Part shown: positions 1 to 24,000 of the stretch, one piece after another
How positions within the stretch are numbered: the first letter of the stretch is position 1
Layout of the letters: every line of letters starts with the position of its first letter
Assembly (NCBI RefSeq): GCF_900156625.1
Contig: NZ_FTOB01000002.1
Location: forward strand, 94,275-118,274
Reading direction: 5' to 3'
Source of the DNA: Zobellia uliginosa
GTDB lineage: Bacteria > Bacteroidota > Bacteroidia > Flavobacteriales > Flavobacteriaceae
DNA length: 24,000 nucleotides
Translations under genes and position numbers: made by a program
The notes under the pieces: generated by a model
Seen by the model: only the letters and a program-made list of their open reading frames with translations
What the model was told of the DNA's origin: nothing
Database searches by the model: none

Positions 1-1
1 C

Positions 2-604
2 CATCTTTCCGATGGCCGGAGCTTTGAGATGTGGCGGGAGGTAAAAATCGACTGCCCTGTTATATTTACGACGGCCTATAACCAATACGCCATAGAGGCC
101 TTTAAGGTCAATAGTGTCGATTATTTGTTAAAGCCCATCAAGGAGGAGGAGCTTCAAAAAGCCATTGAAAAGTATGAAAGCCTGCATAAGGAAGCGCTTT
201 CCTCCGAAATGAAAAACTTGCGGAATTTGATTGAAAACTCCGTGTTGGAACGGGGGTATCGCGAAGTCAAGACCAGGTTTATGGTAAAAACCGGGCAGGT
301 GATAAAAAGCATTTCCACGAACGAGGTGGCCTACTTTATTGCGGAAGAAGGCGTGGTGCTGTTGGTCAATTTTAAGGGAAACCGCTTTGTAGTCAACTAT
401 ACCCTAGACCAGTTGGAAGCGCAATTGGACCCCCAGATGTTTTTTCGGGCCAACCGTCAATTGGTGGTAAACATCGAGGCCGTAAAAGAGGTAACGCCCT
501 ATTTTAAAGGTCGCCTGTATTTGCTTTTGGAACCGGCCCCGGACGGAGACCAGGTAATCAGTAGCGGAAAGGCGAACGCTTTTAAGGAATGGTTGGATAT
601 GTAA
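2..604 (+). CDS. LytTR-family response regulator, 5'-truncated by window edge
   Basis: The frame is open from nt 2, with no stop in 2-28. The translation shows the end of a receiver domain (VIFTTAYNQYAIEAFKVNSVDYLLKPI), a linker, then a LytTR-type DNA-binding domain (FFRANRQLVVNIEAVKEV). Confidence 0.85.
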   Translation, partial: HLSDGRSFEMWREVKIDCPVIFTTAYNQYAIEAFKVNSVDYLLKPIKEEELQKAIEKYESLHKEALSSEMKNLRNLIENSVLERGYREVKTRFMVKTGQVIKSISTNEVAYFIAEEGVVLLVNFKGNRFVVNYTLDQLEAQLDPQMFFRANRQLVVNIEAVKEVTPYFKGRLYLLLEPAPDGDQVISSGKANAFKEWLDM

Positions 605-636
605 GGGTTTGGCGCACTTACGGGCTTGTGCCGTGC

Positions 637-1500
637 TTACCCTTGATCGCTATGGTTTTTGTTCAATTCCAGTTCCATTTCTACTTGTTCAAGATGGTTT
701 TCAAGTCCGATTTGATTAAAAAAAGTGTTTATGGCCTTTGACCCTTTATCTACATTGATTACTGAGAGTGTATTTCCGTACTTTTGGTTTAGTCTTAAAA
801 TTAAGGTGGAAGCTATTCCCTTTTTTCTGTGATCCTTGTTTACGGCAATTTGATGTATCCGTTGGCTAACTGGGTTAAAAATAAGATATCCGACGAACTG
901 ATTTTCTATAAAAGCACCTAAAGAAATGTTGGTATCTTTTAGGGCGGTGAGAACGTTCTTTGAGTTTTGCCAAGTAGGGGAAACCTCCCAAAAGGATTCC
1001 ATCAGCGGCCAGTTATAGTGCTGTAATGGCTTGATTTCGATATGCTCGGTCATTTTTGAAATTTCAACCCATCCCTTGTAGCAAGATAGTTCTCTTTTAA
1101 TTTTAAATCCGGATTTTTTATAGGAGGCGATTGCCGGAATATTCTTGGTAATCACTTCAAGTAGAAGAGTGTCTATTCCTTTTTCATCAAGAACGGGAAG
1201 AATGAAGCGATACATCTGCTTTGTTAGTCCCGATCCTCTTTTTTCCGGAATAACCCCGGTCCCTCCGTTGTACACTATTTTTTTGTGGTCAATGCTGTCG
1301 TATCCGTGTAAAATCAAGGCTATCAGTTTTCCATTGTCAAAGACCCCGACCGATAGGTCAAGGTCAATTTTATCCGCAAGCATTTTAGCGCTTAGTTGTT
1401 CTTCGGTTAGTTTAAAAGAAATGAAATAGTCGGAAAAAGCATGGTTAAAAGCTTGCAAAATGCTTTTTTTATCTACGCCTTCTAAAGTTTTTATTTCCAT
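637..1500 (-). CDS. GNAT-family N-acetyltransferase (two GNAT-like halves)
   Basis: 287-aa ORF. Each half carries an acetyl-CoA-binding motif of the R/Q-x-x-G-x-G/A type (EKRGSGLTKQM; HRKKGIASTLI). Confidence 0.8.
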   Translation of the reverse strand: MEIKTLEGVDKKSILQAFNHAFSDYFISFKLTEEQLSAKMLADKIDLDLSVGVFDNGKLIALILHGYDSIDHKKIVYNGGTGVIPEKRGSGLTKQMYRFILPVLDEKGIDTLLLEVITKNIPAIASYKKSGFKIKRELSCYKGWVEISKMTEHIEIKPLQHYNWPLMESFWEVSPTWQNSKNVLTALKDTNISLGAFIENQFVGYLIFNPVSQRIHQIAVNKDHRKKGIASTLILRLNQKYGNTLSVINVDKGSKAINTFFNQIGLENHLEQVEMELELNKNHSDQG

Positions 1501-1536
1501 TTTAGGGGTTCCTAATTGCAGTCTACTTATACCGTA

Positions 1537-2532
1537 TTATGCCCATTGTTCGTTTTTCTTTATAACCAGGTCAATTTCCATCAAGGCGCTTTTAAACCGT
1601 TGTTTCCACCCACCCTTTATTTCAACAAAATCGATTCTCTTTTCTTTTAATATTTTTCTATTTGACAAGTCCAATAAATTCCTGTTCAATTCGCTCAAAC
1701 GAGTTCCATCTTGTTGAAATTTTACGTCATTATTAAGGTAGAGATACAGGTCGGCTTTGTTTGAGTTATAAATTTGATTATCTACTTTCAGATCTTTGTT
1801 GAAAATGAAGTTTGCGTATGACATTGTTGTGTGGATATCGGTGTCAATTATAATCAGGGGACTTTCACCACATTTTTGTTGGTTGATTCGCTTTGCGTGT
1901 TCCGATGCCACTAGATGTAAGTCTTTAAATTCAAATGAATTGGAATTAGGAATAAGGTCTCTACCGGCTTCTTTTACCAGGCTGCACTTGTAATGCTTCG
2001 CAAGTTTTTCGGCGAGTGTGGTTTTTCCGGTGCTTTCAGTTCCAAGTATAACCACCTTAATGGCAAAGTAAGGTTTTACACTTGGGGGTAAAAATTTCCA
2101 GTTTGAAAATAGATCATTCCGAACAGCAGTAGCGGAAACAGGATAGCGTTGTTTGGGAATGTCAAAAGGAATATGCTTGATTTTCATAAATGAAGCAACA
2201 TAGTCGCCATATTCTTCCGATGTAATTACCAAATCATGGTCAGGGTATAGTTTCTTGAATATTTCTGACCATAAACTTGAAACTTCTCGGGAGGATTCCG
2301 ATGTATTGGGTAAATCGGCTTCACTATAACTGAAGGTGTTGACTTCAATGTTTTGTGTTGATTTAAAGGTCTCTTCAATCCAATTTTTTCTTGTTTCGGA
2401 AGGGATTTTTTCTCTGTCGCTGCAACAAACTAAAACGGATAGATGGTCGCACTTCGTCAAAGCAAAATTTATCATTGCTTCATGTCCTTTGTGAAAAGGC
2501 ATAAACTTCCCGAAAATAAATGCTTTAACCAT
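1537..2532 (-). CDS. nadR: NadR-type bifunctional NMN adenylyltransferase / ribosylnicotinamide kinase (no HTH domain)
   Basis: 331 aa. It has an N-terminal nucleotidyltransferase HxGH motif (GKFMPFHKGH) and a central Walker A (GTESTGKTT). It overlaps pnuC by 8 nt. Confidence 0.8.
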   Translation of the reverse strand: MVKAFIFGKFMPFHKGHEAMINFALTKCDHLSVLVCCSDREKIPSETRKNWIEETFKSTQNIEVNTFSYSEADLPNTSESSREVSSLWSEIFKKLYPDHDLVITSEEYGDYVASFMKIKHIPFDIPKQRYPVSATAVRNDLFSNWKFLPPSVKPYFAIKVVILGTESTGKTTLAEKLAKHYKCSLVKEAGRDLIPNSNSFEFKDLHLVASEHAKRINQQKCGESPLIIIDTDIHTTMSYANFIFNKDLKVDNQIYNSNKADLYLYLNNDVKFQQDGTRLSELNRNLLDLSNRKILKEKRIDFVEIKGGWKQRFKSALMEIDLVIKKNEQWA

Positions 2533-3154
2533 TACTTAATTGTCTTTTCCAATTAAACAATCCGAACGTTGCAAGGCACAAGAAAACAAAGTATTCCAAG
2601 CTTAAAAAGACAATTCCTTTTTTGAAAAATAGGAATACACAAACCAAATCGACAACAATCCATAAATACCAAGTCTCTATTTTCTTTTTGGCCAGCAAAA
2701 CGGTAGCAATAATACTTAACACCATTACAAAGGAATCGGCAAACGGATAAGAGGCTTCGAATATGAAATAGAGCGGTAAATACAAATGAATTTTACTAAA
2801 CAAGTAGCCTGCGATAAGAGTTGAAAGAACAATAATGAGAGATAACCACAATTTTGATTTTGGGTCAATTGAGGTAATGCTATTTTCTTCGGATTTATTT
2901 TTCCAATTGTACCAACCATACAAGGTGACTGCGAAAAAATACACTTGTAAAAACATATCGGCATACAGCTGTACTTGAAAGAACAAAATGAACAAAAACA
3001 GTTCGTTTACAATTCCAGTGCTCCAAGTAAGAATGTTGGCTCTTGTGGCCAAGTAGACGGAAATCAAACCAAATAGCGTGGCTATCAACTCAACATAGCT
3101 TATTGGGTAGTTCAATACCTCAAAAGCAATGTTTTCAATGTCGAATAAATTCAT
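2525..3154 (-). CDS. pnuC: Nicotinamide riboside transporter PnuC
   Basis: 209 aa with multiple TM helices and the PnuC-typical duplicated Trp motifs (LYGWYNW, FGLFNW). Its start overlaps the stop of the upstream receptor gene at 3154. Confidence 0.8.
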   Translation of the reverse strand: MNLFDIENIAFEVLNYPISYVELIATLFGLISVYLATRANILTWSTGIVNELFLFILFFQVQLYADMFLQVYFFAVTLYGWYNWKNKSEENSITSIDPKSKLWLSLIIVLSTLIAGYLFSKIHLYLPLYFIFEASYPFADSFVMVLSIIATVLLAKKKIETWYLWIVVDLVCVFLFFKKGIVFLSLEYFVFLCLATFGLFNWKRQLSNG

Positions 3155-5151
3155 TAGAAATTGTATTGAATTGAAGTATAAAAATTGATCGGGGCCTGCA
3201 CAAAATATTTTTTGCTTCCATCAAAATCAACATAACCTTGGTTGAAATATTTTGTATCGGTAATGTTGTTTAGAAATATGGCGAATTGAAATTTATCGAT
3301 ATCATAGCTCGCCCTGCTATTCATAAGAAAGTAGCCGTCTACCATTTCTTCATTGGCAAAATCAATAAATGAACTATGCTGATATTTTGCGGATAAGGCT
3401 AAGGTGAGATTGTTTTTATTAAACACGACTTCTTGATTAACGATCAGTGGTGGTGTTAGTATTGGGTTGAATTTTTCCGACTGTTCCTTTATCCGACTAT
3501 AATTGAAGGAAGAATTATTTCTTAACGAAAAATAGTGATTTACTTTATAGAAAAGGGCCAGTTCCAATCCTGTTCGTACACTTTGCTCAACATTACTGGT
3601 CAAGGATAATCCGTTAGGTCCAAATTTGCCGTCTAAGACAATTTCATTTTCGAAATCCATATGGTAAAAATTGAAGTCCAGATTTAGTCTCTTTTTTTGA
3701 TACCTAAAGCCCAATTCGTGATTTACCACATATTCTGGTTTAGTGTTGGATAAAACGGGATTACCTGAATTATCGGCCAATAGATCATCGTTACCACCGA
3801 ACATATCGTTTCTTGTAGGCTCTCTTCCTGTTCTTCCAATGCTGTAATATAGGCTTGAATGTGGATTTAACGAAGTACTGAACCCTGCTTTTGGGTTGAT
3901 AAAATCCCAATCCAATTTCTGGAAAGCAACGGAACCTTTGTAATCAAAATTGACATAGCGATATTGGATGTCGGCAAAAAATGTTAGCCATTTGTAGCCG
4001 TAATTTGCTTTTGTAAAAGCGCTTACTTCATTTTTTAAACCTTTATTTTGATAGAGTTGGCCTAATTCTTTCTCGCTTCCGGTGTGTTTTCTATTGTATA
4101 GGTTTCCGTGAAAGCCGGTAGTCCAACTAAAATTATTTTTTGAATAACTGTAATTGCTAAAAAGACCGATAAGGTTTGATTGAAAAGCGTAATTGTACAA
4201 TTCTTCGGTAGGCGGAAAGCCTAAAAAATTATTCAGGTCAAAATCGTAGTTTCCTTTTAAAAAAGTATGGTATATACTTGATTGTAGAAAAGAAGAAGGG
4301 CTGATCTGCCAAGAGTTTTGAATTTGGGCAAGACTTTGAAAGAACCTATCTTTTTCTTGACTTGAATTGGCATTTGTTCTTCTGTCAATATGGATCAAGG
4401 AATCCGATACGCCAAGCCAAGCCATTTCATTCTTTTGTTGCCCCGCCAGTAAGTTTATTTTCCAGGTTGATTTATCAAAGAACAAGCCGCTACTTACAAA
4501 AACCGATTGGGAGTTGTTGGCTGAATGGTACTTGTAACCATCGGAATAAACTTGTGACGCCCTAAGGTATATTGCTTTTCTGTTTTTAATTCCGCTGTTG
4601 TACTCTCCAAACGCCCTGAGGCTATTAAACGAACCATAACCCAGGCCAAAAGTTGTTCGTGTTGAATCCCTAAGGTTTGGTGAAAAGAGTTGAATGCTTC
4701 CTCCGTAACTGGCCACACCGTTTTTTGTCAATCCAAGTCCCCTTTGGATTTGAATTTTGCTTACTGAATTTAGTAGATCGGGAAAATTTGAAAAATATCC
4801 CCCTTGGTCTTCGGGTTCATTAAGAGGTACACCATCAAGTGTCATATTTATTCTGGTTTGGTCAATACCCCTAAGTCGGAAATAGGAATAACCTTGCGAA
4901 TTTCCTGCATCGGAATAGTTGGTGATAGAAGGCGTTTCAGAAAGTAAAAATGAAGGCTCTTGGCCCACTGATTTTGACTTTATTTCTTTTGAATGGATAT
5001 TTTGAAAAGTAATTGGCGTCAACTTGTCGGCTTGGTAAGTTATAATTACTTCTTTAAGTTGTCTGATGGTATCGAGCTGTGTAGCCTCTTGTGCTATAAG
5101 TCGATTGCCGATTAGTACCGTTAGGAGAACTAGGGTAAAATGTTTGTTCAT
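3154..5151 (-). CDS. TonB-dependent outer-membrane receptor
   Basis: 665 aa with a signal peptide (MNKHFTLVLLTVLIGNRLIAQE) and a plug-like N-terminus. The long beta-barrel-type sequence is rich in alternating aromatic/Gly/Asn and ends in an aromatic residue (TSIQYNF). Confidence 0.85.
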   Translation of the reverse strand: MNKHFTLVLLTVLIGNRLIAQEATQLDTIRQLKEVIITYQADKLTPITFQNIHSKEIKSKSVGQEPSFLLSETPSITNYSDAGNSQGYSYFRLRGIDQTRINMTLDGVPLNEPEDQGGYFSNFPDLLNSVSKIQIQRGLGLTKNGVASYGGSIQLFSPNLRDSTRTTFGLGYGSFNSLRAFGEYNSGIKNRKAIYLRASQVYSDGYKYHSANNSQSVFVSSGLFFDKSTWKINLLAGQQKNEMAWLGVSDSLIHIDRRTNANSSQEKDRFFQSLAQIQNSWQISPSSFLQSSIYHTFLKGNYDFDLNNFLGFPPTEELYNYAFQSNLIGLFSNYSYSKNNFSWTTGFHGNLYNRKHTGSEKELGQLYQNKGLKNEVSAFTKANYGYKWLTFFADIQYRYVNFDYKGSVAFQKLDWDFINPKAGFSTSLNPHSSLYYSIGRTGREPTRNDMFGGNDDLLADNSGNPVLSNTKPEYVVNHELGFRYQKKRLNLDFNFYHMDFENEIVLDGKFGPNGLSLTSNVEQSVRTGLELALFYKVNHYFSLRNNSSFNYSRIKEQSEKFNPILTPPLIVNQEVVFNKNNLTLALSAKYQHSSFIDFANEEMVDGYFLMNSRASYDIDKFQFAIFLNNITDTKYFNQGYVDFDGSKKYFVQAPINFYTSIQYNF

Positions 5152-5254
5152 ATATTAAATTAACCTCCTTTAGATGTTAGGGATAGTTTTTATTTCAAGA
5201 AGCGATTCTTGTTCAGCATTGAACATAAGGGGGCCATATAAGCCTCAGTTGCGT

Positions 5255-5785
5255 TTATACATGGGGGGTGACAGTATTTTTAAATTCAGTCTGTTTACTA
5301 TTAATTCGTTTGATCATATATGAAATTAAAAGTCCGATTGAAAATGTTGTGAGAACTGTGCAAGCAACAAAAGCTATAATTGGAGGAATCATCATTAGAA
5401 TTTTTTCTTCTGCAACAGTCAGTCCGATAATCAGGCAAAAAGTTATCCAGATCATTAAATTCACAATAGTAGAGTATTTAAAGGACGCCAGAAGTAATGA
5501 TTTTCCGTTTTTAATATTTTTATAGGCTACTTTTCCACCAATCCAAAGAGCGATCAAAAACGCAACTACAAGTCCGATCGTTGAAATTCCGTATGTTCCA
5601 AGAATAGCAATTGTCATTAGTCCTTCCCCAAATAAAAAACTTGGAACAAAAATCGTAGCGAAAACGACAAAAAATCCGATAGGTGCTCCAATCAGATAAG
5701 AAGTCAGAACGCTTTGTTTTAATTTATTTTTCATTCGTTTTGTGTTCGGTTGGGATATTATGGCCAAAAAGTAGGATAGCATCAC
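5255..5785 (-). CDS. Hypothetical integral membrane protein (about 4 TM helices)
   Basis: The ORF has four long hydrophobic stretches. The true start is more likely Met18 (MKNKLKQ, nt 5734) than 5785. Confidence 0.6.
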   Translation of the reverse strand: MMLSYFLAIISQPNTKRMKNKLKQSVLTSYLIGAPIGFFVVFATIFVPSFLFGEGLMTIAILGTYGISTIGLVVAFLIALWIGGKVAYKNIKNGKSLLLASFKYSTIVNLMIWITFCLIIGLTVAEEKILMMIPPIIAFVACTVLTTFSIGLLISYMIKRINSKQTEFKNTVTPHV

Positions 5786-6080
5786 TAAGGCTATCGTATT
5801 TATAAGAGCTAAGATAATGAATCTCTATTGTTCAAGGAGGATGGCTTAGCTCTTAGAGAGGGGGCGTGGAGGTTCGGTCAGGTCAATAAAAGGTTTTTTT
5901 TACCTCGGCTATTTGTCTAAAAACTCGCCGTCAATACGATAACATAGGATCAGTGTTTTTATAGTGCGGTTACGTGCTATATTTCGAGATTGTCACGCTA
6001 TTTTGGTTTGATACACATGAGCATATGTATGGGAAGTGATGGGCCAGGGGAAGCAAAACCGTTGCTGGGCGCCATTGGCA

Positions 6081-6539
6081 TTACCATTTCCACCAAGGTT
6101 TTTTTTGGGGTGGTTCAGGGGTAATACGGGTTTTTAAAAATTCTAGGTATTTCGGGGCGTCTTCAGAGAAAATTTCCTCTCCTTCAAGGGCATAGGCACG
6201 GGTCAACTCATCGGCCGCACGCTCTAGGTTTCCGGTTTCAAATTGACATTGACCGAGTCGCATATGAATAAATGCATTGCCGATCGCTCCGGGACAATGC
6301 ATGGCATAGGTAAGATTGTCTACACCTGCCTTAAAATCATTTCCGAGAAAATTGGCATCGCCGATGGCCGTTAAAATCCATGTTGCGCTATCCCAATCGG
6401 TTTTTGGTTCGGGAACTAAATCAAAGGCATTCCAATAATTCTCTAGGGCCGCGGCAAAATTGCCTTCTTCGGCCAAATGATCCCCCTTGGCGCACAGGTC
6501 CTCGATTTGCGTGTGAATTTTATCGTCTAATTCTGCCAT
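6081..6539 (-). CDS. TPR-like repeat hypothetical protein
   Basis: Helical-repeat sequence (GNFAAALENYWNAF, RLGQCQFETGNLERAADELTRAY). The start is placed at MAELDD (6539). The ORF track allows an alternative start at 6587. Confidence 0.6.
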   Translation of the reverse strand: MAELDDKIHTQIEDLCAKGDHLAEEGNFAAALENYWNAFDLVPEPKTDWDSATWILTAIGDANFLGNDFKAGVDNLTYAMHCPGAIGNAFIHMRLGQCQFETGNLERAADELTRAYALEGEEIFSEDAPKYLEFLKTRITPEPPQKKPWWKW

Positions 6540-6912
6540 TTGATATGCTTTGGTTAAAGTTAAATATCTGTTTTTTGCCACTTTCAACTATATAGGGTCG
6601 GGTCTCACCATTGTTTATGCTTGCGACTTTTTCCCTGTTAATATAAACTCCAATTGTAGGTACTCTATTGTTCCGTTCCGATCTTAAAGTCCAAACATGG
6701 GTGATAGGAAAAATAGGTACGTACATAAAATGAAAATACTCAATACGCTCTTCTACTTGAAGAACTTTTGTTTCCGACCCTTTACTGTTCCATAAATCAA
6801 GACCGTCATAAGGCGTGTTGAATTGATCTGTATTCTCCATTAAAAAGTCAAACAGTTCAATTTCGTATTTTTTATTAAAAATACTTCTATACCCGATTCT
6901 TAGTCTAGTCAC
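6520..6912 (-). CDS. Hypothetical protein (GTG start)
   Basis: 130-aa ORF with a non-ATG start (cac on the + strand at 6910-6912). The composition is plausibly coding, but I recognise no family. It overlaps the next gene by about 20 nt. Confidence 0.4.
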   Translation of the reverse strand: MTRLRIGYRSIFNKKYEIELFDFLMENTDQFNTPYDGLDLWNSKGSETKVLQVEERIEYFHFMYVPIFPITHVWTLRSERNNRVPTIGVYINREKVASINNGETRPYIVESGKKQIFNFNQSISNGRIRR

Positions 6913-7005
6913 TATTCTATGTGTTTGTCTATAGTGGCCTACCCGTAGTTAGGAGGGAATAGGTTTGTTTTTTAGCTCGGTTTTTTTGCTGGCTGTAGTG
7001 TTTTA

Positions 7006-7473
7006 TCAATCCCATATCTCTGGTCTATCAATATGCATTGCCCTTAAATACGACAGGAATTGTCCTGCGTGAACAGATTCGTGATATGCAATCCGTAACA
7101 AATATTTGGCAAGGATTTTCTTGTCCCCATTTCCAGGGTGAACGATTTCCGTTTCGTTTAATTCCCTATCCGAAAATTGGCGAATGCTTTTTAAAAAGGT
7201 ATTTCTATAGGGTTCGGCAAATTCAAGTTCGTCGGTAACACTAGTAAATGGTCGGTTGATCCAAGGGGTTTTATAATTTGTCATATCGCCTTGGTTGATA
7301 ATAATATTCCAGCCATAATCGGCTTCCAAAACGTGTCTTATCATTTCTGACGCACTCATGGCTTTTCCGTCAGGTTTCCAATGGTAATATTTCTCAGGTA
7401 GTCCATTCCAAAGTTTTATACTTCTTCTCCTGATCTCCGTAAAGTTTAAAAGTATGAGTTCAGATTGAGTCAT
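7006..7473 (-). CDS. DinB-superfamily (DinB_2-like) metal-binding protein
   Basis: 155 aa. The spaced His residues are typical of the DinB four-helix bundle (MIRHVLEAD; YHESVHAGQ). Confidence 0.75.
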   Translation of the reverse strand: MTQSELILLNFTEIRRRSIKLWNGLPEKYYHWKPDGKAMSASEMIRHVLEADYGWNIIINQGDMTNYKTPWINRPFTSVTDELEFAEPYRNTFLKSIRQFSDRELNETEIVHPGNGDKKILAKYLLRIAYHESVHAGQFLSYLRAMHIDRPEIWD

Positions 7474-7521
7474 TCTATTTGTTTTCGAGAATGTTGTTTT
7501 ACATTACGTATAGCCCATATA

Positions 7522-7675
7522 CCTGTAGCACAAGTTATAAAAAAAAGAGCTTTTTGGGATCCTTGCCAATCGGGCGATGGATCCTAACTTGTTGGTGTGC
7601 CGTGTAACTTGGCTCCCTAAAAAGGGCTTAAAAACGATGTTTTTTTCGCTGTTCAAGGACTCGGGTAAGGGTTAC
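7522..7675 (+). mobile_element. Degenerate remnant / mini-derivative related to the ends of the IS1182-family element at 21923-23645
   Basis: CCTGTAGCACAAGTTATAAAAAAAAG (7522-) resembles the IS left end CCTGTTGCACAAGTTAACGAAAAAAC. GGCTTAAAAACGATGTTTTTTTCGCTGTTCAAGGACTCGGGTAAGGGTTAC (to 7675) resembles the IS right end GGCTTATATAAATCCGTTTTTTTGCTTTTCAATGGCTTGTGCAACGATTAC. The alignment was done by eye only. Confidence 0.35.
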
Positions 7676-7866
7676 CCATATTGGTATTGGTTGTTTAGTG
7701 TGTTCAATTTCAATCATTTATTCATTTGCCATAAGCATTTTGGCCTCAATCTCTTCTTGAAATATAAATACTAATTTTCTTCTCTTCTCCTTTTCAAATA
7801 TAAGAGTCTATTTTTCCACATATTTATTGGTCCAGTCACCATTGACCATTCCGCTATGTTTCGTTT

Positions 7867-8535
7867 TTAAGTGTCGCAAGAAATGTCGTCCCATTCTTGG
7901 TCCATATAGTTGACCAACCAGTTCAAGGCATAATGTCTTTCGTACACCACACCGGGATTCAGCCCGTTTAATTCGTATCCGTTTAACCTCGCATCAACAC
8001 AGGTCCAATCCATTCTGTAATATAAATCGTTGGCATCCAAAATCTCGGTTTTTGTCCTTGATTTTGAAAAACTATTGATAAATGTATTCGGGTCTTTGCC
8101 TTCTCCAATAGGGTATTTTTCGAATGGGATCTGATTTAAATCGCACATTTTGTCCGGATACCCTATATCCTCTATAACGCCCAGGGCCCACATTAAGACC
8201 CAAATCCCTTCGCATTTCCAGGTTTCTTGGGTTTTCTTATCGTCGGTGGGGCTTTCTAAGAAGCTTTTTTCTTTAGGGGTAAGCAGCTCCCAAAGATGGT
8301 ATGTCTTTAAATACTCGATCGCATCTTCCGCCTCTATAACATTGAATGCCACCATATTGGTGGTTGCTAGAACAGAAACCCTTTGGGCTATTTCCTTGGG
8401 GGTTCGCAATGTGGTGTCTTCTTCAGCTTCTATGTGGGGGAGGTGTTCATTTATTTTGACGCCTTTACTTTTTAGGAACTTCTCTGTTCTTTCCTTTCGA
8501 TTGAGTTGTTTAGGGGACTTAAATCGTTTAAACAT
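7867..8535 (-). CDS. DUF4272-like hypothetical protein
   Basis: 222 aa. Its pattern matches my recollection of DUF4272 proteins: RKERTEKFLKSKGVKINEHLPHIE, WKCEGIWVLMWALG, VVYERHYALNWL. Confidence 0.65.
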   Translation of the reverse strand: MFKRFKSPKQLNRKERTEKFLKSKGVKINEHLPHIEAEEDTTLRTPKEIAQRVSVLATTNMVAFNVIEAEDAIEYLKTYHLWELLTPKEKSFLESPTDDKKTQETWKCEGIWVLMWALGVIEDIGYPDKMCDLNQIPFEKYPIGEGKDPNTFINSFSKSRTKTEILDANDLYYRMDWTCVDARLNGYELNGLNPGVVYERHYALNWLVNYMDQEWDDISCDT

Positions 8536-8623
8536 GTCTTGATCTTAATGGGTTTCAGTTTTTGTCCGATAAATTCCAGAAGGAAATCCAGACCGGGCAA
8601 GGCTGCCTTTTGTATTTATGTAC

Positions 8624-8703
8624 ATAACAACGGAATGGTAGCGGATTTTATTTTTTTCGGACGGGGAGATATTTGTTTTCGCTCCCGCTACTTTGTGGGA
8701 CGG
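8624..8703. repeat. Short uninterrupted attC-like palindrome (unit H) 4 nt downstream of the esterase stop
   Basis: On the + strand, ATAACAACGG-AATGGTAGCGGA ... CTCCCGCTAC-TTTGTGGGACGG. The arms GTAGCGG/CCGCTAC pair, an inner hairpin CGGGGAG/CTCCCG is present, and the ACAACGG / TTTGTGG terminal boxes match the units at 16.5-23.7 kb. Confidence 0.5.
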
Positions 8704-8707
8704 TTTT

Positions 8708-9538
8708 TTATTCTTTTGGGGATTTAAATATGGTTTCAAAAGCACGGTATACCGCCATATGCAATGCGTCTCCGTGAGTTTTGTCCTCTAAAAAATCGTA
8801 AAATAACACAGTGTTGTCCTTTTTGTTCGCACTCAATTTATCAAATAGTTCTTTCGCGGTCCGTTCCATGATTTCGCCCTCTTTTCCCCCGGCAATATAA
8901 ATCGATTTAGGGGTGTCATAGGCGGTAGGTATTTCCTCTAGCAGCTTTTCGTCGTTCCACCATAAACTGGGACTCACAATAATATAGTTGTCAAATAGAT
9001 GGGGTTTTTTAAATAGAATTTCTGTAGCCAGTAGACCGCCGAGCGATTGTCCGATTATCGTTTTCGTTTTTGTGGTTCTATAGTTTGATGTTATAAAGGG
9101 TTGGAGTTCTTTTTCTATAAATGCGATGAAGTTTTTTGATTTTCCGGAAGTAGGAAACTCTTTTTGATCTTGCTTGTTTTGGGAAGGAAATGTAAAATCT
9201 TTCTTTCTATCCTTATTTCCGATGCCAACCACAATGGATTCCGGAAGCATCCGAATCCAAGAAAAAGAAGCAAATTGAACGATTCCGGAAATATGTATAA
9301 AATCTTCATCCTTAGAACCATCAAGCAAATAAATGACGGGATAGGTCTTTAAACTATCGGAAGCGTAGTTTAGGGGCAGGTAAATGTTCAGGTCCCTTGT
9401 TTCCTCCAATACGGTCGATTCGATTTGGATCGACTTGCCCATTGAAAAGTCGCTTTCACTGATTTTTTCGGGCAAGGCTTGTCCACGGGATAAAGTCGTG
9501 ATCAGTAAAAGGGAGAAACCTAGTAGCGTCTGTTTCAT
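8708..9538 (-). CDS. Secreted alpha/beta-hydrolase (putative esterase family)
   Basis: 276 aa with an N-terminal signal peptide (MKQTLLGFSLLLITTLSRGQA), the nucleophile elbow GQSLGG and a C-terminal catalytic His region (DKTHGD). Confidence 0.75.
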   Translation of the reverse strand: MKQTLLGFSLLLITTLSRGQALPEKISESDFSMGKSIQIESTVLEETRDLNIYLPLNYASDSLKTYPVIYLLDGSKDEDFIHISGIVQFASFSWIRMLPESIVVGIGNKDRKKDFTFPSQNKQDQKEFPTSGKSKNFIAFIEKELQPFITSNYRTTKTKTIIGQSLGGLLATEILFKKPHLFDNYIIVSPSLWWNDEKLLEEIPTAYDTPKSIYIAGGKEGEIMERTAKELFDKLSANKKDNTVLFYDFLEDKTHGDALHMAVYRAFETIFKSPKE

Positions 9539-9792
9539 ATTTTGGGTCGAATTGGTGGCAAGAATAGTCTATAGCCATCGCAGCATCTACTTGCAAGTAC
9601 TAAGATAGAAAATCGCATATATCCGTAGCCGATAAATTTCGGTTTTAAAAAGGAGGAGGGCAAAATTTGAACCTATCAGCAGGACCTAGGCCGTTCTAGT
9701 GGTTTCCGAACATATGAAGGTCTATTTTCAGTTTGAGGTTTTTATGATATTGGGCAGATCCATCATTTATGGAAGTGAGCCTACCTACAAAT

Positions 9793-9809
9793 AGCCCCGG
9801 GTTGGGGCT
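9793..9809 (-). terminator. Candidate intrinsic terminator hairpin after the RraB/DUF695-like gene
   Basis: AGCCCC-gggtt-GGGGCT has a 6-bp GC stem and lies 28 nt past the stop at 9838. The minus-strand tail is ATTTGT. The + strand tail TTTTG is stronger, so the direction is ambiguous. Confidence 0.45.
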
Positions 9810-9837
9810 TTTGATGGGGTGTGTTGGGGTTTCGGTT

Positions 9838-10614
9838 TTATTCTAGCCTGTTCATGAGTTCCGAGTAAATCTTCCACTCTGGGTCTTCAATGATGCTGAA
9901 CTCGAAATCCCTTTGGTTGCCATGTTCTTTTAGAAAGTCCATTAACCCCGTGGCGCCTTCCTTTTCGTTGGTTACCAGGTAGACCGTTCTTTCCGAATTA
10001 TAGGTGGTCCGCCCAACATAGTAATTGGGAATTTTATTTTGGGTCAAATTATTTTCAACGAATATCTCAAAGTCGTTGAGGTCTTGCAGTTCTTCTTCGG
10101 TCGGTAATTGTGAGGCGCTACCCACCCTGTATTTCGATTTGATCTCGATGAAGTACTGAAACTCATTTTTGTGGGGAAATGGTTCAAAAGCCTTATTGGC
10201 AGAAAGCAAACAGGGAAGGTCATCTATGATAAAGTCCTTCGATGCGAACTGTTCGGGTACCGCATAGGTGTCTCTTTCTATGGGAAGGTTTTTATCGGGG
10301 TTTCCGATGTCGAATCCATCGTACGAGCTTAAGTTGAATTTGTCAGCGACCGCATATAATGTTTTGTTCAGCTCAAAGAGGGAAGTGGCATTATGGCTTT
10401 CTATCCGTTCTAAGTGCAACCAGTATTCGCCCGTGTCATCGGGGTAGATGTCTACGTGTTCGAAGCCTTCACTTTTCAGGAGTTCCGATACCTTTTCCAA
10501 GGTTTGGGGTTCTGAGTTGGTGAAGAAATAACCGTATAGCATGTCAGCGTCGGTATTGACCCCGCTGCTATGCATATGGTCATAGATTTCTTGAATTTTT
10601 TCGAGTGCGATCAT
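9838..10614 (-). CDS. RraB-like / DUF695-like two-domain hypothetical protein
   Basis: The ORF runs to 10692, but the first 26 codons are low-complexity (MKRNRIPLCKAYFSCKKKSNNQQNPT). The start is placed at MIALEKIQ (10614). The family call is from memory of the N-terminal RraB-type fold and the C-terminal YVGRTTY...VYLV pattern. Confidence 0.55.
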   Translation of the reverse strand: MIALEKIQEIYDHMHSSGVNTDADMLYGYFFTNSEPQTLEKVSELLKSEGFEHVDIYPDDTGEYWLHLERIESHNATSLFELNKTLYAVADKFNLSSYDGFDIGNPDKNLPIERDTYAVPEQFASKDFIIDDLPCLLSANKAFEPFPHKNEFQYFIEIKSKYRVGSASQLPTEEELQDLNDFEIFVENNLTQNKIPNYYVGRTTYNSERTVYLVTNEKEGATGLMDFLKEHGNQRDFEFSIIEDPEWKIYSELMNRLE

Positions 10615-10721
10615 AGTGGGATTTTGTTGGTTATTCGATTTTTTCTTACAAGAAAAATATGCCTTACATAGCGGTATTCGATTGCGCTTCATTTATCTCT
10701 TGAAGCTTTTTCTTGAATTAT

Positions 10722-10873
10722 TTACAACGGTTTTGTGTATGGCGCATTGTGTGCGGTAGCCCATAATTTTAAAAAAGGCAGGAAGCAAGGGGAGTGTTGA
10801 AGTAGGGGAGGGCAGGGCAATGAAATACAGGGCTTAAAGGTTTTCTTCGATTATACGCAAGGGTAAGTGTAAG
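10722..10873. repeat. Uninterrupted member (unit F) of the palindrome family, upstream of the RraB/DUF695-like gene
   Basis: The left end TTACAACGGTTTTGTGTATGG closely matches units A (CACAACGAGGTTGTGTATGG) and C (CTAACGGTTTGTATAAG). The right end GATTATACGCAAGGGTAAGTGTAAG matches AATTATACACGG.. / AATTATATACGGTAGTGTTAC. Confidence 0.45.
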
Positions 10874-10935
10874 ATTTCTAGGGAAGTAGGTTTACATTTT
10901 TATCGTAAATGTTAGGCGGACCTTATAAATTAGAA

Positions 10936-10964
10936 AAGGCGTTTGAATTAACTCCAAACGCCTT
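10936..10964 (-). terminator. Rho-independent terminator of the SDR gene
   Basis: AAGGCGTTTG-9 nt loop-CAAACGCCTT is a perfect 10-bp stem. It lies 28 nt after the stop at 10992 and is followed on the minus strand by TTTCTAATTT. Confidence 0.65.
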
Positions 10965-10991
10965 AGGTTTTATATCATGAGCAACGAGACC

Positions 10992-11717
10992 TTATGGTTG
11001 TTGTTTCGTTGCTGCTATTACAATTTCCCTAACATTTACACCTTGGGGTTGATTGTAGGCATACCACATGGCATTCGCAATATCAACAGGATTTAAAATT
11101 TTACCCATCTCTTTTTTCCAATTTTCATACCCTTCTTTGATTTCTTCCGATGTTGTGTGTGAAAGCAATTCTGTTTCTACTGCCCCAGGAGCGATGGTAA
11201 CCATTCTAACATTGGACAAAGCAGCTTCTTCACGTGCATTTTCTGTTATGGCGTGAACACCGAACTTTGTTCCGCAGTAGGCCGCGTGGTTGGCAAAGGT
11301 TTTACGGCCAGCGATTGAACTTGTGTTTATAATTGTTCCTGACTGTCGTGTTTTCATTTGTGGCAAGACGGCTTGCATACCGTTGAGTAGCCCTAAAACG
11401 TTAACGTCGAACATCTTTTTCCATTCTAAGGGGTCTTGGTTCGCAATATCGCCTAAAAGCATCATGCCTGCGTTGTTGATCATGCAATCTACGGGTCCGA
11501 ATTTTTCTTCGGCGGCTGCAATGGCATTTTTTAAGGCATCAATATCGGTAACATCTACTTTTTTACATAAGGTATTGGGTAGGTTAAACCCTTCTATGAG
11601 TTCAATTCTTCTGGCTATTAAAAGCAATGGATGTCCGTTTTTCGAGAATAATTCTGCCGTTGCTTTTCCTATTCCGGAACTCGCCCCTGTAATGACTACT
11701 AATTTTTTACTTGACAT
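10992..11717 (-). CDS. SDR-family oxidoreductase (classical short-chain dehydrogenase)
   Basis: 241 aa with the cofactor motif TGASSGIGKA, NNAG and the catalytic YxxxK (YCGTK). Confidence 0.9.
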   Translation of the reverse strand: MSSKKLVVITGASSGIGKATAELFSKNGHPLLLIARRIELIEGFNLPNTLCKKVDVTDIDALKNAIAAAEEKFGPVDCMINNAGMMLLGDIANQDPLEWKKMFDVNVLGLLNGMQAVLPQMKTRQSGTIINTSSIAGRKTFANHAAYCGTKFGVHAITENAREEAALSNVRMVTIAPGAVETELLSHTTSEEIKEGYENWKKEMGKILNPVDIANAMWYAYNQPQGVNVREIVIAATKQQP

Positions 11718-11878
11718 TTTTTTGAGTTTTTAATTCTGTGTTTTATTATAATTATTGTAAATGATAACTTTGTGAAAATATTTTAAAACACCTGATTGTT
11801 CTTTTAGTAGCACAAATGTATAGGGGGCTTTATGATATTCAAAATACTATTTATATATGTCGATCATAAGTTTAAATT

Positions 11879-12763
11879 ATGGATATAAGGTTGTTGAAAT
11901 TCTTTATCGCGGTTTATGAACAGAAAAATTTAACACGTGCCGCCGAGCAGTGTTTTGTGTCTCAGCCCAATATTTCCAATGGCATAAAGCAGCTTGAGGA
12001 AGAAGTAGGGAAAACACTTTTTGAACGTCATAAAAAGGGCGTGGAACTAAAAACGGAGGCACATTATCTATACCCGATCGCGAAACGTTTGGTAGGGGAA
12101 CTCAAGGGCTTAAATGGATTTTTTAATGAACGAGAGTTTAAAAATAAAATTCAGATCGGCGTTGCCGATAGCTTGCCACAAGAGCATAAACAGCAATTTT
12201 TTAGAACGGCCTCTAAATTATGTGAATCTGTAGAATGGAATACCAAAGAAATTGGAAGGGAGAATGAAATTAATCTGTTGGTAAGGGAATGGAAAAACGA
12301 AGAAGATTTGTTCTTACCCCTCTGGAAGGAGGACTATGTTTTATGTATTCCCAATGGTCATCATTTATTAAATAAAGAGGTGATTGATTTAAAGGATTTA
12401 GAAAGGGAAACATTTATCCATTGTCCTTCTTGTGAAGCACATATACAATGTTTGTCGATCTTGAACAATGAAACGAATAAGATGACGACCGTTGCGAACT
12501 GTTCGTCAAAAACAGAGACCTTGACTATGCTTATGGCAGGTTTAGGGGTTACTTTTTTGCCTGAAGCCTTTATTGATGGTTGGTATGGATTTAAAGTAAA
12601 ACAATTTGACGGACCAAGATATTTTAGGGAAGTTGGCTTGGCGTATCCTCGTAAAAGCCTAAGAAACCCGGCAATTGCAAAAATTATTGAATATTTTTCA
12701 AAGAACGGGTTGAAAGTGAACAAGTTTGACGATTTTGCTTACTCTCTAAAAACGACTTCTTAG
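11879..12763 (+). CDS. LysR-family transcriptional regulator
   Basis: 294 aa with an N-terminal wHTH (LKFFIAVYEQKNLTRAAEQCFVSQPNISNGIKQLEEEVG). It is divergently transcribed from the SDR gene, which is the classic LTTR arrangement. Confidence 0.9.
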   Translation: MDIRLLKFFIAVYEQKNLTRAAEQCFVSQPNISNGIKQLEEEVGKTLFERHKKGVELKTEAHYLYPIAKRLVGELKGLNGFFNEREFKNKIQIGVADSLPQEHKQQFFRTASKLCESVEWNTKEIGRENEINLLVREWKNEEDLFLPLWKEDYVLCIPNGHHLLNKEVIDLKDLERETFIHCPSCEAHIQCLSILNNETNKMTTVANCSSKTETLTMLMAGLGVTFLPEAFIDGWYGFKVKQFDGPRYFREVGLAYPRKSLRNPAIAKIIEYFSKNGLKVNKFDDFAYSLKTTS

Positions 12764-12869
12764 ATTTAGGGTATTTCAAAATTAAGGGGCGATCACGATA
12801 CTTCTGGCGAGAAAAGAAGTCTATCTAAAAGTTTTGATTATTCAAAAAAATATTTGGAAGAAAGTATGT

Positions 12870-12889
12870 ATCTAAACAATTATTTAGAT
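12870..12889. promoter_or_regulatory. Candidate SdpR/ArsR-type operator palindrome
   Basis: ATCTAAACAATTATTTAGAT is palindromic at 18 of 20 positions and ends 23 nt upstream of the sdpR-like ATG. Extra TCTAAA half-sites lie at about 12824 and 12895. Confidence 0.35.
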
Positions 12890-12912
12890 TTTTGTCTAAA
12901 TAACTAAACGAA

Positions 12913-13167
12913 ATGAATTATTTGTTCAAAGCGCTTAATGATGAAACAAGAAGACGGATTATAGAACTATTGAAGGATAAGGATATGAATGCAGGGGAAA
13001 TTGCGGATGAATTTAACATTTCGAAGCCCAGTATTTCGCATCATCTTGATATTCTCAAAAGGGCAGATTTAATAATAAGCGAAAAGAAAGGGCAATTTGT
13101 CGAGTACTCATTAAACACAAGCATATTAGAGGATTTAATGGCTTGGATACTAACCTTAAAAAAATAA
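12913..13167 (+). CDS. ArsR/SmtB-type autorepressor, SdpR family
   Basis: 84 aa. LNDETRRRIIELLKDKDMNAGEIADEFNISKPSISHHLDILKRADLI is a typical SdpR/ArsR wHTH. It lies immediately upstream of an SdpI-like gene. Confidence 0.8.
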   Translation: MNYLFKALNDETRRRIIELLKDKDMNAGEIADEFNISKPSISHHLDILKRADLIISEKKGQFVEYSLNTSILEDLMAWILTLKK

Positions 13168-13169
13168 AC

Positions 13170-13823
13170 ATGAAATTCTCAATACAGAAAGAACTTCCTT
13201 TGATAAGTGTGGTTTTATTGCCTTTTATATACCTGAAATATGTATGGAACGACCTACCGCAAAAAGTTCCCGTACACTGGAATTTACAGGGGGAAATTGA
13301 TAGATATGGCAGCAAGATGGAATTATGGCTAATTCCAATTCTTTTACCCCTTTTAAGCTATATCATCTTTCTTATTGTACCCCATATCGACCCAAAGGGA
13401 AAGATTAAAAATATGGGGGCCAAATATGGTCATCTCAAAATGTGGGTTACCTTACTTATGTCCGTAATATCCATTTTTATTCTCTATACTATAAAAAACC
13501 AGCCCGGCTCGAGTCCGGATTATATCATTCCCTTACTTGGTGTTTTACTACTAATTTTTGGCAATTATTTCCAAACACTAAAGGCCAATTACTTTATCGG
13601 TATCCGAACGCCTTGGACCCTAGAAAACGAAATGGTATGGAAAAGAACACATAGAATCGCAGGGAAACTATGGTTTGTAGGTGGATTGGTGATTCTGCTC
13701 GGCAGTTCTATTTTAGACGGTCAAATTAGCATAAAGTTCGCCTTGGGCATAATAAGCTTGATAGGCCTTTTTCCAATTTTATATTCGTACTTGTTATTTA
13801 GGAAACTAAAAAATCCTGCCTAG
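13170..13823 (+). CDS. SdpI/YhfL-family membrane protein (DUF1648 + SdpI domains)
   Basis: The ATG is 2 nt after the sdpR-like stop. The protein is polytopic, with the pattern PVHWNLQGEIDRYGSK then IGIRTPWTLENEMVWKRTHR that is characteristic of SdpI-type immunity/signal proteins. Confidence 0.75.
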   Translation: MKFSIQKELPLISVVLLPFIYLKYVWNDLPQKVPVHWNLQGEIDRYGSKMELWLIPILLPLLSYIIFLIVPHIDPKGKIKNMGAKYGHLKMWVTLLMSVISIFILYTIKNQPGSSPDYIIPLLGVLLLIFGNYFQTLKANYFIGIRTPWTLENEMVWKRTHRIAGKLWFVGGLVILLGSSILDGQISIKFALGIISLIGLFPILYSYLLFRKLKNPA

Positions 13824-13879
13824 CATACGATAACCGAATCAAGCTTCATGTTTACGACTAATTTTTGAAAACCTTAGAT

Positions 13880-14626
13880 ATGCACAACAAGCTAAAATTG
13901 GGTCTGACCCTATTTGGCCTCGGAATTCTCGGCATACTATCCATGCTCACAATTACTTTTCCAGGGGATATGATACCCAAGGAACTGGTTGAGGCCCTAT
14001 CGCCAGAAACCCTCAAGTATTTATCGTTGATACAACCATCAGTTTTGCTGTTGATTGCTGTCGTTATCGGAACGATGCTCTATGATAAGGTCAATTTACA
14101 GGTACCCTCTATTTCCGATATATTGAAAATTGAAAGTCCTAAAATATCGTTCAAGGAACAAATTAAATTCGGGGTCTTATTTGGGATCATCGCTGGTATA
14201 TTGACAACCTTGGTTACATTCGTTTTTAAAACATCGATTCCTCAAGAGTTTGTCGAAATGCAGGGGAAAGTCCAATTTACCCCTATTGCCAGATTTCTGT
14301 ACGGCGGGATTACCGAAGAAATTTTAATGCGTTTTGGCTTTATGACATTGCTAGTTTGGTCAGCATTTAAAATCACCAAGAATTTAAATGATCTGACGTA
14401 TTGGATCGGAATTGTTTTGGCAAGTCTTTTATTCGCAATAGGACATTTTCCAATGGTGTTTAGCGTAGTAGAAAATCCATCCGCTTTATTTCTGACATTT
14501 GTTATGCTTGGCAATTCCATAGCAGGGTTATTCTTTGGTTGGCTTTATTGGAGGAAGGGACTGGAGGCGGCAATGGTCGCTCATATCATGACCCATGTAA
14601 TACTAATGACCGGGGAAATCATGTAG
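13880..14626 (+). CDS. CPBP-family intramembrane glutamic endopeptidase (CAAX protease/Abi)
   Basis: It carries the CPBP motifs EEILMRFGF (EExxxR), FAIGHF (FxxxH) and a distal HIMTH. The ATG at 13880 is preferred over the TTG at 13865. Confidence 0.8.
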   Translation: MHNKLKLGLTLFGLGILGILSMLTITFPGDMIPKELVEALSPETLKYLSLIQPSVLLLIAVVIGTMLYDKVNLQVPSISDILKIESPKISFKEQIKFGVLFGIIAGILTTLVTFVFKTSIPQEFVEMQGKVQFTPIARFLYGGITEEILMRFGFMTLLVWSAFKITKNLNDLTYWIGIVLASLLFAIGHFPMVFSVVENPSALFLTFVMLGNSIAGLFFGWLYWRKGLEAAMVAHIMTHVILMTGEIM

Positions 14627-14890
14627 GTTTCCCTTCACAAGAATTATCCGGTTTTCAAGAACTTCATTAAAGTTTACATCCGTATGGGTGGGAACTCCTG
14701 CGTGGCAGTTTTTTAATTCCTGCAGGGTAAAAAGTACGGCCGGTTTGACCATCTATATAGTAATGGCAATTCCGTTCCCCTCCTTAGGGATTATTCGCTC
14801 CAATTTAAGTGCTATTCTCGACTACAAACCCCATTTTTGGGATTATAAAGTTGGTAGAATGATTTTTACTACTGTTTAGGCTATTATTTT

Positions 14891-15019
14891 TATACTTTGT
14901 GCTCGTTGCGCGACTATGAATAATATCAATACGCACTTGTTAGGTTATTGGCAAAGAATAATTATGTTTTAAAATTAACCGAGAAAACAGTTGTTTTTTA
15001 ACTCAGTTCTTTGTTGGCA
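14891..15019. repeat. Possible further member (unit G) of the palindrome family downstream of the cupin gene
   Basis: GTTGCGCGACTATGAATAAT resembles GTTGCTTTGCGACTAAAGATAG of unit A. GGCAAAGAATAATTATG resembles GGCAATTAATTATAC. The 11-mer CTTTGTTGGCA (15009-15019, 7 nt from the stop) is identical to the one flanking the IS at 23646-23656. Arm pairing is weak. Confidence 0.3.
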
Positions 15020-15026
15020 GTAGTAT

Positions 15027-15575
15027 TTATTTGACGAATGTGACTCCGTGATTGCTGCAAATGTCTGCTACCTTTTCAAAATCAGGCGGTCCGGAAGGCA
15101 AGTCAGCCAGTTCTTGAAACATTTTTTCAATTCCCGCAGGAATAGCACTTGTAATCATTTTAGCTTTTTCTGAACCTACGACTTTCCAAGCGTGTGGTAA
15201 GTTCTTTGGTGCAAATGCTGTGTCGCCTGCCTTTAATACAGTAGTTGTTCCATCAACCATTATTTCGACCTGTCCTTTGACGACCCTAAAAATCTCGTCT
15301 TCTTTGGTATGTATGTGTGGCGGTATACCAACACCAGGTTCTACATTGTCAACCCACTCCACAATTTGGTTGTCGGTTTCACTTCCGATTAATTTATGGG
15401 TCTGTATATCGCCAATTACGTCTAAAACTTCACCCTCATTGTCCTTTATGATTTTGGGATTGAGATTAGAAAAAAGGACTGTATTTTTAAATTGCTGCTT
15501 GCTGCTTGCTATTCTAGGTATCAACACAATTCCGAGCCCCAAGCCCGTAGTTTGAATAAATTTTTTTCTGTTCAT
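15027..15575 (-). CDS. Exported cupin-domain protein (Tat-like signal)
   Basis: The N-terminus MNRKKFIQTTGLGLGIVLIP is Tat/secretion-like. The cupin_2 core is GIPPHIHTKEDEIFRVVKGQVEI...LPHAW. The ATG at 15575 is preferred to the TTG at 15581. Confidence 0.75.
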   Translation of the reverse strand: MNRKKFIQTTGLGLGIVLIPRIASSKQQFKNTVLFSNLNPKIIKDNEGEVLDVIGDIQTHKLIGSETDNQIVEWVDNVEPGVGIPPHIHTKEDEIFRVVKGQVEIMVDGTTTVLKAGDTAFAPKNLPHAWKVVGSEKAKMITSAIPAGIEKMFQELADLPSGPPDFEKVADICSNHGVTFVK

Positions 15576-15667
15576 AACCAATTGTTCTTTAGTTATGATA
15601 AAGGTAAAGCGAGAAGTTGCTTTAAAAGTTGTGATAAAATCGGTATAACATTAGAATTTCGGAAAAT

Positions 15668-16477
15668 TTAGCTCTTTCTAATTTGAGAAGGCGGCAAGTT
15701 GGTGTGCTTCTTTAGGAAATAGCTGAAATAATCAGGTGAGGAAAAGCCCAATTGATAGGCTATTTCTTTGATGGGCTTATCGGTGAATTTCAATTCGTGG
15801 CGGGCGGTCATCACAAGTTTTTCGGCAATAAGGCTTTTGGCATTTGTTCCTAAAACCTCTTTCACGCACTCGTTCAGGTATTTGTCCGAAACGTGTAATA
15901 GTTGTGCATAGGCCGAAACTTCGTGTTTTTTCGAAAATTGTGTGTCAATCTTTTTCTTGAATTTATAGACCAAGGCAGCTTTTTGGTTATTGTCCGAAAT
16001 AAACGTTTTTATATTGCATTTCCCGTCACAATACACAAAAAAGGTATTCAGAAGTGACAATATAGCCTGCTCTTTATTCGGAAGATTAGTGCTGATGAGT
16101 TCATCGAGCATTTCAAGAATAGATTTTACACGTTTTTCGATACCTGGGGAAAGGTTTATTTTCGGAATCTCATCAGTCGATTTGAAAAAACGCACTTGGG
16201 TAATATGCAGGTTTTTAAAAATAGGGTTGTCCATCAGGGTTCTGGGGATTAATAGCACGTATCCCGATGATGAATCAGTATCAGTTTTATAAAGTTTCCA
16301 ATCAAAGTCAGGGGTAAGGAAAAAAACCGAATTGGATATGTTTTTATATTTTGTTTGGTTTATTTCGATATGGTCAACGCCGTTTTGCAACCAGCACAAC
16401 GTATAACAATCTTCTTCATTTCGCCTTGAAGTTACCTTGTTCAGTATGGGTGATATTTTTATTGTTTGTGTTCGCAT
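15668..16477 (-). CDS. AraC-family transcriptional regulator
   Basis: 269 aa. The C-terminal double HTH (SAYAQLLHVSDKYLNECVKEVLG ... IKEIAYQLGFSSPDYFSYFLKKHTNLPPSQIR) is typical of AraC/XylS. Confidence 0.85.
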   Translation of the reverse strand: MRTQTIKISPILNKVTSRRNEEDCYTLCWLQNGVDHIEINQTKYKNISNSVFFLTPDFDWKLYKTDTDSSSGYVLLIPRTLMDNPIFKNLHITQVRFFKSTDEIPKINLSPGIEKRVKSILEMLDELISTNLPNKEQAILSLLNTFFVYCDGKCNIKTFISDNNQKAALVYKFKKKIDTQFSKKHEVSAYAQLLHVSDKYLNECVKEVLGTNAKSLIAEKLVMTARHELKFTDKPIKEIAYQLGFSSPDYFSYFLKKHTNLPPSQIRKS

Positions 16478-16489
16478 TCTTATATTACT

Positions 16490-16662
16490 GCCAACGGCCC
16501 GGGACTAGGCCCTGCGGATGCGCAGCATACGCGTTAAGGGTCTGGGCTGGGCATCCGTGGGGCTTATCCCTTGTTGTGTTTCGTTTTCCTTCGGGAGGTC
16601 TCTACGGTTTTCTGAGGTCGCTCCCTATATTTTTGCGCCGCCCTTCCCGGGCCGTTGTGGCG
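16490..16662. repeat. Uninterrupted GC-rich attC-like palindrome (unit E), 12 nt upstream of the AraC ATG
   Basis: A perfect 13-bp inverted repeat CAACGGCCCGGGA (16493-16505) / TCCCGGGCCGTTG (16645-16657) has outer boxes GCCAACGG and GTTGTGGCG. Pairing extends further (GCGG..CGCA / TGCG CCGC). Inner hairpins are GGATGC/GCATCC and a CC-UUCG-GG motif. Confidence 0.6.
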
Positions 16663-16753
16663 TATTGAGCGCACCGGGAATCGAAAAAAGGTATGGGTAC
16701 GGAGCGTTGCCCGTCTTGCTTTTTTCGATGTAGGGACGCGGCCGAAGGCAATT

Positions 16754-17489
16754 CGCCACAACGAGGTTGTGTATGGTTAGTTGCTTTGCGACTAAAGATA
16801 GCAAAAGGGGACGAATCTGAGGGAAATTCGGAGAATTTTCAGATTAGAGATTATCAAACTCTGGCAATTAATTATACACGGTGTGTGCCCAGTATGGGCA
16901 TCCTTTACGCTACAGAAATGTAGTTGATTAATCTAGAGGGGGCAAGTCCCTTATGGGCAGGGGTAACGCCTTGAACCATTAGTAAGTCGCAAGGGTGGTA
17001 ACTGCGAAGTTACATCTGAAGAAAGCGCGACTACAAAACTCGGTACCGACGAACAGGAACCGTATACGGAGGCATATTCATCCGGGCAAGCAAGCACATC
17101 ATTGTAACGCCCCAAGAGAACCAAAAGGATGATTATGTAGATACGGCGGTTATCGAGCGAAAGAAGATGTTCTTACCTGGGGAGATCTCTATAACCACGA
17201 GTTGGTATAGTAGAGAAGTCAGCAGAGGTCATAGTACTTACGGGCAACGAGCTAGGGCAATACCCTAGAGGTCTCACAAGTAAGGAAGGACCGAACGTAA
17301 TTCTCTTCAAAATTCGCATAGGAGCACGTGTTGTAGCCTATGTCTAAATTAGAAGATAGTGCCAAGGGTGGAAAGAGCCTTGGTTTGATGATTTACGAAC
17401 CGCCTGTTACGAGACCCGTATGGCAGGTGGTGTGAGAGGCGCAGTCCGTTCCTAACTAGGGGCGGACCCGTCTACTCGATTGTGGTGCG
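16754..17489. repeat. attC-like palindrome unit A, split by the group II intron (16883-17480)
   Basis: The left arm GTGTATGGTTAGTTGC (16769-16784) pairs with GCAATTAATTATACAC (16864-16879) as 13 Watson-Crick plus 3 G.T pairs. The outer box CGCCACAACG (16754-16763) pairs with GGT|TGTGGTGCG across the intron. The unit ends 3 nt from the stop of the 219-aa ORF. Confidence 0.6.
16883..17480 (+). mobile_element. ORF-less group II intron (class C-like), antisense to the flanking genes
   Basis: The 5' end GUGUGCCCAGUAUGGGCA fits GUGYG plus the domain I stem. The string GAAGUCAGCAGAGGUCAUAGUA is typical of bacterial introns. A domain V-like 33-nt hairpin lies at 17399-17431 (ACCGCCUG/CAGGUGGU, CGC triad, 3'-side bulge). 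Domain VI (17433-17478) has a bulged A at 17474, 7 nt from the AU 3' end. No + strand ORF of 60 aa or more lies inside. The 5' boundary is uncertain by 2 nt (16881 or 16883). Confidence 0.75.
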
Positions 17490-17492
17490 TTT

Positions 17493-18152
17493 TTATTCCG
17501 TCAACTTCATTTCCTCCATTTTTTCCGGTTCTTTAGGAGGCGGTGGTGGTTCAAAATAGGGTGTATAATCTGTGAGCCATATCCTTATGTCTGAATTTAG
17601 AAAGTTCCGTTCGTAAGCTCTACTTAATTCTAAAAAAATTGGTTGGAGCTTATTTAAGCCATCATTTGAGACAGAAATCGAAAGAATATGTTTGGCAGGA
17701 CTTTCACTCCAATTTTCGTCTTTTCCATTATTGGATATATCTTTTTCCAAAACTGATCCTAATTTGGAAAGTTCAAACTTTTTGCAGATCCATGGATTAG
17801 TGAATCTTTTCTCAATACTATCATCATGCACGATCAGTACATTTTTCTGTTTGATAAGGATATCACCTATTTTGTCCCAACAAGGCGTTGATACTTTGTG
17901 GATATATGTAGTATCATTGACCCTCATTATGACAACTGGGACGCTATCATTGCAAACTATCTCGTCAACATGTTTTAAAAGATTACGATAATCGTCGAAT
18001 TCAGAAAATTCTAAAGCAACCATATTATCTTCAATATTAGACACAACATTTTCTGTCAAATCAATGTTTTTATCCTGTTGCCTTTCGTTTTTGCAGCCAG
18101 AAACGACAATAAGCAATATGGTGATTAAGCATTTATTCAATAGTCTTTCCAT
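17493..18152 (-). CDS. Hypothetical lipoprotein
   Basis: 219 aa with a signal peptide and lipobox (LLIVVSGC|KNE) and a Pro-rich C-terminus (EPPPPPKEPEK). I recognise no family. Confidence 0.7.
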   Translation of the reverse strand: MERLLNKCLITILLIVVSGCKNERQQDKNIDLTENVVSNIEDNMVALEFSEFDDYRNLLKHVDEIVCNDSVPVVIMRVNDTTYIHKVSTPCWDKIGDILIKQKNVLIVHDDSIEKRFTNPWICKKFELSKLGSVLEKDISNNGKDENWSESPAKHILSISVSNDGLNKLQPIFLELSRAYERNFLNSDIRIWLTDYTPYFEPPPPPKEPEKMEEMKLTE

Positions 18153-18200
18153 ATTTTGACTCGATAGCTCAAGAAATTAATAGAGTTTCTTTATGTAGGG

Positions 18201-18969
18201 AATGCACCACAACGCTAAATATATGGCAAGTTGGGCGGAAAACAAGTAATTATTTTTGGTTTAGCCACAAGCCAAATCTTTTGTATTTTGTTTTAATTTT
18301 TCTCTTTTAATACCAAATCAAAATATTTGGCGACTTTGCAAATAGACAACAACCTTTCGATTAAACACTAATCGCCAATTTGCTATATATAGTGTGCCTG
18401 TTGCACAAGTTAACGAAAAAACCACATAGGATCAAGGCGATCTTAACGTTGCGTTGTTAATTTTAGGTATGCAGGGAAAAAAGGATTACCAAGAAAAACG
18501 GTTCGCCCATTTCCAGTTGAGCGAGCGAATCCCCGAGAACAATTTCTACAGGCGGTTAAAGGAGGTTTTGGAACTCCGGTTCTTTTACGGCCTTACCGAA
18601 GGCTACTACGGGAACAGCGGCCAAAAGAGCATAGACCCGGTGGTCTTCTTCAAGCTCTGCCTTGTGGGCTACCTGGAGAACATCATCAGCGACCGCAAGC
18701 TTACAAGGTGATGCACCTCTCGGCCATAGCCTATAATCTTAAAAAGTACCTGAAATTCACGGAAAAACGTGCCAAAAGCGGGGCGGGACGGCTTGATTTG
18801 GCAGTCTTGGCAAAAAGTGCGCTTCAATACTTGTTTGGGACTTGCATAAAACATCGAAATTTGGTGCCTCGATTCTGGCCCGACATAAAAAGAGCCCCGT
18901 AAAGAGGCTTATATGAATCCGTTTTTTTGCTTTTCAATGGCTTGTGCAACGATTACTTGTGTTAGCATT
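18201..18969. repeat. attC-like palindrome unit B, split by MITE copy 1 (18393-18956)
   Basis: The left part AATGCACCACAACGCTAAATATATGGCAAGTTGGGCGG (18201-18238) pairs with ATCGCCAATTTGCTATATATAG (18371-18392) plus TTGTGTTAGCATT (18957-18969). The reverse complement of the right part reads AATGCTAACACAACTATATATAGCAAATTGGCGAT. An inner inverted repeat is GCCAAATCTTTTG/CAAAATATTTGGC. Confidence 0.6.
18393..18956 (+). mobile_element. Internally deleted, non-autonomous (MITE-like) IS1182-family derivative, copy 1
   Basis: This 564-bp copy is collinear with both ends of the full IS at 21923-23645. About 1159 bp are missing between GACCGCAAGCT and ACAAGGTGATGCAC. Only transposase fragments remain (85-aa N-terminal and 64-aa C-terminal ORFs). 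Confidence 0.85.
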
Positions 18970-18974
18970 AGTTT

Positions 18975-19535
18975 TTATTCGGGCAATTTATCATATATCG
19001 TAATGTCTACAGGAATTTTTATTTTTTTATTTACTTTTCCAGGCATTTCAAAGTCAATTAAAATATGTCCTTTAAGTTTTTCATATTCTTTGTCAAGTTT
19101 TATTTTAATCCCTAAGTTTTGACATAAAACATTATCATAATCCCATAAAGAGTATTCCTGTAAATTAACAGCTATTTCATTATCTACTATTTGGAGTTTC
19201 TCATTTTTCTCATTTATCAATTCGTAATCTTTAAAGGTACATGTAGTAAAATCCCAAATATCATCGTCTTTGTTGATTATAGTTCCATTGTTTTCATTAA
19301 ACTCTTCCAGTTTCGTTTTGGATATAGGATATCTAGTATAAAGATGTACTAAACTTGTTGGTTGCTTTTTCCTTTCAGTAAAGGCTCCAATAGAAATTGT
19401 TGCTTTTGCTCCAATTTCGTCTAAAAACTGTTCACTCTCGTTTTTAGAATATTTGTAATCGGATTTATCTTGACTATTACAACTGGTCAGAAATACAGTT
19501 AGTGTTATGAAAAAAAGTTTTCTAAAATATTTCAT
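18975..19535 (-). CDS. Hypothetical lipoprotein
   Basis: 186 aa with a signal peptide and lipobox (TLTVFLTSC|NSQ). I recognise no family. Confidence 0.7.
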   Translation of the reverse strand: MKYFRKLFFITLTVFLTSCNSQDKSDYKYSKNESEQFLDEIGAKATISIGAFTERKKQPTSLVHLYTRYPISKTKLEEFNENNGTIINKDDDIWDFTTCTFKDYELINEKNEKLQIVDNEIAVNLQEYSLWDYDNVLCQNLGIKIKLDKEYEKLKGHILIDFEMPGKVNKKIKIPVDITIYDKLPE

Positions 19536-19556
19536 TCTGGAATTTTAGTTTAAATT

Positions 19557-20278
19557 AATGCTAACGGTTTGTATAAGATTAGTTGCGTCGTTTAAGCAAC
19601 TAATTTAGCAAATACAAACCGAACCTGCCAGCCGGCAGGCTGGTAGAAAATCCGCAAGGATTTTCGTAAGTAGGCTAGAACTAGCAATAAATTATATACG
19701 GTGTGCCTGTTGCACAAGTTAACGAAAAAACCACATAGGATCAAGGCGATCTTAACGTTGCGTTGTTAATTTTAGGTATGCAGGGAAAAAAGGATTACCA
19801 AGAAAAACGGTTCGCCCATTTCCAATTGGGCGAGCGAATCCCCGAGAACAATTTCTACAGGCGGTTAAAGGAGGTTTTGGAACTCCGGTTCCTTTATGGC
19901 CTTAGCGAAGGCTATTACGGGAACAGCGGCCAAAAGAGCATAGACCCGGTGGTCTTCTTCAAGCTCTGTCTTGTGGGCTATCTGGAGAACATCGTCAGCG
20001 ACCGCAAGCTTACAAGGTGATGCACCTCTCGGCGATTGCCTATAACCTGAAGAAGTGCCTGAAATTCACGGAAAAACGTGTCAAAAGCGGGGCGGGACGG
20101 CTTGATTTGGCAGTCTTGGTAAAAAGTGCGCTTCAATACTTGTTCGGGACTTGCATAAAACATCTAAATTTGGTGCCTCGATTCTGCCCCGACATAAAAA
20201 AAGCCCCGTAAAGAGGCTTATATGAATCCGTTTTTTTGCTTTTCAATGGCTTGTGCAAGGATTACTAGTGTTACCTGC
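19557..20278. repeat. attC-like palindrome unit C, split by MITE copy 2 (19702-20265)
   Basis: The left arm GTATAAGATTAGTTGC (19571-19586) pairs with GCAATAAATTATATAC (19684-19699) as 12 Watson-Crick, 2 G.T and 2 A.A pairs. The outer boxes are AATGCTAACGG and TAGTGTTACCTG. The interior holds a perfect local palindrome (19566-19620), CCTGCC-agcc-GGCAGG, and GAAAATCC-gcaa-GGATTTTC (19646-19665). The unit is homologous to unit A over most of its length. Confidence 0.6.
19702..20265 (+). mobile_element. Internally deleted, non-autonomous (MITE-like) IS1182-family derivative, copy 2
   Basis: It has the same 564-bp length and the same deletion junction (GACCGCAAGCTTACAAGGTGATGCAC) as copy 1. Scattered substitutions separate it from copy 1 and from the full IS. 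Confidence 0.85.
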
Positions 20279-21679
20279 TGGCTTTTCGGCTTCTAAATCC
20301 CAGTATAATTGCACGTAATTATTGACGGCAATTAGTCTTAAAGTAAATTCGCCCATTATCCATCTTCTTCCATGCCACTTTCCATCATCGAATTCGCTCA
20401 TTTTAAAAGGTCCATCGTCATTTATATCAGGTCCGAAAGCTCCTAATAAGCGGTTTACTAATTCTCTTATTTCTTTATCTATTATAAACCAATTAGTAGG
20501 CTTGTCCTGACTTAAAAAAACAGACCATTCTTCATTCTCGTCGAAAGGATGGAAAGTAACTAATTTATTGAAAAAGCCAAACAAGAAATAAGGAAAGTAA
20601 AATGTTCTGTATTTTCCTGAATCAATTTCGGATTCATAAAAATCATTGGATTCCAAACGGTTTTGAAAAATGTTTAAATCAGTTTGAGGGTCTTTATTGC
20701 CTAAAAAGTTTTTATAAAATTCTAAAAATTCTTCAGGTTTTTGAACTCTAGTATTTATATCTAATTTTTCAAAAACTTTAAGTGTTTTCTTGTAAGACCT
20801 TTTATCATTAATAACATAGAAATTGCAGGTTGACGCATATGCTGCGTGGAACGCGTCTTCTGTTGTATTCTTGAAAGTTTCTTTTCTACCTTTTTTAATG
20901 TTTACTTTATCTTCTTGATAACCGTGCATATCTAATTTTAGATATTCATTAGATATGTCATTAAACCATTTCGGGGCATGCTTGCCATTGTTTTTGAACT
21001 GGTCGACGGTAATACCAAGTTTATCGTAACTTTTGTCAATTAAATCAAATGGGTTTTCAGTATTAAAAATCTTATCCCTATTAATACCCATACCATTTTG
21101 TATTGTTTGTCTTAACTCCTTGTAGCCATCATTTTCATTTAGATTTATATTCATTTGAGAAAAACTTTTGAAAAAACCACCCATTGTAGGCTTATCTTTT
21201 AAACCAGGGAACATATTTTCCATTATGGCTGCGCTTTCAGGGTTTTTGAAAGCTTCTTTAAGCGAATCATCTAATGGTAGATTTTTAAGTAAATCGAACA
21301 ATGGTTTAACTATCTTGTTCGTTTTTTCATCATCTTCGAAGGTCTTCATTAATCCTTCAATACTTAAATCTTTAAATGAGTCTTTACTTTCAATTGTGTG
21401 CTCAAATAACTCCTTAGGTGGATACTGTTCACAAACAATTCCCTTTCCATTGTTATATAAACAATAGTTCTCTGTTAGTTCTGAAATAAACTCTAAGTCC
21501 GAGTTAATCAGTTCCTGTTGTTTTTGATTTTCGCTAAAACTAGCAGATATATCAGTTATATGAGAACTAGAAAAAATAACAAATAAATTGTGATTATTTA
21601 AAAGGATTTCTTTTAACTCCGAATGTGCTCCATTTTTAATTTGAGATAGGACATTCCAGTCAAAATAAACTTTAATCAT
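20243..21679 (-). CDS. Hypothetical protein with PIN-like nuclease motifs (tentative); 3' end runs into MITE copy 2
   Basis: The start is placed at MIKVYFDWNVLSQI (21679), because the 570-aa track ORF begins inside the IS end. The N-terminal xxFDxNVL and distal TEDAFHAAYASTCNFYVINDK resemble the first and last acidic motifs of PIN-like domains. The last 9 codons and the stop (NTSNPCTSH*) are encoded by the MITE terminus. The CDS is well supported, but the product call is weak. Confidence 0.6.
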   Translation of the reverse strand: MIKVYFDWNVLSQIKNGAHSELKEILLNNHNLFVIFSSSHITDISASFSENQKQQELINSDLEFISELTENYCLYNNGKGIVCEQYPPKELFEHTIESKDSFKDLSIEGLMKTFEDDEKTNKIVKPLFDLLKNLPLDDSLKEAFKNPESAAIMENMFPGLKDKPTMGGFFKSFSQMNINLNENDGYKELRQTIQNGMGINRDKIFNTENPFDLIDKSYDKLGITVDQFKNNGKHAPKWFNDISNEYLKLDMHGYQEDKVNIKKGRKETFKNTTEDAFHAAYASTCNFYVINDKRSYKKTLKVFEKLDINTRVQKPEEFLEFYKNFLGNKDPQTDLNIFQNRLESNDFYESEIDSGKYRTFYFPYFLFGFFNKLVTFHPFDENEEWSVFLSQDKPTNWFIIDKEIRELVNRLLGAFGPDINDDGPFKMSEFDDGKWHGRRWIMGEFTLRLIAVNNYVQLYWDLEAEKPAGNTSNPCTSH

Positions 21680-21922
21680 GTTTACTGGTGGTTTTTTGAG
21701 CTTGCAGATAACGGTTGAGCTAAGCGTAGTGCGGAGGTACGACATCTGCGACAGCAGTGGGCGAGTTGGCGCGCTGGCCAGTTTCCGTCTTAACACGAAG
21801 CTAAAGCTTTTGGTTTTGCTTTTTCTTTTTTTGTCCAAAGCTAAATCCCAAAGATTTAGCGCCATTATAAATATACACAGACCTTTCAATTTTGCCCTAA
21901 AGTCCGCATTACGTTTAGGCAT

Positions 21923-23645
21923 TGTGCCTGTTGCACAAGTTAACGAAAAAACCACATAGGATCAAGGCGATCTTAACGTTGCGTTGTTAATTTTAGGTAT
22001 GCAGGGAAAAAAGCATTACCAAGAAAAACTGTTCGCCCATTTCCAGTTGAGCGAGCGAATCCCCGAGAACAATTTCTACAGGCGGTTAAAGGAGGTTTTG
22101 GAACTCCGGTTCCTTTACGGCCTTACCGAAGGCTATTACGGGAACAGCGGCCAAAAGAGCATAGACCCGGTGGTCTTCTTCAAGCTCTGCCTTGTGGGCT
22201 ATCTGGAGAACATCATCAGCGACCGCAAGCTCATGGCCCATTGTTCCCTACGGTTGGACATCCTTTATTTCATAGGGTACGATATAGACGAGGAGCTCCC
22301 CTGGCACAGTACGATAAGCCGTACCCGCCAACTGTTCCCGGAAAGTGTATTCGAGGAAGTCTTCACCACGGTTTTACGTATGTGCGTGGAGAAGGGAATG
22401 GTAAGCGGCCATACCCAGGCCATAGATTCCGCACCGGTCAAGGCCAACGCGAGCATGGACACCTTGGAACTTAAGGTGCCCGAAGGGGAACTGGACGAAC
22501 ACCTGCGCAAGGTACGGGTGCTGAGTGCAATGGACAAAGGGGAGCCACACCGTAAATCGCAGAACGACAGGTCGGACAAGGGCCAGCGCAGCGTTACGGC
22601 CAACCCCAACGAACTGGCGGCGATAAAGGGCCGGAACAAAAAATGGGCGAAGGACCAGGACCAACGCCCGGGCGCCAAGAACAAGGGGGCCAAGTATACG
22701 AGTAACAAAACACATTACAGCCCCACGGACCCCGATGCGAGGATCAGCGTAAAACCGGGCAAGGCCCGAAAGCTGAACTACCTGAGCCAATTGAGCGTTG
22801 ATACGGCCCACCACGTCATTACGGACATCAGGGCCTACCATGCGGACGGGAAGGACAACCAACAGTTGCCGGATATCGTCCAAAGACTTCGGGCAAGGTT
22901 GTGGAAGCAGGGCCTGGTCTGGGAGAACTGTGTAGCGGACACGGGTTACAGTAGCGGGGAGAACTATGCCTTTCTAGAGGATATCGGTCTAAAGAGCTTC
23001 ATTCCGCCCCATGGCACCTACAAGGGCGGTCCGGACGGATTCACCTATAACAATACAGAAGACCATTACGTATGTCCGCAGGGCAAGGTGATACCCTTCA
23101 CCAAGGTGTTCAACGATCACCGTACGGGTACGAAAAAGAAAGCGTACCGCGCATCGAGCCTGATCTGTAAGGGCTGCCCGTTGAAATCCACATGTCTGGG
23201 CAAGGTGAACGAAAAACAATTTTCGGTCACCTATTACCGTGCGGAGTACGAGCGGAACATCAAAAGGGTGAACAGTAAATTGGGGCGCTATATGAAGGGC
23301 AAGCGACAGAGTACGGTAGAGCCCGTATTCGGAACGCTGACCCAGTTCATGGGGCTCAGGAAGATAAACACCATAGGATTGGCACAGGCCAACAAGGTGA
23401 TGCACCTCTCGGCGATTGCCTATAACCTGAAGAAGTACCTGAAATTCACGGAAAAACGCTCAAAAAGCGGGGCGGGACGGCTTGATTTGGCAGTCTTGGC
23501 AAAAAGTGCGCTTCAATACTTGTTCGGGACTTGCATAAAGCATCGAAATTTGGTGCCTCGATTCTGGCCCGACATAAAAAAAGCCCCGTAAAGAGGCTTA
23601 TATAAATCCGTTTTTTTGCTTTTCAATGGCTTGTGCAACGATTAC
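21923..23645 (+). mobile_element. IS1182-family insertion sequence, full length (1723 bp)
   Basis: The boundaries are defined by where the three copies stop being alike (TGTGCCTGTTGCACAAG... ...CTTGTGCAACGATTAC). A subterminal inverted 10-mer GTTGCACAAG lies 7 nt and 6 nt from the ends. It has a single long transposase ORF. I could not identify a target-site duplication. Confidence 0.9.
21999..23591 (+). CDS. IS1182-family DDE transposase
   Basis: 530 aa from the ATG at 21999; the track uses the TTG at 21984. The N-terminal InsH/DUF772-type region is IPENNFYRRLKEVLELRF...GQKSIDPVVFFKLCLVGYLENIISDRKL...PWHSTISRTRQLF. The C-terminal region is STVEPVFGTLTQFMGLRKINTIGLAQANKVMHLSAIAYNLKKYLKF, as in IS1182/IS5-related transposases. 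Confidence 0.9.
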   Translation: MQGKKHYQEKLFAHFQLSERIPENNFYRRLKEVLELRFLYGLTEGYYGNSGQKSIDPVVFFKLCLVGYLENIISDRKLMAHCSLRLDILYFIGYDIDEELPWHSTISRTRQLFPESVFEEVFTTVLRMCVEKGMVSGHTQAIDSAPVKANASMDTLELKVPEGELDEHLRKVRVLSAMDKGEPHRKSQNDRSDKGQRSVTANPNELAAIKGRNKKWAKDQDQRPGAKNKGAKYTSNKTHYSPTDPDARISVKPGKARKLNYLSQLSVDTAHHVITDIRAYHADGKDNQQLPDIVQRLRARLWKQGLVWENCVADTGYSSGENYAFLEDIGLKSFIPPHGTYKGGPDGFTYNNTEDHYVCPQGKVIPFTKVFNDHRTGTKKKAYRASSLICKGCPLKSTCLGKVNEKQFSVTYYRAEYERNIKRVNSKLGRYMKGKRQSTVEPVFGTLTQFMGLRKINTIGLAQANKVMHLSAIAYNLKKYLKFTEKRSKSGAGRLDLAVLAKSALQYLFGTCIKHRNLVPRFWPDIKKAP

Positions 23646-23667
23646 CTTTGTTGGCATTTCGTACTTT

Positions 23668-24000
23668 TTATTTCAGATGCATTTTGGTATTGTCCTTTAT
23701 TTCCTTACCTAAATCTGGTCTTTTTTTTACAATTAATTCTGTGAAAATTTTTTGAATGAATGGAGCCACCCAATACTGTGAATCTTCCTCTGGCGTAATT
23801 CCTATGTCCATAGAATCTGAGTAATCACTTGACATAAAAAAATGGTCATTCGAATAAAAAAGATATGCGAAATGTTGAATAAATAATGATTCAATGTCAT
23901 AAGAAATAATGTCCAGATATTTTATTCTATTTGGATTGTGTATTTCATTGTCGTTCAATAACATATTATGGAAAAAATTGTAATGCGTATTGTCATTACA
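23668..24000 (-). CDS. Hypothetical acidic protein; possibly 5'-partial
   Basis: The track gives 98 aa from the ATG at 23964. The frame has no stop between 23965 and the window edge (…CNDNTHYNFFHN-MLLNDNE…), so the gene may start beyond 24000. I recognise no family. Confidence 0.5.
   Translation of the reverse strand, partial: CNDNTHYNFFHNMLLNDNEIHNPNRIKYLDIISYDIESLFIQHFAYLFYSNDHFFMSSDYSDSMDIGITPEEDSQYWVAPFIQKIFTELIVKKRPDLGKEIKDNTKMHLK

Follow-up and report, generated by a model that had tools for sequence, protein, structure and literature searches.

Evidence for an integron-type cassette array of non-textbook structure in a Flavobacteriaceae-like chromosome

The stretch of DNA from Zobellia uliginosa that was analysed here (the window; 24,000 nucleotides, GCF_900156625.1 NZ_FTOB01000002.1:94275-118274) carries on its minus strand at least six co-oriented cassettes, which run from beyond position 24000 down to about 15013 and are each closed by a long imperfect palindrome of the form YAAC-arm...arm-GTTR. 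Five such units and their boxes (sites A to E) were located as noted in the original prediction, and all five fit the layout R''(..YAAC)-L''...L'-R'(GTTR..) of an attC site. The gene of cassette 1 enters the window with its 3' part only (23668-24000, minus strand); what had been taken for a small acidic protein of 98 amino acids is the C-terminus of a protein of about 270 amino acids that runs off the window end. Its family has 843 homologues in a protein search, and full-length 270-aa homologues with 70-82% identity are encoded at five related loci (L001-L005). The attC-like site A behind this gene (21706-23656, minus strand; R'' TGCCAAC at 23656-23650, R' GTTATCT at 21712-21706) measures 225 nt without the full-length insertion sequence that splits it, and is related to the sites found behind the same 270-aa gene in L001 and L002. 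Cassette 2 (gene at 20243-21682, minus strand) encodes a protein of 479 amino acids without a known domain; its predicted PIN-like character remains unconfirmed, as there was no Pfam hit, while the observation that the reading frame continues into its own attC site holds. Site B (19559-20276, minus strand; AGGTAAC at 20276-20270, GTTAGCA at 19565-19559) comprises 151 nt without the deletion derivative of the insertion sequence at 19705-20267, and is recognized with 93 bits (E=3e-21) by the covariance model R1 described below.

Two lipoprotein-type genes follow. The product of cassette 3 (gene at 18975-19535, minus strand; 186 aa) has a signal ending in ...LTSC and no Pfam hit; its site C (18207-18967, minus strand; TGCTAAC at 18967-18961, GTTGTGG at 18213-18207) is 194 nt long without a second deletion derivative (18396-18958) and scores 35.5 bits (E=1.5e-6) with model R1. 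Cassette 4 (gene at 17493-18152, minus strand; 219 aa, signal ...VSGC) is closed by site D (16756-17488, minus strand; 132 nt without insert; 71.6 bits, E=1e-15), whose R'' box GCACCACAAC is divided by an intron as GCACCACA|AC (17488-17481 and 16882-16881) and whose R' box is GTTGTGG (16762-16756). Cassette 5 (16489-16761, minus strand), already recognized in the prediction as a unit without an open reading frame, is G+C-rich (GC 0.50), contains an inverted repeat, reaches 6/7 in the R-box comparison described below, and consists of a body of about 90 nt plus site E (minus strand; CCACAAC at 16660-16654, GTTGGCA at 16495-16489), which is intact and does possess the 13 perfect pairs (AACGGCCCGGGA/TCCCGGGCCGTT) ascribed to it. 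The array had been thought to end at 16490. Because the R' box of site E, GTTGGCAGTA, is the exact reverse complement (10/10) of TACTGCCAAC at 15022-15013, directly past the stop codon of a cupin gene, the adjacent pair of genes (16477-15027) constitutes a further cassette that extends the array to about 15013. This cassette 6 (15013-16494, minus strand) comprises an AraC-family regulator (16477-15668; Pfam HTH_18/AraC) and a cupin protein (15581-15027; Pfam Cupin_2), with the R'' box TACTGCCAAC as its end; the site that follows, degenerate or truncated, marks the end of the array. As had been noted, the window contains no integrase, and the 15 kb downstream of the array are free of recombinases; the upstream side of the window is cut at 24000.

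The most specific evidence comes from the boxes that flank each crossover. When the R' box of one unit is compared with the R'' box of the next, 5.96 of 7 positions match on average over 23 junctions, against 2.12 of 7 for the unit's own pair of boxes and 2.38 of 7 for other pairings (permutation p<1e-5). The four junctions within the window that involve sites A to E reach 5, 7, 7 and 6 out of 7. On marine metagenome contigs an exact 10-mer match was found downstream for 62 of 107 sites, as opposed to 3 of 126 upstream, and a site's own R box was perfectly complementary only once in 132. Furthermore, two related loci (L130 and L131) have the integrase platform and attI in common and diverge exactly after GTTG. 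Read from these sequences, the crossover lies at G|TT and the R' box is composite, its distal part being contributed by the next cassette. A simple tandem duplication of one ancestral unit is an unlikely source of this complementarity, since the boxes differ between cassettes. The pairing of the bases after G|TT of one unit with the following unit is the decisive test of the cassette reading, and it was passed.

Cassettes also appear as portable units. The 270-aa gene together with its site recurs in distinct arrays from Galbibacter, Maribacter, Arenibacter and a metagenome-assembled genome of the Lentimicrobiaceae, and the similarity between these arrays begins exactly at GTTGGCATTC. A homologue of the 219-aa protein of cassette 4 with 35% identity is found in L001 and has the same R box (GTTGTGGTGC/GCACCACAAC) at its flank.

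At E<=1e-6, covariance model R1, built from 12 units, recognized 254 sites on 100 marine metagenome contigs, all on a single strand per contig. Its matches are restricted to arrays and lie invariably on the gene strand; positions 1-16490 of the window, some 16 kb of ordinary genes, gave no match. The units are closely coupled to the genes around them: the preceding reading frame stops a median of 8 nt ahead of R'', and R' is followed by the next ATG at a median distance of 24 nt. Most members of the family are 130-135 nt long and thus inside the size range of classical attC sites, so that the excess length that had been listed as a caveat is correct for the longer window units and not for the family, to which these units are an exception.

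As single-stranded DNA, the sites have folding energies far lower than those of shuffled sequences, and compensatory changes affect 14 of the 17 pairs of the L stem, a value reached by none of 500 shuffles, while slid controls collapse; the pattern first noticed in five units is therefore far beyond chance. Two fixed mismatch positions (A.C on the top strand, G.T on the bottom strand) occur in 149 of 150 sites, and the claim of 16 contiguous pairs in site D is true only if such conserved positions are allowed to pass as pairs. One side of the spacer has 3 nt (146 of 150 sites) and the other 6 nt (137 of 150); the L'' and L' arms are equal in length, and it is in the spacer, on its R'-L' side, that the extra bases (3 versus 6 nt) sit. 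Across all 150 aligned sites, 99.5% of the AAC/GTT pairs are intact. In a tabulation of 132 sites for which AAC and GTT had been required, the base before AAC was Y in all 132 and the base after GTT was R in 130. On the top strand of the 12-unit seed alignment, 27 A.C pairs stand against 2 G.T pairs, and the bottom strand gives the more stable fold in 13 of 17 units; that the bottom strand is the substrate remains an inference. Class 1 attC sites that we inspected have 2-3 extra bases in L'', whereas in the family sites the R''-L'' arm carries no extrahelical bases when the bottom strand is folded. The two fixed G.T positions may substitute for them, although this, too, is inferred.

Directly upstream of R1-positive arrays, and co-oriented with them, lies an IntI-related tyrosine recombinase in 7 of 7 independent contexts, Polaribacter isolates among them. 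Like classical integron integrases, these proteins have the integron integrase model TIGR02249 as their best bacterial-model similarity (189-215 bits), share 35% identity with IntI1 and possess a C-terminal SPLD motif; unlike them, they stay below the curated TIGR02249 cut-off (265 bits), have an N-terminal extension of about 105 amino acids and are devoid of the IntI-specific additional domain near patch III, with about 40 residues (approximately IntI1 208-250) missing from the L083, L099 and L107 integrases. The Polaribacter homologue P0189 matches IntI4 (2a3v) in two stretches only, and the best PDB match of the linked integrase is XerA. In both sequence and fold, the recombinase is as near to Xer (XerA) as it is to IntI, and the bracketing of genes by sites is likewise reminiscent of Xer-dependent modules (pdif modules, IMEX). 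The sites of pdif modules and IMEX are 28-bp dif-like duplexes. Those described here differ as hairpins of about 132 nt, all in direct orientation, one per cassette and with a dedicated attI.

The first cassette starts 28 nt after the integrase stop codon in L083, L130, L131 and L132 and 32 nt after it in L099; in these five loci its start is the exact complement (10/10) of the R'' box of the first R1 site. The distance is 37 nt in L107, where the short first site is matched no more than approximately; L138 and L139 were left out, and the range of 28-37 nt accordingly covers six junctions. A putative attI-type insertion site, with a junction of the form ...AAC(N2)AG|TT as in classical integrons, hence adjoins the integrase gene and is followed by the array, an arrangement met in the related loci only. 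We infer that this integrase family catalyses the reaction. In the 'inverted' group of bacterial integrons, intI resides on the same strand as the cassettes. The integrase described here resembles these and archaeal integrons in being co-oriented with and upstream of the array, with attI just after its gene. Archaeal integrons likewise have attI immediately downstream of intI, but their integrases are reported to keep the IntI-specific additional domain (PMC9668308), which the linked integrases studied here lack.

The mobile inserts that had been mentally removed from the array are real, with exact boundaries: an IS1182-family element interrupts three of the window sites and an ORF-less group II intron a fourth, in every case at AAC. 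The full-length element in site A (21926-23647, plus strand) carries a transposase reading frame at 21984-23591 (NCBIfam NF033551, 343 bits versus a cut-off of 270; Pfam DDE_Tnp_1_6 and DUF772) and is flanked by the 4-bp target duplication TTGT (21922-21925 and 23648-23651). The derivatives in sites B and C have internal deletions of identical type; all three copies share identical ends, each with a 4-bp target duplication, and AAC precedes the left end by 4 nt in 7 of 7 cases from 4 genomes. The IS1111-attC group consists of IS110-family elements that target attC sites. The window element, too, keeps to one position and one orientation within integron recombination sites; its transposase, however, is of another family (DDE, IS1182), it duplicates 4 bp of its target, and a mobilised derivative with an internal deletion accompanies it.

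The intron in site D (16883-17480, plus strand; 598 nt) is antisense to the cassettes and interrupts the bottom-strand GTT of R'' between its two T residues. It is recognized on the plus strand by the Rfam models RF02001 (128.7 bits) and RF01998 (43.5 bits), starts with GTGTG and ends with AT, and its excision restores GCACCACAAC; the Rfam domain V/VI model gave no score at E<=0.1. Group IIC-attC introns are antisense to the cassettes and occupy the bottom strand of attC (PMC3001079); like such introns (e.g., S.ma.I2), the window intron lies immediately 3' of the folded stem, at the end (R'') nearer to the gene. It differs from them in being ORF-less and in its Flavobacteria-type host site. 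The intron hence meets the expectations of group II ribozyme domains and of antisense bottom-strand attC insertion, and there is no intron-encoded protein by which it could be placed in the IIC-attC clade.

With 4 of 6 window sites interrupted in this manner and the last one truncated, with the 479-aa reading frame entering its own site, and with no adjacent integrase in the closest arrays, it is conceivable that the window array is an inactive relic, whose cassettes were assembled by the same mechanism, but whose integrase has since been lost locally, leaving decaying sites to be colonised by insertion sequences and an intron. We regard this as a tentative possibility, to which we give less credence than to its absence. 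Against it, the R boxes of the window remain almost perfectly complementary (7/7, 7/7, 6/7, 10/10), and the inserts have precise boundaries and could be lost. No integrase was detected within 2-10 kb of the arrays of L001, L002 and L004 (5-8 kb on either side for L002 and L004), so that the arrays most similar to that of the window are integrase-less as far as could be seen. That the genome from which the window derives has an integrase of the linked type is inferred.

The same three arrays could be cited in favor of a classical integron array (CALIN) on which a canonical IntI with the additional domain acts in trans from elsewhere, the insertion-less recombinase near related arrays being incidental. 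Much of what was found is indeed classical, as in class 1 and the sedentary chromosomal integrons of Vibrio: cassettes that join a single gene to a folded imperfect-palindrome site, the invariant AAC...GTT boxes, a chimeric R' box resulting from the G|TT crossover, and co-oriented, mostly promoterless reading frames that are tightly coupled to their sites and encode orphan and defence-type cargo. We nevertheless consider this explanation improbable. The insertion-less integrase abuts the array in every one of the seven contexts, with the first crossover at the short distances past its stop codon given above, and no other reading frame in 130 sequences (window and loci, about 680 kb) matched IntI1. 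The geometry of the sites is unlike that of class 1 attC sites, not only in the missing bases of the '' arm but also in the 3x6 instead of 5x6 spacer, in the 17-bp L stem with its two fixed G.T positions on the bottom strand and in an R-box complementarity of about 10 bp rather than 7. Finally, the IntegronFinder 2.0 survey found Bacteroidetes to be almost without integrons (PMC9024848).

Still less can be said for the view that the palindromes are RNA-level elements (terminator or attenuator hairpins, or antisense RNA) conserved for expression control rather than recombination, with a non-coding, G.U-compatible strand. Strong stem covariation, a G.T/G.U bias in favor of the strand antisense to the genes and conserved inner hairpins (GAAAATCC...GGATTTTC) would all suit such elements; it would be left unexplained why R boxes are chimeric, why genomes share exact G|TT boundaries and why an attI junction follows the integrase, the main stem has no T-run behind it, and no Rfam family matched these sites. 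To our knowledge, Rfam holds no attC family. A secondary role of the sites in transcription is not excluded. The main alternative raised in the original prediction, a REP/BIME- or MITE-like family spread by transposition or replication slippage without a role in gene mobility, has long, imperfect, intergenic palindromes with a family consensus and a Y1 transposase reading frame in one array to its credit, but is already contradicted by unit ends that are not the unit's own and match the next unit, by copies that all lie on the gene strand 8 nt past a stop codon with none among the ordinary genes of the window, by the joint travel of gene and site between genera, and by the absence of target-site duplications around the units.

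We therefore hold with considerable confidence that the region from beyond 24000 to about 15013 is part of an integron-type cassette array in a Flavobacteriaceae-like chromosome, a conclusion drawn from sequence comparison, as no recombination was observed. The reading put forward originally, of an integron cassette array with no integrase in view, is supported by the chimeric R boxes, the portable cassettes, the co-oriented arrays and the integrase junction in relatives. A cassette begins with TTnnnnnnn at its 5' end, contains one, two or no genes, and closes with a folded recombination site of about 130-225 nt ending in G. In the mechanism that we propose, a tyrosine recombinase inserts and excises such cassettes by cutting at G|TT, so that the box past each crossover belongs to the next cassette and pairs with the YAAC box of that cassette. 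The site, made up of an R box of about 10 bp, the asymmetric 3 x 6-nt spacer, the 17-bp L stem with two fixed G.T wobbles and a variable centre, is most probably used as a folded single strand, most probably the bottom one. The presumed recombinase is, in related genomes, an IntI-related integrase of about 387 amino acids with an extra N-terminal domain and without the IntI-specific insertion, encoded on the same strand directly upstream of the array, with the putative attI crossover 28 nt past its stop codon in most junctions examined. The window array has been colonised by an IS1182-family insertion sequence, as one full copy and a deletion derivative present twice, and by a group II intron without an ORF, antisense to the cassettes; both kinds of element home to AAC. 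Of all this, the build of the cassettes, the place of the crossover, the conserved structure of the sites, the linkage to an integrase in relatives and the site preference of the inserts are demonstrated by comparison, while the catalytic role of this integrase family, the use of the bottom strand and the presence of such an integrase in the genome of the window are inferences.

The array is confirmed as one of the integron type, but it is not a textbook case, neither in the integrase of its relatives, which lacks the IntI additional domain, nor in its sites, which lack the classical extrahelical bases. Going beyond this locus, we lean towards the view, with reservations, that an abundant and seemingly unrecognised integron lineage is at home in marine Flavobacteriia (Polaribacter, Maribacter, Arenibacter, Galbibacter and many uncultured relatives). 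It would have such an integrase, attC sites without extrahelical bases in which the asymmetric spacer and the two G.T wobbles mark the recombining strand instead, and specialised parasites of its own, namely an IS1182-family attC-targeting insertion sequence and an ORF-less group II intron. On this view, the elements are annotated as 'XerD' plus hypothetical genes because they lack both diagnostic features on which integron-finding software relies, and this would make the Bacteroidota look almost integron-free. With sites and a linked integrase that lack the classical hallmarks of recognition, a widespread marine variant of the integron seems to go unrecognised.

The element in the window is a real integron-type cassette array, although of a non-canonical, Flavobacteria-type variant. 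Read on the minus strand from position 24000 downwards, the ORFs are co-oriented, with a long imperfect palindrome behind each of them. Four foreign inserts, three copies of a single insertion sequence (IS) and one group II intron, split these palindromes; once they are removed, five clean attC-like units (A to E) are restored with the boxes that had been proposed for them. The observation underlying the original prediction was therefore correct, and its interpretation as an integron cassette array is supported, with the decisive evidence coming from the R boxes that bound each site.

Integron recombination involves a cut between the G and the TT of the distal box R' (G↓TT). It follows that the bases behind each cut belong to the next cassette, and pair with the gene-proximal box R'' of that cassette and not with the R'' of their own site. 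Across all definable junctions of the window and five related loci (23 junctions), the R' box of one site matches the R'' box of the next at 5.96 of 7 positions (permutation p<1e-5), while the R'/R'' pair of the same site reaches 2.12/7 and all other pairings 2.38/7. Within the window, junctions B to C (GTTAGCATTA / TAATGCTAAC) and C to D (GTTGTGGTGC / GCACCACAAC) both score 7/7, D to E scores 6/7 and A to B 5/7. On marine metagenome contigs, 62 of 107 sites have an exact 10-mer complement of their R' further downstream (median distance 654 nt), but only 3 of 126 have one upstream; a self-complementary 10-bp R box is present in 1 of 132 sites. A family of REP or MITE repeats is unable to produce this relay from one site to the next. 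The comparison thereby demonstrates both the cassette structure of these arrays and the position of the crossover.

The R' box of site E (GTTGGCAGTA) recurs in exact reverse complement, as TACTGCCAAC, at positions 15022-15013, directly after the stop codon of the cupin gene. The genes for the AraC-family regulator and the cupin therefore form a sixth, two-gene cassette (15013-16494, minus strand), which had been left out when the limit of the array was set at 16490; it starts at G↓TTGGCAGTA of site E and ends with TACTGCCAAC after the cupin stop. Behind this cassette (about 14880-15013), two 5'-arm-like pieces are present and the 3' arm is absent, so that the array terminates in a truncated site. 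Two descriptions of the cargo need to be revised as well: the "98-aa small acidic protein" is only the C-terminal part of a protein of about 270 aa that continues beyond the window, and a Pfam search gave no match that would support the "PIN-like" label of the 479-aa ORF in cassette 2. This ORF does run into its own box, as had been noted, since there is no stop codon ahead of site B. Its end (20243-20281) falls inside an IS end; without the IS, the frame would stay open for about 110 nt of site B, up to a TAA. The G+C content of the ORF-less cassette and site E (16489-16761) is about 0.50, and that of the IS (21926-23647) about 0.55, in surroundings of about 0.35-0.40; these high values are consistent with acquisition from other hosts.

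An ad hoc scanner that aligned AAC...GTT arms proved too crude, as it was broken by conserved A·C mismatches and by the spacer, and a covariance model (R1) seeded with 12 units was used instead. This model recovers all arrays, on the gene strand every time, and has no match in the 16 kb of ordinary genes of the window; Rfam contains no family matching these sites. A 3'-arm pattern scan of metagenome contigs gave matches on at least 120 marine contigs; on 100 of these, the model detects 254 sites at E≤1e-6, on one strand per contig and with up to about 18 sites per 12 kb. The best 150 of these 254 sites are 130-135 nt long (mode 132) and have the boxes R'' = nnnnn[A/C]YAAC and R' = GTTR. The stop codon of an ORF of at least 60 aa lies at a median of 8 nt before R'', and the median distance from R' to the next ATG-initiated ORF is 24 nt. 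That selection acts on the structure of the site is demonstrated by compensatory changes in 14 of the 17 L-stem pairs, a value reached by none of 500 shuffles; slid-alignment controls collapse to about 30% paired. Two stem positions are A·C in 149/150 sites, which equals G·T wobbles on the bottom strand; the long contiguous arm pairings reported for the window exist when these two positions are counted as pairs, but not otherwise. The spacer between R box and L stem is asymmetric, with 3 nt next to R'' in 146/150 sites and 6 nt next to R' in 137/150. A strand asymmetry is likewise evident: the top strand of the seed alignment carries 27 A·C versus 2 G·T, and in single-stranded DNA folding the bottom strand is the more stable one in 13 of 17 units. 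This suggests that, as in classical attC sites, it is the bottom strand that acts as the structured partner.

Seven distinct class 1 attC sites from plasmids (aac(6')-29a, aacA4, arr-3, dfrA27 and others) served as a reference, with features compared directly and no model built. Class 1 sites have a 5 x 6 spacer and two or three extra bases in L'', the extrahelical bases, whereas the Flavobacteria-type sites possess L arms of equal length and lack extrahelical bases. Their fixed wobbles lie at +10 and +15 from AAC, and the classical extrahelical bases at +9 and +17; it is possible, by inference only, that the two are functionally equivalent.

As originally stated, no integrase is found among the window's ORFs, nor does any encoded protein qualify as another recombinase. 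Pfam searches detected no integrase near the arrays of five related loci (L001-L005), with none within 2-10 kb in L001, L002 and L004. When all ORFs of 130 sequences (the window and related loci, about 680 kb) were screened with XerD and with an IntI1 query 100% identical to plasmid copies, tyrosine recombinases were recovered on three contigs, each lying on the strand of an R1-positive array, directly in front of it. Marine data and Polaribacter isolates frequently contain close homologues (387-389 aa) whose annotation goes no further than XerD or "tyrosine-type recombinase". The same arrangement also occurs in Polaribacter sp. Hel1_33_78, P. gangjinensis, a Flavobacteriaceae MAG and two more metagenome contigs (7/7 independent contexts). 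Five junctions were compared with the first R1 site: here, 28 nt (in contig L099, 32 nt) separate the integrase stop codon from the start of the first cassette at ...ATATAAC(N)AG↓TT, and the ten initial bases of this cassette are exactly complementary to R'' of the first site. In L107, another integrase-bearing contig, this distance is 37 nt, and the match to a short first site is only approximate. Polaribacter sp. Hel1_33_78 (L130) and its metagenome relative (L131) have lexA-imuB-dnaE2-integrase-attI in common, diverge precisely after GTTG and continue with different cassettes, which is integron behaviour. The linkage of integrase, attI and array is hence established for relatives only.

In these two loci (L130, 4907-11164; L131, 452-6709), the integrase gene is located 92 nt downstream of a co-oriented imuB-dnaE2 error-prone polymerase pair, with a divergently oriented LexA-like repressor gene. 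The expression of classical intI genes is SOS-controlled, and by analogy the imuB-dnaE2 and LexA-like neighbours suggest that this may also apply to the integrase of L130 and L131. The genes upstream of other integrase platforms are unrelated (polA, aldehyde dehydrogenase, PALP enzyme, acyl-CoA dehydrogenase). L099 (8462-11041) contains a much longer integrase ORF (590 aa stop-to-start, with about 300 aa ahead of the SAM-like domain), with a HicA toxin gene and a degenerate R1 match (9087-9224; no AAC/GTT ends) in front of it.

The array-linked integrase is 35% identical to IntI1, and both have a C-terminal SPLD motif. The integron-integrase model TIGR02249 is its top-scoring bacterial model, with 189-215 bits below the cut-off of 265 bits and a match in two pieces; this weak, divided match results from the absence of about 40 residues representing the IntI-specific additional domain and from about 105 extra residues at the N-terminus, both evident from the alignment. 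In sequence and predicted fold, the enzyme is equally close to archaeal XerA and VchIntIA; an AlphaFold model (pLDDT 74.8) confirmed the Xer/IntI fold, and no structural match was found for the N-terminal domain of this model. The additional domain is known to contact the extrahelical bases in the VchIntIA-VCR structure (PDB 2A3V). That domain and extrahelical bases are absent together is coherent and suggests a distinct solution to site recognition. In published work, the IntI insertion is described as a defining and necessary feature of IntI proteins (PMC9668308 among the sources).

The full IS copy in the window (21926-23647) is bounded by a 4-bp target duplication and belongs to the IS1182 family, the curated model of which its transposase passes (343 bits; cut-off 270). 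Two derivatives of 563 nt (19705-20267 and 18396-18958) carry the same internal deletion, each with its own 4-bp target duplication, so that the derivative itself must have transposed. In 7/7 cases from four genomes, the left end of the IS lies exactly 4 nt after the AAC of R'', in a single orientation. The ORF-less group II intron of 598 nt (16883-17480, plus strand; Rfam RF02001, 128.7 bits; RF01998, 43.5 bits) starts with GTGTG and ends with AT. Its insertion point separates the two T of the bottom-strand GTT in R'', immediately 3' of the folded stem, and its orientation is antisense to the cassettes; the same rule of stem-3', antisense insertion has been published for group IIC-attC introns (PMC3001079). 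The Rfam D1-D4 models score strongly on the intron, the domain V/VI family gave no score at E≤0.1, and no further intron copies were found in about 680 kb of related loci. IS and intron both sit at the AAC/GTT of R'' and thus read the same conserved triplet. One picture hence accounts for the window's odd intergenic palindromes, clustered IS copies and antisense intron.

Homologues of the 270-aa gene of cassette 1 (70-82% identity) are present in Galbibacter, Maribacter, Arenibacter, a Lentimicrobiaceae MAG and a Tangfeifania MAG. Mutual similarity of the Galbibacter, Maribacter and Arenibacter loci starts exactly at GTTGGCATTC, and their upstream neighbours differ; between the window, L001 (Galbibacter) and L002, it continues through a related site and stops at the next GTT. 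The 219-aa lipoprotein cassette (cassette 4) has a 35%-identical Galbibacter homologue bracketed by the same R box. No R1 sites follow the distant 270-aa homologues of L006, L008 and L009, the first of which lies in a conjugative element; these loci were set aside. A 70%-identical homologue (L006 / L007, 10001-10813) has no R1 site and belongs to the accessory part of a conjugative element from Bacteroidota, beside TraG, TraM and DUF4138 genes; more than one vehicle therefore carries this gene family, which also occurs outside cassettes.

An element of about 100-300 nt is found at the start of, and inside, the integrase-less arrays of L002 (8464-8625, 11746-12016, 13795-14966) and of the Arenibacter locus L004 (5521-6187, 7460-7980, 9046-9484). 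It ends in a short hairpin and ATA(T/C)AATTG↓TT, where a cassette with a matching R'' starts; in L002, a terminator-like hairpin and a sequence resembling the IS left end lie ahead of it. In spite of the resemblance of this element to the attI junction (ATATAACNAG↓TT), no integrase precedes it; whether it represents an orphan attI, a promoter cassette or a rearrangement scar is unresolved. The Arenibacter array also carries three copies of a conserved sequence of about 150 nt (…aatatttgctaacttagaaggttagaaacaaattcctggttgtagtactccccccgctgcccaacacagaa…; ~5900-6100, ~7750-7900, ~9250-9400), for which there is no Rfam match at the gathering threshold. Defence-rich cargo was seen in L130 (11192-17818), L002 (14967-15953), L004 (7951-9045, 10478-12874), L138 (10553-12001) and L003 (373-4547), and includes a single 6.4-kb cassette with HTH, MmeI-type RM, helicase and T5orf172 genes, as well as AbiH, NERD, AAA_13, TIR_2 and an Eco57I-type methylase with RhuM.

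Integrons are defined, and searched for, by the additional domain of IntI and by the extrahelical attC bases that it reads. No description of the Flavobacteria-type variant was found in the searchable open-access literature, where coverage of integrons in Flavobacteriia/Bacteroidota was limited to general statements and a single CALIN of a Polaribacter phage, an attC cluster without an adjacent integrase. The IntegronFinder 2.0 survey reported almost no integrons in Bacteroidetes (PMC9024848). We infer that the integrase would use the folded bottom strand for exchange between attI and attC and between two attC sites, that the G·T positions and the 3 x 6 spacer would replace the extrahelical bases, and that integrase expression may be SOS-linked in some hosts. 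Comparative evidence indicates that a system without the additional domain and without extrahelical bases captures cassettes at G↓TT. If this is confirmed experimentally, the integron mechanism would be more plastic than the VchIntIA-VCR structure suggests, and nature would provide a test of strand choice without flipped-out bases. It would also open a large cassette reservoir, seemingly rich in defence genes (MmeI-type RM, AbiH, TIR, NERD, AAA_13), in a dominant group of ocean heterotrophs that published surveys regard as nearly devoid of integrons.

Follow-up and report, generated by a model that had tools for sequence, protein, structure and literature searches.

An ORF-less group IIC intron inserted in an attC-like hairpin of Zobellia uliginosa, and its relatives in Bacteroidota

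How does a group II intron spread if it carries no reverse-transcriptase gene? ORF-less introns are held to be rare in bacteria (PMC4424553), and one of them lies in the genome of Zobellia uliginosa, in the 24,000-nt stretch that we analysed (contig NZ_FTOB01000002.1, positions 94,275 to 118,274; hereafter the window, with positions counted from its first letter). Positions 16883-17480 of the plus strand are a complete class C group II intron without an ORF. Its termini, GUGUG at 16883 and AU at 17479-17480, follow the GUGYG...AY rule, as an earlier sequence-only reading had noticed, and are identical across 51 aligned copies. Over its whole length the segment can be aligned with 22 further ORF-less copies, and with the ribozyme portions of 26 full-length ones. 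Each of the six ribozyme domains is present and conserved, and the fold of the whole element has a z of -4.9. No ORF of at least 60 aa was found within 16883-17480, and neither an RT-like tblastn match nor an integrase was found across the 24-kb window. The ribozyme of this copy looks structurally intact. We consider it probable that we are dealing with a non-autonomous group IIC intron, of the type that targets attC sites.

The identification as an ORF-less group II intron is borne out by two Rfam models and by a custom model of domains V and VI. The core of domain I matches RF02001 over all 170 model positions (16998-17172; 128.7 bits, E-value of 1.3 × 10−26, gathering score 32). The 5' 115 nt of the element share 80-84% identity with L111 and L096, two RT-encoding relatives from viral contigs, and with copies in genomes. 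Domains II and III match RF01998 (17191-17291; 43.5 bits, E-value of 2.5 × 10−6, gathering score 35), and the hairpin of domain III carries an insertion of 32 nt relative to the model; L111 obtains an equal RF01998 score. At columns that are at least 93% conserved, domains I to III of the window copy show just seven departures, none of them obviously disruptive. All seven are private to this copy; they either agree with the RF02001 consensus or strengthen pairing. The sequences of the 5' end and of J2/3, which are conserved and carry the gamma and epsilon contacts, are unaltered.

The position of EBS1 had to be revised. It had been placed at ACCGU (17059-17063), a segment that the RF02001 alignment pairs as one side of a helix, and this candidate was rejected for that reason. 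Another candidate, in the internal loop 17113-17126, fitted L111 and failed on L096 and on the window intron. By homology, the putative EBS1 is ACA(UC) in the loop 17094-17101, which is the terminal loop of a hairpin in the RF02001 consensus structure and is invariant by construction in our genome scan. ACA is complementary to the UGU that closes the 5' exon at 43 of 44 sites, and the extended ACAUC is complementary to GGUGU in L111.

Domain IV of the ORF-less family is a conserved, covarying module and not a random remnant. Both of the short hairpins originally proposed for it are present (17317-17342 and 17362-17383), although the end of the first had been set one nucleotide off. RNAalifold, run on 13 distinct ORF-less copies, found compensatory changes on both sides in 27 of 61 pairs, including pairs in all three D4 helices. 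Of 23 ORF-less copies, 22 have the GGUGNAAAGAGC loop, against none of 26 full-length copies, and 38 of its 39 occurrences in all fetched loci have a domain V at most 70 nt downstream. Judging by the copies compared, the D4b hairpin, with its GGUGNAAAGAGC loop and covarying stem, is a module of the ORF-less family that full-length introns lack.

Domain V (17399-17431) has the 33 nt previously described and consists, in the MFE fold, of 9 bp, then a bulge of two nucleotides (U17421, G17422), four further pairs and a loop of five nucleotides. Its triad, C17401-G17402-C17403, reads CGC and not AGC, and a CGC triad is a class C feature (PMC7923331). The earlier "class C-like" label is further strengthened by the relatives with 80-84% identity, whose RT/maturase ORFs of 420-426 aa lack an endonuclease domain. 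In the window copy, three adjacent domain V pairs deviate from the family consensus yet remain paired (GUA/UAC changed to UGU/GCA). The bulged A17474 of domain VI lies, as expected, seven nucleotides from the 3' end in both the MFE fold and the custom model, and the inner stem of this domain covaries across the family (alignment columns 197-221). For domains V and VI together, the expected structure is also the one of minimum free energy (z = -5.0), and none of 200 shuffles did as well.

The covariance models did not all agree. RF02001, RF01998 and the custom model R1, which covers only D5-D6 and was built from 18 RT-encoding relatives, match the element, but RF00029 gave no match on 17399-17480, even at E-values up to 10. 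R1 has a single full-length match in the 24 kb, at 17396-17480 (83.4 bits, E-value of 10−18); it stops exactly at 17480, the 3' end that had been proposed. Both of the boundaries given earlier, 16883 and 17480, are correct. Because RF00029 is marginal on the bona fide RT-encoding relative L111 as well (41 bits against a threshold of 40) and R1 reaches 83 bits, we do not count the silence of RF00029 against domains V and VI. The domain sizes are presumably similar to those of O.i.I1, the crystallised class C intron of Oceanobacillus iheyensis, with which we take several stretches to be near-identical: GUGUGCCC..AUGGG at the 5' end, AUCUGAAGGAAG, GAAGUCAGCAGA.GUCAUAGUAC, and ACCGCC..GGUGGUGUGAGAGG at the base of D5. 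Unlike the window intron, O.i.I1 naturally carries an IEP gene, and O.i.I1 inserts behind terminators in sense orientation; the ORF-less form of O.i.I1 used in structural work is engineered.

Table 1. Features of the intron and its insertion site in the window (a slash marks the insertion point)
Feature	Position	Strand	Details and basis
attC-like imperfect hairpin, 5' exon	16754-16882	+	R box CGCCACAAC 16754-16762; L-stem 16768-16785 / 16863-16879, then G-GT
Complete ORF-less group IIC intron, 598 nt	16883-17480	+	5' GUGUG ... 3' CUCGAU; Rfam and custom D5-D6 model
Domain I (3' limit approximate)	16883-17186	+	Core 16998-17172, RF02001, all 170 model positions
Terminal loop GCACAUCA with putative EBS1	17094-17101	+	ACA 17096-17098, extendable to ACAUC; homology and pairing
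Domains II and III	17191-17291	+	J2/3 linker AGAAGUCAGCAGAGG; RF01998
Domain IV without ORF	17296-17397	+	Basal stem 17296-17300/17393-17397; D4a 17316-17343; D4b 17360-17385
Invariant D4b loop GGUGGAAAGAGC	17367-17378	+	Family signature GGUGNAAAGAGC; copy comparison
Domain V	17399-17431	+	CGC triad 17401-17403; 2-nt bulge 17421-17422; MFE fold and custom model R1
Domain VI	17433-17478	+	Bulged branch-point A17474; MFE fold and model R1
3' exon TGTGGTGCG	17481-17489	+	Remainder of GT/TGTGG box; pairs with CCACAAC 16756-16762
Cassette-like ORF, 219 aa, no Pfam match	17493-18152	-	Intron parts ORF from its hairpin; stop codon at 17493

The host hairpin is imperfect, spans 130 nt, has an AAC...GTT base and contains the intron within its 3' GT/T. 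The intron-less site, joined in silico as DNA, folds with a z of -5.3, and 0 of 200 shuffles were equally good. The intron lies on the plus strand and the adjacent ORFs on the minus strand, and the hairpin follows the stop codon of an ORF; thus, the intron is indeed beside a hairpin (16754-16882) and antisense to the genes, as had been claimed. It was also said to follow the stem immediately, while it is actually 3 nt beyond the L-stem, inside the outer AAC/GTT stem. A matching hairpin layout was found at the relatives' sites. A terminator-like hairpin lies 170 nt upstream of the intron on the same strand, and no promoter for the intron was found. The ORFs are small, co-oriented and unrelated, and often have no assigned function.

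Comparison of 44 unique insertion sites showed that conservation of the exons is limited to positions -3 to +1. G at -2, T at -1 and T at +1 are each present at 44/44 sites, and T at -3 at 43/44. The window site is the sole exception, with G at -3, which leaves two EBS1-IBS1 pairs. Two changes could have produced this base, namely the loss of one GT (2 nt) from the (TG)n run at the 5' junction or a point change of T to G at -3; each is indistinguishable from insertion into a hairpin with a native G. Positions -16 to -5 are paired in a hairpin at 37 of the 44 sites, with spans clustering at around 45, 110 and 175 nt, and GT/T pairs with an upstream AAC at 21 sites in the MFE fold of the DNA. 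R-box complementarity scored as 9-mers was not above that of shuffles, and MFE-based tests were used instead. The sites show the class C pattern of a stem-loop on the 5' side, a short IBS1 (3-4 bp is typical of the class, alongside an IBS3-EBS3 contact) and no apparent IBS2. An IS and its deletion derivatives also use these hairpins as targets.

Relatives were collected with a 25-mer scan, in which about 100 tiles were sampled. Among them were about 39 ORF-less copies, 592-598 nt long, that came from at least 20 genomes of Bacteroidota belonging to several orders and were accompanied by full-length copies of about 1850 nt. Copies within a genome share 99-100% identity at different sites. OY969790.1 has seven ORF-less copies that are 94-100% identical (five of them at 99.7-100%), all with different flanks, and two Tenacibaculum finnmarkense strains have four copies that are 99.8-100% identical, again with different flanks. 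ORF-less and full-length copies occur together in at least four genomes (OY969790.1, CBDFHN010000001.1, Maribacter sp. 4G9 and Polaribacter filamentus); beside the ORF-less copy of Pelobium (L150) there is just a partial IEP-like match. Domains I to III are 90-94% similar to those of the resident full-length copy, while domain IV is family-specific. The D5-J5/6-D6 motif GAACCGCC..GGUGGUGUGAGAGG was found at more than 120 viral-contig loci, and the two that we inspected (L111 and L096) are introns with RT ORFs. The proteins of the closest relatives have 420-433 aa, contain RVT_1 and GIIM domains, match TIGR04416 and lack an endonuclease domain.

Identical copies at many sites argue for mobilisation in trans at the family level. 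The sequence-only reading had left a choice between trans-mobilisation and a decaying relic; for the family, these copies largely decide it in favour of trans-mobilisation; the window copy may be either. Overall, the ORF-less family fits a non-autonomous retroelement that would be mobilised in trans. The intron RNA would be transcribed from the plus strand, and its folding and splicing would be assisted by an RT/maturase that a full-length relative at another place in the genome provides in trans, presumably bound through the retained D4a hairpin and perhaps D4b. The RNP would then reverse-splice into other attC-like hairpins, entering the bottom strand while it is single-stranded and recognising the stem-loop, a 3-bp EBS1-IBS1 pairing (ACA-UGU) and an EBS3-IBS3 pair (A-U). 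As the protein has no endonuclease domain, we propose that a nascent DNA strand at the replication fork may serve as the primer for reverse transcription. A further-reaching reading, which we think nearly as likely as not, is that the window intron belongs to an undescribed, phylum-wide family of "miniature" class C introns. In this family, the RT gene would have been replaced by the D4b module with its GGUGNAAAGAGC loop, and the introns would parasitise the resident RT/maturase, swap domains I to III by recombination and spread through Bacteroidota integron-like cassette arrays.

The window copy may still be active. It may instead be an immobile, decaying relic, stranded in a genome or at a site that no longer lets it splice or move and kept since precise loss is rare, which we regard as unlikely but as the most serious of the alternatives. 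Its -3 G is unique among the 44 sites and leaves two EBS1-IBS1 pairs, a helper RT is absent from the window, and the terminator-like hairpin stands upstream on the plus strand. The copy diverges by about 16% from every known relative, the nearest being L205 with about 84% identity. No sister copies of its sublineage were found: a metagenome scan with the domain V variant of the window returned four loci that share D5 and not the rest. Its seven private changes at highly conserved columns of domains I to III exceed those of most copies, and RF00029 is silent on it while giving 41 bits on L111. Against this, all six domains are intact and the catalytic parts are free of indels. The 3' end, the branch-point A and the gamma- and epsilon-contact sequences are unaltered, and the private changes are within the RF02001 consensus or improve pairing. 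As the GT/T of the R box is intact, the -3 G may be the native base of this hairpin. The compensated differences in three adjacent domain V pairs and the maintained D6 and D4 stems further suggest that selection on structure acted through most of the divergence of the window copy.

For IIC-attC introns, the published consensus puts TTGT/T in the R'' box on the bottom strand (PMC7923331; PMC3001079). The consensus of the present family, T-G-T/T, equals it, and in strand, box and sequence the geometry of the intron is the one published for this group. The connection with attC targeting that was made from the sequence alone is upheld by 44 comparable insertion sites with a TTGT/T-like consensus. 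Similarities to the IIC-attC introns (S.ma.I2 of Serratia marcescens; Quiroga, Centron, Leon, Roy) include a class C ribozyme with a CGC triad, attC-type hairpins entered antisense to cassettes, and relatives' IEPs without an endonuclease domain. An ORF is also split from its hairpin in both cases, S.ma.I2 lying between aadB and its attC (PMC3001079). Conversely, the window intron has no ORF, the hosts are Bacteroidota instead of Proteobacteria, and the hairpins of the family are longer, with conserved L-arms (..GCAATWAATTATAYAC..). The relatives' IEPs had no close proteobacterial match among the top plasmid matches: the best were from Bacteroidota (60-68%), followed by Firmicutes (about 40%). 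We infer from hosts and length, rather than from annotation, that the Firmicutes introns, the nearest outside Bacteroidota, are of class C. Targeting of attC in the relatives' family and in the named IIC-attC clade could be convergent.

Calling the hairpins attC sites rests on geometry, so they are putative. They might be other repeated palindromes, such as terminators or REP-like elements, and the intron an ordinary terminator-targeting IIC intron, which we think rather improbable. No integrase lies in the window, 9-mer R-box complementarity is no better than in shuffles, and the nearest relatives of the IEP outside Bacteroidota, at about 40% identity, are Firmicutes introns. The hairpins, at about 110-175 nt, are also longer than attC sites usually are. 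Integron-integrase-like tyrosine recombinases do occur near intron copies in L195, L127 and L138, at distances of 0.6-2.5 kb. They were traced with a tblastn probe of IntI1, an approximate sequence used only as a lead, and NCBIfam and Pfam models were then used to score the matches again. Recombinases in the neighbourhood of relatives reach 192-219, under the TIGR02249 integron-integrase cut-off of 265; those beside the arrays in L195 and L127 nevertheless reach the cut-off of NF040815, "tyrosine recombinase/integron integrase". The orientation antisense to ORFs is that of IIC-attC introns and unlike that of terminator-type IIC introns. Insertion at GT/T with a TTGT/T consensus, AAC-GTT pairing in 21 of 44 MFE folds at discrete spacings, neighbouring ORFs of the cassette-like kind described above (small, co-oriented, unrelated, often of unknown function), and the IS and deletion derivatives that hit the same hairpins likewise argue for attC-like sites.

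It is very improbable that the intron was co-opted by the host or the integron, for instance as an outward promoter, an insulator or a cassette-formation intermediate joining a gene to attC. In favour of this, the intron resembles S.ma.I2 in parting an ORF from the remainder of the hairpin, S.ma.I2 gives a Pout promoter to the downstream cassette (PMC3001079; PMC8876359), a cassette-formation model exists (PMC7923331) and the conserved family-specific D4b loop has no assigned ribozyme role, but the minus strand inside the intron has no promoter-like site by the sigma-70 consensus (which does not cover Bacteroidota promoters), identical dispersed copies are the signature of a selfish element, and conservation spans the whole ribozyme instead of an outward-facing segment.

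A close parallel to the ORF-less family is TeI3 of Thermosynechococcus elongatus, whose introns without an ORF owe their mobility to "driver" IEPs (Mohr et al. 2010, PMC2882425). There too, ORF-less derivatives share one domain IV architecture and live in one genome with relatives that have kept the ORF; in TeI3, it is the IEPs of these relatives that move the ORF-less copies in trans. However, TeI3 belongs to CL/IIB1, is confined to one cyanobacterial genome and keeps recognisable remnants of both the N- and the C-terminal part of its ORF. The family described here is of class C, targets hairpins and occurs in at least 20 genomes of several orders, and it has the D4b hairpin with its invariant loop in place of TeI3-type remnants.

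The ORF-less form is common here, with about 39 copies of uniform size and with their own domain IV in about 100 tiles. Surveys based on RT ORFs overlook such elements, and those based on RF00029 are likely to overlook copies such as that of the window. At less than 600 nt, the intron offers a compact natural substrate for tests of trans-mobilisation and of hairpin recognition by IIC RNPs. With this family, attC-type targeting by class C introns reaches Bacteroidota, and its copies mark cassette arrays in this phylum to which an IS, together with its deletion derivatives, is drawn as well. If the further-reaching reading is true, bacteria would have here their first widespread family of non-autonomous group II introns, and a natural setting in which to define the minimal RNA signal that recruits an IEP in trans.

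The element at 16883-17480 (+), 598 nt long, had been proposed as an ORF-less group II intron by the sequence-only reading, and our analysis shows that the finding is real and its interpretation essentially right. The element begins with GUGUG at 16883 and ends with CUCGAU at 17480. The sole Rfam match at gathering threshold in the whole 24-kb window was to RF02001 (group-II-D1D4-3), which scored 128.7 bits (gathering score 32) over all 170 model positions. A sensitive scan added RF01998 (43.5 bits against 35), corresponding to domains II-III and including J2/3, AGAAGUCAGCAGAGG. The whole intron folds with a z-score of -4.9, and its last 86 nt fold independently into the two hairpins previously drawn as domains V and VI (z = -5.0). 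No ORF of at least 60 aa lies inside the intron and tblastn detected no RT-like sequence across the window.

Searching 17399-17480 with group II models gave a divided outcome: RF00029 did not match even at E ≤ 10, whereas a lineage model did. This covariance model was built from domains V-VI (D5-D6) of 18 RT-encoding relatives, leaving out the window copy, and matched exactly once in the window (83.4 bits, E 1e-18), at full length and terminating at the proposed 3' splice site. The motif GAACCGCC-N20-24-GGUGGUGUGAGAGG, which runs through D5 and J5/6 into the D6 base, is present in >120 viral-contig loci; both of those that we inspected, L111 and L096, are group II introns encoding an RT/maturase. 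Even L111, which encodes a 426-aa RT/maturase, barely passes RF00029 (41 versus 40 bits), so this model is marginal for the lineage. Considering the motif loci, this score and the lineage model match, we do not count the silence of RF00029 against the assignment.

Coordinates of features in the window and in related loci
Feature	Position	Description
Domain V	17399-17431 (+)	33-nt hairpin; CGC triad 17401-17403; 2-nt bulge
Domain VI	17433-17478 (+)	bulged A17474, seven nt from 3' end
RF02001 match	16998-17172	
RF01998 match	17191-17291	
Lineage D5-D6 match	17396-17480	
Putative EBS1	17094-17101	terminal loop GCACAUCA, assigned by homology
Terminator-like hairpin	16693-16714 (+)	upstream of intron
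IS	21924-23645	DDE_Tnp_1_6/DUF772 transposase, 535 aa, 21984-23591
Internally deleted, MITE-like IS copies	18394-18955; 19703-20265	~562 nt each, 97% alike
Full-length introns, L111	1228-3082; 1-784 (- strand)	2.3 kb apart
Tyrosine recombinases	L195 1841-2968; L127 3118-4260; L138 3361-4515	adjoin intron-bearing ORF arrays

The L096 and L111 ribozymes are 81-84% identical to the window intron, and their domain IV ORFs (420 or 426 aa) contain RVT_1 and GIIM, match TIGR04416 and lack an endonuclease domain. Probing the genome collection with a 25-mer of the domain I EBS1 hairpin (AAGCAAGCACATCATTGTAACGCCC) gave 102 matching stretches, every one from Bacteroidota, among them Maribacter, Polaribacter, Tenacibaculum, Flavivirga, Kaistella, Pelobium, Prolixibacteraceae and Salinivirgaceae. 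The distance between the 5' end and domain V sorts these introns into two size classes: full-length introns of ~1845-1860 nt (a few approach 1970 nt) and ORF-less introns of 592-598 nt, to which the 598-nt window copy belongs. When the intron-encoded proteins (IEPs) of the relatives were compared with plasmids, the best matches were from Bacteroidota (60-68%), followed by Firmicutes introns (~40%). As the IMG/VR contig L111 bears two full-length copies amid phage-like genes, phage may be a vehicle for this intron lineage.

The ORF-less introns make up a family and are no chance occurrence. A common domain IV, consisting of a basal stem and the hairpins D4a and D4b, is found in 22 of 23 complete ORF-less copies. 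Full-length introns also have D4a, placed before the start codon. The loop of D4b, GGUGNAAAGAGC, does not vary among these 22 copies and was found in none of 26 full-length copies; it occurs 39 times in the retrieved loci, and in 38 cases domain V begins no more than 70 nt further on. The D4b stem covaries (GCCAAGG/CCUUGGU, UUUCAAG/CUUGAAG, AUGGUC/GACCGU, UUAGUU/AACUAA), and of 61 pairs predicted by RNAalifold for 13 distinct ORF-less copies, 27 are kept paired through two-sided changes. A separate 578-nt ORF-less derivative (L160, rc 2766-3343) lacks the D4b module. Its deletion is exact (ATG-to-TGA), starting directly behind the ATG and reaching into the final codons (..CTATGATTTGGTGA..). 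Because this differs from the family domain IV, ORF loss occurred more than once.

Seven ORF-less copies with differing flanks were found in a Flavobacteriaceae MAG (OY969790.1), 94-100% identical and five of them at 99.7-100%, and two strains of Tenacibaculum finnmarkense together carry four (99.8-100%). ORF-less and full-length copies occur together in at least four genomes; in Pelobium (L150), the ORF-less copy is adjoined by a partial IEP-like match only. The family is apparently mobilised in trans. The TeI3 introns of T. elongatus, products of a single ORF deletion whose mobility is provided by 'driver' IEPs (PMC2882425), show the same pattern, although the introns described here are class C and spread across many genera. 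Over D1-D3, ORF-less copies share 90-94% identity with the resident full-length intron and are equally close to ORF-less copies elsewhere. In L128, L163 and L217 (all OY969790.1) and in L179/L220, D1-D3 with this resemblance to the same-genome full-length intron are combined with the cross-genus domain IV module. Such mosaicism suggests exchange between the two forms, possibly by recombination or template switching.

At 44 unique insertion sites, exon position -3 is T in 43 and positions -2, -1 and +1 are G, T and T in all, with a conserved TATAYAC upstream. The 12 nt before IBS1 form a hairpin arm in 37 of these sites, and the hairpin spans group around 45, 110 and 175 nt. When the reconstituted sites were folded as DNA, 21 of the 44 showed in-register pairing between GT|T and an AAC further upstream. 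The joined window exons fold as CGCCACAAC, an internal loop, a 17-bp L-stem, a G and GT|TGTGGTG (z = -5.3). Relative to the neighbouring ORFs the intron is antisense, and 12 nt separate it from the stop codon of ORF 17493-18152. Group IIC-attC introns have been described with this geometry, lying in the bottom strand at the R'' box (TTGT/T) and opposite to cassette transcription; like S.ma.I2, which separates aadB from its attC, the window intron parts an ORF from its hairpin (PMC3001079; PMC7923331; PMC8876359). By geometry the hairpins are attC-like, and they may be attC sites. No integrase was found within the 24-kb window. At three related loci, an intron copy has within 0.6-2.5 kb a tyrosine recombinase of 375-384 aa that is extended by ~100 aa at its N terminus. 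Those of L195, which runs in the same direction as the array ORFs, and L127 reach the cut-off of NF040815 (tyrosine recombinase/integron integrase), and all three match TIGR02249 in two pieces below cut-off.

The nearest known relative of the window copy, in Maribacter halichondriae (L205), is ~84% identical. Relative to the family, three adjacent domain V pairs are changed, all compensated (GUA/UAC to UGU/GCA), the domain VI and IV stems are kept, and the seven changes private to this copy in D1-D3 columns of high conservation are not obviously disruptive. Its single anomaly is the G at exon -3. The EBS1 first proposed, at 17059-17063, is not supported, as RF02001 places it in a helix. In the putative EBS1 loop, ACA pairs with UGU (ACAUC with GGUGU in L111), and because of the G only two pairs are possible at the window site. 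This base is possibly native to the hairpin, a point change, or the result of one GT lost from a (TG)n run across the junction.

The IS and both MITE-like copies also sit in attC-like hairpins, a few nt 5' of GT|T, with right flanks TTGTGTTAGCA, TAGTGTTACC and CTTTGTTGGCA. Together they resemble an IS that targets attC and its non-autonomous derivatives, paralleling the full-length and ORF-less introns. The non-coding block 16489-16762 (54-58% G+C in a ~36% G+C region) contains the terminator-like hairpin and nested palindromes (CAACGGCCCGGGA/TCCCGGGCCGTTG and CGTTGTGGCG/CGCCACAACG), has no Rfam match, and may represent a second attC together with a cassette that lacks an ORF. Similar in composition, a short G+C-rich stretch at 21690-21800 lies between an antisense ORF start (about 21680) and the IS, inside a would-be ~220-nt hairpin region. 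At their 3' ends (17489-17507 and 18971-18989), the unannotated antisense ORFs of 219 and 186 aa both have GTTTTTATTC.G.CAA.TT, encoding ..KL(T/P)E-stop; they may be paralogous cassettes or carry a common hairpin-proximal motif.

Bacterial ORF-less introns are regarded as rare (PMC4424553) and increase in certain genomes (PMC8919778). We found no such family in the literature consulted; the window element is an ORF-less variant of hairpin/attC-targeting class C introns. Our analysis adds that it is one member of a large, conserved family, apparently mobilised in trans, that has a domain IV module of its own.

Follow-up and report, generated by a model that had tools for sequence, protein, structure and literature searches.

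An IS1182-family insertion sequence and its MITEs in attC-like sites of Flavobacteriaceae cassette arrays

Three copies of one transposable element in a 24,000-nt stretch of the Zobellia uliginosa genome (hereafter, the window) very probably belong to a Flavobacteriaceae clade specialised for the attC-like sites of integron-like cassette arrays. The copies (full-length element C and the MITE-like derivatives A and B; Table 1) share one direction and occupy equivalent positions in attC-like sites. Known attC-targeting elements are the IS1111-attC insertion sequences and the group IIC-attC introns (PMC3001079, PMC11187229), and no report of IS1182 elements targeting attC sites was found in the literature. 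A DDE transposon clade at attC would represent a third, independent solution beside RNA-guided IS1111-family elements and group IIC introns, and a tractable model for near-absolute choice of site and orientation by a DDE transposase.

The initial annotation had delimited the copies at 18393–18956 and 19702–20265 (A and B, 564 nt each) and 21923–23645 (C, 1,723 nt). Alignment of the copies and comparison with relatives bore this out except for a one-nucleotide trim: the first T belongs to the target and not to the element, because a reverse-orientation relative reads ATTG/GTGCC (slash, junction), and each element therefore starts one position later (Table 1). The boundaries of copy C were set from approximately 45 complete relatives and one reverse-orientation copy. 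Its inverted repeats (IRL, GTGCCTGTTGCACAAG; IRR as reverse complement, GTAATCGTTGCACAAG) have an identical 10-bp core in common, and the window contains four occurrences of the end motif CCTGTTGCACAAGTTA, where 0.22 would be expected by chance. The proposed IS1182 affiliation was confirmed by the transposase, which matched NCBIfam NF033551 (IS1182 family) with 343 bits (cutoff, 270) across model positions 3–487 of 488, scored above the cutoffs of the Pfam models DUF772, DDE_Tnp_1 and DDE_Tnp_1_6, and showed 70–84% full-length identity to those of relatives. Members of the family measure approximately 1.3–1.95 kb (ISfinder), and the 1,722 bp and terminal inverted repeats of copy C lie within the family definition; at the level of sequence, copy C can thus be classed as an IS1182-family DDE insertion sequence. 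The IS1111-attC group (ISPa21, ISPst6 and ISKpn4; IS110/IS1111 family) also has a fixed orientation, antisense to the cassettes, and inserts close to the 5′ end of attC (PMC3001079; PMC11187229), a likeness to the window elements in behaviour and not in membership. IS1111-attC elements have a DEDD transposase guided by a seekRNA, subterminal repeats and a circular intermediate, whereas the clade of the window elements has terminal inverted repeats and a DDE transposase, duplicates 4 bp and lacks any long non-coding region. Membership of copy C in that group was rejected on its DDE transposase and non-coding ends of only 76 and 54 nt.

Table 1. Features of the window discussed in the text (coordinates are window positions)
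Feature	Coordinates	Strand	Remarks
Decayed 157-bp MITE of the same clade	7519..7675	+	fourth copy in the window
ORF-less group II intron	16883..17480	+	occupies a fourth attC-like site; strand as for the IS copies
attC-like site A body	18204..18393	+	bottom strand relative to cassette genes
MITE-like derivative A	18394..18956	+	563 bp; C with 1159 bp deleted, both inverted repeats retained
MITE A right flank	18957..18972	+	TTGT, then box GTTAGCATTAG
attC-like site B body	19556..19702	+	ends ...GCAATAAATTATATA-CGGT
MITE-like derivative B	19703..20265	+	563 bp; deletion junction as in A
MITE B right flank	20266..20282	+	TAGT, then box GTTACCTGCTGGC
attC-like site C body	21704..21923	+	ends ...CGCATTACGTTTAGG-CATT
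Full-length IS1182-family element (copy C)	21924..23645	+	1722 bp; ends 5'-GT...AC-3'
Transposase gene	21999..23591	+	530 aa, intact
Copy C right flank	23646..23661	+	CTTT, then box GTTGGCATTTCG

The targets had been described as palindromes; palindromes are indeed present as targets, but their identity as attC-like recombination sites of a cassette array had been missed. Each array unit comprises one gene, behind which lies an imperfect palindrome whose outer boxes are AAC/GTT. Sites occur once per gene, directly after stop codons and in a single orientation, and the same site type accompanies homologous genes in different genomes. The right box of one site matches the left box of the next at 6–8 of 9 positions, against 2–3.5 of 9 when the two boxes of one site are compared; since the two ends of each gene unit are mutually complementary, they carry the signature of units that circularise by crossover in GTT/AAC. 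Thus, the left box of site A (GCACCACAAC, followed by a 6-nt spacer, the arms and TAGT) is complementary to the box after the intron, (GT)TGTGGTGCG, and a 10-nt complementarity links GTTAGCATTAG, the R″-like box of the cassette with ORF 18975–19535, with the left box of site B (TAATGCTAAC, 19556–19565). The box to the right of MITE B is likewise the R″-like box of the cassette whose gene ends there, and homologous uninterrupted sites at two loci of other genomes (L130 and L131) read GTTTAGG-CTTT-GTTATCTGCTGGC.

The fourth site carries an intron (Rfam RF02001, 128.7 bits at 16998–17172; RF01998, 43.5 bits at 17191–17291) that is ORF-less, as a reverse-transcriptase ORF is absent from 16883–17480. 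It follows ...ACACGGT(GT) at the gene-proximal end of the attC-like site, runs opposite to the ORFs and is classed here as a putative bottom-strand group IIC intron; the same intron type occupies the same position at seven sites of other genomes. The attC-targeting group IIC introns are known from the bottom strand, antisense to the cassettes (PMC3001079), the strand of the window elements and almost their position; they are, however, retroelements that read the target via RNA and stem-loop. The initial annotation had the intron and MITE insertion points coincide to within 1 nt: they share almost the same spot, but the intron junction (NNNTGT/T) actually lies 2 nt downstream of the IS junction (NNNT/GTT).

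The palindromes might instead be ordinary intergenic repeats (REP-like sequences or terminators) and the element another REP-targeting insertion sequence, such as those named in the title 'Bacterial repetitive extragenic palindromic sequences are DNA targets for Insertion Sequence elements' (PMC1525189). This would fit an array recombinase that scores below integron-integrase cutoffs and lacks the IntI-specific domain (see below), and IntegronFinder surveys that report almost no integrons in Bacteroidetes. We consider it improbable, given that the unit ends complement each other and not the adjacent site (approximately 3 of 9), that site placement, orientation and association with homologous genes are as regular as described above, that group IIC introns sit at the position and strand known for attC-targeting introns, and that the arrays of four genomes have a conserved recombinase at their head. 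We therefore read the palindromes, from their sequence organisation, as attC-like sites.

Insertion into these sites was strongly site- and orientation-specific in the sequences compared, as the initial annotation had proposed from three copies. Our sample of relatives comprised 119 genome loci and 9 metagenome contigs, with approximately 130 left ends from Flavobacteriaceae and metagenomes. Of 124 left flanks, 119 were unique, with the consensus gCaATTAnTTATAgaCaTT immediately before the element; nearly all left ends adjoin ...TTATAnn-NNNT, approximately 5 of the 119 are unlike the site, and only 2 of approximately 124 are reversed. The right flanks read NNN[T/G]GTT in 68 of 70 unique cases. 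Empty sites with the same motif, which had been suggested as a check, are present in arrays of other genomes at intervals of 0.4–1.3 kb, and near-identical empty counterparts of site B occur in Formosa, Flagellimonas and Maribacter. Insertions fall between the gene-proximal box and first arm of the site, and in both the window and Formosa the ORFs on either side run antisense to the element. On the strand opposite the cassette genes, the site is laid out as a ..YAAC box, 6 nt, an arm, then an arm ending in ..GCAATnAnTTATAnn, NNNT and a GTTRnnn box. The element appears to cut around NNNT and duplicate it, splitting the gene-proximal (R″-like) box from the remainder of the site, so that cassettes are probably frozen in place. 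The left end of the element almost always points towards the arm, and the transposase gene is therefore antisense to the cassettes. The transposase itself may read the conserved asymmetric motif, or a structure formed by that motif.

A structure-defined target, as originally suggested, was not supported, given the strongly conserved sequence motif at the target. Folded single-stranded or cruciform DNA might nevertheless be what is read, as by IntI, group IIC introns and IS1272: an IS1182-family member, IS1272 is described as targeting inverted-repeat structures (PMC5678879), two mechanistically unrelated elements (intron and IS) share one strand and nearly one position here, and the strong strand bias would fit. 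We rate this as the lesser possibility. Approximately 12 flank positions (ATT..TTATA..T/..TGTTG) are strongly conserved across otherwise different site subtypes; a copy on plasmid pSMS7 has the motif although its neighbour is another mobile element and not a cassette array; the target survives insertion and is duplicated, in contrast to its replacement by IS1272; and, with sites folded in their array context, the predicted minimum-energy structure of most is something other than the whole-site hairpin. With such a motif, recognition by sequence is at least as likely as recognition by structure. PMC5678879 reports that IS1272 replaces hairpins of unrelated sequence and makes no duplication, and says of some family members that they target palindromes. 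The clade of the window elements shares the transposase family and the preference for inverted-repeat targets but differs from IS1272 in its conserved target sequence, retained target, 4-bp duplication and fixed orientation; 'IR-replacing' transposition was rejected for it, as both site halves flank the element and 4 bp are duplicated.

The same strictness of position and orientation would be expected if the tyrosine recombinase of the array, and not the DDE transposase of the element, placed it like a cassette. The ends GTTGCAC...GTGCAAC plus GGTTAC do resemble cassette end boxes with a spacer: by eye, the repeat cores are similar to GTTRnnn and nnnYAAC boxes, and the 6 nt after the right repeat to the site spacer GGTTTT. 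We regard this route as very improbable, because variable 4-bp target duplications are not made by site-specific recombinases, the rare reverse insertion occupies the identical position with a perfect duplication, the pSMS7 copy outside any array has a perfect CCTT duplication, and an intact, conserved DDE transposase has been retained in many lineages.

Target-site duplication, which the initial annotation did not see, appears to be a property of the family, with the pattern NNNT. Perfect 4-bp repeats flank 17 of 47 copies, compared with 8.7 expected by shuffling (P ~5 × 10−4), and include the rare tetramers CAAT, ATTG, TTGT, TGTT, CCTT and CCAT. None of the window copies A, B and C shows a perfect duplication when the flanking 4-mers are compared (left/right: A, TAGT/TTGT, 3 of 4 positions matching; B, CGGT/TAGT, 2 of 4; C, CATT/CTTT, 3 of 4), a lack shared by about half of the full-length copies and by almost every MITE. 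Copies in the same direction are numerous, and homologous recombination or intramolecular transposition between them would delete or reshuffle cassettes; such events are the likely explanation for the mismatched flanks in the window. Consistent with this, the body of site C is homologous over approximately 215 nt to the native attC of the 20243–21690 cassette family at L130 and L131, and this native attC does not resemble the body to the left of MITE B; by this comparison, MITE B appears to lie now between a gene and a foreign attC body.

Copies A and B are identical at 542 of 564 positions without indels, and pairwise comparison gives each as C minus 1,159 nt. The best split of the deletion falls at element positions 309–311 in both, with the junction GCAAGCT-T-ACAAGG, in which one base is unlike either side of C. 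The shared junction supports a single origin of A and B as internal-deletion derivatives of a C-type element, in agreement with the initial annotation, and the junction was found in no further copy in the other genomes searched. Both are small (563 bp), have the ends of C and retain only an 80-codon stump of the transposase N terminus (ATG at 18469 in A). The right repeat of B has a single change (CAAGGATTAC), and a minus-strand ORF of the neighbouring cassette enters B for seven codons before its stop at 20243–20245. A, B and C are approximately equidistant (8 sites at which C alone differs, 12 for B and 10 for A), C being no nearer to A or B than A is to B.

Because the flanks point to recombination after insertion, two independent transpositions are not required to explain A and B. 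Both sites have exact element boundaries, belong to two different site subtypes and have non-matching flanking 4-mers. A, B and the cassette between them (18394–20265) might have arrived in a single event, through movement of a composite transposon or through homologous recombination of a MITE-bearing circle into a single resident MITE. On both outer sides the pair is flanked by TAGT (18390–18393 and 20266–20269), a tetramer found in only 3 of 44 left flanks and 1 of 44 on the right, whereas TTGT and CGGT on the inner sides do not match, and the attC body beside MITE B is foreign to the gene on its other side. We think a single step less likely than two insertions: with only 4 nt matching, coincidence has a probability of a few per cent; 3.9% of positions differ between A and B; the same picture could result from two separate deletions between copies; and the native attC of the gene to the right of MITE B is like site C and not site A, so that the inferred target (site A body plus the box of this gene) would also be non-native. 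Like MITEs derived from other insertion sequences, including MITE pairs that move integrons or resistance genes, A and B are non-autonomous deletion derivatives with the ends of the parent, and they bracket a cassette; unlike such pairs, they lie inside the recombination sites of the array itself, and movement as a unit is suggested only by the one 4-bp match. The MITEs would be mobilised in trans, for A and B plausibly by copy C.

Beyond the window, which contains no recombinase gene, such arrays are directly preceded by the gene of a conserved tyrosine recombinase in Formosa (two genomes), Psychroserpens and Tenacibaculum. The Formosa protein aligns with TIGR02249 (188.6 bits, below the cutoff of 265) and VchIntIA (2a3v) in two stretches each and with XerA in one, and it lacks the IntI-specific additional domain, which is regarded as essential for attC recognition. 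The arrays resemble integrons in their one-gene units, imperfect palindromes with AAC...GTT outer boxes, complementary cassette ends, a tyrosine recombinase at the array head and sites parasitised by group IIC introns. They differ in a XerA-like recombinase with an N-terminal extension of approximately 100 amino acids and no IntI domain, co-oriented with the cassettes, in sites of approximately 150–220 nt and in a 6-nt versus 4-nt spacer asymmetry. Such a recombinase bears on the origin of integrons from Xer-like recombinases, and the element flanks mark marine Flavobacteriaceae arrays that integron-finding software has evidently overlooked. We tentatively propose, as a combined reading somewhat short of even probability, that an integron-like system run by this XerA-like recombinase and overlooked by standard integron detection is widespread and vertically conserved in Flavobacteriaceae; that its long sites (150–220 nt) serve cassettes including restriction–modification and toxin–antitoxin modules and act as a landing pad common to at least three unrelated classes of element (the IS1182 clade with its MITEs, group IIC introns and tyrosine-recombinase/IS91 elements); and that the IS and MITE copies would drive recombinase-independent deletion and shuffling of cassettes.

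The clade contains independent MITE families, with derivatives of 150, 336, 358, 373 and 563 bp. The decayed MITE of the window has an architecture like that of the 150-bp MITEs of Maribacter aquimaris and is flanked on both sides by a perfect 4-bp repeat, CCAT (7515–7518 and 7676–7679).

The window holds three copies of one element (A, B and C), all in the same orientation, as the initial annotation had stated. C carries a transposase ORF that scored 343 bits against the NCBIfam IS1182-family model (cutoff 270) and also matched Pfam DUF772, DDE_Tnp_1 and DDE_Tnp_1_6. The element ends are inverted repeats with an identical 10-bp core (GTTGCACAAG), and the window contains four occurrences of the IS end motif, where 0.22 would be expected by chance; the fourth belongs to the decayed 157-bp derivative at 7519–7675. 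A reverse copy in another genome (locus L070) reads ATTG/GTGCC...GGTTAC/ATTG (slashes mark the element boundaries), which places the element start at the G of GTGCC and removes the leading T that was first included in each copy. As first delimited, A (18393–18956) and B (19702–20265) are 564 nt each and C (21923–23645) is 1,723 nt; A and B are identical at 542/564 positions, with scattered substitutions and no indels. Each short copy equals C minus 1,159 nt, with the best break at element positions 309–311 in A and B alike and the same extra base at the junction (GCAAGCT-T-ACAAGG). Because the junction and its odd base are common to both, the deletion arose once, and the earlier reading of one shared internal deletion of about 1,159 bp stands. 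Both ends and an 80-codon transposase stump were retained in A and B (the stumps differ by 5 synonymous and 4 non-synonymous changes, counts too small to judge selection). The three copies are about equidistant (A=B≠C at 8 sites, A=C≠B at 12 and B=C≠A at 10), indicating an old MITE lineage of which C is not the recent parent.

Positions and flanks of the elements in the window
Feature	Position	Left flank	Right flank	Description
Copy A	18394–18956	TAGT	TTGT	MITE-like derivative, 563 bp
Copy B	19703–20265	CGGT	TAGT	MITE-like derivative, 563 bp
Copy C	21924–23645	CATT	CTTT	Full IS1182-family element, 1,722 bp
Transposase ORF	21999–23591			530 aa; matches NCBIfam IS1182-family model and Pfam
Decayed MITE	7519–7675	CCAT (7515–7518)	CCAT (7676–7679)	157 bp, same IS clade; ATACCTGTAGCACAAG...GGGTAAGGGTTAC, in degenerate site; flanks a perfect repeat
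Group II intron	16883–17480			ORF-less, in attC-like site; Rfam D1–D4 models

When one genome of each species was scanned for relatives, the left-end motif matched at least 119 loci. Among the matches listed, nearly all were from Flavobacteriaceae (Maribacter, Arenibacter, Formosa, Euzebyella, Galbibacter, Pustulibacterium, Tamlana, Tenacibaculum and others). Full copies among these relatives measure 1.67–1.77 kb, and their transposases are 70–84% identical to that of the window over the full length, so that several distinct ISs make up the clade. Other genomes contain short derivatives of independent origin, 150, 336, 358 and 373 bp long. In metagenome scans, the sub-lineage of the window had nine further copies, all at contig ends, and the deletion junction of the 563-bp MITE had zero matches.

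The relatives bear out the initial claim of site- and orientation-specific insertion. Among the matches listed, 119 of the 124 left flanks were unique, so the copies represent separate insertions, and the consensus was ...gCaATTAnTTATAgaCaTT on the left and CaTTGTTGtc...GTTTTTTTT on the right, with 68 of 70 unique right flanks reading NNN(T/G)GTT. About five left flanks in this set look unrelated to the site, and only two left ends (L070 and L032) were reversed. We report the target as a logo and a right-flank count, as regex counts of 'canonical' left flanks are unreliable given arm lengths that vary by 1–2 nt. Empty sites with the same motif were common in the same loci (for example, GCAATTAATTATACA-CGTT-GTTGGCAAA). 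Perfect 4-bp repeats bounded 17 of 47 complete copies compared with 8.7 in shuffled data (P ~5e-4); without CATT, the most frequent tetramer, eight remained versus 2.2 expected (P ~4e-4). The reverse copy in L070 has a 4-bp duplication of ATTG. Given this excess, the CCTT on both sides of a copy on Arenibacter algicola plasmid pSMS7 and the CCAT repeat around the decayed MITE, the initial view that there is no target-site duplication is untenable for the family, although the flanks of A, B and C are themselves mismatched (0/3 perfect). A DDE element of the IS1182 family inserts with a 4-bp stagger directly 5′ of a GTT box, at a conserved asymmetric motif and with an orientation bias of ~98%. 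The transposase would read either the asymmetric motif or a structure formed by it, and the MITEs would be mobilized in trans. IS1272, of the same family, targets hairpins and replaces them without duplication (PMC5678879), and thus differs from the present element with its 4-bp duplication.

The loci of Maribacter litopenaei (L070/L029) and Maribacter sp. IgM3_T14_3 (L032) include one reverse insertion, placed precisely where the normal copies insert and bounded by a perfect ATTG repeat, and one copy bounded by two gene-proximal boxes, as expected from recombination between a reversed and a normal copy. A near-identical IS-occupied site with the flank TTTTCAGAAGTAGGCGAGAACAAGCAATTACTTATAGCCAT recurs in more than 15 loci of at least six genera (including L041, ~650–1950); in Formosa 4Alg 33 a small pair of antitoxin/toxin-like genes, assigned by eye, precedes it. 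This site looks like a widely shared cassette and insertion hot spot. The inverted-repeat cores GTTGCAC and GTGCAAC (for example, window 18394–18409 and 18941–18956) resemble the outer boxes of the target sites, and GATTAC or GGTTAC, the six nucleotides beyond the right repeat, are similar to their 6-nt spacer, a resemblance that may stem from target recognition or from mimicry; the likeness of the IS ends (GTGCAAC + GGTTAC) to a cassette end box (for example, TTGCCAAC + GGTTTT) was judged by eye only.

The targets are laid out as cassette recombination sites. Loci L110, L095 and L041 of Formosa sp. 4Alg 33 adjoin one another (CP174605 2912001–2936000) and together span 24 kb with 13 consecutive sites, one after each minus-strand ORF. 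Read on the IS strand, a site consists of [..YAAC], 6 nt, an arm, ~100 nt, a second arm, NNNT and [GTTRnnn]. At 6–8 of 9 positions, the right box is complementary to the left box of the site that follows, compared with ~2–3.5/9 for the left box of its own site and a mean of ~3/9 over all pairs, and such cross-site complementarity was also found in Maribacter litopenaei, Formosa sp. L2A11 and a second Formosa 4Alg 33 locus. This pattern is expected if a gene and its site, like integron cassettes, circularize by crossing over within the GTT/AAC triplet. In the window, the left box of site A (GCACCACAAC) pairs with the box after the intron, the box after MITE A has a 10-nt match with the left box of site B, and the box after MITE B pairs with that of site C at 6/9 positions. 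An insertion would uncouple the gene-proximal box from the rest of its site. Searching the window for generic AAC...GTT palindromes gave too much noise to be of use. The decayed MITE in its degenerate site suggests that the 5–12 kb part of the window is also an old cassette array. A shorter palindrome of 69 nt (window 8629–8697) has the same architecture (CATAACAAC, 5–6 nt, GGTAGCGG ... CCGCTAC, TTT, GTGGGAC) and may represent another subtype of such sites.

No recombinase was found in the 24 kb of the window. In Formosa sp. 4Alg 33, a 376-aa tyrosine recombinase with an N-terminal extension of ~100 aa heads the array on the same strand as the cassettes; XerA-like recombinases of 370–380 aa with such an extension likewise head arrays in two other loci (L132 and L133). 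The Formosa protein scored below the cutoffs of TIGR02249 (188.6 versus 265, in two stretches) and NF040815 (201.6 versus 220), and among solved structures it matched archaeal XerA in one stretch and VchIntIA in two stretches only, so it lacks the IntI-specific additional domain. The recombinase is kept at 53–71% identity in many Flavobacteriaceae genera, mostly named 'tyrosine-type recombinase/integrase'. In Psychroserpens and Tenacibaculum it is followed on the same strand by arrays with the same sites, whose first units are restriction–modification modules; in Hwangdonia, a site-pattern search found zero such arrays after it. Apart from one complete integron, IntegronFinder 2.0 reported nothing but In0 elements in Bacteroidetes (PMC9024848). 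In view of this survey and of the recombinase, we call the arrays integron-like and do not class them as integrons.

Perfect repeats were found around 16 of 34 full-length copies versus 1 of 13 MITE-sized copies. Many of the mismatched flank pairs have at least two differences among their four positions, so that substitution alone is unlikely to account for them. Two metagenomic contigs carry homologues (86–87% identical) of the gene to the right of MITE B (20243–21690) with an uninterrupted site of the same type, GTCCGCATTACGTTTAGG-CTTT-GTTATCTGCTGGC. The left part of this native site is homologous over ~215 nt to the body left of copy C, and the right part to the box that follows MITE B, so that MITE B now connects the gene with a foreign site body; the ORF extends seven codons into MITE B, whereas the homologues stop inside their own site. 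We rejected integration of an IS-bearing cassette circle by recombination as the source of the native body on the wrong side of the ORF, because the internal flanks differ (TAGT versus CATT), as do the outer ones (CGGT versus CTTT). Both the mismatched flanks and the foreign body could instead stem from recombination between co-oriented copies or from intramolecular transposition into neighbouring sites. That A and B arrived together with the cassette they enclose is a rather doubtful alternative: their outer flanks are both TAGT, a rare tetramer, but the match is only 4 nt long.

Other elements use the same sites. In other genomes, seven more sites are occupied by group II introns that share the 5′ end of the window intron, all on the same strand and with the junction NNNTGT/T; the 5′ end in the window appears 2 nt shorter (GTGCCCAG) than elsewhere (GTGTGCCCAG). 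Group IIC-attC introns and IS1111-attC elements insert near the attC 5′ end, antisense to the cassettes (PMC3001079), and the introns here match the former in position and strand. Mobile elements that target attC, and IS1182 members that target palindromes, are already known; we found no prior description of IS1182 or MITE insertion in attC, or of integron-like arrays in Flavobacteriaceae, in a search that excluded most subscription journals and ISfinder, such that absence is not proof. A tblastn search with an approximate IntI1 query matched eight loci, five of them encoding ~300-aa recombinases. These are probably partners of IS91-type elements and not array integrases, because the equivalent gene on pSMS7 (L129, 13727–15849) is annotated adjoining an IS91-family transposase; beyond pSMS7, recombinases of this kind (~300 aa) occur in five loci (L017, L011, L028, L099 and L117). 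In three places (pSMS7, L086 and L103), an attC-like site has GAACTAA(T/A)CCT... immediately after its NNNT-GTT, on pSMS7 ~280 nt before the recombinase gene; this may be another class of mobile element at the same sites.
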